DNA of 64,000 bases from a phage. The position numbers were made by a program, and so were the translations under genes. How positions within the stretch are numbered: position 1 is the first letter of the stretch; every line of letters begins with the position of its first letter. Below the pieces are notes generated by a model that saw nothing but the letters and a program-made list of their open reading frames with translations, did not search any database and was not told where the DNA came from. Below are positions 1-64,000 of the stretch, piece by piece. Where the stretch lies: sequence record PZ179883.1; one strand, given 5' to 3'.

Positions 1-1252
1 CATGTGATTTTACACCAGCTTTATCTTTTAAACCTGAACCAGCATTTACCTTAATTTTTCCACACTCTGATTCAAGAATAAATCCACCTGCTTTAGTAGG
101 GTCTTTACGGTGAGGATAAATTCCTACAATTTTTAAATCAACATCAATTACTTCTTTAAATTTATAGAGATTTTTTGAACGAGCATTTTCCCACAATCCA
201 TCGGTATTTTTGAGAATAATACCTTCAAGACCTCGGTCAATATATTTTTTATAAATTACCTTAGCTTCATCTAGGTTATTTACTACCTGGTTTTCAATTA
301 AAATTACTTTATCATATCCTGATGTCATTTGTTCTAGTTTAGAAAAACGTACATCATATTTTAAACGAAACGCCGGAAGACCGTATATTTCTACCAACGG
401 GACATAATCCCAGACCTGAAACTTCATACATTTGGCTTCTTTTTCTGAAATAGTTCCCTTTAAAGATTTATTGGCGATTCCATTAGAAGCAGTACGAGAT
501 TCAGCTACTTCAGCAAACTCTTTAACTTTACTATTTTCAGGAGAGTCAAAAAGAAAATCTAGGCCTTCTGGCTCCTTTTCAACTTGCTCATGGTATACCA
601 ATTCGCCATCAATTAACACACCTTCTGGATGAATCTGACGGACTTCAGCAGTCATTTTGATTAACTCTTCCTTAAGAAGATCTAATCCTAGATATTCATT
701 GCCAGCTCGTGATAAAAGACGAACATCATCTAATTCATCACCTCGGACTTCAGCAAAACACCGAGCTCCATCTGCTTTTAACTGCGCAAAAGCTGGAAAC
801 TTGATATTCTTACTAATGCCTTTTTCATCATAAGAACTTGCCAGCATTTGAGGTTGTTCAGGAATTAAACCTGGCCAAACTTTGTTTGCAATAGATACTG
901 AAGCACCACATTCAAGGTCTCGCATCATAACTCGACGCAAAACTTCAACATCATCCTTTTTACCATCGGTGATATACCCGATTAATTCCTCAATTGCTGC
1001 ATTTCCAGTCAATTTCCGAGTAGCTAACGTGAATTCAATGAAGTCAAGCATATCGGTAATAGTCAACATTCCAAAACTCTGGGTAGCAATACCAGGTTTA
1101 GGCCATTTCTTGATATAATACTGTAACCCACGAGAATAAGTCAGACGATATACTCGTTTAAGCAATTCATTATCTTTATTCTTTTCAAGAATTGCTTGCT
1201 TCTGCTTAGTTGATCCAATAGATGCTATTTCATTCAGAATTTTAAGAATCAT
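1..1252 (-). CDS. 30: DNA ligase gp30, N-terminal ~417 codons (3' end lies beyond the window start)
   Basis: Minus frame starts at ATG 1250-1252 (MILKILNE...) and is still open at position 2 (...KIKVNAGSGLKDKAGVKSH); matches T4 ATP-dependent ligase from memory. Confidence 0.88.
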   Translation of the reverse strand, partial: MILKILNEIASIGSTKQKQAILEKNKDNELLKRVYRLTYSRGLQYYIKKWPKPGIATQSFGMLTITDMLDFIEFTLATRKLTGNAAIEELIGYITDGKKDDVEVLRRVMMRDLECGASVSIANKVWPGLIPEQPQMLASSYDEKGISKNIKFPAFAQLKADGARCFAEVRGDELDDVRLLSRAGNEYLGLDLLKEELIKMTAEVRQIHPEGVLIDGELVYHEQVEKEPEGLDFLFDSPENSKVKEFAEVAESRTASNGIANKSLKGTISEKEAKCMKFQVWDYVPLVEIYGLPAFRLKYDVRFSKLEQMTSGYDKVILIENQVVNNLDEAKVIYKKYIDRGLEGIILKNTDGLWENARSKNLYKFKEVIDVDLKIVGIYPHRKDPTKAGGFILESECGKIKVNAGSGLKDKAGVKSH

Positions 1253-1518
1253 TGCTCATCCTTCAAGGTTTGGTTTACAGCTCTATTATAAATCAATTCA
1301 TCATTAAGCTCAGGCAAAGACCTATGATATGTAGTTCTAACTTTATTTCCTTGCATCCAATGCTTGACATAAATGAAACCTTGTTCTACACATTTTTTAA
1401 AAATTCGTTCGTCTTTTTGAGCACGGAATTCTGGATTGCATCTAAAAAATTGATTTACGTGACCGTAATCACGTGTAGTATTACCTTCATTTTCATAAAT
1501 AGTATGAACAACAAACAT
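1249..1518 (-). CDS. hypothetical protein (T4 30.1 position)
   Basis: 89-aa ORF; stop overlaps the ligase ATG (ATGA); first of nine small ORFs between ligase and rIII as in T4 30.1-30.9. Confidence 0.55.
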   Translation of the reverse strand: MFVVHTIYENEGNTTRDYGHVNQFFRCNPEFRAQKDERIFKKCVEQGFIYVKHWMQGNKVRTTYHRSLPELNDELIYNRAVNQTLKDEQ

Positions 1519-2357
1519 TAGAATGCTCCTTGGAAAATATTATCACCGCTAGTAGGTCTATTATACAAATACTCTATGCCACCAGGTTTAATGTAGTTCC
1601 ATGTCTGAAACGGATGTGTCTGATATGGATGATATAGATGATTATAAGGATTAAATCCAGGCGTTCTCCAGGTAGTGTTCCAAGGAAAAGAATCGTTTTT
1701 AACCATCTTCTCAATTAAATCTTTTATAGCTTTTTCACTATCAAAACTTTCTTTATTTTCCTTTGGTGAAAAAAGCTTATTTTCTACATCATTCCATGTA
1801 TAAACTCGCTGCGCAGTTTTTGGAATATTGTCACGCTCTCCTCGAGCCATCCAATAAACTGGAACATTTAATATTTCACTCGCATGATCGCAGTGATGGG
1901 CGAGATCGTCAATATAACAAATTACGTTATATTTCTCTTTTGCCTTTTTGAACAGCTCTTCTTTTGAAGAATCATGACCACACATCATTACTTCTGAGAA
2001 GGCACCAGGAAAAAGAGCATTCAAATTAAATTGACGATTCAACAGAGCGTCAATAGAATCACCCAATGCGGTAACAGCTACAAAATTATAATCTTCTTTT
2101 AATTTGTTAATTACACACAGGGCATCTTTATATGGAGACAAGTAACGAATAAAATCCGAACGATTGTATTTTTCAATTAACTTGACGCCAAGTTCTTCGT
2201 CACAATTAAAGAGTTTACCTGGAGAAATAAATTTCTCATCTTGGATCATTTTTAAAATATGTTCTAATGGAAGATTATATTTTTGAGCAAAATAAGGAAG
2301 GCCTGATTGCCAGCTTAAACAAACTCCATCAATATCAGTTAAAATAGTTGGCTTCAT
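1518..2357 (-). CDS. HAD-superfamily hydrolase-like protein (30.2 position)
   Basis: 279-aa ORF; N-terminal LTDIDGV resembles HAD motif I (DxDG). Confidence 0.6.
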   Translation of the reverse strand: MKPTILTDIDGVCLSWQSGLPYFAQKYNLPLEHILKMIQDEKFISPGKLFNCDEELGVKLIEKYNRSDFIRYLSPYKDALCVINKLKEDYNFVAVTALGDSIDALLNRQFNLNALFPGAFSEVMMCGHDSSKEELFKKAKEKYNVICYIDDLAHHCDHASEILNVPVYWMARGERDNIPKTAQRVYTWNDVENKLFSPKENKESFDSEKAIKDLIEKMVKNDSFPWNTTWRTPGFNPYNHLYHPYQTHPFQTWNYIKPGGIEYLYNRPTSGDNIFQGAF

Positions 2358-2818
2358 AGAGAGTCTCTTAATAGGTTTAACACATCAATAAATTCAGCTT
2401 CGGTTAGTATTGTATCATCTTTTGTTAGACCACTAGCCATGCTGTGCTTCAAAACTTTTTCTTTCGAGGCTTGTAATGCATCACGAAAGCCCCTGTTTTG
2501 GATCGCTGCTTCAAAATATGCATTTGTGTATAATTCTTTCCACGCTGGAGAGTATCTTGAAAATGGAACTCCAAGCCAGAACAACGTGCCACGGTCCTGA
2601 GCTCTAGCATAAGATCTTCCAGCTTGTCGGGCGGCAAGCCCGGATAACCCAAATATACGTCTTTGCTGTTCAACATTTTTCACCTTACATCCTTGGAGGA
2701 ATCCTTCGAGACCTCCAAATTGAATACCGTCCATAACAAAAGGCCATTGAGCGAAATTACTTAATGCACATGATGGCCATCTAAAATTGCTTCTTATCTC
2801 TAGCTCAGACATTTTCAA
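2354..2818 (-). CDS. hypothetical protein (30.3 position)
   Basis: 154-aa ORF, start/stop coupled to neighbours. Confidence 0.55.
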   Translation of the reverse strand: MKMSELEIRSNFRWPSCALSNFAQWPFVMDGIQFGGLEGFLQGCKVKNVEQQRRIFGLSGLAARQAGRSYARAQDRGTLFWLGVPFSRYSPAWKELYTNAYFEAAIQNRGFRDALQASKEKVLKHSMASGLTKDDTILTEAEFIDVLNLLRDSL

Positions 2819-3011
2819 TACTTATAATTTCAACATCAGCCCAATGACCATAGCAAGGAAGACGAAATTCAACTGGCCAGTTAGGGTCCTTTTCTAATAT
2901 AATAGACTCAACTTGTGGTTCTTCATGTTCATCAGTATATGGATTTTTATCTGTTACTTTATATGTGACCTTAATGTACTGAATTCCAAAAATCTTATTA
3001 ATTATATTCAT
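2805..3011 (-). CDS. hypothetical protein
   Basis: 68-aa ORF in operon-like array. Confidence 0.45.
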   Translation of the reverse strand: MNIINKIFGIQYIKVTYKVTDKNPYTDEHEEPQVESIILEKDPNWPVEFRLPCYGHWADVEIISIENV

Positions 3012-3205
3012 ACTAATTCCTTTAATCCGTAAATAGGAGATAATTCATCACCCATACGAAGGTCTTCATTTCCATCTAACCAGGAAACAATATAAGCCTC
3101 TTTTATTTGAATACCACTCCATTTAAATGGAGGTAGAACCTTAGAAATTAATCCAGGTATACCAACTCCCTTTAATTCAACAGTTTGACCTAAAAAGAAT
3201 TTCAT
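3008..3205 (-). CDS. hypothetical protein
   Basis: 65-aa ORF, ATGA overlap with upstream ORF. Confidence 0.45.
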   Translation of the reverse strand: MKFFLGQTVELKGVGIPGLISKVLPPFKWSGIQIKEAYIVSWLDGNEDLRMGDELSPIYGLKELV

Positions 3206-3492
3206 TAGAACCTCATCTGAAAGCCGTGCGATTTAACATTACCGCCGCCAATATCAGAAATATTAATTTCACGCGCAATTGAAGGGTCAATGTCAATTTC
3301 ACGATTAAGTTTAGTGATAGCTAAAGTATCACGCCCATTTACAGTACGGAACTCTAAAGGGCAGACTACATTAACATAGTTTTTAATCGATTCACTAGTA
3401 GGCTGCAAATGAGCAGGAAGGTCTTTAGGCGCCTTAGAGAAAACCACTTCACAGAAATTTTTGCGGGTATCAAAATAAGTAGTCATAAACAT
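3205..3492 (-). CDS. hypothetical protein
   Basis: 95-aa ORF preceded by GAGGAAAA RBS just downstream of a UUCG hairpin. Confidence 0.5.
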   Translation of the reverse strand: MFMTTYFDTRKNFCEVVFSKAPKDLPAHLQPTSESIKNYVNVVCPLEFRTVNGRDTLAITKLNREIDIDPSIAREINISDIGGGNVKSHGFQMRF

Positions 3493-3509
3493 AGTATTTT
3501 CCTCAGTAA

Positions 3510-3523
3510 GGGGCCGAAGCCCC
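3510..3523 (-). other. intercistronic UUCG-tetraloop hairpin
   Basis: Minus strand GGGGC-UUCG-GCCCC between an ORF stop and the next RBS, no U-tract. Confidence 0.5.
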
Positions 3524-3533
3524 TCATTTTATT

Positions 3534-3899
3534 TTAAATATCAAATTCGTTAAGAACTACATCAAAGATTGCTTCAAGATGCTCAGGTTTAGCTCTGTTA
3601 CTCAGAATATGACGAATCCAAGTTTTAACCAGAAGCTTGCGATTAACACCATTCCAGCAAGGATGAGTCCCTAAATCGCGTTGACGAAAATCATCATCTA
3701 AAGCGATTTTGAAGTTGGAACCTTCCATTGTGATTGAAACCGTGATGCCATTTTCAAATCGTATATAAACGTAGTTAGGAGTCATATACTGTTCAATTTC
3801 GCATACTGATCCATTTTGATGTTTCCAAAGGCAGATAGTATCAATAGAACCTGCAATACCGTTAGAAACATATTTACGTTCAAAGTTGATGTAGTTCAT
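3534..3899 (-). CDS. hypothetical protein
   Basis: 121-aa ORF. Confidence 0.5.
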   Translation of the reverse strand: MNYINFERKYVSNGIAGSIDTICLWKHQNGSVCEIEQYMTPNYVYIRFENGITVSITMEGSNFKIALDDDFRQRDLGTHPCWNGVNRKLLVKTWIRHILSNRAKPEHLEAIFDVVLNEFDI

Positions 3900-3967
3900 T
3901 TTTATTCTCCGAGATGTTTAATTGCGGTACAGGTATATAATATCATATCCTGTACCAAAGTAAACAA

Positions 3968-4300
3968 TTATTTTACTACTTTCCAGTGCTGCATGTCAAG
4001 TTTGCCAACTTTTTTCATCTTCTCAATTAAGCGTTCTGCACGTTGGCGAGCTGTAACATAATACCATTCACCTAATTCATTTTGTTCAATTTTTCCAACG
4101 ATTACTGTATTCAATTCATAAATCCAACCAGTAAAGAAATTATGAACTTGAATTGTAAAGGTGAAATCTGTTCCCATACCTTCTGTTGTTTCTACTTCAA
4201 TAATATCACCTTCAACTGCCATTAAGAACCACATAGTTTCATCATATTTACCATTGAAACATTTAGTTTTAATTGTAGCGTTCAGATTAATCGTTTTCAT
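3968..4300 (-). CDS. hypothetical protein
   Basis: 110-aa ORF; AAAGGAGAATAAAATG RBS; early-promoter motif immediately upstream. Confidence 0.55.
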   Translation of the reverse strand: MKTINLNATIKTKCFNGKYDETMWFLMAVEGDIIEVETTEGMGTDFTFTIQVHNFFTGWIYELNTVIVGKIEQNELGEWYYVTARQRAERLIEKMKKVGKLDMQHWKVVK

Positions 4301-4327
4301 TTTATTCTCCTTTGTTTGTGTAAGATA

Positions 4328-4356
4328 ATACTATCACAAAGGAACCACACTGTAAA
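4328..4356 (-). promoter_or_regulatory. early promoter (T4-type sigma-70)
   Basis: Minus strand: TTTACA, 17-nt spacer, TAGTAT; lies between a terminator and the next ORF. Confidence 0.5.
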
Positions 4357-4380
4357 CAACTTTGTGCAATCTTTGGAAAA

Positions 4381-4405
4381 TAAAAAAGGACTCCCGAAGG
4401 AGTCC
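4381..4405 (-). terminator. rho-independent terminator with UUCG tetraloop
   Basis: Minus strand GGACUCC-UUCG-GGAGUCC followed by UUUUUU; downstream of the 30.9-position ORF. Confidence 0.6.
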
Positions 4406-4410
4406 TCAAC

Positions 4411-4587
4411 TTATGCTTTCTGCTTACCAAAACGAGAAGCATCATCTCGAAGAACCGCACGTGCTCGGCGCATGATCTTCTCAACAGTTTGATTGATACG
4501 AGAGTTCGACCCACGCTTGTAGCCAGCGCGTTTAGAATCACCAACTTTCTTTTCAACTGCTTTCTTTGCTTTAGCTTGTTTTGCCAT
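4411..4587 (-). CDS. small basic protein (30.9 position)
   Basis: Lys/Arg-rich ORF; start placed at the internal ATG (MAKQAKAKK...), the track start at 4629 has no RBS. Confidence 0.45.
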   Translation of the reverse strand: MAKQAKAKKAVEKKVGDSKRAGYKRGSNSRINQTVEKIMRRARAVLRDDASRFGKQKA

Positions 4588-4707
4588 TATAAATTCTCTT
4601 TTAAATGAAAATGCAGGACTTATTGGCATTGCCTGCGCAAGCCCTCAAGGGGAACATAGGTTTTTGAATATTTAACGACCAGGATAACCATAAACCCGTC
4701 ATCATAC

Positions 4708-4956
4708 TTACTTCAGTGTTACCACAAAGTGACGAACTGCTTTTCGTGCGGCAGAAGCCAAAGGCTTAGCATATTTAAGTTCATCTTTTTCCTGAAGCTC
4801 AGCAGCTAATGCAGTTTGAGCAGGATTCAGATGTTTGAAATAACGCAGGATTTCAAGAGCTTCGGCTTCAACATCAATAGATGCGCCATAGTTTTCGTGA
4901 CCATTATTCCATGCGTTTCGTTGCAGTTCAAGAGCGTGTTGTAATTGTTTAATCAT
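4708..4956 (-). CDS. rIII: lysis-inhibition accessory protein rIII
   Basis: 82-aa ORF MIKQLQHALELQRNAWNNGHENYG... matches T4 rIII from memory; located between gene 31 and the 30.x ORFs. Confidence 0.85.
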   Translation of the reverse strand: MIKQLQHALELQRNAWNNGHENYGASIDVEAEALEILRYFKHLNPAQTALAAELQEKDELKYAKPLASAARKAVRHFVVTLK

Positions 4957-5096
4957 TTAAAAATTCTCGTTAGAGATTAAAACTCGGTAGTCACGTTCTT
5001 CTGAATTTCATCTTCTTTCGACAGATCTCTCAGTTGTAGACTACCACGTAGAATTGTTCGGTTAACTTATTATTCCGACACCCAATTCATATTATT

Positions 5097-5104
5097 ATTT
5101 ATAT
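5097..5104 (-). promoter_or_regulatory. candidate late promoter TATAAATA upstream of rIII
   Basis: Minus-strand TATAAATA at the 3' end of gene 31, ~140 nt before rIII. Confidence 0.35.
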
Positions 5105-5439
5105 CACTTATAAAGACACGGAATAGCTTTATAGTGACAGGTAACGAATTTTTGTTTAATTTCTTTTGGCTGCTTAAGTCCCAGAGCTACAAAAGGATGC
5201 GGAACGTTTCGAATTTGACCAACTGGAAGAGAAGTCAAATCACCAACTTCGCAGAAACCTTCAGGAACATCAGGACCAACGGAGTGAACTACACACAGTT
5301 CAGGAACTTCACCTTGAACACGTTTACCGATAATAAGTCCTGATTCTGTAACTTCTTCATCACCGGCTTGCGCAGGTTCAGAAACTAAAATAACGTATTC
5401 ACCGACAGCACGAATTGGTAGCTGTTGTACTTCAGACAT
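5104..5439 (-). CDS. 31: gp31 co-chaperonin (GroES-like) for capsid protein folding
   Basis: 111-aa [24 protein letters not shown]... matches T4 gp31. Confidence 0.9.
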
Positions 5440-5468
5440 CGTTTTTCCTTTTTGTTAACAGATGAATT

Positions 5469-5496
5469 AATAATAACAAATAATTCTTAAAGCATT
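5469..5496 (-). promoter_or_regulatory. candidate MotA-dependent middle promoter for gene 31
   Basis: Minus-strand AAATGCTTTA (MotA box) followed 12 nt later by TATTAT, ~30 nt before the gene 31 ATG. Confidence 0.5.
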
Positions 5497-5804
5497 TATT
5501 TACCAATAAATTGAAGCAAATGCTCAACTTTCATACCATTAACGGAAATCAATTTGTCAATAGAAAAACCTCGCCATGCACCAAGCTCAACATCAAATAC
5601 TGGAATCATATCAGTAGATTCTTTCCGAGTAGATTCAGTCAATTTACCGGTTTGCATGGTTGGCATAAAATCGGCATCACGAGTACCTTTCATAGTACGA
5701 ATAGTACCATCAGACTTTTCAAAAACTATGTTTGAAACCCCCATGGACAATTTAGTTTTCAAAATTTCACGAATTGCTACTTTTTGTTCAGTTGTCAGTT
5801 TCAT
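5496..5804 (-). CDS. hypothetical protein
   Basis: 102-aa ORF between gene 31 and cd. Confidence 0.5.
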   Translation of the reverse strand: MKLTTEQKVAIREILKTKLSMGVSNIVFEKSDGTIRTMKGTRDADFMPTMQTGKLTESTRKESTDMIPVFDVELGAWRGFSIDKLISVNGMKVEHLLQFIGK

Positions 5805-6041
5805 TTATTTACCTATTACAGTTTTAATATGGGTTGTTCCACGTTCTTTAAGAGTGGAAAGCAATTTTTGGCATTTTTCTAAATCAGATTTCCAACTATA
5901 CGGCCTATCAATACTAGTCCAATCAGTTTTATAATACTGTTTCCATTTAGAGAAAAAATACTTCTTATACTCTACAGCAAATGAAATGTTCTCATTAGAA
6001 TAAGAACTAATTGCTGTGAGCTGTACCAAACGAAATTTCAT
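5805..6041 (-). CDS. hypothetical protein
   Basis: 78-aa ORF, stop abuts the cd start. Confidence 0.45.
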   Translation of the reverse strand: MKFRLVQLTAISSYSNENISFAVEYKKYFFSKWKQYYKTDWTSIDRPYSWKSDLEKCQKLLSTLKERGTTHIKTVIGK

Positions 6042-6622
6042 TATTCACCACAGAATTCGTTGATATTTTCCCAGTTTAACTTATTTAAGTTTTTCTTAGG
6101 AACATTAAACACTTCAATACCTGCATTTCGCAGAATATCATCCCAGCCAGGTTTATTTTTATCGTATGTTTCGCAATAAACCAGCTTTTTAATACCAGAT
6201 TGAGCTATCGCTTTTGCACAATCTGGGCAAGGAGAAAGTGTTACATACATAGTAGCACCTTCAATTGAAGAACCGTTTCGTGCAGCAAACAAAATCGCAT
6301 TTAGTTCAGCATGAATTTCATTTTTAGACGACCATTCAGAGTGCGCGCTACGGTGTTCTTTCGCCAAGACAAAACGATCAGTTGAACCAAATGATACACA
6401 TTCAGGCTTATGACCTTGAATGATAGTATGTTTAGGCTTATTCAACAACCAGCCTTGTTCAGCAGCATAATCGCAGCAATTCACACCACCAGCAGGTGAA
6501 CCATTATATCCGGTAGAAATAATGCGTCCGTTCTTTTCAATTACTGCTCCTACCTTCCAGGAGCAACATTTTGATTCTTGTGATACTAAATATGCAATTT
6601 GAAGTACTGTACTCGCTTTCAT
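6041..6622 (-). CDS. cd: dCMP deaminase
   Basis: 193-aa ORF with cytidine/dCMP deaminase zinc motifs (HAE ... PCxxC). Confidence 0.9.
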   Translation of the reverse strand: MKASTVLQIAYLVSQESKCCSWKVGAVIEKNGRIISTGYNGSPAGGVNCCDYAAEQGWLLNKPKHTIIQGHKPECVSFGSTDRFVLAKEHRSAHSEWSSKNEIHAELNAILFAARNGSSIEGATMYVTLSPCPDCAKAIAQSGIKKLVYCETYDKNKPGWDDILRNAGIEVFNVPKKNLNKLNWENINEFCGE

Positions 6623-6957
6623 TTCATAATCACCAGATAAGCAGATTTAGCAGTTTCAACACGATAAATTTCGTGACGAAGTTTAGTTATACTTTTAATA
6701 ACAGAACTAATTATATTCTGCCCATCTTTAAAGCGGTTTTTCTTATCAATAAAAATTACGCCAACCATCTTTTTGTGAAGCTCAACTGGATACTTCGTCA
6801 CAATAATAGCATCATACACAGAAGGATGAATACTATTCACTAGAGTGTCATTCATTAAAGTTATTCTAATGAACTGTGCTGTTTCAGAATCAAGCGCTCT
6901 ATGATCGCCAGTATCATTTTCAAGACAATTATCAATTATATCAGTTAAATTCATCAT
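6619..6957 (-). CDS. hypothetical protein
   Basis: 112-aa ORF. Confidence 0.5.
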   Translation of the reverse strand: MMNLTDIIDNCLENDTGDHRALDSETAQFIRITLMNDTLVNSIHPSVYDAIIVTKYPVELHKKMVGVIFIDKKNRFKDGQNIISSVIKSITKLRHEIYRVETAKSAYLVIMK

Positions 6958-7190
6958 AGTACGCCATACACCCTTTGTGCTTCAACTAATCCATCAAAAT
7001 CCAGTTTAAGATGTGTTATTTGGTCACCATCACCTGGATTCACAATTACTAATACTGAACGAGGAGTTTCGGTAATAACACGAACCGACGTTTCAGGAAA
7101 TCGTTCAGAAACCTTATTTACCAATTCTTGAGCAAATAGTTTAACTTTTTCTTGGAATTCTTTAACAGTAATTGGTTTTTCGCTTAGCAT
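6954..7190 (-). CDS. hypothetical protein
   Basis: 78-aa ORF. Confidence 0.45.
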   Translation of the reverse strand: MLSEKPITVKEFQEKVKLFAQELVNKVSERFPETSVRVITETPRSVLVIVNPGDGDQITHLKLDFDGLVEAQRVYGVL

Positions 7191-7711
7191 GTTGATCCTA
7201 GCTCCTTACTTTCAACGTTTTTAACTAATTTGACAGAAACTAATTCAGCATCTTGGGTAATCATTACCGGGCCTTCTTCATACTCTTCAAGATATTCTAG
7301 AGCTTTCTTTTTAGCTTCTTCCTTCGTATCAGTTTGAGCATAGATATAAAACATACAACCAGTAATACCTACTACTTTCCACTTAATTTCTTTATCAGTT
7401 TTAATTTCAAATTTACTGATAGAGTCATCTTTTTGAACTTCTTCGAAAAAATAATATTCTGACATATAAGTAATTGAAAATAGCGGGCTATCTTTATAAG
7501 ATTCGCCCATTACATCAACAGCTTTATACCAGCAATCGTCAATTTCGCGTTTAATGCTAATAACATTTTTCGCAGGATCTATTTTTACTTTAAATGAATT
7601 TTCCCCAATAAACTGAGCAATTCGTTTATTAGCCCCGCAAGTTTCATTAAAAATATCTTTATATCCAGCTTTAAAGCGATAAACCTTATCTTCTTCAAAC
7701 CATTCGCTCAT
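7184..7711 (-). CDS. hypothetical protein
   Basis: 175-aa ORF with early-promoter motif upstream. Confidence 0.5.
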   Translation of the reverse strand: MSEWFEEDKVYRFKAGYKDIFNETCGANKRIAQFIGENSFKVKIDPAKNVISIKREIDDCWYKAVDVMGESYKDSPLFSITYMSEYYFFEEVQKDDSISKFEIKTDKEIKWKVVGITGCMFYIYAQTDTKEEAKKKALEYLEEYEEGPVMITQDAELVSVKLVKNVESKELGSTC

Positions 7712-7741
7712 TTCAATTTCCTCATTTGTTTTGGTAGAGCT

Positions 7742-7770
7742 ATAATATCACAACTCTACCGTAAAGTAAA
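7742..7770 (-). promoter_or_regulatory. early promoter (T4-type sigma-70)
   Basis: Minus strand: TTTACT, 17 nt, TATTAT; upstream of ORF 7184..7711. Confidence 0.5.
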
Positions 7771-7773
7771 CTA

Positions 7774-8049
7774 TTAAATTGCTTTGAATTCTGATGTCTG
7801 TGATTCAAAACGAATATCGCCTTTGATGACTAGCTCAGCATCAAGACCGAATACGACAATGATATGCGCGGAACCTGGATACAGCGTAATGGCGATAGAA
7901 TCAACCTGGTCTGGAAGCAAAGTGTTCAATACATGAGTCACTTGAGCATGAATTCGAAGCTCAGCTGCATTATCAAGCTTTTCAAACATGTTATTAGCGA
8001 TAATTTGACTAAACACTACTTCTACGATTTTAGAATAAGTCGGAAACAT
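7774..8049 (-). CDS. hypothetical protein
   Basis: 91-aa ORF. Confidence 0.45.
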   Translation of the reverse strand: MFPTYSKIVEVVFSQIIANNMFEKLDNAAELRIHAQVTHVLNTLLPDQVDSIAITLYPGSAHIIVVFGLDAELVIKGDIRFESQTSEFKAI

Positions 8050-8051
8050 AT

Positions 8052-8252
8052 TTACCTCACATAATTTTCTTCAAGCCAATCAATAACATCCAACGCATTA
8101 TCAAAAGTTGAACCATCTACTTTGTCTTCTGTTTCATAATCAAGAACATCTAAACCCACTCTTCCATCAACAATAGGCCATAAACAAAATAGATATTTCT
8201 TTTCTTTTTCAATTTTATCACAAAGTCGATAAATCTTTTCTATGTTATTCAT
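8052..8252 (-). CDS. hypothetical protein
   Basis: 66-aa ORF. Confidence 0.4.
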   Translation of the reverse strand: MNNIEKIYRLCDKIEKEKKYLFCLWPIVDGRVGLDVLDYETEDKVDGSTFDNALDVIDWLEENYVR

Positions 8253-8441
8253 AAGTTTTCCATGGTAAAGGCAGTTTAGTTTTCTTTACTGTTAGTTCAA
8301 CATCAGGATTCTTTTCTCTTAATTTAAGACATTCCTCCCAAGCCCTAATTTCACTAGTGAATACACAAAATTGCCCATTACTAGTACCAACTAAACCGCT
8401 ATTTACAATAACAATAGCCCAAGTTTCATGATGCAAAGCCA

Positions 8442-8442
<1 letters not shown>
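8245..8442 (-). CDS. hypothetical protein
   Basis: 65-aa ORF. Confidence 0.4.
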
Positions 8443-9663
<1,221 letters not shown>

Positions 9664-9667
<4 letters not shown>

Positions 9668-9894
9668 TTATTTTTCTCAACCAATGATTGAATATAATCA
9701 TGCAGATCTTTAGATGCTTTACCCCATTTATTTTGGTATTCATTTTTAAGATTAGCCCGAGATTGAGCTAATAAAACATCATTAGTTGGAGGTAAAGATT
9801 CTAATCGTTGAATCTGACGTCCATAAATCATTGCAGCCATCTCTGATTCATAAATCAATCCTTTGAGATGTTCAAATTGATGCCATGAAATCAT
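9664..9894 (-). CDS. hypothetical protein
   Basis: 76-aa ORF. Confidence 0.45.
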
Positions 9895-10190
9895 TTACAT
9901 TTATCCTCTTTTAGCTCTTGACGATAATAACATATCATAGTTTTTTGGTCATGTACATATCGTTTTACATCATTAAGCCAAATACGAAATTCCTGGGAAT
10001 CTTCAAATGGCATACCGACCCAAGCTTTACCATCAATAACTTTAACTTGCCAAGATAGTTTAGCTTCATCATATGACTTTATTTGCACAGGCCAATTAGG
10101 ATGAACTGTTTCTTTCTTTACTTCTAGAGGCTTTGTCGAACAACCAACTAGAAGACCAATAGATAATATTACTGCTGATAGTTTAATCAT
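9891..10190 (-). CDS. putative lipoprotein
   Basis: Signal peptide followed by lipobox-like LVGC (MIKLSAVILSIGLLVGCS). Confidence 0.5.
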   Translation of the reverse strand: MIKLSAVILSIGLLVGCSTKPLEVKKETVHPNWPVQIKSYDEAKLSWQVKVIDGKAWVGMPFEDSQEFRIWLNDVKRYVHDQKTMICYYRQELKEDKCK

Positions 10191-10540
10191 TTAGAAAGGT
10201 CCTGGATGTCTTCTGCGAACTTGTTGAAGGAGTTATTGATTTGTTTTTCAACCAATCCTGGCTTATGAGCCACCACATCCGCCTTCTTTGCATCTTTGCG
10301 CAGTTTTTCATTTTCACGCTCAATAGCAGCAATTGCCTCACGATTTTTATTATTCATCGCATCAATATAATTATACTGAATTCGCAAATTATCTAATGCT
10401 AAAGCGTTTTCATTGGCCGTTTTTGTAATTTCAGTAACCGATGTTTCTAATCTTTCTACCTTATTTTTTAAAATAATAGATGTTCCGCCAAATGCTATTA
10501 CAAGTAATAGCAATCCAGCTGTAAAATTACTTACATGCAT
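10187..10540 (-). CDS. membrane-anchored coiled-coil protein
   Basis: N-terminal hydrophobic helix then charged heptad-like sequence. Confidence 0.45.
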   Translation of the reverse strand: MHVSNFTAGLLLLVIAFGGTSIILKNKVERLETSVTEITKTANENALALDNLRIQYNYIDAMNNKNREAIAAIERENEKLRKDAKKADVVAHKPGLVEKQINNSFNKFAEDIQDLSK

Positions 10541-11034
10541 AAAGTTTTAATAACCTCTACAATATCGTCTTGAGAAAGACCGTTAATTAAAATATGATGT
10601 TCAGCTGGAGATTTAGAAATTTTAAAGCATGCCTCAACATCTTCTGCCATATCCGATGCGCTACGATTTGGATTGCTAATTCCAAGACGATGTTTTCCCG
10701 TCAAAGGATTAACGATGATGTAGCATTTACAGCTATTAATGTGAACATTAGGTTGAGTCTGATTAATGAATACTTCGCAATCATATTTCGCAAGCTGATT
10801 TTCTAAAAAGACTTTCATCTCCTCAACCGCATCAGGAAGCATATCACGGGCTTGCTCAAGACGACGATTTCGATATTCTTTAATGGTCGTTTTCCGCTTG
10901 ACTTGCTTAGCTAAATCTTTCTTAAGATCGGTGATATATCCAACTCGACGATTTCCTTTAAATACAGAAATCCCATCTGTAGTATCACCATATGCTTCAA
11001 CGACCATTTCAGTAGTAATAAGCTGTAAATCCAT
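10531..11034 (-). CDS. alc: Alc, host transcription terminator for dC-containing DNA
   Basis: 167 aa from the second Met (MDLQLITTEMVVEAYGD...) matches T4 Alc; adjacent to rnlA as in T4. Confidence 0.85.
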   Translation of the reverse strand: MDLQLITTEMVVEAYGDTTDGISVFKGNRRVGYITDLKKDLAKQVKRKTTIKEYRNRRLEQARDMLPDAVEEMKVFLENQLAKYDCEVFINQTQPNVHINSCKCYIIVNPLTGKHRLGISNPNRSASDMAEDVEACFKISKSPAEHHILINGLSQDDIVEVIKTLCM

Positions 11035-11097
11035 CATAAAGCCCTCATGTTATGTCAGTAAGTCTACTATAACACAACACGAGGGACTTGTAAACAG

Positions 11098-12685
<1,588 letters not shown>

Positions 12686-12693
12686 AATAAAAT

Positions 12694-12707
12694 GGGCCTT
12701 GCGGCCC
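12694..12707 (-). other. GC-rich hairpin between the denA Shine-Dalgarno sequence and start codon
   Basis: Minus strand AAGGAG-U-GGGCC-GCAA-GGCCC-AUUUUAUU-AUG. Confidence 0.45.
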
Positions 12708-12712
12708 ACTCC

Positions 12713-13882
12713 TTAAAAGTATTTTTTAAAACTCATCATAACTTTATCATCAACATCATTATCAATCTGTGCAACAAGATAAGATGACAGTTCTACTTCT
12801 TGTGGCGCTGATTGAACATTATCAGAATTAAGATATTCACGAATCCAAGGATATGGATGTTTAACCGGAGCATCGGTAATTGGGCATGGAAGACCGCACT
12901 GTTTCATACGAGATACAGTTAAGTAATCAATAAAGCTCCACATGCTATTTGTATTTAATCCAGGAACATCACCATCTTTAAATAAATGAACCGCCCAGTC
13001 TTTTTCTTGGCGGTTAACTTCCATGAAAATATCAACTGCTTCTTGTTCACACTCTTGAGCAATTTTAACCCATTCATCACCATCAGTGCCAAGTTGAAGT
13101 TGACGAATAATATATTGGGTGCCTTTAAGGTGAAGTTGCTCATCACGAGCAATGAACTTCATAATCTTGGCATTACCTTCCATGATTTCCATGTTCTTAT
13201 GGAAGTTAAAGGTACATGCGAAAGATACATAAAAACGAATAGCTTCCAATGCGTTGATTACGTGCAGGCAGAGGTAAAGAGATTTCATTAGTGCTCGTTT
13301 AGTACATTCAACAACTTTGCCTAACTCTTCTTTACGAAATCCTTCTGATAAAATTCCTTCATAATCTTCAACCGCATTCTGATATTCACGAGTCTTAACT
13401 AGAACGTCATCATAATAACGACCAATAGATTCAGCACGTTTCATGATAGCTTTATCTAATACAATCTCATCAAATACCTTTGATGGATCAGTATAAAGAT
13501 TTCGCATAATATGAGTATATGAACGGCTGTGAATAGTTTCACTAAAAGTCCATGTAGCAACCCATGTATCAAGACTTGGGTCTGAAATTAACGACATAAG
13601 TACAGCAGACGGTGCACGACCCTGAATGCTATCCAAAAGTGATTGATACTTCAGGTTATTAGTAAAAATATCTTGCTGATACTGAGGAAGCTTGTTAAAT
13701 TGTGCAGCATCCATCATCAAGTTTACTTCTTCAGGACGCCAGAAAAATGACAACTGCTTTTCGGTTAAATCTTCAAAAACTTTATGACGTTGAATATCGT
13801 AACGCGCAATACCAAGACCTGAACCGAAGAACATAGGTTCTTTTAAAACATCAACTGGATTTGTATTAAAAACTGTGCTCAT
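12713..13882 (-). CDS. nrdB: ribonucleotide reductase small subunit, uninterrupted
   Basis: Continuous 389-aa ORF with di-iron/tyrosyl-radical R2 features; no intron, unlike T4. Confidence 0.9.
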   Translation of the reverse strand: MSTVFNTNPVDVLKEPMFFGSGLGIARYDIQRHKVFEDLTEKQLSFFWRPEEVNLMMDAAQFNKLPQYQQDIFTNNLKYQSLLDSIQGRAPSAVLMSLISDPSLDTWVATWTFSETIHSRSYTHIMRNLYTDPSKVFDEIVLDKAIMKRAESIGRYYDDVLVKTREYQNAVEDYEGILSEGFRKEELGKVVECTKRALMKSLYLCLHVINALEAIRFYVSFACTFNFHKNMEIMEGNAKIMKFIARDEQLHLKGTQYIIRQLQLGTDGDEWVKIAQECEQEAVDIFMEVNRQEKDWAVHLFKDGDVPGLNTNSMWSFIDYLTVSRMKQCGLPCPITDAPVKHPYPWIREYLNSDNVQSAPQEVELSSYLVAQIDNDVDDKVMMSFKKYF

Positions 13883-13933
13883 AAATTTTCCGCTTAGTTA
13901 ATAGATAGTGACTCGTCCATGAGTCAAATTATA

Positions 13934-16198
13934 TCATAATTTACAGGATGAACAATCTTCAGCTTTTGGAGTTTCTATTTCATAATCATCAGTACCAGAA
14001 CCATCACGGGTATTATGATAATAGAAATTTTTTCCGCCAAAATACCAAAAATACAAAAGGTCATCAATCATTATTGACATTGGAACCTTTCCTTTTGGAA
14101 AAATCTGCGGGTCATAATATGTATTCGCTGAAGCTGATTGACATACCCATTTCAGCATAATAGCTACTTGCGTAAGATAAGGTTTATTACCTTTCTTAGC
14201 TAATTTCCATGTATAATCATAGAGGTCTATGTTATGTTCAATATTGGGCACGACTTGATTAAAGGAACCCTCTTTTGATTCTTTAACCGAGACTGGTCCA
14301 CGTGGAGGCTCGATACCGTTTGTACTGTTAGAAACTTGGGAAGATGACTCACATGGCATAAGTGCTGATAATGTGCTATTACGGATGCCAAAGAGCTTAA
14401 GGTCTTCCCGCAGCGCCGACCAGTCACAAACGTATTTTGGAGCTGCGATTTGGTCAATCTTTTTATTGTACCAGTCGATAGGTAATTCGCCTCGAGACCA
14501 ACGAGTGTCTGAATAATATTCGCAAGGTCCTTTTTCTTTGGCGAGCTTAATGGATGCTTTAATGAGTCCATACTGTAATCTCTCAAATAGTTCATGTGTT
14601 AAATCGTTAGCATCTTCATAAGAAGCAAAGTTACTTGCCAGCCAAGCTGCATAGTTGGTAACACCTACACCAAGATTTCGACGCTTTTTAGCTTTTTCTG
14701 CTTCAGGAACTGGATATCCTTGGTAATCCAAAAGATTATCAAGAGCGCGAACTTGAACTTCTGCTAATTCATTAATTTTATCTTGGTCTTGCCAATCGAA
14801 GTTATCCAACACAAATGCAGATAACGTGCACAATCCAATTTCAGCATCAGGACTATTCACATCATTTGTTGGAATAGCAATTTCACAGCACAAGTTACTC
14901 TGACGAATAGGTGCCTTTTCACGAATAAATGGAGTATAGTTATTCGTATTATCAATGAACTGCACATAAATCCTTGCTGTTCCTGAACGTTCAGTCATGA
15001 GCAATTCAAATAGTTCACGGGCTTTAATACGCTTTTTACGAATATTAGGGTCTTTTTCTGCTGCTTCGTATAATTCACGGAAACGGTCTTGGTCTTTAAA
15101 ATAAGAATAATAAAGTTCGCCACCCATTTCATGCGGACTAAACAAAGTAATGTAATCGTTCTTTCCGAATCGTTCCATCATTAGGTCATTCAGCTGAACA
15201 CCATAATCCATATGACGGATACGGTTTTCTTCTACACCTTTGTTATTTTTCAAAACGAGAAGATTTTCAACTTCCAAATGCCAAATAGGATAATAAGCAG
15301 TAGCAGCGCCGCCACGAATTCCGCCCTGTGAACATGATTTAACAGCAGTCTGAAAATGTTTCCAAAAAGGAATAACACCAGTATGACGCACTTCACCTGT
15401 GCCAATCTTAGAACCTTCGGCACGAATCATACCAACGTTAATGCCGATTCCAGCTCGTTTAGAAATATACTCAACAATTGAAGCAGAAGCCTTATTGATA
15501 GACTTCAGCGAATCACCTGCCTCAATAACAACGCATGAACTAAATTGCCGAGTTGGAGTACGACATCCAGCCATAATAGGAGTTGGCAGTGAAATCTGTC
15601 GAGTAGATACTGCTTCATAAAAACGAATAACATGTTTTAATCTGTCAACAGGTTCATCTTGATGCAATGCCATTCCAATAGTCATAAATGCAAACTGTGG
15701 AGTTTCATAAATTTGACCAGTGGTTTTATCTTTAACGAGATATTTTTCTTTTAATTGCATCGCCCCGGAATAAGTAAATTCCATATCCCGCTCGTGCTTA
15801 ATTTTTGATTCTAAAAATGTAATTTCTTCTGCAGAATATTTTGACAACAATTCAGGGTCGTATTTACCTTCATTTACACAGTAAGAAATATGGTCAATAA
15901 ATGAACGGGGCTCATACTGTCCGTACACATGTTTACGAAGAGCAAACATTAAACAACGTGCAGCTACATATTGGTAATCAGGCTCTTCAACTGAAATAGA
16001 ATTCGCAGCAGCCTTAATTACAATGGTTTGAATGTCATCAGTGGTCATTCCATCACGGAGATATGATTTAATATTTTCATATAATTCATAAGGATCTACA
16101 GATGTTCCTTCAGCTGCCCAAGATAAAACTTTAATAATTTTTTGTGGATCAAAGCTCTGAGAAACACCACTACTTTTGATAACATTAATTAATTGCAT
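13934..16198 (-). CDS. nrdA: ribonucleotide reductase large subunit
   Basis: 754-aa ORF, class Ia R1 with C-terminal CxxC tail; length equals T4 NrdA. Confidence 0.9.
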   Translation of the reverse strand: MQLINVIKSSGVSQSFDPQKIIKVLSWAAEGTSVDPYELYENIKSYLRDGMTTDDIQTIVIKAAANSISVEEPDYQYVAARCLMFALRKHVYGQYEPRSFIDHISYCVNEGKYDPELLSKYSAEEITFLESKIKHERDMEFTYSGAMQLKEKYLVKDKTTGQIYETPQFAFMTIGMALHQDEPVDRLKHVIRFYEAVSTRQISLPTPIMAGCRTPTRQFSSCVVIEAGDSLKSINKASASIVEYISKRAGIGINVGMIRAEGSKIGTGEVRHTGVIPFWKHFQTAVKSCSQGGIRGGAATAYYPIWHLEVENLLVLKNNKGVEENRIRHMDYGVQLNDLMMERFGKNDYITLFSPHEMGGELYYSYFKDQDRFRELYEAAEKDPNIRKKRIKARELFELLMTERSGTARIYVQFIDNTNNYTPFIREKAPIRQSNLCCEIAIPTNDVNSPDAEIGLCTLSAFVLDNFDWQDQDKINELAEVQVRALDNLLDYQGYPVPEAEKAKKRRNLGVGVTNYAAWLASNFASYEDANDLTHELFERLQYGLIKASIKLAKEKGPCEYYSDTRWSRGELPIDWYNKKIDQIAAPKYVCDWSALREDLKLFGIRNSTLSALMPCESSSQVSNSTNGIEPPRGPVSVKESKEGSFNQVVPNIEHNIDLYDYTWKLAKKGNKPYLTQVAIMLKWVCQSASANTYYDPQIFPKGKVPMSIMIDDLLYFWYFGGKNFYYHNTRDGSGTDDYEIETPKAEDCSSCKL

Positions 16199-16515
16199 AA
16201 GTCCTCAACTTGAAAATCGTCTTTAAACAATCGGTTAACTATATGAGCTATTATATCACCATGACACGGCTTTGGTTTACATGTGCATCCTAGCCTCATT
16301 CCACGTAAAGGCTCTAAATGTGCTTTAGTTATTTCTCCGGATTTAATTCGACGTATAAAATCTTTTTTGAATAATTCAATGGCAGCCTCCCGGCTGCCAG
16401 CATCTTTACCGACGTAATTTCCCCAAAATGTACCACGGTGAATATTAACATCAAAGTCGGATTTATATTTATTCACTACTTGGCATAGACGGCCCGCGCG
16501 GTGATAATTCGTCAT
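16189..16515 (-). CDS. hypothetical Cys-rich protein
   Basis: 108-aa ORF with [11 protein letters not shown] cluster; overlaps nrdA start by 10 nt. Confidence 0.45.
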
Positions 16516-16732
16516 ATTGTTTTTCCGTTAAAACAGTAATATCATAGTAACAATCTGAAGAAGTTTTAACTGTAGAAATTTTATTATCAAAATACTCACG
16601 AGTCATTTTATGAGTATAATATTTTTTGCCATAAATGATAATAGGCTGATTTGGTCCTGGAACTTCTAACTCACTTGGGTTAGGAAGTGTAAAAAGAACT
16701 GCACCAGAAGTATCTTTAAATCGTAAAATCAT
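16469..16732 (-). CDS. hypothetical protein
   Basis: 87-aa ORF; overlaps the next ORF by 47 nt so the boundaries are uncertain. Confidence 0.4.
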
Positions 16733-16755
16733 ATATCCTCACAGTTAATAATTAA

Positions 16756-17067
16756 TTACACCGCCATTTTTCCTTTAATAGGAGGGTGTGATTCGTAACC
16801 TTTAAGAACGAAATCTTTAGGCCTGAGTTTAAGAACATATTCCAATTGTTCTTTAGTAGAAAGATAGCGGAATTTATAAGGCAATCCGCCTATTACCAGT
16901 TCACAAAGCTCTTTAGGTTCACGACGCAAAATTTCTTTACATTGTTCTACGTGATTCATATAGATATGAGTATTACCGCCAGAAAATATCAAATCTCCTG
17001 GAATAAGATTACACATCTTAGCTACAATATGAACTAATGCAGCATATGATGCAATATTAAATGGAAG
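16756..17067 (-). CDS. td: thymidylate synthase, exon 2
   Basis: Exon 2 starts at CTT 17065-17067 (LPFNIASYA...), directly after the intron's terminal G at 17068. Confidence 0.9.
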   Translation of the reverse strand, partial: LPFNIASYAALVHIVAKMCNLIPGDLIFSGGNTHIYMNHVEQCKEILRREPKELCELVIGGLPYKFRYLSTKEQLEYVLKLRPKDFVLKGYESHPPIKGKMAV

Positions 17068-18083
17068 CATTATGTTCAGATAAGGTCGTTAATCTTACCC
17101 CGGAATTATATCCAGCTGCATGTCACCATACAGATCAGACTATATCTCCATCTTGATGAAGCAAGATGTCTATCGTTTCGAGTCACTTGACCCTACTCCC
17201 CAAAGGGATAGTCGTTAGGCATTTATGTAGAACCAATTCCATTTATCAGATTTTACACGATAAGTAACTAATCCAGACGAAATTTTAAAATGTCTAGCTG
17301 CATCTGCTGCACAATCAAAAATAACCCCATCACATGAAATCTTTTTAATATTACTAGGCTTTTTACCTTTCATCTTTTCTGATATTTTAGATTTAGTTAT
17401 GTCTGAATGCTTATGATTAAAGAATGAATTATTTTCACCTGAACGATTTCTGCATTTACTACAAGTATAAGCAGAAGTTTGTATGCGAACACCGCACTTA
17501 CAAAACTTATGGGTTTCTGGATTCCAACGCCCGTTTTTACTTCCGGGTTTACTGTAAAGAGCTTTCCGACCATCAGGTCCAAGTTTAAGCATCTTAGCTT
17601 TAACAGTTTCAGAACGTTTCTTAATAATTTCTTCTTTTAATGGATGCGTAGAACATGTATCACCAAACGTTGCATCAGCAATATTGTATCCATTAATTTT
17701 AGAATTAAGCTCTTTAATCCAAAAATTTTCTCGTTCAATAATCAAATCTTTCTCATATGGAATTTCTTCCAAAATAGAACATTCAAACACATTACCATGT
17801 TTGTTAAAAGACCTCTGAAGCTTTATAGAAGAATGGCATCCTTTTTCTAAATCTTTAAAATGCCTCTTCCATCTCTTTTCAAAATCTTTAGCACTTCCTA
17901 CATATACTTTATTGTTTAAAGTATTTTTAATCTGATAAATTCCGCTTTTCATAAATACCTCTTTAAATATAGAAGTATTTATTAAAGGGCAGTCCTACAA
18001 TTTAGCACGGGATTGTCTACTAGAGAGGTCCCCCGTTTAGATAGATTACAAGTATAAGTCACCTTATACTCAGGCCTCAATTA
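17068..18083 (-). mobile_element. self-splicing group I intron in td carrying the I-TevI homing endonuclease
   Basis: 1016 nt between td exons; intron starts with the in-frame UAA directly after exon 1 GGU and ends ...AUG; internal GIY-YIG ORF. Confidence 0.9.
17215..17952 (-). CDS. I-TevI intron-encoded GIY-YIG homing endonuclease
   Basis: 245-aa ORF MKSGIYQIKNTLNNKVYVGSAKDFEKRWKRH... with GIY-YIG motif and C-terminal zinc finger/DNA-binding region. Confidence 0.9.
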   Translation of the reverse strand: MKSGIYQIKNTLNNKVYVGSAKDFEKRWKRHFKDLEKGCHSSIKLQRSFNKHGNVFECSILEEIPYEKDLIIERENFWIKELNSKINGYNIADATFGDTCSTHPLKEEIIKKRSETVKAKMLKLGPDGRKALYSKPGSKNGRWNPETHKFCKCGVRIQTSAYTCSKCRNRSGENNSFFNHKHSDITKSKISEKMKGKKPSNIKKISCDGVIFDCAADAARHFKISSGLVTYRVKSDKWNWFYINA

Positions 18084-19219
<1,136 letters not shown>

Positions 19220-19462
19220 TCAAACAGACTTTTTCACAATTTTCCAATCAGCTTTAAACTGTTCAACGTCAGAATGATAAATCCAGAATCCTGCGCTTTC
19301 TCCATCCTCATAAAGAGGGCATCCATCGCATTCATCTTCCCATCCCATATCACGTAAAAGATGTTCGGCTTTTTCAACGAGATCAGAATCTTTACCGATG
19401 ATATTAAAATACCATTTACCTTTAACTTCTGAATCTTTGATGCTCTGACGTTGTAATCTCAT
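19220..19462 (-). CDS. hypothetical protein (frd.1 position)
   Basis: Start placed at the internal ATG 19460-19462 with GGAG RBS, because an early-promoter motif lies inside the longer track ORF. Confidence 0.45.
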   Translation of the reverse strand: MRLQRQSIKDSEVKGKWYFNIIGKDSDLVEKAEHLLRDMGWEDECDGCPLYEDGESAGFWIYHSDVEQFKADWKIVKKSV

Positions 19463-19487
19463 TTTATTCTCCTTAGTTGATAAGGCT

Positions 19488-19516
19488 ATAGTATCACTAC
19501 CATAGCCCGTTGTAAA
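19488..19516 (-). promoter_or_regulatory. early promoter (T4-type sigma-70)
   Basis: Minus strand: GTTTACA, 17 nt, TACTAT preceded by TGG. Confidence 0.5.
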
Positions 19517-19519
19517 CAA

Positions 19520-19780
19520 TTATTTTTGAATTTTATCGAGCCACTTACCAAGCTTAATCATTTCTTTAGTAGCCTTTTCCATACTTCTGAACTTAACCAA
19601 TAGAGGATAGGTATCGACACCCATAACTAAACTGGTTACAAGACTGTGTTCACCCACAAGCCATAACGAATACGTTTGAATATCGAGTCCGTAATTTCTG
19701 TCTTTATGGACCCGTACACCCATCACTTCAAATTTCTCACTAGCTTTTTCTACCGCATCCAGGAAATCATCTTTAGTCAT
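19520..19780 (-). CDS. hypothetical protein (frd.2 position)
   Basis: ORF trimmed to the second Met to remove a 41-nt overlap with the upstream ORF; start uncertain. Confidence 0.4.
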   Translation of the reverse strand: MTKDDFLDAVEKASEKFEVMGVRVHKDRNYGLDIQTYSLWLVGEHSLVTSLVMGVDTYPLLVKFRSMEKATKEMIKLGKWLDKIQK

Positions 19781-19781
19781 A

Positions 19782-20183
19782 TTAGGCCTTAAAAGTTTTT
19801 CGCAAAAGTTCAATGATTTCATCTACATTGTTTTCGTCTACAATGCAGTGAATTTTTGTTACGCCAGAAACCTTGTCTTCGACTTCATCTTCTTCAGAAG
19901 TCGGTTCTTTATACTCGCGGAAACAATAAAACTCTTCTTCACTAAGTTCAAAATAATCATCACCTATGCCATCATCATTATAGATTTCGCCATTAGCGCA
20001 AATGATTTCGGTTACATAATCAAAGCCATCTAAACTTGATATTGATTTAACTTCAAACCAACCGCCATTTTCTTGAATGATGCTGACCATATTAGCATTT
20101 GATGAACTAATATCAATGAAAGATTTAATACGGTGTGGATTTAACTCATATTTTTGCCGATTTCCATTTTTGATTTTCCTCAT
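19782..20183 (-). CDS. hypothetical acidic protein (frd.3 position)
   Basis: 133-aa ORF; no clear RBS so the start is uncertain. Confidence 0.4.
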   Translation of the reverse strand: MRKIKNGNRQKYELNPHRIKSFIDISSSNANMVSIIQENGGWFEVKSISSLDGFDYVTEIICANGEIYNDDGIGDDYFELSEEEFYCFREYKEPTSEEDEVEDKVSGVTKIHCIVDENNVDEIIELLRKTFKA

Positions 20184-20213
20184 TTTGATAGGGGCTTGAC
20201 AGCCCCTTGATAA

Positions 20214-20441
20214 TTATTGTTCGATCAGTCCCATGTAAAATTCTGCGTCTTCAGCATCCATACCATCACAATATTCATTAGCCATAAAGCGGGTGAGGTC
20301 TTCAAGAGGACCTTCAATAACGATTTGAATGCTCCAAAACTTAGAATCTTGTACGCTTGTGATACTAAGTTCAGGATAACGATTACGAATAATTTCTTCA
20401 ATATATTCAAAATCAACGATGTCAATATCAACTTTAGCCAT
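20214..20441 (-). CDS. hypothetical protein
   Basis: Start at MAKVDIDIV with AAGAGGA RBS; sits between the gene 32 terminator/early promoter and the frd.x ORFs. Confidence 0.5.
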
Positions 20442-20484
20442 ATTATTTTCCTCTTTAATCATCAGCAGTATTGCCGATAGTTGT

Positions 20485-20513
20485 ATAGTACCATAGAAGA
20501 ACAGAGATGTAAA
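20485..20513 (-). promoter_or_regulatory. early promoter (T4-type sigma-70)
   Basis: Minus strand: GTTTACA, 17 nt, TACTAT; immediately downstream of the gene 32 terminator. Confidence 0.55.
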
Positions 20514-20538
20514 CAGTTTTGTGAAAAATTTTTGAAAT

Positions 20539-20563
20539 AAAAAAGGGGACCTCTAGGGTCCCC
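20539..20563 (-). terminator. rho-independent terminator downstream of gene 32
   Basis: 7-bp GC-rich stem (GGGGACC / GGUCCCC) followed by UUUUUUAUUU on the minus strand. Confidence 0.65.
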
Positions 20564-20585
20564 AATTAATTAGTAATATAATCTA

Positions 20586-21494
20586 TTAAAGGTCATTCAA
20601 AAGGTCATCCAGGTCCGTGTCATCAGCACTAGATGAACTGCCAGAGCTTGAGCTCATAAAATCATCTTCAGTTTTTGTTTTGAAGTCATCAACATTGAAT
20701 GCATCCAAATCATCAGCAACTTTATCGGCTTTCTTAGCGGCAGTTGCTGCGGCACCGCCCATAGCAGCAGTTCCCATAACTTGACTGAACTTAGTGCTCA
20801 GTTCTTCAAACGATTTGAATTTATCTTTAGAAGTCATTTCAGAAAGGTCAACCATTTGTTCGAACAGTTCTTTCTGGAAAGATTCATCATCAATGTTTGG
20901 AATCGCAGATTGATTCAGGAATTTAGATTCGTCGTAGTTACTAAAACCAGAAACTTGTTTAACTTTCAGTACAAAGTTAGCACCTTCCCACGGACAAGTT
21001 ACATCAACCGGAGTTTCACCCATTTCAACATCAACTGCAATCATTGCATTGATTTTATCCCAAATTTTCTTACCGAAACGGTATTTAAATACTTTACCTT
21101 CATTTTCTGGAGCAGCTGGGTCTTTTACTACAAGAATGTTAGCCCAGTAAGAAGTTTTACGTTTAACAAGACCATACTCTTTATTGTCAGTGTTATACAA
21201 ATCATTTTTACTGATGTACTGACATACTGGACAAGAATCGTAATCACCGTAGGTAGATGAGCATGTTTCGATATACCATTTACCATTTTTCTTGAAACCG
21301 TGATTTACAAGAAGTGCGAATGGTGCTTGTTCATCATTTTTAGACGGAAGAAAACGAATTACTGCTTGGCCGTTACCCGCATTGTCGAGTTTCAGTTTCC
21401 ACTCGCCTTTATCTTCAGAAGAAAAACCACCTTTATTTCCAGCCAGTTTAGCCATTTGTGCAGCGAGTTCAGCAGTAGATTTACGTTTAAACAT
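20586..21494 (-). CDS. 32: gp32 single-stranded DNA-binding protein
   Basis: 302-aa [22 protein letters not shown]... with acidic Ser/Asp-rich C-terminus; matches T4 gp32. Confidence 0.92.
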
Positions 21495-21565
21495 TTTTAT
21501 TTTCCTTTTTAATTTAATTAACAGTTGGTGCTATGACGATGTATGACCTCATAGCTGGTCAGTGA
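21495..21565 (-). promoter_or_regulatory. gene 32 5' leader / candidate autoregulatory translational operator
   Basis: Leader contains UUAAUUAAAUUAAAAAGGAAAAUAAAAAUG, an A/U-rich unstructured tract before the RBS like the T4 gp32 operator. Confidence 0.45.
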
Positions 21566-21570
21566 GATAA

Positions 21571-21578
21571 TTATAATC
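21571..21578 (-). promoter_or_regulatory. late promoter TATAAATA upstream of gene 32
   Basis: Minus-strand TATAAATA in the 59-32 intergenic region. Confidence 0.5.
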
Positions 21579-21594
21579 TATTTATAATAAGCAA

Positions 21595-22248
21595 TTAATA
21601 CTTACAAGATTTCACAGTTTCAATGAAAACACTTTTGGCTTTCTGTGAATCAATATTTAAAATTTTTCTATAAGCCTTTAACTTTATAGAATAATTATTC
21701 CAGACTAAATTATCAGTCTGTTCATCATGTTTATCAATTATATTTAAAAACGAATCAAGCAAGATAAACGTCTCAAACGAAATTATATTCGATTGAAGTA
21801 GTTTAAAAATATAACTTGATTGAACTTTTGGATTATATTCAAAAATTTCTTTAAAAGCAGAAACTTCAACTTTTTTACTAAAATAATAAATGTTGCGAAT
21901 ATCTTCTTCAAACTTAAATTTAATTTGCTTTAAGCGTCCGATATATTCACGATAAAACACAAGTGCATCAGCGTCAGAGATGTCACCAATCCAAGCATCC
22001 TGGTTAGCAACAAGATTGCTTATAAAGATTAAAGCAAGTTCCTTTAATTTATATTTTTCTGATAACTTCTGGAAAAAATACTTATCCCTTCGCTTTTGAT
22101 AAGCGGCATCAGACACCCGCATGCACCAATTATACTTAATTACATCATACTTTCCATTCATATGTTGTTTTATCATTAAGTATAATTTATAAACTGATTT
22201 ACCATCAATGTATCTTTCACCACCAGCAGGCATGCGGAGTTTAATCAT
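21595..22248 (-). CDS. 59: gp59 helicase-loading protein
   Basis: 217-aa ORF matches T4 gp59 in sequence and length. Confidence 0.88.
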   Translation of the reverse strand: MIKLRMPAGGERYIDGKSVYKLYLMIKQHMNGKYDVIKYNWCMRVSDAAYQKRRDKYFFQKLSEKYKLKELALIFISNLVANQDAWIGDISDADALVFYREYIGRLKQIKFKFEEDIRNIYYFSKKVEVSAFKEIFEYNPKVQSSYIFKLLQSNIISFETFILLDSFLNIIDKHDEQTDNLVWNNYSIKLKAYRKILNIDSQKAKSVFIETVKSCKY

Positions 22249-22583
22249 AGTAGAAAATCTAATGTATTAGTTTTTTCACAACGAACAACAGAAGGACGTA
22301 AAAGATTTTCGTCAATGGCTTCTGACTGAATTTTTTCAATTATACCCGAAGGAATAAATTTAGCAAATTGAGTTTCAGGAATAGAGTTTTCTTCTAAGAA
22401 TGCTGTTGTAGCTTCAAGATAACTCATTCCAAACTCTTCTACCATTTTTTCAATAATAAATCCATTTTCTTGACGATCAAGAAGCTTTGCTATTTCATCC
22501 TTTTCTTTCTTGATTGAAAGTTCTTTTTCTGAAAGACCGGTCTCATCGACCGGACGAATATCATTTAGAGAAAACTGTGTCAT
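22245..22583 (-). CDS. 33: gp33 late-transcription co-activator
   Basis: 112 aa from MTQFSLNDIRPVDETGLSE...; matches T4 gp33. Confidence 0.88.
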   Translation of the reverse strand: MTQFSLNDIRPVDETGLSEKELSIKKEKDEIAKLLDRQENGFIIEKMVEEFGMSYLEATTAFLEENSIPETQFAKFIPSGIIEKIQSEAIDENLLRPSVVRCEKTNTLDFLL

Positions 22584-22830
22584 AAAGTTCAACTACCTCT
22601 TCAGTTTCAGCTTCAAACACATCACGGTTATCTTTATGATACAAAGCTAAAAGACGATTAAACATCTTACCATCAACGCCAAGTTCATCTTTGGCGCGAA
22701 TTCGAATATCTTTAATCAATTCATTATAACCAGAAATTTTCAGTTTATGGTCAGATGCTTCTTTGATAAATTTAGCTAAGTCTTCGCCGTGGATAGCTTC
22801 ATCAAATTCAACCATTTCTTTTTTAGCCAT
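22561..22830 (-). CDS. dsbA: DsbA, double-stranded DNA-binding protein
   Basis: 89-aa ORF between rnh and 33, as in T4. Confidence 0.8.
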   Translation of the reverse strand: MAKKEMVEFDEAIHGEDLAKFIKEASDHKLKISGYNELIKDIRIRAKDELGVDGKMFNRLLALYHKDNRDVFEAETEEVVELYDTVFSK

Positions 22831-22838
22831 TATTCACC

Positions 22839-23756
22839 TCAAAATTCATTAATGCTATTAGTTAATTTAGAAAGACCCGCTTTTACAAAATATGAATAAA
22901 TTTTGCCACGCGGTGGTAATTTATATGAATTATAGTAATTCACAATGTTTGAAGCAATATTATCAGGAATATAATCAAAATCAATTAGAACTAAATTTTC
23001 TTTATATCGATTATATTCAGATTCAGTGAGAAGCACCTTAGCTTGCTCACGGTCATTAGCAATAGCTTCAACAACAGATGTTTTCATTGAAGGAGTTCGT
23101 TCACCTTCAACTCTGGTAAACCAAAAGTCAGATCGTACTTTAACTGAAGCAACGTTATCCTTTTTATCACCTTTAAGGATTTTAGTCATACAGTCAATTT
23201 CAGCAGAACCGCTTTTAATTTTAACCCATTTCTTATGCATCGGTGACCATTGCTTAACATTTGGATATTTGTGAAGCTGTGTAAAGTCACCATCCGATGA
23301 AATGATTAAAATCTTATGTCCTTCTAAAGAGAACTTTTTAACAAGAACAGCAATGTGGTCATCTGCTTCATACTTATCAATATCCATAACAATGTATGGC
23401 ATATAAGCTTTCAATTCATCTATAACTTTATGGCTGGATTCAAAATAACCTTCCCAGTCCCAAGTAGATTCTTCTCGTGCTTTTCCGCGGTTTTTCTTAT
23501 AATAATAAGCAAAATCACGACGCCAGTATCCGGATTTTGCGTTATCGATACACAGTACAATTTTAGTGTATCCAAGAGTTTTTGCTTTTTTGACATTAAA
23601 CTTAATTGAGTTCAATATCAAATGACGAACCATTGATAAGTTAATTTTTTCTTTATCTGGAAAGTTTACTAGAGCAGTTGAAAGCGCAATTTGACTAAAG
23701 TCAATCAAGCAAATTCCTTCTTTGTAATCTTCATCCAGCATCATTTCTAAATCCAT
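22839..23756 (-). CDS. rnh: RNase H / 5'-3' exonuclease (FEN-like)
   Basis: 305 aa from MDLEMMLDEDYKEGICLIDFSQIALS...; matches T4 RNase H. Confidence 0.9.
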   Translation of the reverse strand: MDLEMMLDEDYKEGICLIDFSQIALSTALVNFPDKEKINLSMVRHLILNSIKFNVKKAKTLGYTKIVLCIDNAKSGYWRRDFAYYYKKNRGKAREESTWDWEGYFESSHKVIDELKAYMPYIVMDIDKYEADDHIAVLVKKFSLEGHKILIISSDGDFTQLHKYPNVKQWSPMHKKWVKIKSGSAEIDCMTKILKGDKKDNVASVKVRSDFWFTRVEGERTPSMKTSVVEAIANDREQAKVLLTESEYNRYKENLVLIDFDYIPDNIASNIVNYYNSYKLPPRGKIYSYFVKAGLSKLTNSINEF

Positions 23757-23785
23757 ATGAACCTCGTTCAATTAGTGAGATTTCT

Positions 23786-23814
23786 ATTATATACTATCTA
23801 AATCTTAAAGTAAA
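23786..23814 (-). promoter_or_regulatory. early promoter for rnh
   Basis: Minus strand: GTTTACT, 17 nt, TATAAT; divergent from the gene 34 late promoter. Confidence 0.55.
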
Positions 23815-23818
23815 CAGG

Positions 23819-23826
23819 TATAAATA
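23819..23826 (+). promoter_or_regulatory. late promoter TATAAATA for gene 34
   Basis: Exact TATAAATA 35 nt upstream of the gene 34 ATG. Confidence 0.7.
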
Positions 23827-23860
23827 CTTATTATTGAAAACACAATAGGAGCCCGGGAGA

Positions 23861-26800
23861 ATGGCCGAGATTAAAAGAAAGTTCAGAGCAGAAGATGGTC
23901 TGGACGCAGGTGGCGATAAAATAATCAACGTAGCTTTAGCTGATCGTACCGTAGGAACTGACGGTGTTAACGTTGATTACTTAATTCAAGAAAACACAGT
24001 TCAGCAATATGATCCAACTCGTGGATATTTAAAAGATTTTGTAATCATTTATAATAATCGTTTTTGGGCAGCAACGGATAATATTCCAAAACCTGCTGGA
24101 AATTTTAATAGAATTCGTTGGAAAGCATTACGTACTGATGCCGTATATACAACTGTATCATCTGGACCATATCAATTAAAATCCGGAGAAGCAATTTCAG
24201 TAGATACATCAGTTGGCAATGACATTGAGTTTACTTTACCACCTTCTCCGCTTGATGGAGAAACCGTAATAATTCAAGATATCGGTGGAAAACCTGGCAT
24301 AAATCAGGTTAAAATAAATTCTTCAAATCAGAGTATTGTCAATTTTAGAGGTGAACAGGTACGTTCAGTTTTAATGACTCATCCAAAGTCACAGATGGTA
24401 TTCATTTTTAATAATCGTTTGTGGCAAATGTATATTGCTGATTATAGCAGAGAAGCTGCGATTGTTACTCCATCGACTGCATATCAAGCACAATCTAATG
24501 ATTTTATCGTGCGTAGATTTACTTCCGCTGCGCCGATTAATATTAAACTTCCGAGATTTGCTAATCATGGCGATATTATTAATTTCGTTGATTTAGATAA
24601 ATTAAATCCACTTTATCATACAATTGTCACGACATATGATGAAACAACTTCAGTACAAGAAGTTGGAACTCATTCTATTGAAGGCCGTACATCGATTGAC
24701 GGTTTCTTGATGTTTGACGATAATGAGAAATTGTGGAGATTGTTTGACGGGGATAGTAAAGCACGTTTACGCATTATAACAACTAATTCAAATATTCGTC
24801 CAAATGAAGAAGTCATGGTATTTGGCGCGAATAATGGAACAACCCAAACAATTGAACTTCAGCTTCCGACTGATATTTCTGTTGGTGATACTGTTAAAAT
24901 TTCCATGAATTACATGAGAAAAGGACAAACAGTTAAAATCAAAGCTGCTGGTGAAGATAAAATTGCTTCTTCAGTTCAATTGCTGCAATTCCCAAAACGC
25001 TCAGAATATCCACCTGAAGCTGAATGGGTGACTGTCCAAGAATTAGTTTTCAATGGTGAAACTAATTATGTTCCGGTTTTACAACTTGCTTATATAGAAG
25101 ATTCTGACGGAAAATACTGGGTTGTACAACAAAACGTTCCAACGGTTGAAAGAGTCGATTCTTTAAATAATTCTACTAGAGCAAGATTAGGCGTAATAGC
25201 TTTAGCTACACAAGCTCAAGCTAACGTCGATTTAGAAAATTCTCCGCAAAAAGAATTAGCAATTACACCAGAAACATTAGCTAACCGTACTGCTACAGAA
25301 ACTCGTAGAGGTATCGCAAGAATAGCAACTACTGCTCAAGTGAATCAGAACACCACATTCTCTTTTGCTGATGACCTTATCATCACTCCTAAAAAGCTGA
25401 ATGAAAGAACTGCTACAGAAACTCGTAGAGGTGTAGCTGAAATTGCTACGCAGCAGGAAACTAATACAGGTACTGATGATACTACAATCATCACTCCTAA
25501 AAAGCTTCAAGCTCGTCAAGGTTCTGAATCATTATCTGGTATTGTAACCTTTGTATCTACTGCAGGAGCTACTCCAGCTTCTAGTCGTGAATTAAATGGT
25601 ACAAATGTTTATAATAAAAACACTAATAATTTAGTTGTTTCGCCTAAAGCTTTGGATCAGTATAAAGCTACTCCAACGCAACAAGGTGCAGTAATTTTAG
25701 CAGTTGAAAGTGAAGTAATTGCTGGACAAAGCCAAGAAGGATGGGCAAATGCGGTTGTAACGCCAGAAACGTTACATAAAAAGACATCAACTGATGGAAG
25801 AATTGGTTTAATTGAAATTGCTACGCAAAGCGAAGTTAATACAGGAACTGATTATACTCGTGCAGTCACTCCTAAAACTTTAAATGGCCGTAAAGCAACT
25901 GAAAGTTTAACTGGTATAGCTGAAATTGCTACGCAAGTTGAATTCGACGCAGGCGTCGACGATACTCGTATCTCTACACCATTAAAAATTAAAACCAGAT
26001 TTAATAGTACTGATCGTACTTCTGTTGTTGCTCTATCTGGATTAGTTGAATCAGGAACTCTCTGGGACCATTATACCCTTAATATTCTTGAAGCAAATGA
26101 GACACAGCGTGGTACACTTCGTGTAGCTACACAAGTTGAAGCTGCTGCAGGAACATTGGATAATGTTCTAATAACTCCTAAAAAGCTTTTAGGTACTAAA
26201 TCTACTGAAGCGCAGGAAGGTGTTATTAAAGTTGCAACTCGGTCTGAAACTGTAGCTGGAACGTCAGCAAATACTGCTGTATCTCCAAAAAATTTAAAAT
26301 GGATTGTGCAGAGTGAACCTACTTGGGCAGCTACTACTGCGATAAGAGGTTTTGTTAAAACCTCATCTGGTTCAATTACGTTCGTTGGTAATGATACAGC
26401 GGGTTCTACGCAGGACTTAGAACTATATGAGAAAAATAACTATGCAGTATCACCATATGAATTAAACCGCGTATTAGCAAATTATTTGCCGTTAAAAGCA
26501 AAAGCTGTAGATAGTAATTTATTAGATGGTTTAGATTCACTCCAGTTCATTCGTAGGGATATTGCGCAGACGGTTAATGGTTCACTAACCTTAACACAGC
26601 AAACAAATCTGAGTGCCCCTCTTGTATCATCTAGTACTGCTACATTTGGTGGATCAGTTTCAGCAAATAGTACATTAACTATTTCTAATACTGGAACGGC
26701 AACTCGTCTGATTTTTGAGAAAGGACCTCAAACTGGAACAAACCCGGCTCAAACGATGACAGTCAGAGTGTGGGGAAATCAATTTAGTGGGGAGTCAGAC

Positions 26801-27730
26801 ACAACACGTTCTACTGTATTTGAAGTTAGTGATGAAACTTCTAGTCATTTTTATTCTCAGCGTAATAAAGCTGGTAATATAACATTTAATATCAACGGTA
26901 CAGTAACACCGATAAATGTGAATGCTTCAGGAACATTGAATGCGAATGGCGTTGCAACATTTGGTAATTCAGTCACTGCAACTGGTGAAATTATTTCTCG
27001 AAGCGCAAATGCTTTCCGTGCTATTAATGGAAATTACGGTTTCATTATTCGTAATGACGGGTCAGTAACGAATTTTATGCTTACTGCATCAGGCAATCAA
27101 ACTGGTGGATTTAATGGATTGCGTCCATTGTCCATTAATAATCAATCTGGGCAGGTCACAATTGGTGAAAGCTTGATCATTGCTAAAGGTGCTACTATAA
27201 ATTCAGGTGGTTTAACTGTTAACTCGAGAATTCGTTCTCAAGGTGTTAAAACATCTGATTTATATACCCGCGCTCCGACATCTGATACCGTAGGATTCTG
27301 GTCAATCGATATTAATGATTCAGCCACTTATAACCAGTTCCCGGGTTATTTTAAAATGGTTGAAAAAACTAATGAAGTTACTGGACTTCCATACTTAGAA
27401 CGTGGCGAAGAAGTTAAATCTCCTGGTACATTGACTCAGTTTGGTAACACACTTGATTCACTTTACCAAGATTGGATTACTTATCCAACGACTCCAGAAG
27501 CACGTACCACTCGCTGGACACGTACATGGCAAAAAACTAAAAACTCTTGGTCAAGTTTTGTTCAGGTATTTGACGGAGGTAACCCTCCTCAACCTTCAGA
27601 TATAGGAGCGATCCCATCTGATAATGGAATAATAGGTAATCTTACTATTCGTGATTTCTTACGAATTGGTAATGTTCGCATTATTCCTGACCCAGTGAAT
27701 AAAACTGTTAAATTTGAATGGGTTGAATAA
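23861..27730 (+). CDS. 34: long tail fibre proximal subunit gp34
   Basis: 1289-aa ORF (same length as T4 gp34) with repeated ~40-aa ITPKKL...ATE...IATQ units; late promoter upstream. Confidence 0.92.
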   Translation: MAEIKRKFRAEDGLDAGGDKIINVALADRTVGTDGVNVDYLIQENTVQQYDPTRGYLKDFVIIYNNRFWAATDNIPKPAGNFNRIRWKALRTDAVYTTVSSGPYQLKSGEAISVDTSVGNDIEFTLPPSPLDGETVIIQDIGGKPGINQVKINSSNQSIVNFRGEQVRSVLMTHPKSQMVFIFNNRLWQMYIADYSREAAIVTPSTAYQAQSNDFIVRRFTSAAPINIKLPRFANHGDIINFVDLDKLNPLYHTIVTTYDETTSVQEVGTHSIEGRTSIDGFLMFDDNEKLWRLFDGDSKARLRIITTNSNIRPNEEVMVFGANNGTTQTIELQLPTDISVGDTVKISMNYMRKGQTVKIKAAGEDKIASSVQLLQFPKRSEYPPEAEWVTVQELVFNGETNYVPVLQLAYIEDSDGKYWVVQQNVPTVERVDSLNNSTRARLGVIALATQAQANVDLENSPQKELAITPETLANRTATETRRGIARIATTAQVNQNTTFSFADDLIITPKKLNERTATETRRGVAEIATQQETNTGTDDTTIITPKKLQARQGSESLSGIVTFVSTAGATPASSRELNGTNVYNKNTNNLVVSPKALDQYKATPTQQGAVILAVESEVIAGQSQEGWANAVVTPETLHKKTSTDGRIGLIEIATQSEVNTGTDYTRAVTPKTLNGRKATESLTGIAEIATQVEFDAGVDDTRISTPLKIKTRFNSTDRTSVVALSGLVESGTLWDHYTLNILEANETQRGTLRVATQVEAAAGTLDNVLITPKKLLGTKSTEAQEGVIKVATRSETVAGTSANTAVSPKNLKWIVQSEPTWAATTAIRGFVKTSSGSITFVGNDTAGSTQDLELYEKNNYAVSPYELNRVLANYLPLKAKAVDSNLLDGLDSLQFIRRDIAQTVNGSLTLTQQTNLSAPLVSSSTATFGGSVSANSTLTISNTGTATRLIFEKGPQTGTNPAQTMTVRVWGNQFSGESDTTRSTVFEVSDETSSHFYSQRNKAGNITFNINGTVTPINVNASGTLNANGVATFGNSVTATGEIISRSANAFRAINGNYGFIIRNDGSVTNFMLTASGNQTGGFNGLRPLSINNQSGQVTIGESLIIAKGATINSGGLTVNSRIRSQGVKTSDLYTRAPTSDTVGFWSIDINDSATYNQFPGYFKMVEKTNEVTGLPYLERGEEVKSPGTLTQFGNTLDSLYQDWITYPTTPEARTTRWTRTWQKTKNSWSSFVQVFDGGNPPQPSDIGAIPSDNGIIGNLTIRDFLRIGNVRIIPDPVNKTVKFEWVE
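25289..25432 (+). repeat. in-frame direct repeats inside gene 34
   Basis: Identical 24-mer ACTGCTACAGAAACTCGTAGAGGT at 25289 and 25409; identical 20-mer ATCATCACTCCTAAAAAGCT at 25379 and 25487. Confidence 0.7.
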
Positions 27731-27738
27731 GAGGTATT

Positions 27739-28854
27739 ATGGAAAAATTTATGGCAGAGTTTGGACAAGGATATGTCCAAACGCCATTTTTATCGGAAAG
27801 CAATTCAGTAAGATATAAAATAAGCATAGCGGGCTCTTGCCCGCTTTCTACTGCAGGGCCATATGTTAAATTTCAGGATAATCCCGTTGGAAATCAAACA
27901 TTTAGTGCAGGTCTTCATTTAAGAGTTTTTGACCCTTCTACGGGAGCATTAGTTGATAGTAAGTCATATGCTTTTTCTGCTTCAAACAATACAACATCTG
28001 CCGCTTTTGTCAGTTTTATGAATTCTTTGTCAAACAATAGACTTGTTGCTATATTAACTAGCGGAAAGGTTAATTTTCCTCCTGAAGTGGTATCTTGGTT
28101 AAGGGGAGCAGGAACTTCAGTTTTTCCATCAGATTCAGTATTGTCAAGATTTGACGTATCATATGCTGCTTTTTATACTTCTTCTAAAAGAGCTATTGCA
28201 TTAGAGCATGTTAAACTAAGTAATAGAAAAAGCACAGATGATTATCAAACTATTTTAGATGTTGTATTTGATAGTTTAGAAGACGTCGGAGCTACGGGAT
28301 TTCCTAAAAGAACATATGAAAGTGTCGAGCAATTTATGTCAGCGGTTGGTGGAACTAATAACGAAATTGCGCGATTGCCAACTTCAGCTGCTATAAGTAA
28401 ACTTTCTGACTATAATTTAATTCCTGGTGATGTTCTTTATCTTAAAGCACAGTTATATGCTGATGCTGATTTACTTGATCTTGGAACTACAAACATATCC
28501 ATTCGTTTTTATGATGCATCAAATGGATATATTTCCTCTACCCAAGCTGAGTTTACTGGGCAAGCTGGGTCTTGGGAATTAAAGGAAGATTATGTAGTTG
28601 TTCCTGAAAATGCAGTCGGATTTACTATATATGCGCAGAGAACTGCTCAAGCTGGTCAAGGCGGAATGAGGAATTTAAGCTTTTCTGAAGTATCAAGAAA
28701 TGGCGGCATTTCAAAACCTGCCGAATTTGGCGTCAATGGTATTCGTGTTAATTATGTCTGTGAATCGGCTTCACCTCCAGATATAATGGTACTTCCTACA
28801 CAAGCCTCTTCTAAAACTGGCAAAGTGTTTGGGCAAGAATTTAGAGAAGTTTAA
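27739..28854 (+). CDS. 35: long tail fibre hinge protein gp35
   Basis: 371-aa ORF immediately after gene 34. Confidence 0.88.
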   Translation: MEKFMAEFGQGYVQTPFLSESNSVRYKISIAGSCPLSTAGPYVKFQDNPVGNQTFSAGLHLRVFDPSTGALVDSKSYAFSASNNTTSAAFVSFMNSLSNNRLVAILTSGKVNFPPEVVSWLRGAGTSVFPSDSVLSRFDVSYAAFYTSSKRAIALEHVKLSNRKSTDDYQTILDVVFDSLEDVGATGFPKRTYESVEQFMSAVGGTNNEIARLPTSAAISKLSDYNLIPGDVLYLKAQLYADADLLDLGTTNISIRFYDASNGYISSTQAEFTGQAGSWELKEDYVVVPENAVGFTIYAQRTAQAGQGGMRNLSFSEVSRNGGISKPAEFGVNGIRVNYVCESASPPDIMVLPTQASSKTGKVFGQEFREV

Positions 28855-28859
28855 ACTGA

Positions 28860-28886
28860 GGGAGCCTTCGGGTTCCCTTTTTCTTT
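28860..28886 (+). terminator. rho-independent terminator between genes 35 and 36
   Basis: Plus strand GGGAGCC-UUCG-GGUUCCC followed by UUUUUCUUU. Confidence 0.6.
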
Positions 28887-28893
28887 ATAAATA
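28886..28893 (+). promoter_or_regulatory. late promoter TATAAATA for gene 36
   Basis: Exact TATAAATA 24 nt upstream of the gene 36 ATG, after the 35-36 terminator hairpin. Confidence 0.7.
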
Positions 28894-28916
28894 ATATTAA
28901 AATAAAGGGGCATATA

Positions 28917-29567
28917 ATGGCTGATTTAAAAGTAGGTTCAACTGTGGGTGGATCTGTCATTTGGCATCAAGGAAATTTTCCATTGAATTCAGCCGGTGAC
29001 GATGTACTCTACAAATCATTTAAAATATATTCAGAATATAATAAACCGCAGGCAGCTGATAACGATTTCGTTTCTAAAGCTAATGGTGGTACTTACACCG
29101 GTCCAATTACTATTAATTACGGGGTAAATAGTTATCTTCAATTAAGTAATAATGAAACCCCTATCCGAATTCGTTCTGGTGGCGGCACCGGTAATACTCT
29201 TGTAATTGGTGGATCTTCTGGTGGTATTAGTTTTAGACCTGCAGGTAGTGAAATCACTACTGGACAAATTACTATTACGCCAGAAGGTTTGACAACATTC
29301 ACCAAAGCTGTAAAGGCTCCATCTGTAACTGTTACATCTAATCCTTCCGCAGCATCAGATGCTACTCGTAAAGATTATGTTGATGGAGCAATAAATACTG
29401 TTACAGCAAATGCAAACTCTAGAGTGTTACGATCTGGTGACACCATGACAGGAAATTTAACTGCGCCAAACCTTTTTTCACAGAATCCTGCATCTCAACC
29501 TTCACACGTTCCACGATTTGACCAAATCGTAATTAAGGATTCTGTTCAAGATTTCGGCTATTATTAA
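28917..29567 (+). CDS. 36: long tail fibre distal connector gp36
   Basis: 216-aa ORF with its own TATAAATA late promoter. Confidence 0.88.
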
Positions 29568-29575
29568 GAGGACTT

Positions 29576-32500
29576 ATGGCTACTTTAAAACAAATACAAT
29601 TTAAAAGAAGCAAAACCGCAGGTCAACTTCCTGCTGCTTCAGTATTAGCCGAAGGTGAATTGGCTATTAATTTAAAAGATAAAACAATTTTCACAAAAGA
29701 TGACTCAGGCAATGTTATAGAATTAGGTTTAAAATATGGAGGAACAATTGATGGTTCTTTAACTGTTAATGGAAATATAATTGGAAATTTAACAGGTAAC
29801 GCTGCAACTGCAACGAAATTAAAAACAGCACGAAAAATTAATGGTATATCATTTGATGGGTCAAAAGATATCACGCTAACTCCATCTGACATAAATGTCA
29901 ATAGCACAACGTTTATAAAAAATAACGGCGAATTACCGGTTGATGCTAATTTAGATGAGTATGGGCCCATTGAAGAATATCTTGGTGTTTGGTCGAAATC
30001 TACTTCAACAAATGCGCAACCGGCAAATAAATTCCCAGAAGAAAATGCCGTAGGTGTACTAGAAGTATTTGTGGCCGGTCAATTTGCTGGTACTCAGAGA
30101 TATACTGTAAGATCTGGTAACGTATATGTTCGATCTTTGTCTGCTAAATGGAACGGTGTTAACGGTCCGTGGGGAGTTTGGCGTAATGTTCAAGCGTCAA
30201 CTCGTCCACTTTCACAAACGATTGACCTTGATAGCTTGGGAGAATTAGAACATTGTGGCTTATGGCGAAACAGTTCAAGCGCAATCGCATCATTTGATCG
30301 CCATTATCCAGAAGAAGGATCAGCCGCACAAGGATTTTTAGAAATATTTGAAGGTGGTTTATACGCGAGAACTCAGCGTTATACAACTAGATCTGGTGTT
30401 GTTTATACTCGCTGTCTTGCTGCTGCATGGGATGCTTCTGCGCCTAAATGGGGACCGTGGCAACAAGTCGGTAATGTCACACCGGCGACTTTCTATGACG
30501 GAGACCTGAATGATTTTAAAGCTCCTGGGTTATATAACATTTTAGGCACTGACGCAGTTACTAACCGTCCAGTTGCAGAAGGCGTTCCGGTTGAGATGAC
30601 CGGATTGCTTGAGGTTAAACAGCGTGCTTCCGGTGGCGCTATTTTCCAACGTTTCACTACCGCAGGAACGGGTGCAACTACGCGATCTCGCGTGTTTGAA
30701 CGTGCAATGACAAATAATATCTGGGGAAATTGGTACGAAGTATATACGTCCTATTCTATGCCAATTACTTTGGGTATGGGTGGTATTAAAACTCAATTAG
30801 CGGAGCTAGATTGGCAAACATTTGATTTTGTTCCTGGTAGTATGTTTAGCGTTCCTTTGAACAAAATAAAGAACATGCCAGCTAATATGGATTGGGGTAC
30901 GATTGACGGAAACTTAATTATGTTTTCTGTTGGTCCTAGCGAGCACACCAGCACAGGACGTACTGTTCAGGTTTGGCGTGGTACTGTATCCCAGACAAAC
31001 TACCGTTATTTTGTCGTTCGTGTATTCGGTAATTCAGGAAATAGAACTTGCACAGTTCGACGCGTTGTTCTTGAAGATGGTCGCCACAAATGGACAGCGC
31101 AACAAGATTTTAATGGTGCAGTTAACTTCGGTGCTCCTACCAATTTTAACTCTACTGTTAACCTTAATAACACTACCACATTTAAAACAGAAGTTAAATT
31201 CCGCTCATCTAATGCATTCCGTATGTATGGCGGAAAATTTGGTACAATTTTCCGTAATGATGGAGAGAGTCTTTATATTCTTTCTACCGACGAAGATGAC
31301 CAAGATGGAAACTTTAATACAAATAGACCTTTCCGTTATGAATTAAGAACTGGCGATGTTACTTTAGGTGGTGCTAGTGGTGCTAACGTTTTAAAATTAG
31401 AACGTAGTTCGCTTGCTGCCACCTTTGGTGGTGATGTTAACTTAAATAAAGGTACACTGACGTTTGAAGCTGGTCGCTTAAACTCCCGCGATTATTTTAA
31501 ATTTAACCATTGGGGTGATAGTAATAATGCTCGTGATAACATCATCCAGTTAGAAGATAGTCAAGGCGCCCATTTTTCCACTGAACGTACTTTAGCGACA
31601 GGTGCAATTAAAACTCGTTTCTTTGGCGAAACATTCACTGATGGTACATTATACCTAAATCAGATGAATAATAGCTCTGAACGATTCTCTATTAATAATT
31701 GGGGAAATTCAGAAGTTGGTCGCGCGGCAGTGATGGAAGTCAGTGATTCCAAAGGTTATCACTTCTATACGGAACGCAGGACAGATAACAGTTTGAATTT
31801 TGATGTTGCTGGCAATTTTACTGCGCATGGACCTTCCGGAATAACCATCAAAAACTCAACTGGTGCACGACATATCTGGTTTAGAGATGATAGCGATGCA
31901 GAAAAGGCTGCTATCTGGGCTACAGATGAGGGTATTTTACATATTCGCAATAATCATGGGGGTTCATTTAGTCATCACTTCCAGGGTGCAATGATTCTAG
32001 CGGGAGAGCGTGTTCCATATAATGGTGAATACGCTCTTATCCGTGGTAATATTTCCGGTGGTGCATGGGTAGACTGGCGAGATCGTCCGGCTGGATTGTT
32101 GGTAGACTGTCAGGACTCACGAAATCAAGCATATAACATTTGGAAAGCTACTCATTGGGGCGAACAGCACCTTGCGGCGATGGGTGTTCATGCTGGCGGT
32201 GGTAATCCTCATGTTGTATTGCATGTGGGTGGGAATGATTATGCATTTGCATCTAACGGTGATTTTACTGCTGGTGCTGCTGTATATTGTAACGACGTTT
32301 ATATTCGTTCTGACCGTCGTCTGAAAATTAATGTTGAAGACTACGAAGAAAATGCGGTGGATAAGGTAAATAAACTCAAAGTTAAAACCTATGATAAAGT
32401 TAAATCTCTTTCTGACCGCGAAGTTATCGGCCATGAGATTGGTATTATCGCACAGGATTTGCAAGAAGTATTACCGGAAGCTGTTAGCACTTCTAGTGTC

Positions 32501-32662
32501 GGATCTCAGGATAACCCAGAAGAAATTTTAACAATTTCAAACTCTGCTGTGAACGCGCTTTTAATTAAGGCCATTCAGGAAATGAGCGAAGAAATTAAAG
32601 AATTGAAAACGCCTCTCTTTACTAAAATTGCTCGCAAAATTAGTAAATATTTTAAATTCTAA
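29576..32662 (+). CDS. 37: long tail fibre distal subunit gp37 with C-terminal intramolecular-chaperone-like domain
   Basis: 1028-aa ORF; last ~117 aa (from [14 protein letters not shown]...) resemble the self-cleaving chaperone domain of T5 L-shaped fibre and endosialidases. Confidence 0.88.
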
Positions 32663-32668
32663 CAACAA

Positions 32669-32686
32669 GGGGGAAATGCCCCCTTT
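32669..32686 (+). terminator. hairpin after gene 37 (weak terminator or mRNA-stabilising stem)
   Basis: GGGGG-AAAUG-CCCCC followed by only UUU; 6 nt after the gene 37 stop. Confidence 0.35.
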
Positions 32687-32698
32687 GGAGTATAAATT

Positions 32699-33481
32699 AT
32701 GGCAGTAGTTGGAGTTCCTGGCTGGATTGGAAGTTCAGCCGTAAATGAAACGGGCCAGCGCTGGATGAGTCAAGCAGCTGGTCAATTAAGATTGGGTGTT
32801 CCTTGCTGGATGAGTCAATTTGCAGGTCGCTCAAGAGAAATTATTCATACACTTGGAGCAGACCATAACTTCAACGGTCAATGGTTCCGAGATAGGTGTT
32901 TTGAGGCAGGTAGTACACCTATAGTGTTTAATATCACTGGAGATTTAGTATCATATTCTAAAGATGTTCCTTTATTCTTCATGTACGGAGATACACCGAA
33001 TGAATATGTTCAACTGAATATACACGGTGTAACGATGTATGGCCGTGGCGGGAATGGCGGTAGCAATAGTCCTGGCTCAGCTGGGGGTCATTGTATTCAA
33101 AATGATATTGGTGGGAGACTAAGAATTAATAATGGCGGAGCTATTGCTGGCGGCGGTGGCGGCGGCGGTGGCGGATATTATTCTCCTTTTTCACAAATGA
33201 GATTGACCTTTGGCGGTGGCGGCGGTCGTCCGTTTGGCGCTCCGGGCGGATCTATTGATATGCAATCAGGAGCAACTGCTGGTACTATTTCTGCGCCAGG
33301 CGCAGGGTCTGTGAACGGTATCTATAACGGCGGGTCTGGTGGTGAAGTTGGATCCGCAGGGGGTAGATGTAATATTCGTGGTCAAGGATATGAATACGAT
33401 GGCGGTGCTGCTGGTTATGCCGTCATAGGGTCTACACCGACATGGCAAAACGTTGGAGCAATATATGGTCCAAGAGTATAA
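32699..33481 (+). CDS. 38: gp38 receptor-recognising adhesin (T2/T6 type)
   Basis: 260-aa ORF with poly-glycine motifs ([16 protein letters not shown]) flanking variable segments; T4 gp38 is a 183-aa chaperone instead. Confidence 0.82.
33149..33226 (+). repeat. GGC/GGT glycine-codon simple repeats in gene 38
   Basis: GGCGGCGGTGGCGGCGGCGGTGGCGGA at 33149..33175 and GGCGGTGGCGGCGGT at 33212..33226. Confidence 0.7.
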
Positions 33482-33512
33482 TTTTGAATAAATATCCTTA
33501 AAAGGAGGGTCT

Positions 33513-34169
33513 ATGGCAGCACCTAGAATATCATTTTCGCCCTCTGATATTCTGTTGGGTGTTCTAGATCGCTTGTTCAAAGATAACGCTACCGGGAATG
33601 TTCTTGCTTCCCGGGTAGCTGTCGTAATTCTTTTATTTATGATGGCGATTGTTTGGTATAGGGGAGATAGTTTCTTTGAGTACTATAAGCAATCAAAGTA
33701 TGAAACATACAGTGAAATTATTGAAAAGGAAAGAAATGCACGCTTTGAATCTGTCGCCCTGGAACAACTCCAGATAGTTCACATATCATCTGAGGCAGAC
33801 TTTAGTGCGGTGTATTCTTTCCGCCCTAAAAACTTAAACTATTTTGTTGATATTATAGCATATGAAGGAAAATTACCTTCAACAATAAGTGAAAAATCAC
33901 TTGGAGGATATCCTGTTGATAAAACTATGGATGAATATGCAGTTCATTTAAATGGACGTCATTATTATTCCGACTCAAAATTTGCTTTTTTACCAACTAA
34001 AAAGCCTACTCCCGAAATAAATTACATGTACAGTTGTCCATATTTCAATTTGGATAATATCTATGCTGGAACAATAACCATGTACTGGTATAGAAATGAT
34101 CATATAAGTAATGACCGCCTTGAATCAATATGTGCTCAGGCGGCCAGAATATTAGGAAGGGCTAAATAA
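33513..34169 (+). CDS. t: holin T
   Basis: 218-aa ORF MAAPRISFSPSDILLGVLDRLFKD... with one N-proximal transmembrane helix and a large periplasmic domain; matches T4 T. Confidence 0.9.
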   Translation: MAAPRISFSPSDILLGVLDRLFKDNATGNVLASRVAVVILLFMMAIVWYRGDSFFEYYKQSKYETYSEIIEKERNARFESVALEQLQIVHISSEADFSAVYSFRPKNLNYFVDIIAYEGKLPSTISEKSLGGYPVDKTMDEYAVHLNGRHYYSDSKFAFLPTKKPTPEINYMYSCPYFNLDNIYAGTITMYWYRNDHISNDRLESICAQAARILGRAK

Positions 34170-34442
34170 TTATTTGTTCGTATACATCTCTAGATATCGA
34201 TATACACCCTCAAAACCCTCGTTGAATTCGTCGATGAGGGTTTTCTTATCTTCTTGAGTTAATTCAGAAACAATTTTGCGGAATGAATTCTGATTTAACT
34301 TTCTACCTTCATGTGTTACTCCAATCTCATTCAGAAATGCAATAAAATTAGCACGATTTTCAACAATATCTTCTCTGGAAAATTTAATCAAAATAGACGC
34401 AACAGTAATAATTTCACGAACTGTATCAATGTTTTTATTCAT
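34170..34442 (-). CDS. asiA: anti-sigma-70 factor AsiA
   Basis: 90-aa ORF MNKNIDTVREIITVASILIKFSREDIVENRANF... matches T4 AsiA. Confidence 0.9.
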   Translation of the reverse strand: MNKNIDTVREIITVASILIKFSREDIVENRANFIAFLNEIGVTHEGRKLNQNSFRKIVSELTQEDKKTLIDEFNEGFEGVYRYLEMYTNK

Positions 34443-34454
34443 TAACTATACCAC

Positions 34455-34607
34455 TCAATTAGTTGACTTTACTATAATATCATCAGACGCTTGATTTGTA
34501 AACTGGTCTGTGTTATTTTCTTCAAAAATTTTTTCTACGAATTCTTTGAACGACTCACGTTCCTGAGCTACATTATGCTCGATTACCTTTTCAAGATTAT
34601 GACTCAT
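34455..34607 (-). CDS. small hypothetical protein
   Basis: 50-aa ORF (MSHNLEKVIEHNVAQERESF...) not in the supplied track; ATG overlaps the arn stop (ATGA). Confidence 0.35.
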   Translation of the reverse strand: MSHNLEKVIEHNVAQERESFKEFVEKIFEENNTDQFTNQASDDIIVKSTN

Positions 34608-34882
34608 TCGAAATAATCTTCAATTTCGTAATCATGGACGTAAATCATTATAGTTTTTAATACATCATCAATACTTTTTCCTGGAGCTGGAATTACGTAA
34701 AAATATCCTGCTTTTGAGAGGTCTTTATAAGTTCCAACCAAGAAATCATTATTCTCAAGATGTAGTTCTTCAACTAATTCATTAACAATTGAGTGGTATA
34801 AATTTGGTAGAAACTTATATAGCTTTTCTAGAATATCAATTTTGATTGTGTATTGAACCACGGACTGAGAATCAATAATCAT
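34604..34882 (-). CDS. arn: Arn anti-restriction protein (McrBC inhibitor)
   Basis: 92-aa acidic ORF adjacent to asiA as in T4. Confidence 0.8.
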   Translation of the reverse strand: MIIDSQSVVQYTIKIDILEKLYKFLPNLYHSIVNELVEELHLENNDFLVGTYKDLSKAGYFYVIPAPGKSIDDVLKTIMIYVHDYEIEDYFE

Positions 34883-34965
34883 AGACCTTCCCCTTATGTT
34901 TCTGTTTGCGATTAGATTCTTTAAACGCTTTCTTCTTATCCTTATGAACAGAAGCTTTATTAAAA

Positions 34966-35184
34966 TTATGCTTTGCGACTAAATTGTTCATAGTGCTGAA
35001 TCACCTCTCTTAAACATTTGCATGTGAATGAAAACTTTTTAGCTACACCACATTCAAATATATGTTCTCTTAAATCACGTGTATCAGTATATCCCATCTC
35101 AACAATAAAATGCCGTATTAGATTTTTATCTTTATCATTGAGAGAGTTAAAATAATCGGATTTTGAATTAATTTCCCTGGCCAA
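34966..35184 (-). CDS. hypothetical protein
   Basis: 72-aa ORF. Confidence 0.45.
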   Translation of the reverse strand: MAREINSKSDYFNSLNDKDKNLIRHFIVEMGYTDTRDLREHIFECGVAKKFSFTCKCLREVIQHYEQFSRKA

Positions 35185-35464
35185 ATTGAATCACCTTCAG
35201 TTGACGTTTTAGTTCTTTTATCATTTCTTCGTTCATCGCAATATAAAGATCGCGTAAAGCAAGTTTTAGCATTCCATTTACTGGATAACTAAATGGGCAT
35301 ACATAATCTTTTCCTACGAGCTTTTTAGTGAATTCCATATCACAGAACTGAAATGCCGGTTCATTTGTATAAATTCCCCAATTAGTTGACATCATTTTAT
35401 TGGCATATTCCAACGCCTGGATTTGATTCTTAATTCCATCAATTTGAAACTTTTTAATATTCAT
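35168..35464 (-). CDS. hypothetical protein
   Basis: 98-aa ORF. Confidence 0.45.
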   Translation of the reverse strand: MNIKKFQIDGIKNQIQALEYANKMMSTNWGIYTNEPAFQFCDMEFTKKLVGKDYVCPFSYPVNGMLKLALRDLYIAMNEEMIKELKRQLKVIQFGQGN

Positions 35465-35931
35465 TAGTAAAGGTCCTCAGAGTAAAGTTCTTTTTCACTA
35501 CCACCACGTTCAATACGCACTTGTCCAGCGTAAGTTGCAATAATCATTGCTTCTTCACGTGTCCAGTAATTGCTATACTGGTCAATAAATCCTTGGTCTT
35601 CACCACAAACATGGTCTGATACAAGTTTATCACTTACCTGGTCAAGAACTTCAGCCATATCTTTAGAATAATGACGAGCACCAGGAATAACCAGAGTCCC
35701 ACCATCTTTTAACTTAAAGCGGTTGGCTGCACACACAATTCGACGTTGATATTTTTCATTATTGTTCCAATGAGCTACTTGCCAACAGATTTCAGGAACC
35801 TCTTCTAAAACATCCTCTTCCGTATATTCGGTGTAGTCGCCATAGGCCTGTAATTTAGCTGCTAGACTTTCTGGAGTTTCACGTAATAAAGCCAGGTCTA
35901 ATAATTCAAGACGCTCTTTGAAGGTTTTCAT
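35464..35931 (-). CDS. hypothetical protein
   Basis: 155-aa ORF. Confidence 0.5.
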
Positions 35932-36083
35932 TTGGTTTCCTCAACACTTTTAATTTTTATAGCTTGTTTAGAACTTTCAAAGCATTGACAATATACTCTT
36001 ACCGCATCAAACTGGTTGGCCGCTTTAAGATGGACTACACCTTCGCCGTTATAAAATTCTACGACAATTTTAAATGTTTTCAT
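35928..36083 (-). CDS. small hypothetical protein
   Basis: 51-aa ORF not in the track, start and stop coupled (ATGA) to both neighbours. Confidence 0.3.
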
Positions 36084-36409
36084 TTAAACCATCCTTTAAT
36101 ACGTTGCCATAAAGTTTTCTGTTGAGCTTTGTTAACACCAATTGAGCGAATAACTGGTTGAGATTCATGGAATTCTTTATAATCAGCAAGGTAAATTTCG
36201 TAAGCTGAATCCATAAAGGAACTTATAGCTGCCATGAAATTATTGCGAATACCTACTGGAGCATCTTTACTTTCACGAATAATCATGTATTTGCCAGTCT
36301 TAATCTTTACAATAGTTCCAAGATAAGCCCCATGGTACCAGATGTCCCACCCCTCCTGAGTGGGTTCTGCACAACGACGAAGTTCATTGACAATTTCTAA
36401 CTTGTTCAT
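36080..36409 (-). CDS. hypothetical protein
   Basis: 109-aa ORF upstream of motA. Confidence 0.5.
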   Translation of the reverse strand: MNKLEIVNELRRCAEPTQEGWDIWYHGAYLGTIVKIKTGKYMIIRESKDAPVGIRNNFMAAISSFMDSAYEIYLADYKEFHESQPVIRSIGVNKAQQKTLWQRIKGWFK

Positions 36410-36419
36410 TATTTATTCC

Positions 36420-37055
36420 TCACAGTTCAGATGCTACAGTGATTACAGCTTCAATGTTTTCTGCCGAGCGTTTAATGTCAAGATACACATTACCGTTTTT
36501 AGCGATTTTACATGACATTCCGATGTCAGTAAATTTCTGAATATGATGTTCCATCATTTTGTATCCAAAAATTCGCATATTTCCATTGTTGTTAATTTCA
36601 AAATTACGAATTCCGTGAGTGCGTTTTTCTAAAATAGCGAGATAGTTACTGCGGTAAGTTTCAACCTTTTTAAGAACAAATCCATTTTCATCTAAAAGTT
36701 TTAACATGAAGTCTTTATCTTCTTCCATATCAGAAGTAATTTCGCGAGCTTTACGAGTTGCTCGTTTTTTCAGCAGTTCCGGAGCGTTTTCCTGTGCGTA
36801 TAAAGTTGCTGCATTTGAAATAATATCCTGAGCTTCACCAGTAATGATTAATCCATCACCAGATTTCTCCACCAGGCCTTTTTTAATCAATACCCCAATA
36901 TTACTATTAACTACTGCATTACCTAAATCTGGATGCGCCTCACGAACTTCTGCAGCTGTAATGAAATCTTTCTTAGCAATGGTAATTAAAATCGCAGCAG
37001 TTTTTTCATTCAGAATATCGTTAGAAGCTTTGATGATGTAAGTTACTTTAGACAT
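36420..37055 (-). CDS. motA: MotA middle-transcription activator
   Basis: 211-aa ORF MSKVTYIIKASNDILNEKTAAILITIAKKDF... matches T4 MotA. Confidence 0.9.
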   Translation of the reverse strand: MSKVTYIIKASNDILNEKTAAILITIAKKDFITAAEVREAHPDLGNAVVNSNIGVLIKKGLVEKSGDGLIITGEAQDIISNAATLYAQENAPELLKKRATRKAREITSDMEEDKDFMLKLLDENGFVLKKVETYRSNYLAILEKRTHGIRNFEINNNGNMRIFGYKMMEHHIQKFTDIGMSCKIAKNGNVYLDIKRSAENIEAVITVASEL

Positions 37056-37160
37056 TTTAATCTCCGTTTCAGTTCATTTATTTGATAGGTCTATAATATC
37101 ATGTTTAAAGCAGAAGTAAACACTTTTTTGCACTCTTTTTCAAGAGCTCTAATAAAGTAC

Positions 37161-37388
37161 TTACTTAATGTTCAGATTACGAACTTCGATTTCGTCTTCA
37201 TGGGCAAAATCAAACTGTTTGAATTCTGTGTCACCTTTAAATTTAAAAATCATTGTGAAGAAAGTCAGAACACCAGGTTTTTCTTCACGAACTCCACAGA
37301 TATCATATTCAATACCATCTACAACCAGTTTGTTAGCAGTCAGAGCATTTTTAGCTTTAACGATTTCGTTTTCGATTTTAAATTTCAT
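37161..37388 (-). CDS. hypothetical protein
   Basis: 75-aa ORF with GGAG RBS directly downstream of an early-promoter motif. Confidence 0.5.
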   Translation of the reverse strand: MKFKIENEIVKAKNALTANKLVVDGIEYDICGVREEKPGVLTFFTMIFKFKGDTEFKQFDFAHEDEIEVRNLNIK

Positions 37389-37437
37389 TTTTTGTATCTC
37401 CGGGTTGTTTGTTTCAGTTCATTTAGTTGATAGTTGT

Positions 37438-37466
37438 ATAGTACCACAGTATGCTTTGGTTGTAAA
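37438..37466 (-). promoter_or_regulatory. early promoter (T4-type sigma-70)
   Basis: Minus strand: GGTTTACA, 17 nt, TGGTACTAT; directly after the terminator at 37498..37528. Confidence 0.55.
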
Positions 37467-37497
37467 CCGTTTTGTGAAAAAATTTTAAAATAAAAAA

Positions 37498-37528
37498 AGG
37501 GAGAGCCGAGGCTCTCCCTAAAATTACT
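37498..37528 (-). terminator. rho-independent terminator
   Basis: Minus strand GGGAGAGC-CUCG-GCUCUCCC followed by UUUUUUUAUUUU; after ORF 37524..37673. Confidence 0.65.
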
Positions 37529-37673
37529 GCATGACTGTGATAACTGTCATGATAACGCGTTGAATTCCGAACGCAAGAAGACCTCCTGCTACGGCTGGAA
37601 CAACACCTAAACCCGCCAGTAAAATGCTACCAGATACTAATGCCGCGCTTGTAATACCTATGAATGGACTCAT
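37524..37673 (-). CDS. small hydrophobic membrane peptide
   Basis: 49-aa ORF MSPFIGITSAALVSGSILLAGLGVVPAVAGGLL..., ATGA overlap with gene 52 stop; strong terminator right after. Confidence 0.4.
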   Translation of the reverse strand: MSPFIGITSAALVSGSILLAGLGVVPAVAGGLLAFGIQRVIMTVITVMQ

Positions 37674-38998
37674 TTGATTTCCTCTAAATCTTTAGTGTAT
37701 TCTGTAACTACATCAGTAGTTTTCCAATATTCGTTTTCTTCTTTTTTGGCTTTAGCTTCTTCAGCAAGTTTCTTTGCTTCGTCGGAAGTCATATGAAAAA
37801 TGTTCATTCCAACTAGTTTATCAACATAAGAAGAATACATATCAATTTTAGAAAGTTCTTCGGTCAGTTCTTTGCGAGTTTTACCTTGTACAACAATTTC
37901 ACCTGAAATTACTTTCTTAATGAAATGTGCCTTGGCAAAAGCTAAACGAAATGCTGATTCAGTTTCTTTGATTTTGTTATCAATTCGTTTTTGGACATAA
38001 GTTTTACGAACTTCAACGAAGTCTTTGATTAAATTAACTACATTATCGTAAACTTGCAGCTTTCCTTTCTCATTAATGACGGTAATATTCTGGGAACGAC
38101 GCTCAATCAACCCGAAGTCTTTCATAATTTTTGCATGGCGTTCTTCTTCATTATCGCTCAAAGAGTATTCTTTTCGGAATTTAACTTTGAAGCCAAAGCC
38201 ATGCTCACCACAAGCATCATCCCATGTAATGAAGCCTTTATCTTCAAGCGGGTCTAAGATTTTACTCACATAAGTTTCACGATCATACTTATATGGAATC
38301 TCAGTGATATGCATTTGAGTTCGTGAAGTAAACTTATATGTTCCACGAATTTCATATTGCCCATCAATTTCAACGACTTCACCACGAAATTCTGGGAATT
38401 CTACCTTCGGTTTAGTTACTTTCTTTCCTTGAAGAGCTTGCAGTACAGCTTTCTTGACAGAAGAAACACTATGAGGAAGAATGTAAGTTGCATAACCAGT
38501 TGCAATACCGGAAACGCCATTAAGAAGAACAGTAGGAATAATAGGCAAATAGAAAGCAGGCGGAATGTGTTCTTTATCTTGATGTACTGGAGCATATTCA
38601 GTATCTTTATATACGTTATAGAAATTTTTACTTACACGAGCAAAAATATAACGACTTGCTGCTGCCTTTTGGACAGTACGAGAACCAAAGTTTCCTTGAC
38701 CGTCTAACAGAGGAAAGTTATTATTCCAAGTGTTAGCCATCAAAGCACCTGCGTCTTGTGCAGAGTTTTCACCATGATGATATCCAAGGTCCGCTACACC
38801 GCCTGCGATAGAAGCGAGTTTGTGAAACTTATCTTTATTTCCTCGTGCCAAATCAAGAGCTCGAGCAATAACAAATCGTTGAACTGGCTTAAATCCGTCA
38901 ATCATATTTGGAATGGCACGATTTTCAACCGTGTACATAGCATAAGCCAATGCTTCATTATCAATGATACTTTTTAAATCACGATTATTCAGTTGCAT
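37670..38998 (-). CDS. 52: DNA topoisomerase II medium subunit gp52 (GyrA-like)
   Basis: 442-aa ORF with the catalytic-tyrosine region; matches T4 gp52. Confidence 0.92.
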   Translation of the reverse strand: MQLNNRDLKSIIDNEALAYAMYTVENRAIPNMIDGFKPVQRFVIARALDLARGNKDKFHKLASIAGGVADLGYHHGENSAQDAGALMANTWNNNFPLLDGQGNFGSRTVQKAAASRYIFARVSKNFYNVYKDTEYAPVHQDKEHIPPAFYLPIIPTVLLNGVSGIATGYATYILPHSVSSVKKAVLQALQGKKVTKPKVEFPEFRGEVVEIDGQYEIRGTYKFTSRTQMHITEIPYKYDRETYVSKILDPLEDKGFITWDDACGEHGFGFKVKFRKEYSLSDNEEERHAKIMKDFGLIERRSQNITVINEKGKLQVYDNVVNLIKDFVEVRKTYVQKRIDNKIKETESAFRLAFAKAHFIKKVISGEIVVQGKTRKELTEELSKIDMYSSYVDKLVGMNIFHMTSDEAKKLAEEAKAKKEENEYWKTTDVVTEYTKDLEEIK

Positions 38999-39002
38999 AA
39001 AT

Positions 39003-39143
39003 TTACCATACTAGTGAATGTAGTGCCATAATAACATCAGAAATGAAAAGCACGACTTGAATTAATCCGAACATTATTCCGTAATATAATGCTATCAATA
39101 AAATAGCAAGGGCTAATGAATAGCCCAAGATTTTCTTAATCAT
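39003..39143 (-). CDS. small hydrophobic membrane peptide
   Basis: 46-aa ORF MIKKILGYSLALAILLIALYYGIMFGL..., hand-translated. Confidence 0.35.
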   Translation of the reverse strand: MIKKILGYSLALAILLIALYYGIMFGLIQVVLFISDVIMALHSLVW

Positions 39144-39294
39144 TAGTAGATAACAACACAAATGTTAAATATGCACACATACCCTGAGCTAAAGCTTGCG
39201 AAAACACACTGCTGGCATCAATACAGATAGTTAAAACACATGCTACTATCCAACAAATAAATGAAATAACTCCTAATAATTTTGCGATATTCAT
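39136..39294 (-). CDS. ac: small membrane protein, probable Ac (acridine sensitivity)
   Basis: 52-aa hydrophobic ORF in the T4 ac position between 52 and stp. Confidence 0.5.
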   Translation of the reverse strand: MNIAKLLGVISFICWIVACVLTICIDASSVFSQALAQGMCAYLTFVLLSTND

Positions 39295-39301
39295 ATTTTC
39301 C

Positions 39302-39382
39302 TCACTGGCGTCCGAAGACGCCTTTAGTTTTAAGATTATTACGATAGAACTGCATCACGTGTTCGTTGTGGAAATTACTCAT
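39302..39382 (-). CDS. stp: Stp peptide (inhibitor of EcoprrI restriction, activator of PrrC anticodon nuclease)
   Basis: 26-codon [29 protein letters not shown], identical in length and sequence to T4 Stp as recalled; ATG overlaps ndd stop. Confidence 0.85.
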
Positions 39383-39840
39383 TAATATGCCTGCAAAACG
39401 AATTTAAAATTATCAGCCAACATACGGTTCATTTCTTCAAGTGTTTGATACTCAGAATGATGATTACGAGTAAACGCTAAAGCTAACTGTCCTTTTCCAA
39501 ATCCCGTCGTCAAAGGTTTCATCTTAGAAGCAGGCAGATAAAATACTGTGTATGGAACATTGTTATTTGCAATAGTACGTGCAAGCTGAGACCGACGTTG
39601 ACGAATATGACTTAGAACTGCACTGAATCCTTGCTTAGAACGCTGATTACCTACATAAAATCGTGCAGACACGCATGGATTACTAAATGGACGACCATCT
39701 AATTTACTCACTAAAAAGTAAAATCCAGGTTTAGATAAAAAGTCTTTATGCGGAGTTCCCAAAAACCATTCACCGTTCTTGATTGTACCAATAACGGTAG
39801 CGCCCGCATTATTCAGATCAGTAGCAGTCATATATTTCAT
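39382..39840 (-). CDS. ndd: Ndd nucleoid-disruption protein
   Basis: Start at [28 protein letters not shown]...; matches T4 Ndd. Confidence 0.85.
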
Positions 39841-39900
39841 ATTAATTTCCTCTAAATTATTTTCTACTCCAAGGCCGCATGAATACACGCAGCCATTAAA

Positions 39901-40116
39901 TTAATCGTCGCAGTCGACGCTCAATTCCCAAAACTCTTCTACGATATAAGTTTCAGTATCATTTTCAATACAGAAACGTTCATTACTGTTATTTGCTAAA
40001 GTAGCATTAACTGTCGGTTTCTCGCTAGTGCTCTTAAGAGGTGAAATACGAATTAACTGATCACCATTATCTAAACAAAAAATTTCACCAACTTTTACAT
40101 CTTTAAAGATTTTCAT
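39901..40116 (-). CDS. hypothetical protein
   Basis: 71-aa ORF. Confidence 0.45.
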   Translation of the reverse strand: MKIFKDVKVGEIFCLDNGDQLIRISPLKSTSEKPTVNATLANNSNERFCIENDTETYIVEEFWELSVDCDD

Positions 40117-40231
40117 AATTCACCTCAAGGAGTATAAAATCCAAACGCAGTTGTTGACCATCCCATCCAATATGGGAAATTTGCGCCAATGTAAAACATA
40201 AGAATATAAAACCAACCGCTCAGCAAATTCA

Positions 40232-40429
40232 TCATTTTACACCATTCCAAATTGTTTCAACCACGGATTTTAAACCATTTTGATGAATGTCCATTCCAAC
40301 TACCGCCATCAAATAGATTCCAACTACAACTGAACCTAAGGCAAAAATCAGCATGAAAATGAATAAAGCCGGAAAAATATTATCGAAAAACCATTCAATA
40401 AATGTAAAAGCACTGCGTTTACGCTTCAT
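40232..40429 (-). CDS. small membrane protein
   Basis: Start at MKRKRSAFTF with GAGGA RBS; one or two predicted transmembrane helices. Confidence 0.45.
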   Translation of the reverse strand: MKRKRSAFTFIEWFFDNIFPALFIFMLIFALGSVVVGIYLMAVVGMDIHQNGLKSVVETIWNGVK

Positions 40430-40436
40430 ATTTTCC

Positions 40437-40550
40437 TCACATAAATCCAAAGTAAGCGTTTAATACATCAATCATTAAAACGATTGGGAATATACTCAAA
40501 ACTACTAGTATTATAACTACATTCCATATAGCTTTAACAATCTTTTTCAT
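40437..40550 (-). CDS. small membrane peptide
   Basis: 37-aa ORF MKKIVKAIWNVVIILVVLSIFPIVLMIDVLNAYFGFM with GGAGG RBS; the longer track ORF would start upstream of its own promoter. Confidence 0.4.
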   Translation of the reverse strand: MKKIVKAIWNVVIILVVLSIFPIVLMIDVLNAYFGFM

Positions 40551-40578
40551 TTTCTGTTCCTCCGTAGTTGATAGGGTA

Positions 40579-40607
40579 ATAGTACCACGGAAGAACAGTC
40601 TTGTAAA
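40579..40607 (-). promoter_or_regulatory. early promoter (T4-type sigma-70)
   Basis: Minus strand: GTTTACA, 17 nt, TGGTACTAT. Confidence 0.5.
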
Positions 40608-40793
40608 CAACTTTTTTAAAAATATTCGTAATAAATGTGAATACCAACTACTACCGCTGAAACCTGTGCAACCCACCACGCACAAGCAATAAGTACAGAA
40701 TTCAAAATTTTCATAATAACCTCATTACAAAAGTAAATGTTAAACAAATTAATGGAATACTAATTAACCAAACAAAACACCACCATAGTGAAC

Positions 40794-41057
40794 TCATAGT
40801 TCAATCTCAGCGATTTTCATTTCATTACTATTAATAGCCGCTTTAAGACTATCTGAAAGAATTACATTCCAGTGGTCATTCATATGACCATTAACTAAGC
40901 GTGTAATTTCTTCGGGAGTTGAAAAATAAGGCGTATCAGACTCCCAATGCGATAATCCTAAGCGAGTATAAATCATGCCTTCATCATCGCTAGAATATTC
41001 AACTGACACAAACTCATCAGTTATTTTATGTTTAGCGTAATAAAATTTAAATTTCAT
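40794..41057 (-). CDS. hypothetical protein
   Basis: Start at the internal ATG 41055-41057 (MKFKFYYAKHK...) with GGAGAG RBS, downstream of the early-promoter motif at 41092-41120. Confidence 0.5.
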   Translation of the reverse strand: MKFKFYYAKHKITDEFVSVEYSSDDEGMIYTRLGLSHWESDTPYFSTPEEITRLVNGHMNDHWNVILSDSLKAAINSNEMKIAEIEL

Positions 41058-41091
41058 TTTACTCTCCAAATCCGTATCAGTTGATAGTTGT

Positions 41092-41120
41092 ATAGTACCA
41101 CGGTCCTTGTGGTATGTAAA
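41092..41120 (-). promoter_or_regulatory. early promoter (T4-type sigma-70)
   Basis: Minus strand: GGTTTACA, 17 nt, TGGTACTAT; just downstream of denB. Confidence 0.55.
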
Positions 41121-41137
41121 CCGTTTTGTGAAAATTT

Positions 41138-41695
41138 TTAAATGGAAAGATACCATCCGTTGTAGTTGCTTTTTCTTACAACCTTACGAAGGTCTTCTCT
41201 GTCACCGATGAACTTCGGAGTGTACTGGATGACACCTGGATGAATTTCTTTAGTGTTGAATATAATTATACAGTCAGCGACTTGATGATTTAGAATGGGC
41301 CCTAGATTTATTCCAGAACCATATGGATACTCTCCGCTGCATCCTGTTGTCACCGAAATCCAACGTGAGTCAGTTTGATGTGTCTTAACTTCTACACGAA
41401 GCCCGCAGTATCTTGGATGCGCCAATACATCCCATGCATATGTGTACGGATCATCGACATCTTCTTGACCTTTGTTAACATACCCGCTCAGCCAATCTGC
41501 TACAAAAAACTCTGCGTACACAGCGATACGGCATCTTTCGATAACTTCTGCCTTATCCTGATTTGGGTTTTGTTTTAAAGAGTATCTTGCAGTATCAACA
41601 ATTTTGACCTTCATTTCACTAGTCAAGTCACTGTTCGATAGGGTAAATGTCGGAATCTGAAATAGTCTCTGTAACCCCGGATTCGTTTTCTGCAT
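41138..41695 (-). CDS. denB: endonuclease IV (dC-specific ssDNA endonuclease)
   Basis: 185-aa ORF MQKTNPGLQRLFQIPTFTLSNSDL... matches T4 DenB. Confidence 0.85.
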   Translation of the reverse strand: MQKTNPGLQRLFQIPTFTLSNSDLTSEMKVKIVDTARYSLKQNPNQDKAEVIERCRIAVYAEFFVADWLSGYVNKGQEDVDDPYTYAWDVLAHPRYCGLRVEVKTHQTDSRWISVTTGCSGEYPYGSGINLGPILNHQVADCIIIFNTKEIHPGVIQYTPKFIGDREDLRKVVRKSNYNGWYLSI

Positions 41696-41764
41696 TTAAA
41701 CTTTCCTTTTATGTCTGAATCACTGGTATTCATATAATAAATCATAATTTCTCTTAAAACAAAA

Positions 41765-41776
41765 GGGCCGAAGCCC
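41765..41776 (-). other. intercistronic UUCG-tetraloop hairpin
   Basis: Minus strand GGGC-UUCG-GCCC downstream of ORF 41782..41976. Confidence 0.45.
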
Positions 41777-41781
41777 TTATT

Positions 41782-41976
41782 TTATTTGAATTGTGCAATT
41801 CTTTTCTCTAGACATTCAGCATAAGATTTCATTGAGATAAACTGCGAAAGTAACAGTTCTTGCTCAACTGCATTAACTGTTAGAAACTTTGCGCTTTCTA
41901 AAAATTTGCTCAGTGCATTAATTTTGAGCATTAATTGATCGTATTCTTCTTTTACTCGTGCTTGATAACCTAACAT
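41782..41976 (-). CDS. hypothetical protein
   Basis: 64-aa ORF flanked by UUCG hairpins. Confidence 0.45.
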   Translation of the reverse strand: MLGYQARVKEEYDQLMLKINALSKFLESAKFLTVNAVEQELLLSQFISMKSYAECLEKRIAQFK

Positions 41977-41992
41977 AATTTTCCTCAGTTAA

Positions 41993-42004
41993 GGGCCGAA
42001 GCCC
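41993..42004 (-). other. intercistronic UUCG-tetraloop hairpin
   Basis: Same GGGCUUCGGCCC sequence immediately after the rIIB stop, followed by the next RBS. Confidence 0.45.
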
Positions 42005-42943
42005 TTATTTAAATTGTTCAGTAACGTCTTCAACTACTTCGTATTGGCAGGTACGCATTTTAGCGTCGTTGTAATCAATCGGAATTGATACTACATCACG
42101 CGGATGCACTTTAACTTTTACAACTCGACTGGTTGAACTACCAAAGTGACGAATATAAGATTTAGAACACACATGCAGACCACGAGAACAAGTTTGTGTA
42201 TCATCGTCATTTACACGAGTACGTGGCATTTTAACTACTTTACCAGGACTGTTATCAAAAGTATTTGAATGACAGTCAAAGTAATTACTGCGAACTACTT
42301 TCCAAGCATAGAAGTAACCATCTTCTGTAATTTCAATATCGTTTGCTACCAAGAAATCAAAGAGTCGAGATACCGCTTTTTGGCTTGGGTTTTCCAACAG
42401 ATTTTCCAAGAACGGAAAATAGAATTCAAAGTTTTCGCCTTTTTCCATCGAGTCAAGAATACGATCAACCAAACCAGATCGCAATTCAATATTTTGATAG
42501 AACAAGCTTCCACCTTCAATTCGAACATCGCCGGAAATATATTTTTCAACAGCGCGACGAACATTAATTTTTTGTGCCGCTTCTTCCAACTTATCCGCTA
42601 CAAGCAGATTAAGAATTTCCTGGAAGTTTGAATGAGTATTAGGAGTTGCGTTATAAGTTACACCGTCAACAGTAATTGAAATGAATTTTTTAGATGCATT
42701 CCAAATAATGTCAGATTTAGCAACTGGAGCAATAACTACATCGCTATTAACTTTAACTGTAATATCACCGCTAATAGTAACTTTAGAGCGTTTAGCTTCT
42801 TCAGCATTTTTCAAAACACGACGGATTGTGTCAACCGATACACCTTGCCAATCAGCCAATTCCTGTTGGGTGTAATTACCACTTGAATACAGCTTAACAA
42901 TTTCAGCTTGTTCGTTTTTGGTCAGGCATTTAATATTGTACAT
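42005..42943 (-). CDS. rIIB: rIIB protein
   Basis: 312-aa ORF MYNIKCLTKNEQAEIVKLYSSGNYTQQELADW... matches T4 rIIB. Confidence 0.92.
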   Translation of the reverse strand: MYNIKCLTKNEQAEIVKLYSSGNYTQQELADWQGVSVDTIRRVLKNAEEAKRSKVTISGDITVKVNSDVVIAPVAKSDIIWNASKKFISITVDGVTYNATPNTHSNFQEILNLLVADKLEEAAQKINVRRAVEKYISGDVRIEGGSLFYQNIELRSGLVDRILDSMEKGENFEFYFPFLENLLENPSQKAVSRLFDFLVANDIEITEDGYFYAWKVVRSNYFDCHSNTFDNSPGKVVKMPRTRVNDDDTQTCSRGLHVCSKSYIRHFGSSTSRVVKVKVHPRDVVSIPIDYNDAKMRTCQYEVVEDVTEQFK

Positions 42944-42954
42944 AATTTTCCTTA

Positions 42955-45132
42955 TTAGGCCGCAAGGGCCTTCATAGTTTTAGCGATTTGAGAAACTTCA
43001 TCATCACTTAAAGAGTTGCGATAACCGATGAAGTCGGAAACAATACGGAATTTCTTGGTAAACTCAGCAACCATTTTATCACTGTTTTTTGAAGCATTAT
43101 TTGATAATACATCAAAAAGATTAGTTACTGTCCAGATGTCATGACCGATGGTATCTTTTCCACCGTTGAAATATACACCCTGTAATGAACTAACCATATT
43201 AGCGAGTCGTGTATATTCTTCAGAAACTTCATCTACACTGAAGTACTTCATCATAAAATCTAGTTCAGGATACTTGATAATTTTATCAATATATCGTTTA
43301 GCTGAACTTGAATAACCTACATACTTATCATAATCTACATCATCAAAAGCATCTACATATAAATCACGCAGAGTTTCAAAAATACATTGGCACTGACCAA
43401 GTTCTTTTACCTTTTTCTGTAAAAGCGGACGAATAACATAAAATTCATTAATGCCAATAAGATTAGCTATACGAATCAAAATATTCGTAGATGGATGACA
43501 AAGCGATGTAGTACCATCCATAGAGAAAATATCAGAACGATGCATGTATGCTACATAACCAGTAATTTCATCTGCTTCTGATGTGAGCGTAAACAGTTCC
43601 TCTTTTTCCCAGCGCCCGTCTTTAATTTCAAACTTAAATGCAGTAGCAGTTTTAGGACGAGAAGCTGTACTTTTTACTGCCTTTGGAATATAACTTTTAA
43701 CTAAAGCCTCAATTTCTGACAAATAATGAATGTTAACTTCATCACTTTCAAACATCGCCATAATATCAGGGAGTAAATCAATTTGTGATTCTACTTCCGG
43801 ATTAATAAACAGAAGGCGTTCGTTGTGATGAATATTCAAAGTGTTATTAAATTCATTATCATCTAACGCACGTGCTAATCCACGGACAATATTAACACGA
43901 TTTTTAATATTATCAATAACGATATTAATTTTTGTTGTATTAATACCAAACAGACGATAACTTGATGCAACGGCTGAAGTTTCATGGCTTTGCTTAATGC
44001 GCTTCAGTCGAGGGTCAAGATTTACTTCATACACAACTCCTGCATTGCATAACTTACTATCAGGTTCAAACATACTCTGCATCTTCTTATATGACAGATT
44101 TTTAGTCGTGAATTTGACTGAATTGCTAATCATATAATCTCGAGCAGAATATCCCATCTTCATCAATTCACGGTATGTATGACGAGGAGATGTAGATTCT
44201 TTAAATCGTTTTACATCTTCATTAAATGCCTTCTCACTGAGCTCTTTAACACGCTCAATAATATTTTTACGAGTACGATCATCTAGTGAAAGAGCCTCGC
44301 GAGATGGAGCAATATCAAGTGAACCCATTGGAAACTTAATGTAATTCACTTCATTGCGAATGCTTAGCCAGTTACGGTCTCTAATAACACCATCGATAGG
44401 ATAAACAATACCGCCATAGATAGCATATAATCCACCACGATCAGGCCAGTATCTTTCTGGATTTACACCGTAATAGTCATCAAAATCCGGAAAATAATCA
44501 ATTTCGCGGTCAAGACCATTAATGATAGCCAAATCTTTGAATGGTCGCATGATATAAGAAACTTCATAAGCAAAGTTTCTAAAGTCTTTTTCTTCAACTG
44601 GAACTACGATTTCAATACCAGTTTTATCATCTGGACCCATTTCTTTTACGAATGTAGGTTTAATCTGTGGACCATCACCATCCATGTAAGCTACATAACC
44701 ACGAATTTCACCTTTATGATACGAAGTAATACTAAATGTATCAGTATAACTAAACGGAGATTTAGAACCTAAACCAAACCCGCCAATAAAGTCATTAGAT
44801 TCAGCCTTAGATGAACTGAAGTATGAATTATATAACCCAGGAGAATTATCATCACCCTGAATATCAAAATCACTCATACCCGGACCAAAATCTCGACAAA
44901 CAAATCGCGGATCTAATCGTCCTGGAACTTGTATGATAAATTTTTCAGGATTTCCATTAAGTGCATGGGCATCAATCATATTAGTAATTAATTCACGGAC
45001 TACTGCACGAATCTTGTTTGTATACAAATCAGATGACAGAATTTTAAATACTTTAGGAGATGCTGTGATGCTAAATGCTTTTGATTTAGAACCATTGCCA
45101 AGAATTGTTTCTTTTTCAGTGGTGATAATCAT
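42955..45132 (-). CDS. rIIA: rIIA protein
   Basis: 725-aa ORF (T4 rIIA length) with N-terminal ATPase-like region; 11-nt gap to rIIB. Confidence 0.92.
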
Positions 45133-45142
45133 AATTTCCTCA

Positions 45143-45346
45143 TTAATTCATATTACGCTTAATAACTTCAGCAACTTCTAGTAATTCATCTTTAGTTGCA
45201 GTGTCGGATTGAATTTTATCTCTAATATCTTTAAAGCGGTTTTTAAATTCTTCGGCTTCTCCCATATCGAAAAAGCGTTGAATGATTCTATATTCTCGAT
45301 GAACTGCTTTATCAAAAAGTTCTAAATTTACTTTATATGATTTCAT
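45143..45346 (-). CDS. hypothetical protein
   Basis: 67-aa ORF downstream of an early-promoter motif. Confidence 0.5.
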
Positions 45347-45371
45347 TTCAATATCCTCATTTGCCCAATTA

Positions 45372-45400
45372 ATTATACCACATCCTTGTGGTAAAGTAAA
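45372..45400 (-). promoter_or_regulatory. early promoter (T4-type sigma-70)
   Basis: Minus strand: GTTTACT, 17 nt, TGGTATAAT; between gene 39 and ORF 45143..45346. Confidence 0.55.
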
Positions 45401-47218
45401 CTACTGGCTCATCCATTCTTTACGAAGGTCAGCATTATCTCCCATGAGCATTTCAAAAAGCTCTTTCCAGTTCTCAGGAAGTTTAACAACATCATATACT
45501 GGATTTTGAATCATCTCACGATATTCAGATTTTTCCAAAGAGCCAAGTCCTTTAATATAACGGATGCTATGTTTAGGTAGAGCATCTTTAGCACTCTCAT
45601 ATTCAGCGACTGTATAAAACCATTCTTGTTTTTTACCAATCTGTGCGATGATTACAGGAGTTTTGACAAAGCGAATTCGTCCTTGCTCAAACAGTTCTGG
45701 CCAATTACTAAAAAATCCAAGCAGAGAAGGATAAATGCTTCCTAGACCATCATGGTCAGCATCAGTCATAATAGCAATATTATGATAATTCAAGTTTTCA
45801 GCTTTTTCACCGAGAACTAATCCAGTGATTGCGCAAATATCAAACAGTTCTTTGTTTTTAAGCATGTCAGCATATGACATACCCCAACTGTTGAGAACTT
45901 TACCACGTAATGGATAACCACCATGAAGTTCTTTATCACGAACATCAATAAGATATCCGATAGCAGAATCACCCTCAGTCAAGAAAAGAGTAGTGTCAGC
46001 ATCTTTACCGCAAAGATTCGCTTTAATATGTTTATGAACCTTAGCTTTAGAAGCCTTTTTAGCTGCTTTAGTTTCTGCTGCTTTTTCTGCCGCTAATTTA
46101 CGAGCCAAAGCAGCTTCAATAATTGGCATTAAAATTGCTTCATTATTTAGAATAGCACGTGAAATCTTTTTAGCATCAAGTTGAATATGACTACGGATTT
46201 CACCAAATGGAGAAGTCAAACGCTCTTTAGTTTGAGAATCAAATCGCATGTTTTTCATATCACGGACAAACATAACGATAGTCAAACATTCTTTAACGCG
46301 TGCTTTAGTCACATCAATTTTGAACTTACGTTTGATTTGTGGAATAAGGTCTTCACAAATATCATCCATAACACAGTCAATGTGATGGCCACCATTCTTA
46401 GTGTGAATGTTATTCACATAAGTTAATTGACGAAAACCATCCGGTGAACGACCAACCGCAATAGAGCAATTTTCTTGTTCTTGAACGATAGCATGCTCAT
46501 CATATTGGCGTGCATATTTCTTAAAATTGCCCTGAACCTTTTTACCATTAAAGGTAAATTGAATATCAGGATAAACTACTGCAAGTGTCTGGAGACGATC
46601 TAGTGTAATGTCAAGATAAACTTGGGACAGCTCATTAGTTTCAAATGACATAAAATCAGGAATGAAAGTAACACGAGTTCCTTTCCATTTTCCTGGAATA
46701 GTTTCCCATGATTTATTTTCCATGCCATTTGAACAACGAACTACAATATTATTTTGACCATCACCAGTTTCACCGACAAACATCACAGAAAAAATGTTTG
46801 TCAAACTAGAACCAACACCATTCATACCGCCAGTGACGCGTTCTTTATCATCACCAAAGTTACCGCCTGCTTTTGGAATAGTCCAGGCAGCAACAGGACC
46901 AGGAATTTCTTCACCAGTAGGTGTTTTAACCATCGCCTGTGGAATACCGCGACCGTTATCTTCAACTGTTACTTGATTGTTTTTAATAGTAACATTAATT
47001 TTATTTGCGAATTTAAACTTAGTACGAATACCTTCATCTACTGAGTTATCGATAATTTCATCAATAAGCTTAACAAGACCAGGTACATACTGAACACTTT
47101 CCCATTTACCAAACAGAAAGCGCTCATGCATTTCATTAGCGGAAGAGCCAATGTACATGCCGCTACGCTTTTTGATATGTTCAATATCGCTCAGAATTTT
47201 AATTTCATTCTTAATCAT
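45401..47218 (-). CDS. 39: DNA topoisomerase II large subunit gp39, uninterrupted (covers T4 genes 39 plus 60)
   Basis: Single 605-606 codon ORF with GHKL ATPase N-terminus and TOPRIM C-terminus; no stop, gap or bypass element. Confidence 0.9.
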   Translation of the reverse strand: MIKNEIKILSDIEHIKKRSGMYIGSSANEMHERFLFGKWESVQYVPGLVKLIDEIIDNSVDEGIRTKFKFANKINVTIKNNQVTVEDNGRGIPQAMVKTPTGEEIPGPVAAWTIPKAGGNFGDDKERVTGGMNGVGSSLTNIFSVMFVGETGDGQNNIVVRCSNGMENKSWETIPGKWKGTRVTFIPDFMSFETNELSQVYLDITLDRLQTLAVVYPDIQFTFNGKKVQGNFKKYARQYDEHAIVQEQENCSIAVGRSPDGFRQLTYVNNIHTKNGGHHIDCVMDDICEDLIPQIKRKFKIDVTKARVKECLTIVMFVRDMKNMRFDSQTKERLTSPFGEIRSHIQLDAKKISRAILNNEAILMPIIEAALARKLAAEKAAETKAAKKASKAKVHKHIKANLCGKDADTTLFLTEGDSAIGYLIDVRDKELHGGYPLRGKVLNSWGMSYADMLKNKELFDICAITGLVLGEKAENLNYHNIAIMTDADHDGLGSIYPSLLGFFSNWPELFEQGRIRFVKTPVIIAQIGKKQEWFYTVAEYESAKDALPKHSIRYIKGLGSLEKSEYREMIQNPVYDVVKLPENWKELFEMLMGDNADLRKEWMSQ

Positions 47219-47274
47219 CACTTATCCTCGTTTGGTTTCGGGAATATTATACTCCGGTAATCATAAAGCTAAAG

Positions 47275-47286
47275 GCCCGAAGGCCT
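47275..47286 (-). other. intercistronic UUCG-tetraloop hairpin
   Basis: Minus strand GGCC-UUCG-GGCC between the lipoprotein ORF and gene 39. Confidence 0.45.
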
Positions 47287-47287
47287 T

Positions 47288-47557
47288 TTATTTAAAACGA
47301 ATAGTTGAATCCTTAAAGAACAGCCCAGAACATACTGTTCCTTCTACTTTCTGCCCAGTAGGTCCAATAGCACGAAATCCAGTATGTTGGAAATCATTTT
47401 CAGAACAACCGAACCAGTTATATCCAGTGATTTCAATATTAGTAAAACCGCTTGAAGACAAAACTTTGGTTGCATTATCAGCATCAGTACATCCTACTAA
47501 AGACACTGCTAATACTAATGCCGCGATAGAACGATTAATATATTTCATAATTTTCAC
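47288..47557 (-). CDS. putative lipoprotein
   Basis: Signal peptide plus lipobox LVGC (MKIMKYINRSIAALVLAVSLVGCTD). Confidence 0.5.
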   Translation of the reverse strand: MKIMKYINRSIAALVLAVSLVGCTDADNATKVLSSSGFTNIEITGYNWFGCSENDFQHTGFRAIGPTGQKVEGTVCSGLFFKDSTIRFK

Positions 47558-47925
47558 TTAAATTTAATGGCTTGAAGAAGACTAATAATTCTCAAGCGAC
47601 TTCCTTCATCTTTAACTGTAAAAGAAAGAGGGTCACCAGATTTCATAGTGATAGTGCATTCAAAAGCAAAACCTTCGGGAACTTCTTCGAAGAAGTCAAA
47701 TTCTTCATCATAAATTAGAACATTACTCTGAAAACTGTGAAGAATTTTTCCGTCATTTCCAGATGCTGTACTAATCATTGTAACATTATTACCTTTCATA
47801 TCTTCAACGATAAATTCGCTTGTAGATATTACAGCATTAATAGAACCATTCCTATAAATAGCAGAAAATAGATATTTCTTTTCTTCACCTTCGCGAATGC
47901 GATATTTCTTACCGATTTTAAACAT
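47554..47925 (-). CDS. hypothetical protein
   Basis: 123-aa ORF. Confidence 0.5.
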   Translation of the reverse strand: MFKIGKKYRIREGEEKKYLFSAIYRNGSINAVISTSEFIVEDMKGNNVTMISTASGNDGKILHSFQSNVLIYDEEFDFFEEVPEGFAFECTITMKSGDPLSFTVKDEGSRLRIISLLQAIKFK

Positions 47926-47927
47926 AA

Positions 47928-48104
47928 TTACCCTTTAAGTAAGTCGTAAAATCCGCCATTCACATGCTTAGGGGCAGAGACTAACCGAATAGCAATCCGA
48001 TGACAATCAGGACATACATCAGTATCTCTTTCAGAAATTTTCTTGATTTTTTCGTATTCTTTTGCGCAGTCTTTTGATTGACATTTATAATCATAAAGCG
48101 GCAT
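47928..48104 (-). CDS. small zinc-ribbon-like protein
   Basis: 58-aa ORF with two CxxC pairs (CQSKDC ... CPDC), not in the supplied track. Confidence 0.4.
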   Translation of the reverse strand: MPLYDYKCQSKDCAKEYEKIKKISERDTDVCPDCHRIAIRLVSAPKHVNGGFYDLLKG

Positions 48105-48106
48105 AA

Positions 48107-48520
48107 TTATTCCTTAAAGTGAGCTTTCAACATCTGATACAAGGACCATGCCTGTTCATCATTTTCAATAGTAACTTTCATTACAGGGAATTTAGATTGA
48201 TCAGTTATCGGTGCAGATTCTTCCTGCTCTTCAGCTGCCTGGTATGGATTTTCAACTTCATTAAAGAATTCAGCTTCATTCGATGAAAGCCAAATAAAAT
48301 CTTCATCCAAAATATCTTTACCAGAAGATAGTACTAAATTTCCAGCAAATGACATAATTTTAATAGGACGCCCAAGAGCATCCACATCTAAAATTTTAAA
48401 AGGATGCATACCTAAACGGCGTGCATAGATTCCGTTATCAGTATGGTCTTTAATAAAATTTTCTTGAGCTTGTTTATTTTTAAATTGATACCATTTATTA
48501 ACTTCAAATTTAATAGCCAT
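48107..48520 (-). CDS. hypothetical protein (goF position)
   Basis: 137-aa ORF; identity to T4 GoF not verified. Confidence 0.45.
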
Positions 48521-48735
48521 TAATAAATTTCCTTCCAGTAAGTTGTACCATCTTCAGTGATTTCACGAAATACACCGTAAATTGGTTGTTTATCCCCAAC
48601 CTTTTCATACACATAAACCGAAGTCAAGTGAGTAAACTTAGCAGTGTGTTCCTTTTGAACTACTACCAAATCTGGATCGAATAACACATCTTCAAATTCG
48701 TCATTAGTGCAGTTCTGAACAATTTTACGTTTCAT
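48520..48735 (-). CDS. hypothetical protein, possibly Cef
   Basis: 71-aa ORF of T4 Cef length at the expected position; sequence identity not verified. Confidence 0.4.
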
Positions 48736-48907
48736 TACAATTTCCTCGTTAATTGAACATTGGAGCGATGCGTTTCAGAAGAGTAGCAGCACCTTTGGCA
48801 AATTTTCCATTTTATTCTCCAAATTATTTTCTATATCAGTAGTTGATATTGATATAGTACCATAATCAACTACTGATGTATATAGTTTTATGAAAAAATT
48901 TTAAACT

Positions 48908-49399
48908 TTATGCATAGCGAGCTTTGCTGTAGTGTTTAATCCAACTTTCAGGAATGACTTTGTATGTTCCTAAAAATACCGCGTTGTATAACTTAACGCC
49001 ATCTTCTACCCATTGATCAGTAATGTATGCACACATAGCGCGAGTACGCCGAGGAAGTGGTTGTCCACCTTCGATAAATTCAAACTCATAAGGAGCAATG
49101 AACTTGATAGCTCGACCGAGTTTCCACTTAAAGTCTACACCTACATGCGAAGTATCAATCGTTTCAATTCCTTTAGCGGGAACAGCTTTCAAAAACGCAG
49201 ATTCAAGAAATTTCGCGCGAACATAACCAAACTGAGGTTTAGACTTTCCATCTTTAGGAATGATACGCACTTTTACTTCAGAATCTTCATCTTTAACGCC
49301 GTGTTTAAGCTGAATGCTTACAATTTCGACCAATTTTCCTGCTGCTTTAGAACGGGATTTATCAGATACACGAGCAATTTCACCAATATTAATAATCAT
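48908..49399 (-). CDS. hypothetical protein, possibly MotB
   Basis: 163-aa basic ORF at the T4 motB position; shares a C-terminal TDQWVEDGV motif with the next ORF. Confidence 0.45.
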   Translation of the reverse strand: MIINIGEIARVSDKSRSKAAGKLVEIVSIQLKHGVKDEDSEVKVRIIPKDGKSKPQFGYVRAKFLESAFLKAVPAKGIETIDTSHVGVDFKWKLGRAIKFIAPYEFEFIEGGQPLPRRTRAMCAYITDQWVEDGVKLYNAVFLGTYKVIPESWIKHYSKARYA

Positions 49400-49475
49400 A
49401 GTTATCTCTCACTTGTTAAAAAGATTTTATACTCCACAGGACCATTATACTCTGGTCCCAAGAGTTTGTAAACTA

Positions 49476-50021
49476 TTAATTCAAAATAGCTACCACCGCA
49501 CTACGAGGTACTACACTAAAATCTCCTGCATGGACAACGTTCAGAAGCTCAACACCATCTTCAATCCACTGGTCTGTTACCCAACCACAGATAGGATTAT
49601 CAAAAGGACGACGGATAGACACAGCAGCACACAACAGGTCTGTAGGGTCTTGTTCTTCAACTTCTTGGAACAGGATGAACTCATCTTCATAAACCAGGTT
49701 TTTCTTTATTTTGTTATTATCTAACCGGCGACCGTGGATGACGTAAGATTTGTCAAACCACTCACTTTTGGCAAATTCTTCAACAATAAATTCGCCTTCG
49801 CCAAAAACATCAGTCAGAGTTTTATGACCAGAAATCAAGGCATTAGTTTTAATTTTAGGTTCAACCAGTTTGTAGGTTTTGCCGATTTCAATAGCGGTAG
49901 TCATAGTAGGTTCCTTAATTTCCAGTGGTTTAACAGGGCATACATAAGTGCTTACAACATCAAAATCAATCAGTTTAGCTACCGGATTTGGTGTGTATTC
50001 AGGATTATAATTAAATTTCAT
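49476..50021 (-). CDS. hypothetical protein, paralog of the preceding ORF
   Basis: 181-aa ORF; C-terminal ...CGWVTDQWIEDGVELLNVV similar to ...CAYITDQWVEDGVKLYNAV of 48908..49399. Confidence 0.45.
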   Translation of the reverse strand: MKFNYNPEYTPNPVAKLIDFDVVSTYVCPVKPLEIKEPTMTTAIEIGKTYKLVEPKIKTNALISGHKTLTDVFGEGEFIVEEFAKSEWFDKSYVIHGRRLDNNKIKKNLVYEDEFILFQEVEEQDPTDLLCAAVSIRRPFDNPICGWVTDQWIEDGVELLNVVHAGDFSVVPRSAVVAILN

Positions 50022-50023
50022 AA

Positions 50024-50524
50024 TTATCTCATTTCAATAAAATCTACGAGTTCAGCATGGGATTTACGGAACATTACTTGGTGCCCGCCAATGATAACTT
50101 CATCTTCAGGAACTTCGTATACAGCGAGATAAAATCCTTTAGAAGATAATTCTTCCCGCTCTTCTCGTGTGAACCATCTCATCATATCATATTCACTAGC
50201 GAAAGCAAAATGATAAAGAGCTATAAACCATCCTGGAATATGATATTCTACTCCAACATAATCTTTCTTGAACTTAGTATTAATTACTATATTAGCGTTT
50301 TTAACTAATAGTTTATCTTCGTGTGGTAAAGGAATTCTTTTATTATTATCGCTATGATGCATAAAATTAGGTCTGTCATAACCTACGTGTAATAACCACT
50401 CTTCGCTCCATGAATCTATTATACTCCTGTACGGCGTTATTTGAACACAAAGATTTCGACGTATTGTTATAGCATCTTCATAATTAAGAATACTAAAAGA
50501 TGATTCAACACGATAAATTTTCAT
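50024..50524 (-). CDS. hypothetical protein
   Basis: Start at MKIYRVESS with GAGGA RBS; the longer track ORF would begin upstream of the promoter motif. Confidence 0.45.
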   Translation of the reverse strand: MKIYRVESSFSILNYEDAITIRRNLCVQITPYRSIIDSWSEEWLLHVGYDRPNFMHHSDNNKRIPLPHEDKLLVKNANIVINTKFKKDYVGVEYHIPGWFIALYHFAFASEYDMMRWFTREEREELSSKGFYLAVYEVPEDEVIIGGHQVMFRKSHAELVDFIEMR

Positions 50525-50551
50525 TTTATTATCCTCAGTAGCTATGGTGTT

Positions 50552-50580
50552 ATAATACCACAACTAACCGAGGAAGTAAA
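50552..50580 (-). promoter_or_regulatory. early promoter (T4-type sigma-70)
   Basis: Minus strand: GTTTACT, 17 nt, TGGTATTAT; downstream of dexA. Confidence 0.5.
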
Positions 50581-50587
50581 CAACTTT

Positions 50588-51271
50588 TTATCGTTTTGTT
50601 GGAAGAGATAGAGGATCGCACTCTTCTTCTGACGGAGCATCTTCAAGACCCATAGCATATCGCAAAGCATACTTCATCATCAGGATGTCTTTCGCACAGT
50701 CATGAATAGAATCATGCGCAACGAATCCATCTAAAGTTCCTTTTGGAAGAGGACACGTGGTCATATCACGAACAAGCAGAAGTGCTTCAATTCTGGTACG
50801 AATATCACGCTGATTCCAGAATTTACATGGTTCTAACTTAAATGTGTCAAGTTCATTCTCAGAAACACCATTAAGACGTTGAATATCACGAATGAGATCG
50901 ACTAAAATTGGAAAATCAAACGACATTCCACGGCACCAGCCTTGAGATTTCCAAGGATCGATATTATGTGCATTGATGTAATCATTAAATTTCGCAATAC
51001 CGTCGATAGTGCTTACATCTTCATCGGACGGTGCAATATTTTTTCGAGCTTCAGGAGACTGATTTTTCCACCATTCGATAGTGCTTTTAGTAAAAAGACG
51101 ATGTCCTTTTTGGCTTTTTAAATCAAATTTGATTTTAATGCCGCGTGAAACTAATTCATCAAATGTTTCAACTACTTCTGGGTTAGGGTCAAAAGCAATT
51201 ACAGCTAAATCAATAACAGCTGCTTTTTCACCACTTCCCATTGTTTCAAAATCTATAATAAAATCAAACAT
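50588..51271 (-). CDS. dexA: exonuclease A (DEDD 3'-5' exonuclease)
   Basis: 227-aa ORF MFDFIIDFETMGSG... with DEDDh-like motifs; matches T4 DexA. Confidence 0.85.
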   Translation of the reverse strand: MFDFIIDFETMGSGEKAAVIDLAVIAFDPNPEVVETFDELVSRGIKIKFDLKSQKGHRLFTKSTIEWWKNQSPEARKNIAPSDEDVSTIDGIAKFNDYINAHNIDPWKSQGWCRGMSFDFPILVDLIRDIQRLNGVSENELDTFKLEPCKFWNQRDIRTRIEALLLVRDMTTCPLPKGTLDGFVAHDSIHDCAKDILMMKYALRYAMGLEDAPSEEECDPLSLPTKR

Positions 51272-51513
51272 TAAATTTTCCTTGCTAAATCGCGAATTTG
51301 ACCTACAGTATAATCTTGAATATAAACTTTATTAATAGGTTCATCAATAAATTTTGCCATAGATTCAATATCTTTTTGTATTTCTTCAAGACTGTATACT
51401 ATCTTTAAAGCTTTTTCGCGAATAGTAATATTTTCAGGACCCTGATTTTCTTCAATGACAGTTTTAACATTTGTCATAAGAGATTTAAACTGGTACCAAC
51501 TCAATTCAATCAT
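51271..51513 (-). CDS. hypothetical protein
   Basis: 80-aa ORF; similar architecture to the next ORF. Confidence 0.45.
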   Translation of the reverse strand: MIELSWYQFKSLMTNVKTVIEENQGPENITIREKALKIVYSLEEIQKDIESMAKFIDEPINKVYIQDYTVGQIRDLARKI

Positions 51514-51766
51514 TAATAATCGCCTTATAAAGATAGCTAATTTCGCCTAAAATATAATCATTGATTGTAACAGTTTTCACTTCACCACAAAAGAATTCTA
51601 ACGCAATTAAATCTCGTTCAATTTCTTCTAATTGAAGCCTCAACTTACTAGATTCTATTTTTACAGTTTCACGATTTTTGCTATAAGCAATTTCATAAAT
51701 TTCGCTTACTTTATCTTGAAGAAGATAAAACTGATCTTTAGTTATTTCCACGAATAGCTTCCTCAA
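51506..51766 (-). CDS. hypothetical protein
   Basis: 86-aa ORF; likely tandem paralog of 51271..51513. Confidence 0.45.
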   Translation of the reverse strand: MRKLFVEITKDQFYLLQDKVSEIYEIAYSKNRETVKIESSKLRLQLEEIERDLIALEFFCGEVKTVTINDYILGEISYLYKAIIND

Positions 51767-51772
51767 ATTTAA

Positions 51773-53092
51773 TCATACATAAAACACATCATAACGACCA
51801 CGGGTAACACCAACATAAAGAAGTTGTTGAGCCAATTCAGCATCTGCATAATGAATACAAGGCGTATAAATGAAAGCACGGTCTACAGACATACCTTGAG
51901 CTTTATGGAATGTTGATGCAGGAAGTGCTTTCACTTTACTAAACTGTGATTTAGCATCCCAAAAATCACTCCATGGAGCTTTTCCGCCTTTGTTCCAATT
52001 TTTATAAGTTTCTGCCGTTTTACCTAAAAATAGGTTAAACTTATATAACTCTTCATCAGATGAAATTATTTTAATCTTTTCACGATAATATTCATCATCG
52101 CCGTAAGTTTCTACTGTTAAATCCCAATGACGAATTAGATATTCTCCAGGAACGCCACGAGCTTTAACAAATGTTGATGTATACTCTGCTTCTATAATAC
52201 GAACTAATTGTCCGTTATTAAAAATAATTTCTGACACAGGCTTTCCATCAATTTTATATGTTTTAATTAATGGTTCCTGCATTACAATAATTTCACCGAC
52301 AATAAAATCTTTATCAGTTTCAAAAATCTTTTTACGAATAATGCTATTTAACTTATCAACAGATTTATTCGTAAATGCCATTACACGATTTTCAAACAAA
52401 TCATCTAGTGATTTGACGATTGAAAAATAATTTACCATAAAATCGCGTAAAGCGGTATCACCAGTAAATCCACGTACTCCATGCCCGTCAACAATTTTAT
52501 CATAAATCCACTTACCGTTGCGAACATCAGTAGCTACATCAATAATAGGAGCATTACTGCGTTTAACTTCAGTGAGTTCACACTGATAAAAATCTTTGTG
52601 CGTAAAGAATGGACTGATATAAGCAGTGTTTTCTCCTGGGTCAACAGGTCTAATTTGCTTATTATCGCCTATTCCAATTATAGTACACCACGGCGGGATA
52701 GTTGAAAGCAGAATTTTAAATAGCTTTCTATCGTACATTGACACTTCGTCGCAGATTAATACTCTACATTTGGCTAAATCCGGTACTTCTTTTTGTTCAA
52801 AAAGAACGTTTTCTTCGTATGTTACTGGGTTAATTTTGAGAATACTGTGAATAGTACTCGCTTCTTTCCCTGATAGTTTTGAAAGAATCTTTTTAGCTGC
52901 GTGTGTAGGAGCTGCTAAAATAATTCCAGTTTCGCCTGTAGATATTAAAGCTTCAATGATGAACTTAGTAAGAGTAGTCTTACCAGTACCAGCAGGTCCA
53001 TTAATAGTTACATGATGTTTCTTTTCTTTGATAGCCCTCATAACAATGTTAAAGGCATTTTTCTGGCCTTCGGTCAAATCATCAAATGTCAT
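51773..53092 (-). CDS. dda: Dda DNA helicase (SF1B)
   Basis: 439-aa ORF with Walker A GPAGTGKT and SF1 motifs; matches T4 Dda. Confidence 0.92.
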   Translation of the reverse strand: MTFDDLTEGQKNAFNIVMRAIKEKKHHVTINGPAGTGKTTLTKFIIEALISTGETGIILAAPTHAAKKILSKLSGKEASTIHSILKINPVTYEENVLFEQKEVPDLAKCRVLICDEVSMYDRKLFKILLSTIPPWCTIIGIGDNKQIRPVDPGENTAYISPFFTHKDFYQCELTEVKRSNAPIIDVATDVRNGKWIYDKIVDGHGVRGFTGDTALRDFMVNYFSIVKSLDDLFENRVMAFTNKSVDKLNSIIRKKIFETDKDFIVGEIIVMQEPLIKTYKIDGKPVSEIIFNNGQLVRIIEAEYTSTFVKARGVPGEYLIRHWDLTVETYGDDEYYREKIKIISSDEELYKFNLFLGKTAETYKNWNKGGKAPWSDFWDAKSQFSKVKALPASTFHKAQGMSVDRAFIYTPCIHYADAELAQQLLYVGVTRGRYDVFYV

Positions 53093-53400
53093 CGTAAATT
53101 CCCTGCAATTGGTATACTAACAATACGCCCAGTATCTAAAATTCGCCGATATAATCTTTGTGTGTCTACATCAGGCTTAACATGTTTAACTTCTATTTTA
53201 TTAAACCAAAACTTGCGTGGAGTCTCAACTAATCTCGGAATTCCCATACCTAAAGCTAGTTGATACTGCTCTTTAAGAGTTGTAAATACTTTATCAGCAA
53301 TCTCCCTTTCAAAAAATACAGCAGGGCGATGTTCATCAAGAGGAACAGGCACCGCAAATCCATCTTTATCTCTATACACTATCGCATATACATAAAACAT
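53089..53400 (-). CDS. hypothetical protein
   Basis: 103-aa ORF coupled to dda. Confidence 0.45.
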   Translation of the reverse strand: MFYVYAIVYRDKDGFAVPVPLDEHRPAVFFEREIADKVFTTLKEQYQLALGMGIPRLVETPRKFWFNKIEVKHVKPDVDTQRLYRRILDTGRIVSIPIAGNLR

Positions 53401-53401
53401 A

Positions 53402-54148
53402 TTATCCTCGGATAAGTTTAAAAATTGAACAATTTAGCGGGTATCCTCTTTTCAGTTTAAGTTTATCAATAAAAGACAAGTTTTGATACCGCTCTATACC
53501 TTGAATAATTTTATCACACATATCATATTGCATTTCTGCTTCTGACAGCTTTTTCACAGTTTTCCAATCCGAGCCTTTAAGAAGAACGTTCAATTTAACA
53601 ACTTCAGCACCTTCTGCTATACGAGAACCATCAATACGAGCTTTAAGTGCTATAATCGTTAGCTTAACGTCAGAAGTTTGTTTTGATTTAGAAAGCTGAG
53701 AAATGTGCTCAATTCGGTTTTCGCGTTTTTTCTGTATAGCTTTAATTTGATTATAAGTCTTTTTGATTTTAGCCCATTTCTTTTCATCTAAATTTAGTTT
53801 ATGAACTTTTTTCGCAGATGAACGACCAATTCGCAAAGCAAATAAATCACGCTTTTCAATCAACTCTTCTAAAGTATAATCAGAACGAAATGTATTATAC
53901 TTTTTCTTTACTGCAATAACATTCCCTTTAATGTATCCAACGTTATTATCAAAACGTTCTAACGATAATTTCTCTCCTTCAATACGATTATCAAAAGGTT
54001 CTCCTGAGTAAGCGCAAACTTTCTGATCTAAAATGTTCTTAATGTAATTGAAGTCTAAGTTAAAATCTTTAGAACGTCTTTTAGCTGATGCCTGAGTGTG
54101 CTCTAGACGACGTGTAATTTTACGAATTTGATTTTTAGACAGTTTCAT
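53402..54148 (-). CDS. hypothetical basic protein, possibly Srd
   Basis: 248-aa Lys/Arg-rich ORF at the T4 srd position between dda and modA; identity not verified. Confidence 0.5.
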   Translation of the reverse strand: MKLSKNQIRKITRRLEHTQASAKRRSKDFNLDFNYIKNILDQKVCAYSGEPFDNRIEGEKLSLERFDNNVGYIKGNVIAVKKKYNTFRSDYTLEELIEKRDLFALRIGRSSAKKVHKLNLDEKKWAKIKKTYNQIKAIQKKRENRIEHISQLSKSKQTSDVKLTIIALKARIDGSRIAEGAEVVKLNVLLKGSDWKTVKKLSEAEMQYDMCDKIIQGIERYQNLSFIDKLKLKRGYPLNCSIFKLIRG

Positions 54149-54178
54149 ATTTTTCTCACGGACGGGTTAACTACTTAT

Positions 54179-54207
54179 ACTATAACATTTTTACTTCAGC
54201 TTGTAAA
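54179..54207 (-). promoter_or_regulatory. early promoter upstream of the srd-position ORF
   Basis: Minus strand: GTTTACA, 17 nt, TATAGT. Confidence 0.5.
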
Positions 54208-54264
54208 CAACTTTATGAAAAATGCTTTAAAACTTTCATGGTATAATGAATCTAAGTCCTTCCA

Positions 54265-54867
54265 TTATAGATTAAATCCTTCAAAATCAAGAGTATAGAT
54301 AGTGTATGTTGAATACTTTTTATACTCGTATCTATCCGCAATTCTAAATACACTTCCAGCTGGTATCATTACTTCTTGTTCATCTGAAACTAATTCCATA
54401 TTACGATAACGATGGCTATCTGGAAACTTAAAACTCGGACTATATTCTTTACAACGTAGAGCTTTTATAGCATACTCCTGGAAATTAAATACCATAGGAG
54501 CTTTGAATTCAAAAATAACTTGTGTGTTGTATTCTAATCCAGAAGCAAAATGTAGAGCTATATTTTTATCATATGAAGCTGATACTACTTTATCAAATGT
54601 AATAATATCAATTCCTTGATTTAACACTTGCTTAGTCTCAACTGGAACACCTCTCCAAAGAGGTTTATCGTTTGGAACCAAACGAGATTTGATTATTTCA
54701 TTTAACCAAGAGTGGTCGTCTGGCTTATTAGTAATACAATGAATTAAAAGTTCAATTTCGGATAAATTAAATCCTTCAGAAAGTAATTCTTCACGAATAG
54801 AAGCACGCACCGATGCATCCATTGATTTGATTTTAAAATCTTTTAATTGCATTGCTGAATATTTCAT
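54265..54867 (-). CDS. modA: ADP-ribosyltransferase ModA
   Basis: 200-aa ORF with R ... S-x-S ... (Q/E)xE arrangement (LWRGV ... SASYD ... EQEVMIP); position and length as T4 ModA. Confidence 0.75.
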   Translation of the reverse strand: MKYSAMQLKDFKIKSMDASVRASIREELLSEGFNLSEIELLIHCITNKPDDHSWLNEIIKSRLVPNDKPLWRGVPVETKQVLNQGIDIITFDKVVSASYDKNIALHFASGLEYNTQVIFEFKAPMVFNFQEYAIKALRCKEYSPSFKFPDSHRYRNMELVSDEQEVMIPAGSVFRIADRYEYKKYSTYTIYTLDFEGFNL

Positions 54868-55499
54868 TCAACTACCTCAATATCATACACTTTAAATGTT
54901 CCAAATGAATCGTGTAATTTTTCTTTTGAAATAGAAGTTATTTTATACTTTCCAATTGGAATCATCCATTCTTGTTCACGCACAATCATCATTAAGTTAT
55001 CAGTACGTTCTGAATCTAATCCATCAGTATCTTCATATGTATACTTAAACTCAGTGTTAGGAGAAGAAAGTATAATATCGCTGATATGGTCAGAGTAATT
55101 AAAAGCTTTATCAGTTTTTAAGCGAAATATTATTTCAGTGGAATATTCAACATAAGAAAAACCACATGCTGTGTGCAAACTAGTAGTAAATGAATCTACT
55201 CTGTTCGTTGAAAACACTTCTCCAACTTGTAAATCTTTAATGAGTTCTTTTGTCGATTTTGATATACCACGATATAACTGATAAGGTGATTCAGTTAAAT
55301 GCTTTTTAATGATTTTATTCAACTGCCGATGAAGAGCTTCATTCTTTTTGGCTTCCATACATTGCCAAAGAACTGACTGCTCAAAGTCAGTAAATTTTTC
55401 ACAGACTTTTTTATACATATCATATTGAAAATCGACACTTTCAGCTTTTATAGATAACTGTTCAACATCTGCGAGATTAATAATCATGATAGCCTCCAT
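54864..55499 (-). CDS. modB: ADP-ribosyltransferase ModB
   Basis: Paralog of modA (LYRGI ... STN ... EQEWMIP); true start may be the Met at 55487. Confidence 0.72.
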   Translation of the reverse strand: MEAIMIINLADVEQLSIKAESVDFQYDMYKKVCEKFTDFEQSVLWQCMEAKKNEALHRQLNKIIKKHLTESPYQLYRGISKSTKELIKDLQVGEVFSTNRVDSFTTSLHTACGFSYVEYSTEIIFRLKTDKAFNYSDHISDIILSSPNTEFKYTYEDTDGLDSERTDNLMMIVREQEWMIPIGKYKITSISKEKLHDSFGTFKVYDIEVVE

Positions 55500-55513
55500 A
55501 TACTTCAGAAGCT

Positions 55514-55542
55514 ATCATATCATTGTTAGGAAGGAAAGTAAA
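55514..55542 (-). promoter_or_regulatory. early promoter upstream of modB
   Basis: Minus strand: GTTTACT, 17 nt, TATGAT. Confidence 0.5.
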
Positions 55543-55554
55543 CAACTTTTTGAA

Positions 55555-55737
55555 TTATTTTGCCCAGGGAGCCCAGGGCGGAGGGTCAAGATGGTATGAA
55601 GCTAGTTCTTCTAGAAGAGCATCTGGGGCTTCAATTCCATAATTCTGTAATACTATACGGTACTCTTTCTTATAATCACTAGAATCATTCTGGTTATTCG
55701 TAGAATGATTATCTTCTAACATCTCAAATAAATCCAT
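55555..55737 (-). CDS. hypothetical acidic protein
   Basis: 60-aa ORF. Confidence 0.4.
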   Translation of the reverse strand: MDLFEMLEDNHSTNNQNDSSDYKKEYRIVLQNYGIEAPDALLEELASYHLDPPPWAPWAK

Positions 55738-55745
55738 ATTAATTC

Positions 55746-56216
55746 CTAGCGATAAAAACCAAATTGACGATTAGCTTCAATAATCTTTCTTTCTTCTTCG
55801 GACATTCTCCAGCGTAGTCCAACGTCAAAATGAGCCCAGACCATCTTAACAAATGCATTTATATCTTTAATATCTTCAATAATGAATGTTTTACTTTTCG
55901 AAGGTTGACTCGCTAATTTAACTTTATCATCTTCAAACAGGTCAAAAAGACCATATTCATGAGCTCTTTTATAGCCTTTAATAGTTAAAGCTTCAGAAGA
56001 AGAAAATGGTGAATCAGTATTCTGCAAAATATCTTCAGTATGTTTTATAATTAGAATAACATTTTCTGGATATTTTCTTTCTTTTATATCTTTAATTAAA
56101 ATATCCGGATTTTCTGCTAAAGGAATAATTAATGAGCACTCTTTATCAAGTGTATTTACTGATTTACCTTCTTTAGACATAAATTTTATTGAATAATGTT
56201 TTGCTACTTCAATCAT
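55746..56216 (-). CDS. hypothetical protein
   Basis: 156-aa ORF. Confidence 0.5.
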
Positions 56217-56369
56217 GTGATTTCCTCTTGCCTACTAACGGGCCGTCAGGAATTTTGTTTTCCTGGATATATTTCTCATTTTCTTCCATCATTTTACTAC
56301 CGATTTTAAGAAGCAAATCCAATGCTTCATTTGCTTTAGCCTTGGCCTCTTCTAGCGTCATATCTCTGT

Positions 56370-56573
56370 TCATGATTTATCCCCATAGATGTCTCTCATC
56401 AATTTAAGTACTGAGCGTTCTAATTTCTTTTCTTTCTCAGCACTAATCATTGATTTCATCCATTCTTCCGATTCGTTCTGCATTTCTTTATTTGCTTGTT
56501 CAACCCAACCATCATCAATGTACATTGAGTTTGGTCTATTGAACCATTCAAACATTTTCTTCAGAACTTTCAT
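56370..56573 (-). CDS. hypothetical protein
   Basis: 67-aa ORF. Confidence 0.4.
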
Positions 56574-57045
56574 TTGTTTTACCTAAAACGACAGTAGAAG
56601 CATCGTCAAATTCATGAATTTTTAGCAAATTTGGATGTAAACTATTCCATACAGAAGAAATAAAATATGATAAAGCGTCTTCACTCGCAATTATAAATTT
56701 ATTTCCTTTATCTATTTTCCAACTATATAATGAATCGTACGAATAGAAAGATAAAGGTTTATCATTATATTGTTCTGCGCTAACATTAATGTATTCGGAT
56801 TTAGTAAATGCTTCAATTGCTCTAAATGGAATATTTGGTACAGTTTCAATAATTCCGATCTTTTTAAGTTTTATTTCAGCATCTTCTGGAACTGGCATTG
56901 AAACGAAATTTTCTACGAGATACATTGGGTCACAATAACCCTTATCAATCATTACTGCTACGGTAATTGGAACATCTTTAGCAAATGACATGCTATTACT
57001 GCTAATATACATTTCAAACAAAATCGCTTCCATAATTTTCCTCAA
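56548..57045 (-). CDS. hypothetical protein (mrh region)
   Basis: 165-aa ORF. Confidence 0.45.
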
Positions 57046-57380
57046 TCACAAGATGTAGATGAACAGCTAGAATCACAAGAACTTCCACATGAATCGCCCG
57101 TCCACACATGAACAGGAACATTAGTATCATATGAATCAGAACTAGACTGTGTATTCTGCGTATTAGATGATGTAGGTGTTGACCAACGCCAAGGATTTTT
57201 ATAATATTCCTGGGCTTCTTCATAAGTCATAGTAACTGCTTCTACTGTTCCATCTCCCATATAAACATATTCAACTACAGTTAAAGGAAGGTAGTCATTT
57301 GAAATAGGAACTACACCTTCTCCGGGAGTTGTAGAGAAAAAATCCGTAAAGAAACTTTTAAACCAATTAAAGATAAACAT
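57042..57380 (-). CDS. hypothetical membrane-anchored protein with Cys-rich C-terminal tail
   Basis: Start placed at the ATG overlapping the upstream stop (TAATG); N-terminal hydrophobic helix; C-terminus [15 protein letters not shown]. Confidence 0.45.
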
Positions 57381-57592
57381 TACAAAAAGCCTCTTTGAAA
57401 TTCGACTCTTTGAAATCCACCCCAATCAGTGTATCGCATTTCAGCATTGAACTCGACTGAACCATCTGCATGCATCATGAATGAATGCGTGACGATATCA
57501 CAATCCCAGCTTTTCATACCCCATTTATCAGAGATAGCTTTATCAAGAACCTTCTGGAGGTCTTCATTTGGTTTAATCCAGCGATTTAACAT
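57380..57592 (-). CDS. hypothetical protein
   Basis: 70-aa ORF. Confidence 0.45.
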   Translation of the reverse strand: MLNRWIKPNEDLQKVLDKAISDKWGMKSWDCDIVTHSFMMHADGSVEFNAEMRYTDWGGFQRVEFQRGFL

Positions 57593-57658
57593 AGTGCTCT
57601 CCTCTATAAGATAATTTTATTATACCATACTCATTTTGGAAAGTAAACCGGTAAAATG

Positions 57659-57682
57659 AAAAAAGGACTCCCGAAGGAGTCC
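57659..57682 (-). terminator. rho-independent terminator downstream of soc
   Basis: Same 18-nt hairpin as at 4388..4405 (GGACUCC-UUCG-GGAGUCC) followed by a U-tract. Confidence 0.6.
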
Positions 57683-57688
57683 TTGAAT

Positions 57689-57934
57689 TTATTCACCAGT
57701 TACTTTCCACAAATCTTCGTTTGCAGTAATCCATTCAGTACGTTGATTTTCTTCATATACTGTAGAATATGCTGCTTTTTCTGAAGGGAATATCTGATAA
57801 TGAGCGCCAGAAATTTTGTGAACGTCAGAATAAAGAGGGAAAGCTACAGAAATTTCCTTTCCTTCAATTTTCTTATTTCCATCTAATTTTTGCTCAAATG
57901 TTTTAATATTAACATAACCGCGAGTACTAGCCAT
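57689..57934 (-). CDS. soc: small outer capsid protein Soc
   Basis: 81-aa ORF MASTRGYVNIKTFEQKLDGNKKIEGKEISVAFPLYSDVHK... matches T4 Soc; late promoter upstream, terminator downstream. Confidence 0.9.
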   Translation of the reverse strand: MASTRGYVNIKTFEQKLDGNKKIEGKEISVAFPLYSDVHKISGAHYQIFPSEKAAYSTVYEENQRTEWITANEDLWKVTGE

Positions 57935-57949
57935 GTAATTCTCCTTTAT

Positions 57950-58159
57950 TTAAATTACATGACTATTTATAATAAATTCTTGCGGAACGTTAAAATACCC
58001 AATTTTAGTTAATATAACAACATCACCGTTAATAATTACCGGAGAATAATCGGCTGGAGCATTAAACTTCCAATGAGCTCTAATATTATATCCATCAGAA
58101 CCAAATGCTCAACTAGCCGGTCTCCCGGCTTTTTGCCATGCATAAAAATCAAATTTCAT
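57950..58159 (-). pseudogene. 68-codon ORF interrupted by an in-frame TGA (possible pseudogene or recoding site)
   Basis: Hand translation: MKFDFYAWQKAGRPAS-TGA-AFGSDGYNIRAHWKFNAPADYSPVIINGDVVVILTKIGYFNVPQEFIINSHVI; no Met after the stop. Confidence 0.35.
57963..57970 (-). promoter_or_regulatory. late promoter TATAAATA for soc
   Basis: Minus-strand TATAAATA about 29 nt upstream of the soc ATG. Confidence 0.6.
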
Positions 58160-58356
58160 TTTGAATGCTCTATAATTAATTTTAAGGCTTCTTCATGCAC
58201 CTTACCTAATTGTATATGTCCAGTTTTAATTGTGTAAGCTTTGTGGAGCTGATTAGATAGGAGCTCGTATGTGAGCTCCTTGTCATAATTTTTAAATAGC
58301 TGGTCAATACGTTTCTTGTGGGCTTTCTTAAGTTGACGTTTATTTAAACGAGCCAT
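58156..58356 (-). CDS. hypothetical basic protein
   Basis: 66-aa Lys-rich ORF immediately downstream of gene 56. Confidence 0.45.
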   Translation of the reverse strand: MARLNKRQLKKAHKKRIDQLFKNYDKELTYELLSNQLHKAYTIKTGHIQLGKVHEEALKLIIEHSK

Positions 58357-58871
58357 TAATAACCTCGGTCTTGACGAGCGAAGTTTTCAGCATTTTTCAG
58401 ATAATAAAGTTTAAAGATTTCTTCAGCCGTAAGACCGAGACCTTGGAACATGTTCAGAACGAAATGAAGAATATCAATCATTTCGAATTTAATTTCCAAC
58501 TGGTCTTGTGGAGACAAATCAGTAATCAGAGTTTCACGACGTTCACCATGCTGCGACTTCCAAGGCTTCCATACAGCAGATGCATCTTTTTCACCATTGC
58601 TCATACCACCAAGAGAAGTCAGAAGTTCACGGAATTCATCATCAATGTAATCTTTCTGATTACGCAGCCAATCAACAACTTCACCCGCAGTAGCCAAATC
58701 ATCAGGATGACGGTTATATTCAGGTTTATCTTTAGCTAAACGAACCTGTAGAGATTTCTGCATATCAAGCATAACCTGCAGCGGGTCTTTTTCATCACCG
58801 AGAATATCCCAGTATTCATTTTGAGCTTTATCAGCGCCTTCGATCAGTTGACTACATTCGTTAAAGTAAGC
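58356..58871 (-). CDS. 56: dCTPase/dUTPase gp56 (MazG-like)
   Basis: Start at MAYFNECSQLIEG with AAGGA RBS; matches T4 gp56. Confidence 0.85.
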   Translation of the reverse strand, partial: AYFNECSQLIEGADKAQNEYWDILGDEKDPLQVMLDMQKSLQVRLAKDKPEYNRHPDDLATAGEVVDWLRNQKDYIDDEFRELLTSLGGMSNGEKDASAVWKPWKSQHGERRETLITDLSPQDQLEIKFEMIDILHFVLNMFQGLGLTAEEIFKLYYLKNAENFARQDRGY

Positions 58872-58934
58872 CATTATTTTTCCTTTCAATTCATTAATAA
58901 GTTAAATAATTATATCATTTGAGTATGTAAGCAA

Positions 58935-60274
<1,340 letters not shown>

Positions 60275-60302
60275 TATATCATCCTCAGCAATTTATTTTA
60301 TA

Positions 60303-60331
60303 ATACCATAACAAGCTGAGAAAGTAAACAA
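60303..60331 (-). promoter_or_regulatory. early promoter upstream of the 186-aa nuclease-like ORF
   Basis: Minus strand: GTTTACT, 17 nt, TGGTATTAT. Confidence 0.5.
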
Positions 60332-60373
60332 ATTTATGAAATTTGTGATAAATATTAATTTAAAGGAGGACAT

Positions 60374-60574
60374 ATGGCACAAAAATTAATGGCACTTGTT
60401 AATGCCATCAAAGGTAATAAGAAACGTATAGCTTTTACTATTTCTGCTATGGTAGGAATTTTACTCTGGAACTTTATTTTATCACCAATTGCAATTGCGC
60501 ATGGTGTTAATATTCCAGTAGTTACTCTTGATACATTCGTAGATCTAGCATTTGCTTTAGTTGGGTTAATTTAA
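60374..60574 (+). CDS. small membrane protein (plus strand)
   Basis: 66-aa ORF with AAGGAGG 4 nt before the ATG; two hydrophobic helices; convergent with gene 61 and overlapping it by 4 nt. Confidence 0.4.
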   Translation: MAQKLMALVNAIKGNKKRIAFTISAMVGILLWNFILSPIAIAHGVNIPVVTLDTFVDLAFALVGLI

Positions 60575-61599
60575 ATCTTGGCATATTTAGATAACCGCAT
60601 TTTAGCCATCAACCCTTGGGCAATATTATTTTTCATATATTCCATAATTTGTTCAGGGGTTGCACCTTCCTTTCTAATCATATCATTAACATCTTTTGAT
60701 TTCCAGGGAGATTTATCCCAAAACATAACCCTTTCTCCTGCATCAACTAATTTAGTCATTCGCTTGATAGTGTCAGGGTGACGAGGTTCATTATCTAAAA
60801 CCCACACTCGTCTATCTTTAAATGGAACAACTTCTAGGTCTAATTGACCACCCGTAATAGCTATACCATTTTCAATAAAAAGTGAATCTATAGGTCCTTC
60901 TAGAACATATACATCGCCATCTTTAACTCGTTCGACTCCATATATTTTTGTTGCCTCAGGATAAGCTTTAATGGTGATATATTTTTGAGGAGCATCTTTC
61001 TTTAATGCACGTCCTTGAAAAGACTCAGCTTTTCCATTAGCATTATAAATTGGAATAACAAGACGAGGCTCAGAAATTTCCTTTTTGTATGTTCCCGGTG
61101 CTATGCTATTAACTAATTTAGGCCATTCAGTTGTAAACCAAAGATATTTCCATTTATCCTTTGGAATACAACGAGCTTTTACGTATTTTATAATTGGATG
61201 GTCTTCCGCCAGTTTATCTAATCTAACACATGACGGAAGAGATTTAATTATTTTCTTCTCAGGATGTTTAGGAAGTTCTTTAGGTTTTTCTACTGGACGA
61301 CTTTTACCTTTTTCTTTTCTTATTTCAAAGATATACTCACGATATAAATCAGGTTCAAACTCCTTTAAATATATTCCTATTGGTGCATGATAGTTACAGT
61401 TATAACAATGAATATTTCCTTCATTATTATCACCATAATACCATCCACGAGCTTTATTCTGGTCGGTTTTTGAATCTCCACAAACAGGGCATCTAAACCG
61501 CAATTTAAAAGTTGAACTATTATTTACTTGTGTGAATTTAGGTAAATGAGCTAATGCACGATACGCAAACTCATTATCAATCCAAGGTATTGATGACAT
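60571..61599 (-). CDS. 61: DNA primase gp61
   Basis: 342-aa ORF with zinc ribbon (CPVC ... CYNC) and TOPRIM domain; matches T4 gp61. Confidence 0.92.
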   Translation of the reverse strand: MSSIPWIDNEFAYRALAHLPKFTQVNNSSTFKLRFRCPVCGDSKTDQNKARGWYYGDNNEGNIHCYNCNYHAPIGIYLKEFEPDLYREYIFEIRKEKGKSRPVEKPKELPKHPEKKIIKSLPSCVRLDKLAEDHPIIKYVKARCIPKDKWKYLWFTTEWPKLVNSIAPGTYKKEISEPRLVIPIYNANGKAESFQGRALKKDAPQKYITIKAYPEATKIYGVERVKDGDVYVLEGPIDSLFIENGIAITGGQLDLEVVPFKDRRVWVLDNEPRHPDTIKRMTKLVDAGERVMFWDKSPWKSKDVNDMIRKEGATPEQIMEYMKNNIAQGLMAKMRLSKYAKI

Positions 61600-61765
61600 T
61601 TTTACTCTTCTTTTTCTTTAGATTCCTCTTTTTCTTTTTAGGAATCTGTTCAGGACCTTTATTTACTACAGCACCTGATGTTGTTCCAGTAGAGATATTT
61701 TCAGGATTACCACCTGAATCTCCAGCAACCATATCTTCTTTAATAAATTCTTTATATGTTTTCAT
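61577..61765 (-). CDS. hypothetical protein (61.1 position)
   Basis: 62-aa ORF with a Lys-rich tail. Confidence 0.45.
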   Translation of the reverse strand: MKTYKEFIKEDMVAGDSGGNPENISTGTTSGAVVNKGPEQIPKKKKRNLKKKKSKNVINTLD

Positions 61766-61766
61766 A

Positions 61767-62123
61767 TTAACCTCTATTCATAAAAGCATTAAAAATTTGG
61801 TCATCAATAGATGGAATAGCAACCTTTTCGGCATCATTTAGCAAATCATTAATTTCATCAGATAGCATAACACATGTGCCTTTATTTCCTGTAATTGTTA
61901 CTGCACAATTACGAACGTTTTCTTTATCAAATTTTAGGTTAATATTTTCGTAGTGAAAATCCTTTAATGCCGAGTATATCTTTAAAATGAAATTGTCTTT
62001 TACTACAATAAACCCAACTTCACTATTAAAACGTGGTTCATGGAAACTGTAATAAACCTTTTCATCTATGAAATCGTATGAAATTTTTTCCATTTTTAAA
62101 TATGAAAATTCAGAACTATACAT
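61767..62123 (-). CDS. hypothetical protein (61.2 position)
   Basis: 118-aa ORF. Confidence 0.45.
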   Translation of the reverse strand: MYSSEFSYLKMEKISYDFIDEKVYYSFHEPRFNSEVGFIVVKDNFILKIYSALKDFHYENINLKFDKENVRNCAVTITGNKGTCVMLSDEINDLLNDAEKVAIPSIDDQIFNAFMNRG

Positions 62124-62135
62124 ATTAACCTCTAA

Positions 62136-62429
62136 TTACTCACCTACCACTTCAGCGATGATATTTTTATTATTAAAGTTTTTATCGCAATACAGAACAT
62201 AATTATACTGCATTACACCACCAGACTTAAGCTGTTTTTGCACTTCAGCTTTCATTTCGGGGCGATCGCGCTCAACGATATTCATAATATCTGCTTCAAT
62301 TTGAGTTTCAACTTCAGTCTGATCTGCGGTCATAGACCATTCACATAAATCTTTATCATATCCTGCCATAGCAGGCTGAGCAGCACAAGAAGACAAAGTA
62401 AAAATTGTAGCAAAAATAAATTTTTTCAT
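62136..62429 (-). CDS. sp: Spackle periplasmic protein (inhibitor of gp5 lysozyme, superinfection exclusion)
   Basis: 97-aa ORF with signal peptide MKKFIFATIFTLSSCAAQPAMA; matches T4 Sp. Confidence 0.82.
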   Translation of the reverse strand: MKKFIFATIFTLSSCAAQPAMAGYDKDLCEWSMTADQTEVETQIEADIMNIVERDRPEMKAEVQKQLKSGGVMQYNYVLYCDKNFNNKNIIAEVVGE

Positions 62430-62489
62430 GATAATCTCCTCAGTAGTTTATGTTTATATAGTATCTCAATTTCCAACAAAAGTAAACAG

Positions 62490-62747
62490 CTATTTTAAAA
62501 CTTCTGCATAATCACATGTTACAAACTGTTTCTCTAACTTGACGATTTTACGAAAATACCTTTTACACTGACGAATCTGCCTCTTCGTAGGACGTACAGC
62601 AAACTTAATAAATTCCACTCGACCAAATGGAGGACTTTCTTCTGCTGGAATATCTAGCACCAATTCCCACGTATCTGCAATAAGTGCTTTGAATTGAGTA
62701 TTTTTCCTGACGTTATACGGAGTAGGTTTAAATAAAACAATATGCAT
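62490..62747 (-). CDS. hypothetical protein (61.4 position)
   Basis: 85-aa ORF. Confidence 0.45.
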   Translation of the reverse strand: MHIVLFKPTPYNVRKNTQFKALIADTWELVLDIPAEESPPFGRVEFIKFAVRPTKRQIRQCKRYFRKIVKLEKQFVTCDYAEVLK

Positions 62748-62748
62748 A

Positions 62749-62931
62749 TTATCCTCGGCAATCTACTTCACATACTTTCTTGTCATCAATGAAAGCTTTA
62801 ACTAATGCTTTATTAACTTCAGCATATTGAGTAGTAGCCCATTGAACGTCATCTTTCATCATTGTGGTTTCTTTAGTAAACATGCTTTCATTCTTAAACC
62901 ACCCCATAAAAACTACCTTTACCAATTCCAT
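62749..62931 (-). CDS. dmd: Dmd antitoxin (inhibitor of host RnlA/LsoA toxins)
   Basis: 60-aa ORF MELVKVVFMGWFKNESMFTKE... matches T4 Dmd in length and sequence. Confidence 0.82.
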   Translation of the reverse strand: MELVKVVFMGWFKNESMFTKETTMMKDDVQWATTQYAEVNKALVKAFIDDKKVCEVDCRG

Positions 62932-62989
62932 AACAATCTCCTCATTTAACCAACAAGACTACTATACCATAGTCTTGTCAGCTTGTAAA

Positions 62990-64000
62990 CTAAAATTTTA
63001 ATTCATTTGCCAAAGCATCTAACTGAGCTCGAGTGGATTCATTTCTTTGATAGCGATTCTGCTCAGCTTGTATCTGTTGTGAACCTGCTACCTCACTCAC
63101 TTCAGTTGGAGTAGAATCTTGTTCAATTTCTACCCATTTCTGATTTCCTTTTTGAACACCCATCAAAAACTTATTCCATTTATTCTTATCACCATATCGT
63201 GATTTGATTTGCTTAATAAGTTGTTGTTCAGCAGCTGCTAACTCCTCGGTTTCAATGACCGCAAGCATAAAATCAGCTGTTGCTGGAAGACCGGCAGATT
63301 CTGCAATATCGCTCATGTTAACATCAGAAGAATCCCAAGCTTGTTTACCAACCTGTGCTGCAGTCCAAAGAACAGTTTCGGTTTCAACAGCAAGAGCACG
63401 TAATTCCTCTGCAATGGCTTTAACAGTTGTGTAACTATTTTCTGAGTAAACTCTAATGCGGCAAGATTTACAAATACCCAGATAGTCGACAATAATGATT
63501 GTTGGAACAAAATTCTTCTTGAGCTTTAATTCGTTTAAAAGCGATCGAAATGTATTAGCATCTGCTCCACCAGTAGGATACTGTTTAACTATTAAACGAC
63601 CGAGAGTAGATTTCTCGCGCCATTTTTCCATTTTTCCTTTATACTCAGCGTAAGAAATATGCCCGTCATCAATGTCATCAAGAGAAACATCAAGCATATT
63701 AGCATCAATACGCTTAGCACAGACTTCTTCTGCCATTTCCATGGAAATGTAAAGAACGTTATGACCAAGCTGTAAATAATCTGCTGCTAATGAACAAAGT
63801 CCTAATGATTTACCAACGTTAACACCAGCCATTAAAACGTTCAGTGTTCCAGTTTCAGCTCCGCCTTTAGTAATTTTATTTAGAATTTTGAGTTTAAATG
63901 GAACCTTACGGGCTTTATTCATATAAGATAGCCAACGTGCTTCATAGTCATCCATCCAATCATGACCAACGTAACTATCAAATGAAATTGATAATGCTTG
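62990..64000 (-). CDS. 41: replicative DNA helicase gp41, C-terminal ~337 codons (5' end lies beyond the window end)
   Basis: Minus frame is open from the window edge (…QALSISFDSYVGHDWMDDYEARW…); DnaB-family Walker A GVNVGKS. Confidence 0.88.
   Translation of the reverse strand, partial: QALSISFDSYVGHDWMDDYEARWLSYMNKARKVPFKLKILNKITKGGAETGTLNVLMAGVNVGKSLGLCSLAADYLQLGHNVLYISMEMAEEVCAKRIDANMLDVSLDDIDDGHISYAEYKGKMEKWREKSTLGRLIVKQYPTGGADANTFRSLLNELKLKKNFVPTIIIVDYLGICKSCRIRVYSENSYTTVKAIAEELRALAVETETVLWTAAQVGKQAWDSSDVNMSDIAESAGLPATADFMLAVIETEELAAAEQQLIKQIKSRYGDKNKWNKFLMGVQKGNQKWVEIEQDSTPTEVSEVAGSQQIQAEQNRYQRNESTRAQLDALANELKF

Follow-up and report, generated by a model that had tools for sequence, protein, structure and literature searches.

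What are the very small hydrophobic open reading frames (ORFs) that crowd around gene 52, ac, stp and ndd in a T4-like phage, and what could their products do for it? The window considered here, 64,000 nucleotides of phage DNA (sequence record PZ179883.1), belongs to a Tequatrovirus (T4-like) genome and is 99.4% identical to phages ES19 and ES21. Several hundred Tequatrovirus genomes are 95-99% identical to the region, whose gene order is collinear with motA..denB of T4. About half of T4 genes have no assigned function, and small early membrane peptides are the class hardest to approach: proteomics does not see them, annotation often misses them and laboratory screens give no signal.

The small hydrophobic ORFs are real, conserved genes of T4-like phages, namely motA.1, 52.1, ac and ndd.2 to ndd.6, accompanied by stp. 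Every ORF of the array is a previously annotated T4 gene with its own PHROG family; these are thus known genes, re-discovered. The sequence-only reading had listed six of the hydrophobic ORFs. All six are present on the minus strand, five of them at exactly the coordinates given, and the sixth, described as an ORF of roughly 30 aa near 40620..40713, is the 32-aa ndd.5 at 40616..40714; ndd.2 and ndd.6 had been overlooked. The region is organised as follows.

37498..37519, minus strand: intrinsic terminator, 9-bp GC-rich stem and T run; ends the ndd.4..52..motA.1 transcription unit
37524..37673, minus strand: motA.1, 49 aa, Gly/Ala-rich, hydrophobic; phrog_3487, E=2e-31
37670..38998, minus strand: gene 52 (topoisomerase II medium subunit), context gene with small putative membrane-peptide ORFs on either side
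39003..39143, minus strand: 52.1 (DUF7396), 46 aa; PF24129, phrog_3595
39136..39294, minus strand: ac, 52 aa; phrog_2501, E=3.7e-25
39302..39382, minus strand: stp, 26 aa, hydrophilic; PF08133, E=2e-21
39382..39840, minus strand: ndd (nucleoid disruption protein), context gene
39901..40116, minus strand: ndd.1, 71 aa, acidic, soluble; not a membrane peptide
40125..40235, minus strand: ndd.2, 36 aa; phrog_4135, E=2e-24
40232..40429, minus strand: ndd.3 (DUF7248; equals T4 ndd.2a + ndd.3), 65 aa; PF23906
40437..40550, minus strand: ndd.4, 37 aa; phrog_3098, E=3e-21
40579..40607, minus strand: T4-type early promoter, TTTACA, 17 nt, TACTAT, with an upstream TG
40616..40714, minus strand: ndd.5, 32 aa, one predicted transmembrane helix; phrog_5011, E=4e-26
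40711..40797, minus strand: ndd.6, 28 aa, one predicted transmembrane helix; phrog_8851, E=3e-17
40794..41057, minus strand: soluble ORF of 87 aa; phrog_2390; translationally coupled to ndd.6, deleted in T4
41092..41120, minus strand: T4-type early promoter, driving the 87-aa ORF, ndd.6 and ndd.5

In profile searches the PHROG matches are full-length for each ORF of the array, several of which also have Pfam families, and MotA.1, Ndd.2, Ndd.4, Ndd.5 and Ndd.6 occupy the same map position as in T4. Compared with T4 (NC_000866 and the T4T re-annotation HM137666), order, strand, junctions and coupling are the same, and amino acid identity is 92-100%. The 65-aa ndd.3 is a single ORF here, in T4T, in OZ209057 and in KJ477684; it is split into ndd.2a and ndd.3 only in NC_000866, because one G is missing there. 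Ac has 52 aa, with one extra Thr close to its C-terminus relative to the 51-aa T4 protein, and ndd.4 begins at the conserved ATG (37 aa), whereas a T4-specific upstream ATG would give 42 aa. The arrays are flanked here by two early genes (75 aa and 87 aa) that T4 does not have. As an IMG/VR scan with Ndd gave only 5 loci, the comparison panel was built from GenBank phage records. In many GenBank records 52.1 carries no annotated feature.

Short ORFs on a T-rich coding strand might be hydrophobic by chance. Their length, the weakness of some ribosome-binding sites and the lack of any peptide seen by mass spectrometry would suit such an origin, but the pattern of variation refutes it. Among 16 Tequatrovirus genomes, 23, 12 and 70 variable sites fall on codon positions 1, 2 and 3 (chi-square p = 1.7e-12), and pN/pS of the concatenated genes is 0.14 in the annotated frame but 1.22 and 1.80 when the frame is shifted. 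Purifying selection is confined to the annotated frame, with values for single genes between 0.05 and 0.24 (within Tequatrovirus, 0.086 for motA.1, 0.14 for ndd.2 and 0.09 for ndd.5). For 52.1 the within-genus values are close (0.24 in frame, 0.31 in the +1 frame), and conservation across genera is therefore the main support for it as a coding gene; ndd.4 lacks synonymous variation within the genus, and its status therefore rests on cross-genus homologues. Such homologues exist for 52.1, ac, stp, ndd.2, ndd.3, ndd.4 and ndd.6. The check by conservation and Ka/Ks proposed by the sequence-only reading has thus come out in favour of genuine genes, and with full-length family matches and genetic evidence for Ac in addition, chance ORFs are scarcely credible.

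Genes tested individually are found in about 490-710 phage records each, compared with about 485 records that contain the entire region (motA.1 in 493, all at least 80% identical, ndd.2 in 519, ndd.4 in 596 and ndd.6 in 494). For ndd.5, a "no match" result in tblastn of the phage collection was an artefact of the low-complexity filter; unfiltered local tblastn finds it in 15 of 15 Tequatrovirus loci at 94-100% identity.

Tight packing with ribosome-binding sites and coupled start and stop codons had been noticed from the sequence, and all three are borne out. GAGG or GGAGG lies 5-8 nt 5' of motA.1, ac, ndd.3, ndd.4 and ndd.5. ATGA overlaps join motA.1 to the gene 52 stop (its GAGG sits in the final gene 52 codons), ndd.2 to the stop codon upstream of it, ndd.5, which has a GAGG site, to ndd.6, and ndd.6 to the 87-aa ORF; the stp start overlaps the ndd stop (TAATG). 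52.1 lacks a Shine-Dalgarno sequence; its start overlaps the stop codon of ac (ATGATTAA), and its end is separated by 4 nt from the ATG of gene 52, whose own ribosome-binding site is weak. The first gene 3' of the early promoter at 40607 is ndd.4, preceded by GGAGG. A second ATG in ndd.2 gives 35 aa and is the sole start in three relatives. Published T4 data assign all array genes to the early transcripts. The T4 proteome time course lists ndd.1 protein and none of the hydrophobic peptides (Class_P = NA); a literature search found no ribosome-profiling study of T4. From the selection acting on them we infer that the genes are probably translated, Ac and Stp having genetic or biochemical support as well.

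That all the small products except Stp are membrane peptides, as had been predicted, agrees with hydropathy and, for Ac and Ndd.3, with AlphaFold2 models; ndd.2 is a borderline case. GRAVY is 0.85-1.80 for motA.1, 52.1, ac, ndd.3, ndd.4, ndd.5 and ndd.6, each of which reaches the threshold used for a transmembrane call (at least 1.6 in a 17-residue window). The ndd.2 product is weakly hydrophobic (GRAVY 0.62) and remains under it; it is aromatic, has zero charged residues and carries a conserved PYW(M/L)GWS motif, and a homologue occurs in Marfavirus (44%). Stp is hydrophilic (GRAVY -1.03). MotA.1 bears PF26886 in precomputed annotation. 52.1 matches PF24129 with 78.3 bits (cut-off 27) over positions 1-46 of 46; its C-terminal half, approximately LYYG..(V/I)VLFISD(V/A)I....S(L/F)(V/I)W, is conserved in 6 of 7 genera. 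Tequatro-, Mosig-, Dhaka-, Gapriver-, Marfa- and Jiaodavirus have 52.1 orthologues, and Enterobacter phage SonariX has a weaker match (30%). Ndd.3 matches PF23906 with 71.9 bits (cut-off 27) and has a KRKR N-terminus and a single long predicted transmembrane helix, followed at the C-terminus by the conserved helix GLKSVVE.IWNG. AlphaFold2 places helices at H5-17, H19-51 (pLDDT about 90) and H53-64; in an alignment of 32 sequences G52, K54 and G63 are invariant and L53, S55, V57 and W61 nearly so. The ndd.4 product combines a KK..K N-terminus with a single predicted transmembrane helix and has 58-61% homologues in Dhaka- and Gaprivervirus; ndd.6 has homologues at 39-54% in Mosig-, Dhaka- and Gaprivervirus. 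Ndd.3 and Ndd.4 both have basic N-termini, in keeping with the positive-inside rule. Homologues of MotA.1 (16 clusters, none below 82% identity), DUF7248, Ac and 52.1 (8 clusters among 1.84 billion representatives) were found in T4-type phage proteins and contigs only, so bacterial relatives offer no functional lead.

In T4 these genes are dispensable. Genome-wide screens in E. coli K-12 revealed no fitness effect: CRISPRi-ART (dCas13d knock-down) scored all array genes as 'Not Fit' and gene 52 as 'Fit', and HIDEN-SEQ, a transposon screen, found all of them non-essential; insertions occupied every TA site of motA.1, 52.1 (all 16), ndd.2, ndd.4, ndd.5 and ndd.6, 7 of the 8 sites of ndd.2a and 6 of the 7 of ndd.3. 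Nor did such screens reveal an effect against RexAB, RnlAB, CBASS, DarTG1, DarTG2 or minimal medium; with the five defence systems, array genes were not depleted from the T4 transposon library. Dispensability under every condition tested, together with losses (ac, stp and ndd.3 are truncated or frameshifted in a T2 record, and the 87-aa ORF is missing from T4 and RB18), might suggest nearly neutral cargo, kept by linkage and recombination and of no meaningful function. We regard this as improbable, since the low pN/pS of the individual genes, their intactness in nearly all of about 490 Tequatrovirus records and the conservation of some since the divergence of several genera argue against it.

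The ORFs flanking gene 52 deserve separate attention. A Gly/Ala-rich ORF of 23-59 aa with a predicted transmembrane segment has its start codon in overlap with the stop of gene 52 (ATGA or TTGA) in six genera, Tequatro-, Mosig-, Dhaka-, Gapriver-, Marfa- and Jiaodavirus. The Shine-Dalgarno sequence of this ORF lies within the last gp52 codons; a terminator hairpin follows directly 3' in Tequatro- and Mosigvirus, the genera whose downstream sequence was read. No sequence similarity between genera is detectable among these ORFs. DUF7396 directly adjoins gene 52 on its 5' side in these six genera. Such an arrangement could mean that the ORFs are only spacer cistrons, which tune their neighbours by translational coupling along ac, 52.1, gene 52 and motA.1, the peptides themselves being irrelevant. 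A 52.1 without Shine-Dalgarno sequence that overlaps the ac stop and ends just before a gene 52 with a weak ribosome-binding site would serve this end, as would a hydrophobic ORF that recurs on the gene 52 stop irrespective of its sequence. Amino acid sequences are kept, however, while synonymous sites vary; between genera, the motif at the C-terminus of 52.1 retains 54-85% identity and the C-terminal helix of Ndd.3 26-42%. Moreover, knock-down of 52.1 or ac translation is without fitness effect although gene 52 is required, and 52.1 tolerates insertions at all 16 TA sites. We therefore consider pure coupling very improbable.

A far-reaching but improbable idea is that MotA.1 is one member of a much wider, sequence-divergent class residing at the gene 52 stop. 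If true, it would imply selection for a membrane micro-protein co-expressed one-to-one with a topoisomerase subunit, for instance to tether or localise gp52 or its mRNA at the membrane; alternatively, the gene 52 stop would be a recurrent birthplace of new membrane peptides. The stronger proposal, 52.1 and MotA.1 as obligatory topoisomerase II partners, is weakened because T4 requires gene 52 but neither of these two, and because Aeromonas phage 44RR2.8t (in which ndd directly adjoins gene 52) and the Acinetobacter and Tegunavirus relatives lack them both.

Known activities in the group are limited to Ac (acriflavine sensitisation) and Stp (activator of PrrC). Stp is 100% identical to T4 Stp and matches PF08133 with 75.3 bits (cut-off 25); T4 Stp is described in the literature as inhibiting EcoprrI and unleashing PrrC. 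Ac lies, as in T4, between stp and 52.1 upstream of gene 52. It is 96% identical to T4 NP_049877 over 51 aa, and members of its cluster carry PF26944. AlphaFold2 predicts a helical hairpin (H3-24 and H28-49, mean pLDDT 88). The conserved columns of the turn and helix 2 (T22, S29, V30, Q33, A34, Q37) are invariant, and G38 is present; the G38R substitution confers resistance. T4 with ac deleted is resistant, and E. coli that expresses Ac from a plasmid becomes more sensitive to acriflavine and ampicillin. The phenotype has been published for T4 Ac and for PP01 Ac, which has the same extra Thr. That Ac interacts with AcrAB-TolC and blocks its efflux is a proposal made in a preprint. The sole NCBIfam match of the array, Bac51 for Ac, scores 14.8 bits against a cut-off of 150 and is noise.

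Could the peptides serve specifically in superinfection exclusion, or act against or as triggers of host defence? T4 Imm and Sp, superinfection-exclusion proteins of the T-even type, are made early, belong to the host cell envelope and can be dispensed with in the laboratory. The array peptides are likewise early, putatively envelope-located and non-essential, but much shorter. Variability between genera completes an arms-race profile, core genes enclose the plastic region that holds the array, promoter-flanked cassettes are found close by, and the neighbouring Stp acts on the host restriction/PrrC system. On the other side, Pfam-A at E <= 0.1 matches own families only, with resemblance to no described exclusion family and no homology to Imm or Sp, provided that the copy used holds models of these two. 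Neither did the literature search find a published exclusion phenotype for array peptides; the transposon library, as described above, showed no depletion against five defence systems, and the sole known membrane-peptide phenotype, that of Ac, is drug accumulation and not phage exclusion. A specific role of this kind thus appears unlikely. Emp of Mosigvirus AV110, considered as a lead, is a different, 109-aa protein adjoining motA.

Another familiar group of comparable size are type I toxin peptides (Hok/Gef, TisB, Ibs), short single-helix hydrophobic molecules of 19-50 aa. The array peptides are also short and hydrophobic, but they have no reported toxicity and no Pfam or NCBIfam match to the Hok/Gef, TisB, Ibs, Ldr or holin families; an antisense RNA partner is likewise lacking, an Rfam scan of the region having given nothing significant and no cis-antisense RNA.

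The reading that we favour, and consider probable, is that the array encodes accessory early inner-membrane micro-proteins modulating host envelope complexes. Two sigma-70-type early promoters (41120 and 40607) would transcribe the genes in the first minutes of infection, translation would proceed mostly by coupling to upstream neighbours, and all products but Stp would most likely enter the host inner membrane as micro-proteins of one or two helices. Binding and modulation of host envelope complexes, with conditional benefits and not core functions, is their most likely mode of action. Ac, with its helical hairpin proposed to block AcrAB-TolC efflux, would be the prototype, and the seven peptides other than Ac and Stp may target further host complexes. 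Clear purifying selection on nine genes makes them reasonable candidates for studies of host range, drug synergy and envelope targeting; in Ac, a phage peptide of 52 aa is already linked to sensitisation to acridines and antibiotics.

A known parallel comes from the host. Some small inner-membrane proteins regulate large membrane complexes, as AcrZ of E. coli does AcrB, and like them the array peptides have about 30-65 aa, one or two predicted transmembrane helices and no enzymatic domain. Ac has no Pfam match at E <= 0.1, and so none to AcrZ provided that the Pfam copy holds an AcrZ model. It is nevertheless proposed to act on the same pump, AcrAB-TolC, which it would inhibit and not tune, as a predicted helical hairpin where AcrZ is a single helix.

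Across the 4.2-kb segment around the cluster of small open reading frames (ORFs), Escherichia phages ES19 and ES21 match the window at 99.4% identity and several hundred further Tequatrovirus genomes at 95-99%; about 480 records contain over 80% of the segment. Its gene order is collinear with that of T4, motA - motA.1 - 52 - 52.1 - ac - stp - ndd - ndd.1 ... ndd.6 - denB, with every gene on the minus strand. Each small ORF flagged in the sequence-only reading was found on this strand and corresponds to a T4 gene, and two further members of the array, ndd.2 and ndd.6, had been overlooked.

Small genes of the array
37524..37673, minus strand: motA.1, 49 aa
39003..39143, minus strand: 52.1, 46 aa
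39136..39294, minus strand: ac, 52 aa
39302..39382, minus strand: stp, 26 aa
40125..40235, minus strand: ndd.2, 36 aa (overlooked earlier)
40232..40429, minus strand: ndd.2a and ndd.3 as a single ORF, 65 aa
40437..40550, minus strand: ndd.4, 37 aa
40616..40714, minus strand: ndd.5, 32 aa (previously described as a roughly 30-aa ORF)
40711..40797, minus strand: ndd.6, 28 aa (overlooked earlier)

The original observation holds, and the small ORFs prove to be genuine genes. The cluster is already known and the finding is not new, because these ORFs have long been annotated in T4 and family models exist for them. For every peptide, a single PHROG family aligns over the full length (E 3e-17 to 2e-31). 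Scores above the Pfam gathering thresholds were obtained for 52.1 (DUF7396), the 65-aa ORF (DUF7248) and Stp (PF08133), and precomputed annotations place MotA.1 and Ac in the newer families PF26886 and PF26944, respectively.

Conservation and the ratio of replacement to silent changes, proposed earlier as a check, bear this out. With orthologues from 15 other Tequatrovirus genomes, codon positions 1/2/3 of the eight hydrophobic ORFs hold 23/12/70 variable sites (chi-square p = 1.7e-12), and the concatenated ORFs give pN/pS of 0.14 in the annotated frame versus 1.22 and 1.80 in the shifted frames. These codon-position and frame tests exclude the possibility that the ORFs arose by chance; they are genes. 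Per gene, pN/pS is 0.05-0.24, within or close to the 0.01-0.08 span of the long genes on either side (motA, 52, ndd and denB). Two genes give a weak signal within the genus: ndd.4 has only three variable sites, all conservative replacements, and 52.1 discriminates poorly between frames (0.24 vs 0.31). Despite this, their coding status is supported by homologous sequences in other genera, 58-61% identical for ndd.4 (Dhaka- and Gaprivervirus) and 54-85% identical for 52.1 (Mosig-, Dhaka-, Gapriver-, Marfa- and Jiaodavirus), the latter always directly 5' of gene 52. Of the 50,697 records in a phage collection, between 493 and 710 retain each of the genes tested.

Some T4 gene models need correction. 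At the start of the 65-aa ORF, the T4 reference NC_000866 (4433..4629 of its comparison locus, L003) reads ATGAACGT, whereas the window and three independently sequenced T4 genomes (OZ209057, KJ477684, HM137666) read ATGAAGCGT. NC_000866 thus lacks one G (ATGAA[G]CGT), which gives rise to the annotated pair, a 26-aa ndd.3 read out of frame and a 40-aa ndd.2a that starts at an internal Met. Both are fragments; the true gene encodes a 65-aa DUF7248 protein, already annotated so in T4T, and the 26-aa T4 "Ndd.3", which the CRISPRi-ART supplement (PMC11879866) records as a PHROG singleton, is an out-of-frame artefact. In the T4 annotation used for HIDEN-SEQ, the ndd.2a/ndd.3 pair covers 198 nt, consistent with a single 65-aa gene. 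The conserved start of ndd.4 yields 37 aa, and the 42-aa form of T4 requires a T4-specific upstream ATG. The first ATG of ndd.2 is ATA in three relatives, so translation may actually begin at the second, giving 35 aa.

The minus strand carries four T4-type early promoters (TTTAC[A/T], 16-17 nt, TA[C/T]TAT, upstream TG), at 41120, 40607, 37466 and 37120, and the small ORFs are split over two transcription units.

Transcription units and terminator
From promoter 41120, minus strand: 87-aa ORF, ndd.6, ndd.5
From promoter 40607, minus strand: ndd.4, ndd.3, ndd.2, ndd.1, ndd, stp, ac, 52.1, 52, motA.1, terminator
37519..37498, minus strand: strong terminator after motA.1

In T4 all these small genes belong to the early transcript class, and mass spectrometry detected Ndd and Ndd.1 while the small peptides, Stp included, went undetected (PMC9697503, Table S2). 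An Rfam search of the region returned no significant family match. A hairpin at 39110..39126, inside 52.1 near its 5' end (codons 6-12), with a 6-bp GC-rich stem followed by a T-rich tail, is a putative terminator in the annotations of phages G4498 and NBG2, and it could limit read-through between ac and gene 52.

The ORFs had been described as mostly carrying ribosome-binding sites and coupled starts and stops. GAGG or GGAGG is located 5-8 nt 5' of motA.1, ac, the 65-aa ORF, ndd.4 and ndd.5, and six starts overlap an upstream stop codon (motA.1/gene 52, 52.1/ac, stp/ndd, ndd.2/65-aa ORF, ndd.5/ndd.6, ndd.6/87-aa ORF). An identical 16-nt junction of stop codon, Shine-Dalgarno sequence and start, GTGAGGAAAATATGAA on the minus strand, precedes ac (39290..39305) and the 65-aa ORF (40425..40440). 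The junction TGAGGAAAATATG is also located 5' of small hydrophobic ORFs in the matching slots of Dhaka- and Gaprivervirus (after stp, upstream of 52.1). The explanation that the small cistrons serve purely for translational coupling is contradicted, because the amino acid sequences are conserved and knock-down of, or insertion into, 52.1 has no effect on the essential gene 52.

Two additional ORFs accompany the array. The hydrophilic, early 75-aa ORF (37161..37388, minus strand), absent from T4, T2 and RB18, is driven together with motA by promoters 37466 and 37120. The stretch 37140..37419 is identical to Dhakavirus IME281 at 276 of 280 nt, whereas similarity is much lower in the flanking gene 52 (~73%) and in motA. 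At 37411-37446 and 37066-37101 the ORF is bordered by two copies of an early-promoter module, 86% identical to each other. The arrangement resembles a PeSL-type cassette, flanked by promoters and recently exchanged (PMC2839356, PMC4122927). The 87-aa ORF (40794..41057, minus strand; promoter 41092..41120) encodes an acidic, soluble protein of phrog_2390 and is translationally coupled to ndd.6, a pair kept in Mosig-, Dhaka- and Gaprivervirus. It is deleted from T4, where its last ~16 nt are still present upstream of ndd.6, and in Tequatrovirus occurs as two divergent alleles (~97-100% vs ~52-55% identity to the window copy).

All peptides except Stp had been proposed to be membrane peptides. 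A transmembrane-grade segment (17-residue Kyte-Doolittle mean of at least 1.6) is present in motA.1, 52.1, ac, the 65-aa ORF, ndd.4, ndd.5 and ndd.6, and Stp is indeed hydrophilic, as are ndd.1 and the 75- and 87-aa ORFs; the overlooked ndd.2, aromatic and devoid of charged residues (GRAVY 0.62), stays below the threshold. AlphaFold2 predicts Ac as a helical hairpin (H3-24 and H28-49; mean pLDDT 88, 14-sequence alignment), with invariant T22, V30, Q33, A34 and Q37 grouped at the turn and where helix 2 begins. For the 65-aa Ndd.3 it predicts a KRKR stretch, a short N-terminal helix, a 33-residue helix (pLDDT ~90) and a C-terminal helix bearing the invariant or near-invariant G52, L53, K54, S55, V57, W61 and G63 of the family. 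By the positive-inside rule, Ndd.3 and Ndd.4 would be oriented N-in, placing the conserved tail of Ndd.3 in the periplasm. For Ac, both termini are predicted to lie on the inner side.

None of these families extends beyond T4-type phages. MotA.1 forms 16 clusters, each at least 82% identical, and 52.1 only 8 clusters among 1.84 billion representatives; DUF7248 contigs are ~165-172 kb long and come from Escherichia, Klebsiella and Enterobacter phages, and Ac is present in Tequatro-, Mosig-, Dhaka- and Jiaodavirus. Across genera, the ndd/gene 52 and denB/ndd slots are always occupied by small hydrophobic ORFs of partly different families; Aeromonas phage 44RR2.8t has none of these ORFs, and its ndd adjoins gene 52. 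The stp/ac slot is conserved while its occupants turn over. Between ndd and 52.1, five comparison loci from other genera (L004, L006, L007, L008, L009) hold peptides such as MIIIVFIELITAIVCSVCFFLGVWTPGP... and MSSFMKMLFAMGYLLVLALMICAGTY... at the positions of stp and ac; these hydrophobic two-helix peptides of 46-72 aa belong to at least two additional families. The gene 52 stop (37670..37673; homologous site in L004-L008 and L023) is overlapped in six genera, via ATGA or TTGA, by the first codon of a transmembrane ORF rich in Gly and Ala (23-59 aa; 26 aa in Mosigvirus), whose Shine-Dalgarno sequence sits inside gene 52. No sequence similarity was detected between these ORFs of the six genera, and they are absent from SonariX, Tegunavirus, Acinetobacter and Aeromonas relatives. 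We found no prior description of this positional pattern and regard it as a lead, not a result.

Function is known from the literature for two members. Stp is 100% identical to T4 Stp, which switches on the anticodon nuclease PrrC by inhibiting EcoprrI. T4 with ac deleted or mutated (G38R, for example) is acriflavine-resistant, and plasmid-borne Ac raises the acriflavine sensitivity of E. coli by ~3 logs and sensitizes it to ampicillin as well; an extra Thr, shared by the Ac of the window and of PP01, leaves sensitivity unchanged (bioRxiv 10.1101/2025.06.30.662393, cited in PMC13250531). Our literature search found no functional report for motA.1, 52.1, ndd.2, ndd.3, ndd.4, ndd.5 or ndd.6. Two published genome-wide T4 screens agree that the small genes are dispensable: in CRISPRi-ART all are "Not Fit" and gene 52 is "Fit" (PMC11879866 supplement), and in HIDEN-SEQ all are non-essential, with every TA site hit in motA.1, 52.1, ndd.2, ndd.4, ndd.5 and ndd.6, 7/8 in ndd.2a and 6/7 in ndd.3. 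In a T2 record (L016, PV648363), a frameshift interrupts ac after 10 codons, the C-terminus of Stp differs (27 aa) and Ndd.3 is truncated at 44 aa; the genes have decayed in this laboratory lineage, consistent with their being dispensable. Such losses would fit neutral cargo, an explanation contradicted by the low pN/pS and the retention of the genes. A role in superinfection exclusion or host defence, as suggested by the sequence-only reading, is possible but less likely; HIDEN-SEQ gave no conditional hit in the small genes against RexAB, RnlAB, CBASS, DarTG1, DarTG2 or in minimal medium.

Our results on identity, selection, hydrophobicity and operon layout, taken with the published early transcription and dispensability, describe the small ORFs as early, dispensable, phage-specific micro-proteins under purifying selection, which we infer to reside in the inner membrane. 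In the best-supported model, each peptide would bind a host envelope complex and alter its activity, with a benefit conditional on host, drug or competitor. For Ac, insertion into the membrane and a block of AcrAB-TolC have been proposed by the authors of the preprint (bioRxiv 10.1101/2025.06.30.662393); its action on the efflux pump would be the prototype for the other seven peptides.

Follow-up and report, generated by a model that had tools for sequence, protein, structure and literature searches.

In the 64,000-nucleotide stretch of phage DNA analysed here (sequence record PZ179883.1; hereafter the window), the gene for the large subunit of a type IIA topoisomerase, gene 39, is carried in one piece and almost certainly represents the parental "empty site" allele of the T-even phages, to judge from 64 nt within it that are identical to those of T2, the substrate nicked by the homing endonuclease MobA. 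An unsplit gene 39 is an ordinary and already described state in T4-like phages. It has long been established that T2, T6 and most T4-like phages have the gene in this form, its structure has been solved, and the origin of the T4 split through MobA and translational bypass has been worked out.

The large topoisomerase subunit as a single chain

Gene 39 lies on the minus strand at 45401..47218, stop codon included (605 codons plus stop), and codes for a large, GyrB/ParE-type subunit of a phage type IIA topoisomerase; an earlier note on this DNA had given the same coordinates, which proved exact. In the list of open reading frames, the frame runs over 45401..47221 (minus strand) and yields 606 amino acids when counted from a GTG at 47221, and an ATG one codon further in, at 47218, gives 605. 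Direct reading of the sequence revealed a Shine-Dalgarno motif, GAGGA (47225..47229, minus strand), 6 nt 5' of the ATG and 3 nt from the GTG, and we prefer the ATG as the start because of this 6-nt spacing. Translation from the ATG gives MIKNEIK, the N-terminus shared by the T2, T4 and T6 proteins.

Three Pfam domains stand in order along the protein. HATPase_c marks the GHKL ATPase core (residues 47-149; 46772..47080, minus strand; E 1.9e-9, 38.4 bits, cutoff 26.4), DNA_gyraseB marks the transducer, the second domain of GyrB (residues 250-384; 46067..46471, minus strand; E 1.5e-13, 51.1 bits, cutoff 27), and TOPRIM_C marks the C-terminal TOPRIM-associated domain (residues 519-604; 45407..45664, minus strand; 30.5 bits, cutoff 29), which corresponds to the C-terminal portion of gp60 in T4. 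PF01751, the Pfam model for the Toprim core, gave no match in gp39 at E <= 0.001, and the TOPRIM region is a predicted one, assigned from TOPRIM_C together with the alignment to the T6 structure. In a search of the PDB, residues 1-605 aligned end to end with the T6 gp39 chain 8ylu_C, the N-terminus aligned with the crystal structure of the T6 ATPase domain (9imj, residues 1-380), and the second-ranked structure was an engineered fusion of T4 gp39 and gp60 (8yo3_C). The claim that one open reading frame covers both the ATPase and the TOPRIM regions is thus borne out by the 605 codons, the Pfam domains and the full-length match to 8ylu_C.

The TOPRIM metal site of gp39 is made up of E415, D486 and D488 (PMC11461880). 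By alignment with T6 gp39, the codon for the first ligand, E415, falls at 45974..45976, and those for D486-A487-D488, which supply the DxD ligands, fall at 45755..45763 (both minus strand). Here E415 and D486-x-D488 are found within a single chain, whereas T4 divides them, E415 sitting on gp39 and the DxD residues on gp60.

Gene 39 is flanked by rIIA (42955..45132) and rIIA.1 downstream and by 39.1 upstream. The GyrA/ParC-type partner, gene 52, is also encoded in the window (37670..38998, minus strand; 442 aa; Pfam DNA_topoisoIV, E 1.6e-76). In T2 and T6, topoisomerase II consists of two subunits, gp39 and gp52, and has relaxation activity; for the active enzyme made of T6 gp39 and gp52, structures have been solved (8YLU, 8YO1 and 8YOD; PMC11461880). 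Taken jointly with the reading of gene 39 as the parental allele, we are nearly certain that gp39 and gp52 of this phage would likewise assemble into a two-subunit, A2B2-type type IIA topoisomerase, and the 99.7% identity to T6 gp39 suggests that its gp39 would support ATP-dependent relaxation. For annotation, we recommend the name topoisomerase II large subunit (gp39, full length) rather than 'gyrase B'.

The junction at which T4 carries the mobA cassette

When the window was compared with T4 by BLAST, 42944..45736 corresponded to T4 1..2793 and 45801..47550 to T4 3911..5661. Between these two blocks the window has 64 nt (45737..45800, minus strand) and T4 has 1117 nt (2794-3910), comprising the gp39 tail, the mobA remnant, the gp60 head and the bypass gap. 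On this BLAST map, the 64 nt are the parental segment that holds the MobA target and whose place the element has taken in T4-type genomes. Relative to T4, one breakpoint follows codon 473 and the other lies 9 nt downstream of the codon for Gly491. Their geometry is that of the clade-1 MobA element, for which Manning and Atkins described the 64-nt deletion and these boundaries (bioRxiv 10.1101/2022.08.31.505936).

Protein alignment gave the same picture. Residues 1-473 of gp39 align with residues 1-473 of T4 gp39, residues 477-491 (NYHNIAIMTDADHDG) correspond to residues 32-46 of T4 gp60, and residues 492-605 align with gp60 residues 47-160; no counterpart of the 43-residue tail of T4 gp39 or of the 31-residue head of gp60 was found in this alignment. 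At the DNA level, the position of the bypass gap maps between the codons for Gly491 (GGT) and Leu492 (CTA), at 45745..45746 (minus strand), where the sequence here is continuous and reads in frame GAT GGT CTA GGA, as against GAT GGA TAG...(50 nt)...TTA GGT in T4. In the alignment with T4 gene 60, the 50-nt gap, the take-off stop, the hairpin and the matched GGA take-off and landing codons were all missing from gene 39. Using the T4 MobA fragment and gp60.1 as tblastn queries, we obtained no match in the window, and a wider search for sequence related to mobA, the gp39 tail or the gp60 head, by tblastn and by blastn (word size 7) over all of the window, recovered just 46 nt at 76% identity, the equivalent of homR. 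The DNA alignment with T4 and the tblastn searches therefore uphold the earlier statement that the gene contains neither a mobA-like insertion nor a hairpin-and-stop bypass element.

The 64-nt segment shows no difference from T2 and two from T6, and across the 141 nt examined around the MobA target there are four differences from T2. Compared with the homR sequence that the T4 element encodes, 37/54 positions are identical (68.5%), a value inside the published range of 67-81% (bioRxiv 10.1101/2022.08.31.505936). According to later summaries of Bonocora et al. (2011, PNAS 108:16351), MobA nicks T2 gene 39 inside the segment that is later replaced by the element, mixed infection moves the whole MobA element into T2, and converted DNA is shielded from recutting by the 50-nt gap, not by the homR polymorphisms.

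These observations fit a model, which we hold to be nearly certain, in which the ancestral gene 39 would have encoded one polypeptide with ATPase, transducer and TOPRIM regions. The split into 39 and 60 seen in T4 would be derived, a MobA homing-endonuclease element of ~1.1 kb having replaced 64 nt of the gene, given both gene halves new tails and introduced the 50-nt bypass gap, which would guard the converted DNA against a second cutting. The gene 39 of the window would never have received the element. For the polarity of this scheme, from ancestral to derived, we rely on published work and on the split allele being the less common one.

A one-piece gene could also have been restored secondarily if an ancestor had held the MobA element and then lost it precisely, in a "hit and run" fashion. 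We judge this highly improbable, since the CTE/NTE tails or the bypass gap persist in lineages from which the element has gone, and none of these was detected in the window; moreover, the 64 nt match parental T2 at every position, and not homR. Along the gene, comparison with T4 gave a local divergence peak, with 15 differences in the 90-nt bin that contains homR, and no such peak was seen at the junction against T2 or T6. Recombination with an unsplit relative would leave the same sequence, yet the allele would still be the parental one.

We also considered whether the gene might really be split, the continuous frame having been produced by consensus or collapse errors in sequencing or assembly. 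A hidden frameshift or stop had been named in the earlier note as the finding that would count against an uninterrupted gene; inspection of the open reading frame found neither inside 45401..47218, and its length and frame equal those of T2 and T6. The chance of an artefact of this kind appears negligible, given that the 1818 nt and the reading frame match the independently sequenced T2 and T6 genes, that the protein is just 2-3 amino-acid changes from characterised ones, and that the uninterrupted junction is common to many other records. With a 161-nt query spanning the junction and one-piece alignment required, it was found in 452 phage records, and a T4 cassette query found the split allele in 43, both counts including laboratory derivatives of T4 and genomes entered twice, in RefSeq and in GenBank. 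The same 1818 nt in the same place in T2 and T6, together with the 452 records, also show that gene 39 is no chance open reading frame. Within the T4-like genus, an unsplit gene 39 is the usual state, outnumbering the split one roughly tenfold, and T4 departs from it. The emphasis of the earlier note, which had presented the gene as notable for being unlike T4, is accordingly reversed, the unsplit gene being about ten times commoner than the T4 arrangement.

Near-identity to T2 further suggests that this gene 39 would be sensitive to MobA. As the 64-nt target is intact and identical to that of T2, nicking and conversion would be expected on co-infection with a MobA-positive relative, for instance RB55, RB59 or HY01, T4-type phages in which mobA is intact. 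This phage is thus predicted to act as a recipient when MobA homes in mixed infections.

Homing-endonuclease loci, the td intron and an open reading frame beside dam

Six T4 homing-endonuclease loci lie within the span of the window and were surveyed (nine further T4 loci, segA-E, mobB-D and the nrdD intron with I-TevII, lie outside it). The mobA cassette in gene 39 is present in T4 and absent from T2, T6 and the window. So is the nrdB intron with its I-TevIII remnant: nrdB is a single, uninterrupted ORF of 389 aa in the window (12713..13882, minus strand) that is missing the 600-nt intron of T4, as the earlier note had stated. In the nrdA/nrdB interval, which was scored as mobE-positive in T4 and T6 and negative in T2 and the window, the nrdB-nrdA spacer is reduced here to 51 nt (13883..13933); T4 has nrdB.1 and mobE at this place, and T6 has a gene for a 213-aa endonuclease. 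The interval between genes 32 and 59, where T4 carries segG, is a spacer of 100 nt in the window (21495..21594), and segG is absent from T2 and T6 as well. In the soc-to-gene-56 interval (57935..58355, minus strand), a 66-aa ORF (58156..58356) replaces the segF of T4, an arrangement colinear with T6; segF is present in T4 and absent from T2, T6 and the window. The sixth locus, the td intron with I-TevI, is occupied in T4, T6 and the window and empty in T2.

The absence of seg and mob genes at their T4 positions was thus found for mobA, mobE, segG and segF. With those endonuclease proteins of T4 and T6 that were available as tblastn queries, we detected no endonuclease in the window besides I-TevI, and the stretches that the window has in excess of T4 (7184..7711, 9347..9667, 47554..47925, 58156..58356, 59714..60274 and 61767..62123) contained no homing endonuclease when scanned against Pfam and PHROGs.

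In the case of td, the intron has 1016 nt (17068..18083, minus strand) and is assigned to group I from the split open reading frames and from 96-99.9% identity to the td introns of T4 and T6, which have the same 1016 nt at the same insertion site. It separates exon 1 (18084..18632) from exon 2 (16756..17067; both minus strand and both placed from the split frames). When joined in silico, the 549 nt and 312 nt of the exons make 861 nt encoding a thymidylate synthase of 286 aa, equal in length to the unsplit td of T2. Outside its ORF, the intron is 96-99% identical to that of T4 td, which is self-splicing. Rfam Intron_gpI matched within it at a permissive threshold (39.5 bits, E 2.8e-8), under the gathering score of 50, and at gathering score Rfam returned zero matches over the whole window. 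The intron holds an intact I-TevI gene of 245 aa (17215..17952, minus strand), with the Pfam domains GIY-YIG, I-TevI_ZnF and I-TevI_DNA-bd all over their cutoffs; the protein is identical to that of T4 at 245/245 residues, and the gene is identical to those of T4 and T6 at 737/738 nt.

The surrounding td gene is of a different kind. Exon 1 of the window shares only ~75% identity with its counterparts in T4, T6 and T2, three phages that are nearly identical to one another in this exon, and it differs from T4 at 136/549 positions (24.8%). This exon-1 allele is rare, being matched at >=99% identity by 3 of 417 matching records. In the 57 nt that adjoin the intron, however, there are just two differences from T4 (P ~3e-5, binomial, against the exon background). 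A low-divergence tract of this sort is the pattern expected of co-conversion of flanking exon during homing, and it appears, from these alignments, that the td intron was recently acquired by homing into a divergent td allele.

These data bear on the proposal, made in the earlier note, that the source genome is a T2/T6-like one broadly free of homing-endonuclease insertions. Part of this stood: five of the six loci in the window are empty, no Seg/Mob relative was found elsewhere in it, and the gp38 adhesin it encodes is of the T2/T6 type. The td intron had been overlooked. With a complete I-TevI in that intron, near-identical to that of T4, and with a co-conversion tract pointing to acquisition by homing, the genome is not free of homing endonucleases, and we hold a broadly endonuclease-free genome to be unlikely. 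Nor is "T2/T6-like" a single state, since T2 is without the td intron and T6 has both the td intron and the 213-aa nrdA-nrdB endonuclease; the pattern of the window across the six loci matches neither phage. The genome should be annotated as negative for mobA, mobE, segF, segG and the nrdB intron, and as positive for the td intron with I-TevI.

An unprotected MobA target and, ~28 kb away, a td intron homed into a rare allele could together make this genome a natural snapshot of homing-endonuclease turnover, a reading to which we give even weight for and against. If it is true, the lineage (with its relatives ECO07P1, P3, P4 and P5) would provide matched before and after alleles for the spread of endonucleases in wild Tequatroviruses. 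It would add nothing new on gene 39 itself.

One of the stretches in excess of T4 is an open reading frame of 186 aa (59714..60274), whose stop and the start of dam (58935..59714) overlap. Both genes occur in T2, only dam in T4, and neither in the T6 record. The ORF is hypothetical or unannotated in all 164 phage records that contain it, and 11 relatives were all that emerged when 1.84 billion representative proteins were searched exhaustively with a profile. Homologues that are 55-63% identical again lie directly upstream of a D12-class adenine methyltransferase. Three residues with the spacing of a PD-(D/E)XK nuclease motif (D72, E85 and K87), together with a GTAIDS motif, remain unchanged in relatives as distant as 32% identity. 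Below-threshold matches to Pfam DpnII were obtained for five of seven family members (best E 8.3e-5), and the PADLOC type II REase model matched the ORF at E 9.1e-5, the sequence scores all lying under the curated thresholds; the distant members P0011 and P0013 matched no named Pfam family. The adjacent Dam matches the PADLOC 'orphan methyltransferase' model. DpnII-type enzymes act on GATC, which is the Dam site, and the link to an enzyme of this type that the shared site offers is suggestive only. An ORF with a putative restriction-endonuclease fold beside a supposedly orphan dam is the most unexpected item in the window.

Comparison with T2, T6 and T4

By BLAST, the window corresponds approximately to T4 125954 to 168903 followed by 1 to 21622, at 92-97% identity, although for the T4 stretch 147001-168903 the relevant part of the window was compared with T2 and T6 and inspected for open reading frames instead of being compared with T4 by BLAST. 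The closest records at the gene 39 locus are those of the Escherichia phages ECO07P4 and ECO07P5, at 99.7% identity, and in the phage collection no record matched 11000..24000 in one piece at >=99% identity. Over gene 39, nucleotide identity is 96.0% to T2 and 97.6% to T6, with no gaps, and 95.5% to the T4 composite.

In having gene 39 in one piece the window resembles T2 and T6, which agrees with the earlier note. The T6 gp39 also has 605 aa, of which 603/605 are identical; the two proteins differ at residues 526 and 527 (Q-I here, H-V in T6) and the genes at 43 nt, while domain order, metal site and the gp52 partner are the same, as is the location of the gene between rIIA.1 and 39.1. T2 has an unsplit gene 39 of 1818 nt, with 602/605 amino acids identical, three amino-acid and 73 nucleotide differences, and an identical 64-nt MobA target. 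It is colinear with the window from rIIA through 39.2, and differs from it in being without the td intron that the window carries.

In T4, the shared parts of genes 39 and 60 are ~95.5% identical to gene 39 of the window at the nucleotide level, and the flanking genes and the enzyme are the same. T4 nevertheless has ~1053 nt more at this locus, which encode the 43-aa tail of gp39, a mobA pseudogene with 60.1, and the 31-aa head of gp60. A recoded homR of 15 codons and the 50-nt gap, with its take-off GGA, UAG and hairpin, likewise belong to T4 and are absent here.

Small ORFs and the dam block

Three ORFs in the window, all on the minus strand, are additional to those found at the corresponding positions in T4. 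A 175-aa ORF (7184..7711) in the cd.2/cd.3 interval and a 123-aa ORF (47554..47925) in the 39.1/39.2 interval both matched PHROGs 622 and 3710, together with weak matches to goF-like families, and therefore look like paralogues in one small-protein family that is dispersed across the early region. The third, a 106-aa ORF in the pseT/pseT.1 interval (9347..9667), belongs to PHROG 2364 (unknown function), and T6 also carries an ORF in this position.

At the place of T4 gene 61.2, we identified a 118-aa minus-strand ORF (61767..62123) that matched the Pfam family AdfA (anti-DarT factor A; E 2.3e-8). The match covers positions 113-211 of the 211-position profile and is confined to its C-terminal half. 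The ORF may be a shortened variant of this anti-defence protein.

When the loci were compared, window positions 58914..60363 corresponded to 16156..16425 of the T6 record AP018814, which has no dam gene anywhere between genes 56 and 61. Together, dam (58935..59714) and the adjoining restriction-endonuclease-like ORF (59714..60274) make up a 1.45-kb block that is present in the window and absent from this T6 record as one unit.

Tail-fibre genes and a hairpin upstream of gene 39

The distal tail-fibre gene 37 and gene 38 (29576..33481, plus strand) were compared with their T2 and T6 counterparts and searched against Pfam. BLAST of gene 37 against T2 gave no match across about 29725..33398; the T6 gene is largely colinear with that of the window. 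Gene 38 (32699..33481, plus strand) was assigned by Pfam GP38 to the adhesins of the T2/T6 type, rather than to the chaperones of the T4 type.

Immediately behind the 39.1-like ORF, at a distance of about 50 nt upstream of gene 39, the minus strand contains a GC-rich hairpin capped by a UUCG loop (AAAGGCC-TTCG-GGCCTTT; 47271..47288), and a TATAAT-like element comes after it. A simple terminator scan missed the hairpin, because it lacks a following T-run.

The split td gene and its junction with frd

The td gene (16756..18632, minus strand) is interrupted by a 1016-nt group I intron, whose intact homing endonuclease, I-TevI, is identical to that of T4 at 245/245 residues. The exon 1 allele is rare, and its identity to T4, T2 and T6 is only about 75%; a level of at least 99% was seen only in the phage records ECO07P1, ECO07P3 and CJY920. 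Unlike the rest of the exon, its last 57 nt, adjacent to the intron, contain just 2 differences (P about 3e-5), a pattern that resembles a homing co-conversion tract.

As in T4, td and frd overlap in the window (18624..18635). In T2 and T6, the two genes are separated by a 348-nt ORF (T2 138742..139089; T6 143968..144315) that has no counterpart in the window or in T4. The td-frd junction of this phage is thus T4-like, although its gene 39 (45401..47218) is T2/T6-like.

Follow-up and report, generated by a model that had tools for sequence, protein, structure and literature searches.

Paralog pairs motB/motB.1 and dexA.1/dexA.2 in the genome of a T4-like phage

Genes of the 39-to-dda block

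The DNA analysed here, a stretch of 64,000 nucleotides from sequence record PZ179883.1 (hereafter the window), is part of a Tequatrovirus (T4-like phage) genome, with 99.3% nucleotide identity to phage ECO07P4, and the window genes match T4 gene by gene. Four open reading frames (ORFs) were identified as the T4-type genes motB, motB.1, dexA.1 and dexA.2, and they very probably represent two known paralog pairs, motB/motB.1 and dexA.1/dexA.2, within the dispensable 39-to-dda block of Tequatrovirus. The genes and features of this locus are as follows:

47554..47925, minus strand: GoF-like ORF, 123 aa, absent from T4; LSm-like family (hhalign, HMM)
48908..49399, minus strand: motB, 163 aa; full-length PF17613, PHROG 1671, position as T4 motB
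48944..49042, minus strand: shared C-terminal block of MotB, residues 120-152, CAYITDQWVEDGVKLYNAVFLGTYKVIPES (BLASTP alignment; family-invariant columns)
49444..49472, minus strand: predicted early-type promoter (GTTTACA, 17 nt, TATAAT; consensus match only)
49476..50021, minus strand: motB.1, window-type, 181 aa; PHROG 2333 (E=2e-89), PF17613
49500..49598, minus strand: shared C-terminal block of MotB.1, residues 142-174, CGWVTDQWIEDGVELLNVVHAGDFSVVPRS (BLASTP and family alignment)
49653..49892, minus strand: putative LSm/SH3-like beta-barrel of MotB.1, residues 44-123 (BLASTP, shuffles, hhalign, HMM, PHROG 622)
51271..51513, minus strand: dexA.1, 80 aa, pI 5.1; PHROG 1700; relatives carry PF26837
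51506..51751, minus strand: dexA.2, 81 aa, pI 4.6; GTG start; PHROG 1700

All four ORFs of the original prediction are present on the minus strand at the coordinates it gave, except for the start of the fourth. This ORF, listed as 51506..51766, exists, but position 51766 is a mechanical TTG within the Shine-Dalgarno region; the true start is the GTG at 51751, with the Shine-Dalgarno sequence GAGGA at 51760-51764, 8 nt upstream, as in T4 dexA.2 (81 aa). Likewise, both pairs had been placed between 39 and dexA, while the second pair actually sits between dexA and dda. The public names of several of these genes mislead: "exonuclease" or "dextranase" is the annotation given to dexA.1 and dexA.2, and motB.1 is listed as a "transcriptional regulator". 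Since both pairs are already on record in the literature and in Pfam, neither is a new observation, and the finding is correct but ordinary, i.e., it re-discovers two relationships between paralogs that were already documented in a phage group among the most thoroughly studied.

Similarity within the two pairs

The motifs from which the pairs were first recognised are exact: MotB carries CAYITDQWVEDGVKLYNAVF and MotB.1 CGWVTDQWIEDGVELLNVVH, while LEEIQKDIE...IQDYTVGQI of DexA.1 corresponds to LEEIERDLI...INDYILGEI of DexA.2. Pairwise alignment, proposed earlier as a check, gave significant similarity for both. By BLASTP, 16 of 33 residues are identical between MotB and MotB.1 (E=5e-11), confined to residues 120-152 and 142-174, respectively, and DexA.1 and DexA.2 share 23 of 80 residues over their full length (E=2e-7). 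When Smith-Waterman scores were compared with 2000 shuffles per pair, none of the shuffles reached the observed score for MotB/MotB.1 (z=15.8) or DexA.1/DexA.2 (z=9.5), and control pairs from the same region gave z<2.5. It could be argued that the common motifs are chance or composition matches among unrelated small AT-rich phage ORFs, as the first alignment is short (33 aa) and the second pair just 29% identical. However, besides the shuffles and regional controls, each pair is united by independent profile libraries (PF17613, PF26837, PHROGs 1671/2333 and 1700), and the single-copy relative P0185 (identity 46% with DexA.1, 34% with DexA.2) bridges DexA.1 and DexA.2 as an intermediate. The chance reading, refuted by BLASTP, the Pfam/PHROG profiles and the shuffles, retains practically no probability, and both within-pair similarities are genuine and well above chance. 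When all 1181 stop-to-stop segments of the window were scanned with HMMs, each family was represented by its two known copies and no extra ones. In addition, an NCBIfam scan matched nothing meaningful, and PDB sequence searches with MotB, MotB.1 and the DexA profile gave nothing below E=0.08.

Domain composition of MotB and MotB.1

According to published work, MotB binds DNA in a non-specific manner and modifies complexes of H-NS with DNA (PMC6070864, PMC7827196); it reshapes H-NS/StpA-DNA complexes and raises burst size (PMC7827196, PMC6070864), and its association with H-NS was observed only with DNA present (PMC6070864). The window MotB matches Pfam PF17613 over positions 1-162 with 327.3 bits (gathering cut-off 25 bits), is basic in both halves (pI 9.6) and has a dN/dS of 0.19-0.28. 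It thus has the features of the MotB functional class, namely basic charge and a MotB-type N-terminal domain (full-length PF17613), with DNA binding itself taken from PMC6070864. Compared with T4 MotB, it occupies the same genomic position and differs chiefly at residues 100-118. The promoter predicted upstream of motB agrees with the T4 early-type consensus at 11 of 12 positions, was the top site of the scan and lies within the 76-nt spacer. Published HHpred analysis described the N-terminus of MotB as KOW-like and its C-terminal domain as an OB-fold (PMC7827196); the KOW assignment rests on that analysis, as our Pfam scan gave no KOW match in MotB at E<=1.

PF17613 also matches MotB.1 above the gathering cut-off, with 34.6 bits over residues 140-176, corresponding to profile positions 117-153 only. 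A family alignment of 35 sequences, in which MotB-family members were drawn from phage records (a word-index search with a two-sequence C-terminal profile gave just 8 fragments), showed C-x3-TDQW-x-EDGV-x-L-x-N-x-V-x2-G to be invariant. From these comparisons, MotB and MotB.1 appear to have in common a C-terminal module of ~55-60 aa, carried on unrelated N-terminal domains. A common C-terminal domain was described, and a duplication proposed, by Patterson-West et al. 2021 (PMC7827196). The window proteins carry the C-terminal motif in its published form. Unlike MotB, MotB.1 is acidic (pI 4.8; C-terminal module pI 4.2), and it differs from the MotB functional class in both its charge and its unrelated N-terminus. 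Despite the domain it shares with MotB, MotB.1 should therefore not be treated as its equivalent. No phenotype is seen in the laboratory when motB.1 is deleted.

The similarity of the C-terminal blocks could alternatively stem from recent gene conversion or recombination between neighbours rather than from selection on an old duplicate. The region is indeed recombinogenic: deletions have fused the beginning of motB.2 with the end of motB.1, which in Salmonella phage F13076 leaves an ORF of 30 aa and in phage BYEP01 the 43-aa P0193. However, the 33-codon block has only 56% nucleotide identity between motB and motB.1, with the same codon at 9 of the 16 identical residues and different codons at the other 7, and the two paralog types can already be told apart in Dhakavirus, Gaprivervirus and Mosigvirus. 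Recent gene conversion is therefore very improbable and was rejected on codon usage. Instead, the low nucleotide identity and the few shared codons argue for an old duplication; the module is under purifying selection and conserved at the protein level.

While the C-terminal modules align readily, homology between the N-terminal parts of MotB and MotB.1 was not detectable (Smith-Waterman z=0.3; hhalign probability 0.2%). The putative barrel of MotB.1 resembles the neighbouring ORF 47554-47925 instead, both by BLASTP (E=8e-4; shuffle z=6.8) and by hhalign against the family of that ORF (E=3.8e-6 over 73 columns), with reciprocal HMM matches. MotB.1 residues 44-125 match PHROG 622, the GoF family (E=3e-4), and in hhalign comparisons GoF itself is matched by ORF 47554-47925 with E=5.6e-4 over 83 columns and weakly by the MotB.1 domain (E=0.037). 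In published work, the LSm-like N-terminal domain of MotB.1 is described (PMC12152347), and GoF, together with MotB.1 and Frd.2, forms a Tevenvirinae LSm-like fold family with an N-terminal five-stranded bent beta-sheet (Kim et al. 2025). Judging from the sequence comparisons, the N-terminal barrel of MotB.1 is most closely related to ORF 47554-47925, which T4 lacks, and MotB.1 is a chimera of this barrel with a C-terminal module akin to that of MotB.

The original prediction of local duplication and divergence consequently suits motB/motB.1 only in part, as the C-terminal module alone is paralogous. It might be supposed that motB and motB.1 arose by whole-gene duplication and are homologous throughout, their N-terminal halves, both SH3-like barrels, having diverged beyond recognition. 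Consistent with this, both N-termini have been assigned to small SH3-like barrels (KOW for MotB by published HHpred, LSm-like for MotB.1), a similar I-x-I-G pattern starts both proteins, and the alignment reaches slightly upstream of the block (YEFEFIE versus YEDEFILFQEVE), where E112, E114 and E120 are nearly invariant. Yet, in addition to the z of 0.3 for the N-terminal parts alone, the MotB KOW domain gave hhalign probabilities <=1.2% against every LSm-like set, while the MotB.1 barrel is far closer to ORF 47554-47925. Moreover, in a Klebsiella phage protein the N-terminus is of the MotB type but the C-terminus of the MotB.1 type, an additional N-terminal domain is present in 248-aa forms, and the N-terminal domains differ between T4-type and window-type MotB.1. 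Whole-gene duplication is thus an unlikely explanation, though less so than gene conversion, and a homology of the MotB N-terminus to LSm-like barrels was rejected as undetectable by pairwise Smith-Waterman and hhalign. With homology limited to the C-terminal module, motB/motB.1 departs from tandem gene duplication. Because only this module is paralogous and the MotB.1 barrel is related to ORF 47554-47925, domain shuffling or partial duplication describes the pair better, a reading already given by Patterson-West et al. 2021 (PMC7827196).

AlphaFold2 was used to predict the structure of MotB.1, and the model, of low confidence (mean pLDDT 60.9; C-terminal module 59-71), consists of a disordered segment (residues 1-43), an LSm/SH3-like barrel (44-123) and the MotB-type C-terminal module (124-181). 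The modelled barrel has strands at 49-52, 77-85, 92-99, 104-111 and 118-121 and a helix at 60-73, while the modelled strands of the C-terminal module lie at 133-136, 144-154, 157-164, 167-172 and 176-178. The shared module may tentatively be regarded as a five-stranded small beta-barrel, given the low model confidence and low Foldseek TM-scores (0.26-0.41), and MotB.1 would therefore look like two tandem SH3-like barrels. In contrast to the published OB-fold call for T4 MotB (PMC7827196), this low-confidence model suggests a small SH3/Tudor-like barrel. The best Foldseek matches of the MotB.1 model in the PDB were tandem Tudor, Agenet and Spt5-KOW proteins (E ~1e-3 to 5e-2), and Hfq was not among the top matches. 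Tandem SH3-like barrel proteins (53BP1 tandem Tudor, Agenet pairs, Spt5 KOW repeats) likewise have two small beta-barrels in series; however, compared with the low-confidence model, identity is 10-14%, TM 0.26-0.41 and rmsd ~13 Å. The likeness thus appears to be one of architecture alone, with no evidence of homology or common function.

The C-terminal barrel may be a structural or interaction core common to MotB and MotB.1, and the exchange of N-terminal domains together with the reversed net charge (pI 9.6 versus 4.8) would provide different partners. Because of this swap and charge reversal, it is improbable that MotB.1 also binds DNA non-specifically, and it may more likely bind protein or RNA.

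The window MotB.1, with 181 aa, differs from T4 MotB.1 in its N-terminal region, and it is probably of the 2021 paper's "Category 4" type. Separately, the motB.1 gene of the T4 reference (119 aa) has an extra G, while in three further T4 records the gene encodes 143 aa, and the reference gene appears to be truncated by this single extra base within the family-defining motif. This truncation bears on the reading of published work on the "13.8 kDa MotB.1", as experiments with the 119-aa T4 MotB.1 may have studied a protein without most of the conserved C-terminal module.

The dexA.1/dexA.2 family

For dexA.1 and dexA.2, the proposed local duplication and divergence held up, as the genes are adjacent on the same strand with an 8-nt overlap and end-to-end homology, and single-copy relatives occur in sister lineages. 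The last 8 nt of dexA.2, ATGATTGA (51506-51513), overlap the start of dexA.1. The pair is thus very probably the product of a tandem duplication of an entire gene, one that encodes a 9.5-kDa acidic protein of the PF26837 family. Copy number in related phages, another check named earlier, was two in Tequatrovirus, one in Dhakavirus and Gaprivervirus (intermediate-looking) and none in Mosigvirus, and the duplication looks Tequatrovirus-specific. A search of 1.84 billion proteins for this family gave just 9 cluster representatives. The dN/dS values are 0.06-0.27 for dexA.1 and 0.07-0.17 for dexA.2.

Compared with T4 DexA.1 and DexA.2 (UniProt Y00G/Y00H), the genes and their overlap are the same and nothing material differs, with five non-synonymous differences in DexA.1 and three in DexA.2. 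As previously reported, co-transcription links dexA.2 and dexA.1 to dda.1 and dda (bioRxiv 10.1101/2024.04.04.588121), and DexA.2 protein has been detected in T4-infected cells and is reported to be conjugated by Cap2 of CBASS (PMC10097602). PF26837 (Phage_T4_Y00H_G) is precomputed on all DexA.1 relatives, and it is also recorded on both the 81-aa and the 80-aa gene of one related contig and on a DexA.2 representative (P0194). Our Pfam scan gave no match for the window DexA.1 or DexA.2, the copy scanned perhaps being without PF26837, and their membership is shown via relatives that are ~90-95% identical. Both proteins match PHROG 1700 (DexA.1 E=1.4e-42, DexA.2 E=1.8e-48), each mapping to one half of the 160-column profile. 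This may be explained by a fused 159-aa entry from phage ime09, in which dexA.1 and dexA.2 are joined into one ORF through a 1-nt deletion; the fusion may itself be a sequencing error.

The AlphaFold2 model of DexA.1 (pLDDT 94.3) predicts a beta-alpha-alpha-beta-alpha fold, and the BFVD model of DexA.2 superposes on it with a TM of 0.86 and an rmsd of 1.6 Å, i.e., the same fold. Foldseek found no match for the DexA.1 model in the PDB (best E=1.0). With a confident model and no PDB analogue, DexA.1 is a reasonable small target for studies of structure and function. DexA.1 and DexA.2 may be translationally coupled and made in similar amounts, and they could act as small protein-binding modulators. 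The gene overlap and the single fused ORF of ime09 suggest that they possibly form a heterodimer.

A third ORF of 86 aa lies between dexA.2 and dda in 309 Tequatrovirus-type records, while the window and T4 lack it. The case for a putative kinship of this ORF and a Klebsiella 73-aa ORF to DexA.1/DexA.2 consists of BFVD fold matches and synteny, as the DexA.1/DexA.2 profile gave hhalign E ~0.5 against the two ORFs and, with hmmsearch filters off, 5.3 bits and 1.9 bits. In Aeromonas phage Aeh1, synteny is different and dda is not beside dexA; the position of its BFVD matches is therefore unplaced. As a tentative and rather doubtful extension, DexA.1 and DexA.2 might be the part recognisable by sequence of a wider family of beta-alpha-alpha-beta-alpha proteins (73-90 aa) without a solved-structure analogue, occupying the dda-dexA slot in many Straboviridae in 0-3 copies. 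The 86-aa third ORF would belong to this family, as would the "MLRINEY..." proteins of Klebsiella and Enterobacter phages, and its members could modulate a host or phage protein as hetero-oligomers.

Gene map and significance of the two paralog pairs

The window is a segment of a Tequatrovirus (T4-like) genome; over bases 47200-53100 its identity to Escherichia phage ECO07P4 is 99.3%, and at least 80% of that stretch is covered by each of 486 phage records. All genes of the region are carried on the minus strand and were mapped by comparison with the annotated genomes of phages ESCO58 and T4.

Genes of the region in window coordinates
45401-47221, minus strand, 39
47288-47557, minus strand, 39.1
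47554-47925, minus strand, 123-aa ORF without a counterpart in T4
47928-48104, minus strand, 39.2
48107-48520, minus strand, goF
48520-48735, minus strand, cef
48908-49399, minus strand, motB
49476-50021, minus strand, motB.1
50024-50524, minus strand, motB.2
50588-51271, minus strand, dexA
51271-51513, minus strand, dexA.1
51506-51751, minus strand, dexA.2
51773-53092, minus strand, dda

Based on this map, the four ORFs that the original prediction regarded as two tandem paralog pairs are motB and motB.1, and dexA.1 and dexA.2. Their coordinates were correct apart from the start of dexA.2, placed at 51766; the TTG found there lies within the region of the dexA.2 Shine-Dalgarno sequence GAGGA (51760-51764), and the true start is a GTG at 51751, the same as in T4. 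The second pair was also misplaced in the 39-dexA region, as it sits between dexA and dda. Both motifs on which the pairs were proposed, the C-terminal TDQW-EDGV block and the LEEI-containing pattern, are present exactly as spelled. Pairwise alignments were significant for both pairs: motB/motB.1 share 16/33 identities (BLASTP E=5e-11; Smith-Waterman z=15.8), while dexA.1/dexA.2 share 23/80 identities from end to end (E=2e-7; z=9.5), and none of the 2000 shuffles used to test each Smith-Waterman score equalled the observed score. Control pairs drawn from the same region gave z<2.5. The dN/dS ratios of the four genes against other Tequatroviruses were 0.06-0.28, and thus all four are coding and under purifying selection. 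Both paralog relationships were already known.

Two further features were observed in the region. As judged from its translation, the N-terminus of gp39.1 (MKIMKYINRSIAALVLAVSLVGC) resembles the signal peptide of a lipoprotein, including a lipobox (LVGC). The mechanical ORF of motB.2 (50024-50563) begins with a TTG at 50563, giving 179 aa, while the T4 and ESCO58 annotations use an ATG at window 50524, for a protein of 166 aa. Just ahead of it, at 50580-50552, is a promoter-like site, TTTACT-17-TATTAT, preceded by a TG.

The C-terminal module of MotB and MotB.1

The BLASTP similarity is confined to residues 120-152 of MotB and 142-174 of MotB.1. Pfam PF17613 (motB) covers the full length of MotB (327 bits) and residues 140-176 of MotB.1 (34.6 bits, above the cut-off of 25 bits), and PHROGs 1671 and 2333 cross-match the two proteins likewise. 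The relationship of these C-termini has been published, with 102 homologs grouped by N-terminal type into four categories (Patterson-West et al. 2021, PMC7827196). Using tblastn, the module was found at 1631 places in 781 phage records, typically twice per genome (range one to three). The nucleotide identity of the block is 56%, with different codons at 7 of the 16 identical residues; the conservation is ancient and concerns the protein sequence.

For the window MotB.1, AlphaFold2 gave a model with a mean pLDDT of 60.9; the first barrel scores about 73-77 and the C-terminal module, in which five strands are predicted, 59-71. Its best Foldseek matches in the PDB were tandem Tudor, Agenet and Spt5-KOW proteins (E about 1e-3 to 5e-2, low TM-scores). 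Tentatively, MotB.1 may therefore consist of two consecutive SH3-like barrels, the second in place of an OB-fold, which at such confidence is no more than a lead. This low-confidence model differs from the published assignment of the MotB C-terminal domain, for which HHpred indicated an OB-fold.

The two proteins also differ in charge, as MotB has a pI of 9.6 (module 9.3), whereas that of MotB.1 is 4.8 (module 4.2). Because of this opposite charge, MotB.1 is unlikely to share the published non-specific DNA binding of MotB, which also changes H-NS footprints and improves burst size; deletion of motB.1 has been reported to give no laboratory phenotype. The shared C-terminal barrel would form a common structural or interaction core, and the exchange of N-terminal domains, together with the difference in net charge, would direct MotB and MotB.1 to different partners. 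A strong early-type promoter match (TTTACA-17-TATAAT, 49472-49444) in the spacer after motB.1 is a candidate for serving motB.

In the T4 reference genome (AF158101.6, the sequence of NC_000866.4; positions 3792-4151 of L002, our T4 record), motB.1 is annotated as 119 aa ending in TDQWIGRWR, while the next frame runs on through EDGVELLNVVHAGEYSVVPRSAVVAILN to a stop. This truncation is due to a single extra G (ATTGGAAG vs ATTGAAG elsewhere) inside the TDQWI|EDGV codons. The T4 records OZ209057, MT984581 and KJ477684 are without it and encode a 143-aa MotB.1 with a complete module. Ten more T4, T4T, RB55 and RB59 records gave a 520-nt match to the 521-nt reference segment; the identity is 99.6% for T4T and 99.8% for the other nine, consistent with their having that one difference. 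MotB.1 has been described as a 13.8-kDa protein (Kim et al. 2025, PMC12152347), the size of 119 aa, and such work may thus deal with a truncated form without most of the conserved module.

Probable domain shuffling at motB and motB.1

No similarity was found between the N-terminal parts of MotB and MotB.1 (z=0.3 in Smith-Waterman shuffles), and the MotB N-terminal set gave an hhalign probability of at most 1.2% against every LSm-like set; at the level of sequence, homology is limited to a domain. The MotB.1 barrel (residues 44-123) instead resembles the 123-aa ORF at 47554-47925 (BLASTP E=8e-4; shuffle z=6.8; hhalign E=3.8e-6 over 73 columns; reciprocal HMM matches), which in turn matches GoF (hhalign E=5.6e-4). 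Since its barrel resembles this GoF-like ORF, the window-type MotB.1 (181 aa) is, as judged from these comparisons, a mosaic of a GoF-family barrel and a MotB-type C-terminal module. The N-terminal domain of MotB.1 has been described as an LSm-like barrel, kin to GoF and Frd.2 (Kim et al. 2025, PMC12152347). Local duplication and divergence, proposed for both pairs, is thus the right account of dexA.1/dexA.2 but covers motB/motB.1 only in part, a pair explained by domain shuffling rather than by duplication of a whole gene.

Other arrangements are also seen. T4-type and window-type MotB.1 differ in their N-terminal regions, and some MotB-family forms of 248 aa have an additional N-terminal domain. 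The sole MotB-family gene of Klebsiella phage CP-p-KP-21072 (4231-4674 of its record, L006) joins a MotB-type N-terminus to a MotB.1-type module (DPTDLL...GWVTDQWVEDGVELLNVVH) in an acidic protein (pI 4.9), possibly an ancestral-like arrangement or a further product of shuffling.

The 123-aa ORF itself looks like a GoF-like paralog within the LSm family, and of all proteins compared it is the one most closely related to the MotB.1 barrel. It has the shared N-terminal F-x-h-G-K-x-Y and EF-x-FFEEV patterns, and its C-terminal RL..I..L..IKFK tail resembles that of GoF. In Salmonella phage F13076 (30 aa; L007 4486-4578) and phage BYEP01 (43 aa; P0193), a tiny ORF runs from the opening residues of MotB.2 (MKIYRVE) into the end of the MotB.1 C-terminal module (LLNVVHAGDFSVVPRSAVVAILN). 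Deletions seem to have produced these ORFs, which resemble the 29-aa "Category 3" peptide of RB69 (Patterson-West et al. 2021, PMC7827196).

Family, distribution and expression of DexA.1 and DexA.2

PF26837, named for the UniProt entries of T4 DexA.1 and DexA.2, is a precomputed match of DexA.1 relatives, and 81-aa and 80-aa genes of a related contig both carry it (Phage_T4_Y00H_G); PHROG 1700 likewise includes both proteins. By sequence the family is very narrow: among 1.84 billion cluster representatives searched with a profile, only 9 were matched. The AlphaFold2 model of DexA.1 is confident (pLDDT 94.3, pTM 0.82) and has a beta-alpha-alpha-beta-alpha topology, for which no significant PDB match was found (best E=1.0). 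In BFVD, it matched DexA.2 (TM 0.86, rmsd 1.6 Å), as well as small uncharacterised proteins of Cronus, CC31, CF1 and fHe-Yen9-01 and an 86-aa protein of Sf25 (TM 0.80-0.87, E 3e-3 to 5e-2).

By tblastn, DexA.1 was found in 531 records (480 at ≥80% identity, 51 below 60%) and DexA.2 in 499 (497 at ≥80%). The dexA-dda interval holds one copy in Dhakavirus IME08 and in Gaprivervirus VR7, and none was found there in Mosigvirus. The single-copy protein P0185 shares 46% identity with DexA.1 and 34% with DexA.2, has a DexA.2-like N-terminus and is intermediate between them; the duplication looks Tequatrovirus-specific. In 309 Tequatrovirus-type records, a third ORF of 86 aa lies between dexA.2 and dda (ESCO58, L001 5039-5299), which is missing from the window, where its slot corresponds to 51752-51772, and from T4. 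The Sf25 protein (TM 0.81) may be this ORF. Because sequence profiles detected neither the third ORF nor the proteins of this interval in Klebsiella and Kanagawavirus phages, only fold and synteny suggest a wider DexA.1-fold family. In phage ime09 (L010 1448-1927), the loss of one base close to the end of dexA.2 gives a 159-aa DexA.2-DexA.1 fusion ORF, which may be natural or a sequencing error and may account for the 160-column profile of PHROG 1700.

dexA.2 and dexA.1 overlap by 8 nt (ATGATTGA), making translational coupling plausible. Co-transcription has been published for dda.1, dda, dexA.2 and dexA.1 (bioRxiv 10.1101/2024.04.04.588121). DexA.2 is found in infected cells, and its Lys5 is a residue to which cGAS is conjugated there by CBASS Cap2 (PMC10097602). 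DexA.1 and DexA.2 would be produced in similar amounts and could be small protein-binding modulators, possibly acting together. In public records, both genes are widely labelled "exonuclease" or "dextranase" (RefSeq); the present analysis found no support for either activity, and the labels seem to derive from the name of the neighbouring gene dexA.

Follow-up and report, generated by a model that had tools for sequence, protein, structure and literature searches.

Between soc and gene 56 of a phage, in the 64,000-nt stretch of DNA analysed here (record PZ179883.1; hereafter the window), a minus-strand reading frame is interrupted by an in-frame TGA that stands beside a hairpin. A reading of the sequence alone had left three possibilities for this stop, namely a recent nonsense mutation, a sequencing error or a programmed readthrough site, and the question is which of them applies. 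We identified the frame as soc.1, and it is very probably a T2-type accessory gene that carries a loss-of-function nonsense allele, Arg17 CGA to TGA. The allele is an ordinary inherited pseudogene allele and is neither an error nor a recoding signal.

The interrupted frame is soc.1

The frame occupies 57950..58159 on the minus strand. Its translation reads MKFDFYAWQKAGRPAS, a stop, AFGSDGYNIRAHWKFNAPADYSPVIINGDVVILTKIGYFNVPQEFIINSHVI and a second stop, with the ATG at 58159..58157, the premature TGA at 58111..58109 and the closing TAA at 57952..57950. The in-frame TGA is thus where the sequence-only reading had placed it. That reading had also recognised the frame itself, but its count of 68 codons was one short, as there are 69 sense-or-stop codons plus the terminal stop; its hand-made translation was right except for one extra V (GDVVVIL for GDVVIL). 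Upstream of the stop, 16 codons (58112..58159, minus strand; MKFDFYAWQKAGRPAS) would still be translated. Codons 18-69 and the TAA form a remnant at 57950..58108 (minus strand) that had been described as having no Met of its own, and we found no in-frame ATG, GTG or TTG 3' of the TGA in either the ORF map or the sequence. The remnant is translatable solely via readthrough of the TGA.

The upstream neighbour is an intact soc.2 of 66 aa (58156..58356, minus strand; PHROG 5782, E = 4e-37) and the downstream neighbour is soc, encoding the small outer capsid protein of 81 aa (57689..57934, minus strand), as taken from the annotation of identical relatives. The same-strand order of dam (59714..58935), the gene 56 dCTPase (ending at 58356), soc.2, soc.1 and soc (57934..57689) is that of annotated relatives. 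Placement of soc.1 3' of gene 56 and directly 5' of soc is common to PP01, Shfl2, T2, ime09 and divergent metagenomic homologues; both small ORFs are annotated and intact in PP01 and Shfl2, and they are named soc.2 and soc.1 in Shfl2 and ime09. The soc.1 start codon shares bases with the TGA stop codon of soc.2 in an ATGA overlap, which suggests translational coupling of soc.1 to soc.2. Two distant T4-like metagenomic contigs (L020, L021) carry soc.1 directly after gene 56 with no soc.2, and in a further metagenomic T4-like contig (L018) it is preceded by a different 55-codon ORF. Between 56 and soc, soc.1 would therefore seem to be the longer established gene.

Membership of the family was assessed with profiles. 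The intact Soc.1 of PP01 matches PF24197 (DUF7422) with 155.9 bits against a cutoff of 27, over profile positions 1-69 of 69, and the C-terminal 52 residues encoded in the window (residues 18-69) match PHROG 5773 with E = 3.2e-26. Residues 4-15 of Soc.1 are invariant across the family, while residue 17 varies (R, K or P). The family is small: it comprises 11 clusters at 90% identity, and a profile search of 1.84 billion cluster representatives (50% identity) returned seven matches, all of them T4-like soc.1 forms, so that remote homology gave no hint of a function. A profile search of PDB sequences with Soc.1 gave nothing below E = 0.5, and an AlphaFold2 model from a six-sequence Soc.1 alignment (mean pLDDT 62.6, pTM 0.42) was too poor for a fold search. 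Our literature search found no papers on DUF7422. Family members have an uninterrupted ORF of about 67-74 codons, and the window copy does not, since it is stopped by the TGA at codon 17; it is therefore a disabled member of the family, that is, a pseudogene allele.

The soc.1 of phage T2 (AF374619; Belle, Landthaler & Shub 2002) and the intact 69-aa Soc.1 of PP01, Shfl2, ime09 and modern T2 genomes are the same gene at the same position as the window copy. The only paper on soc.1 that we found in the phage literature is PMC5931544, which, with reference to Belle et al. 2002, places soc.1 and soc.2 of T2 where T4 has segF. The latter encodes a GIY-YIG homing endonuclease and occupies the same slot between soc and gene 56 without any sequence relationship to soc.1; the window has no segF, and T4 has neither soc.1 nor soc.2. 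The T4 locus shows only that T4 does without soc.1. The sequence-only reading had assigned both segF and oriA to this T4 interval, which is correct for segF, whereas RefSeq puts oriA at the 5' end of gene 56.

Independent disruptions of soc.1 were found in several relatives. In phage Solly the gene is stopped at codon 8 (W8*, TGG>TGA), in an ENA assembly (L039) it is frameshifted by a +1 insertion, and in a Logan contig (L040) by a -1 deletion. The soc.1 of the 2002 T2 record AF374619 (L034) lacks one nucleotide that is present in modern T2 genomes and is annotated as 40 codons because of it, so that this copy is itself cut to 40 aa by a deletion where the window copy is cut by a TGA. Together with the absence of the gene from T4, these disruptions suggest that soc.1 is expendable.

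Origin and spread of the stop at codon 17

The premature stop (58109..58111, minus strand) stands where intact alleles have CGA (Arg). In an alignment with PP01, Shfl2 and ESh26, the window soc.1 differs by a single base, which turns codon 17 from CGA to TGA, and C49T is likewise the sole difference from soc.1 of PP01 and LF73P3. A 741-nt query over the region was 100% identical to nine GenBank records from eight Tequatroviruses, including ES21, ES19, ZN18, ECO07P4/5, a51, 107 and DCP2, and 98-99% identical to PP01, Shfl2 and others; a 1-nt length difference in the BLAST alignments sits in an A-run between soc.1 and soc, outside soc.1. Since intact alleles read CGA, the stop is explained by one C>T transition at 58111, and the suspected recent nonsense mutation is borne out by orthologues that differ from the window copy by CGA>TGA alone. 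It had been proposed that the case would fall if related phages showed no conserved ORF across both halves. They have an intact 69-codon ORF that spans both and is under purifying selection, with dN/dS of intact alleles against PP01 of 0.12-0.5. On this pattern of conservation, intact soc.1 is a real gene.

To count the alleles, we used 55-nt megablast queries against GenBank phages with the variable base centred, such that every 28-nt seed spans it. The TGA allele was present in 23 records, corresponding to about 20 phages from several groups and countries, some of the records being RefSeq duplicates or laboratory derivatives. The CGA allele was present in 148 records, modern T2 genomes included, and TGA makes up about 13% of soc.1-bearing records. 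Outside these records, one IMG/VR contig and one ENA assembly have the TGA base too; an exact pattern scan of IMG/VR around codon 17 hit one contig only, the ZN18 genome. In distant homologues from metagenomes and IMG/VR, codon 17 is CCN (Pro) or AAA (Lys). From the allele counts and these other codons it follows that the T is real and heritable, a minority state and not conserved. An error of sequencing or assembly in the window genome had been a possibility a priori, with nothing else in its favour, but the identical T in 23 GenBank records of about 20 phages, from different sequencing groups in several countries, and again in the IMG/VR contig and the ENA assembly, leaves it a negligible probability.

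At least three flanking haplotypes carry the allele, namely the window type, that of YUEEL01/TOPO13 and that of HP3, and the phages concerned are assigned to no fewer than two named species (Tequatrovirus ecombl75, Tequatrovirus yueel1); the allele has therefore persisted for some time. As far as these records tell, it is inherited and circulates in a group of Tequatroviruses. The flanks of TGA alleles are mosaics of blocks common to CGA phages, and the allele was most likely moved onto its several haplotypes by recombination. Such mosaics fit a single origin followed by recombination, and recurrent C>T at codon 17 is also possible. HP3 and its derivatives have an additional change directly before the TGA, codon 16 AGT>TTT, which yields five consecutive T and may be drift in a dead gene. 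TTT at codon 16 was seen in no CGA allele, RB18 reading ATT CGA at this place. Apart from this codon and one decayed relative, every change seen in TGA alleles also occurs in intact alleles, which indicates that the TGA allele is young relative to the mutation rate.

The decayed relative is a 167-kb assembly (L038) in which the TGA is accompanied by a 1-nt insertion and by F56S downstream. These changes look like decay of an untranslated remnant and are supporting rather than decisive, as L038 is a single metagenome-type assembly whose extra insertion could be an assembly error. In the phages with the TGA allele, ribosomes would initiate soc.1 at its ATG, probably by coupling to the end of soc.2 translation at the ATGA overlap, and RF2 would release them once 16 residues are made; the 52 codons that follow, with no start of their own, would stay untranslated except for unprogrammed leakage at UGA allowed by the host. 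That the remnant still looks like coding sequence is explained by the youth of the mutation and by the soc late promoter and the arm of a soc-masking hairpin carried in its 3' end (see below). Since TGA alleles other than L038 show no new downstream damage, persisting selection on the C-terminal part is compatible with the sequences and is possible.

The allele resembles classical opal alleles and pseudogenes of non-essential phage genes. As in these, one transition stops a small dispensable ORF of the early region, and the gene has been disrupted independently and in parallel in relatives, with one lineage showing secondary decay. Nothing is distinctive in the soc.1 TGA by comparison except its fairly wide spread.

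The hairpin and the rival explanations

The hairpin that had been noticed immediately 5' of the TGA is present, with its stem ending three to four bases before the stop. It spans soc.1 nt 30-45 (58115..58130, minus strand) and has a 6-bp stem, AGCCGG/CCGGCU, with the loop GAGA. The palindrome GCCGGGAGACCGGC lies at 58129..58116, and a flanking A-U pair completes the stem (58130..58115), which then ends 3 nt before the TGA. Folded alone, a 27-nt piece with the hairpin has a free energy of -13.3 kcal/mol (z = -4.3 against shuffles), and the degenerate pattern GCYGGNNNNCCRGC would be expected by chance only 0.01 times in the window. The same hairpin occurs elsewhere, in intact alleles and in divergent T4-like phages (L011, L018, L020, L021, L023, L026-L030, L033). 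Over 16 distinct sequences, 97.9% of cells are paired, and neither any of 500 shuffles nor any slid register reached the observed covariation score. The conserved Ala-Gly...Pro-Ala codons dictate four of the six pairs, which leaves just two that are informative. Both show compensatory changes, A-U to G-C at the stem base and C-G to U-A in the middle, and both lie at synonymous third positions (Lys10/Ala15 and Ala11/Pro14); the independent covariation events behind this signal are few. The pairing may possibly be kept by selection on RNA structure, the alternative being templated correction of quasi-palindromes at replication. In all other alleles the hairpin stands beside CGA, CCN or AAA codons. 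It was therefore not acquired with the stop and is older than the TGA.

A recoding site, whether for programmed readthrough, selenocysteine, a suppressor tRNA or a bypass like that of gene 60, would use the adjoining hairpin, and in its favour the hairpin is stable, the frame is open downstream and, as a result of the C>T change, the stem could be extended by CAA/UUG. However, by the time the UGA reaches the A site, the ribosome would have opened a hairpin that lies 5' of the stop, and this one is shared with alleles that have sense codons at the same place. The stop itself is a minority allele (TGA in 23 records versus CGA in 148, with CCN or AAA in divergent homologues) and not a conserved feature. 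Downstream of it, where the +4 base is G, we found no hairpin, the 61-nt fold around the TGA being not significant (z = -1.47), and a search of 57600..58500 against Rfam at E <= 10 found no SECIS or readthrough element, only sub-threshold chance matches. The window contains no tRNA genes, the phage's own tRNA cluster lying outside it; among the 11 tRNAs of ECO07P4, which has the identical allele, there is no opal suppressor with anticodon TCA, and the tRNA-Arg has TCT. TGA terminates 22 of the 61 long minus-strand ORFs in the window, soc.2 among them, and is therefore an ordinary terminator in this genome. A bypass would have to take off from AGT (codon 16), and the sole in-frame AGT to land on is codon 66, with three residues left; the other AGT (soc.1 nt 92-94) would land out of frame. 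The downstream frame is moreover shifted in L038, a single assembly. Known cases such as Q-beta A1 readthrough and bacterial selenocysteine insertion share with soc.1 an in-frame UGA after which the frame stays open, but the soc.1 stop is unconserved and has no 3' element or SECIS, and its hairpin is on the wrong side and older than the stop. Recoding in any of these forms is thus highly improbable. Reinitiation after the stop was also considered and rejected, as the nearest starts (TTG at nt 48-50, ATG at nt 65-67) are in other frames and open short ORFs.

Three further explanations concern what the allele might still do. The change could have left a hypomorph, in which unprogrammed near-cognate decoding of UGA gives a low level of full-length Soc.1, likely with Trp17, that is enough for function and keeps the downstream part under selection. 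Of the stops in E. coli K-12, UGA is the leakiest and most error-prone; random premature TGAs frequently yield product, at about 1-6%, and 14 of 40 TGA reporters were above threshold (PMC11126739). The variability of residue 17 in the family and the undamaged downstream frame of most TGA alleles also fit. On the other hand, the +4 base after the soc.1 TGA is G, whereas the leaky UGA context documented in bacteria has C at +4 (PMC5289835); downstream structure is absent, L038 has decayed further, and many relatives have in any case lost soc.1 or carry it broken. We consider a functional hypomorph unlikely, and trace amounts of Trp17 Soc.1 may nonetheless arise by passive, unprogrammed leakage. 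A related idea is that the invariant first 15 codons and the hairpin form a unit of their own, either an RNA element or a 16-residue micropeptide, or that low UGA decoding supplies sufficient Soc.1 of full length and is tolerated, perhaps even tuned. The TGA allele would then not be null, as the unit would be kept or full-length Soc.1 leaked, and the spread of a TGA allele, rather than a deletion, among several Tequatrovirus lineages would be explained; this proposal is doubtful. The third idea, to which we give a slim chance, is that the C>T change was selected for an effect other than on the protein, through a stronger internal sigma-70 promoter, or because loss of Soc.1 is advantageous, for example in escape from host defence. 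The stop mutation does improve the -35 hexamer of a sigma-70-like site, TTGAGC-16 nt-TATAAT (58085..58112, minus strand), from TCGAGC to TTGAGC; only with the T does this site reach 10 of 12 matches, including a perfect TATAAT. The spread of the allele onto several haplotypes and into different named species and the repeated loss of soc.1 are in line with selection as well. But promoter-like matches are common in AT-rich DNA, with 10 such sites in the region against 5.6 ± 3.0 in shuffles, and promoter creation was given low weight on this account. A transcript from this site would reach soc alone, whose start is masked in long transcripts, and then the terminator at 57684..57663. Triggering of a defence by Soc.1 is purely hypothetical, and neutral spread by recombination accounts for the distribution equally well.

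A plain nonsense allele of soc.1 is therefore the reading that we favour. The interruption is an ordinary segregating nonsense allele, and its significance is small: what looked like a recoding site turns out to be a simple stop mutation in an accessory gene that is dispensable, and the allele is real and occurs in many sequenced phages. As a mildly interesting by-product, compensatory synonymous changes keep the hairpin across divergent T4-like phages.

Annotation of the locus and soc signals within the remnant

The practical value of this assignment lies in annotation, where the locus is to be marked as a soc.1 pseudogene. An alternative-frame ORF of 38 codons (58036..58152, minus strand) is annotated in some records, only where soc.1 is broken, and is left unannotated in genomes with intact soc.1; phage 107 names it 'putative transmembrane protein'. 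Gap-filling ORFs of 35-38 codons were also found at L003 569-685, L016 696-803 and L014 (Solly) 693-800. We rejected the 38-codon ORF as a gene, as it is probably a gene-caller artefact, being annotated just where soc.1 is broken. RefSeq and PHROGs name Soc.1 and Soc.2 'head protein' and 'virion structural protein'. We found no support for these names; they may have been taken over from soc.1 and soc.2, gene names that refer to position.

Signals that concern soc lie in the 3' end of the remnant. The last codons of soc.1 are the 5' arm of a 14-bp hairpin (57928..57965, minus strand) in which the soc.1 3' end pairs with the start codon of soc and with part of the soc Shine-Dalgarno sequence. 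This hairpin has a folding energy of -14.8 kcal/mol (z = -3.49), and one of 200 shuffles folds as well. Macdonald, Kutter and Mosig reportedly described in 1984 that the soc ribosome-binding site is masked in early read-through transcripts of T4. The window hairpin is alike, and we take it to be this known T4 arrangement, which keeps soc untranslated on early read-through transcripts; it concerns soc and matters for soc.1 only in that the 3' end of the remnant is constrained by it. The soc late promoter TATAAATA (57964..57971, minus strand) lies within soc.1 codons 63-65. Late transcripts would start inside the 5' arm of the hairpin and lack most of it, which would free the soc start codon. 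The T2 record AF374619 has a late promoter annotated at the corresponding position. TATAAATA is conserved in the Tequatrovirus alleles; of the four divergent homologues examined, P0002 and P0004 keep it, and in P0005 and P0008 it varies.
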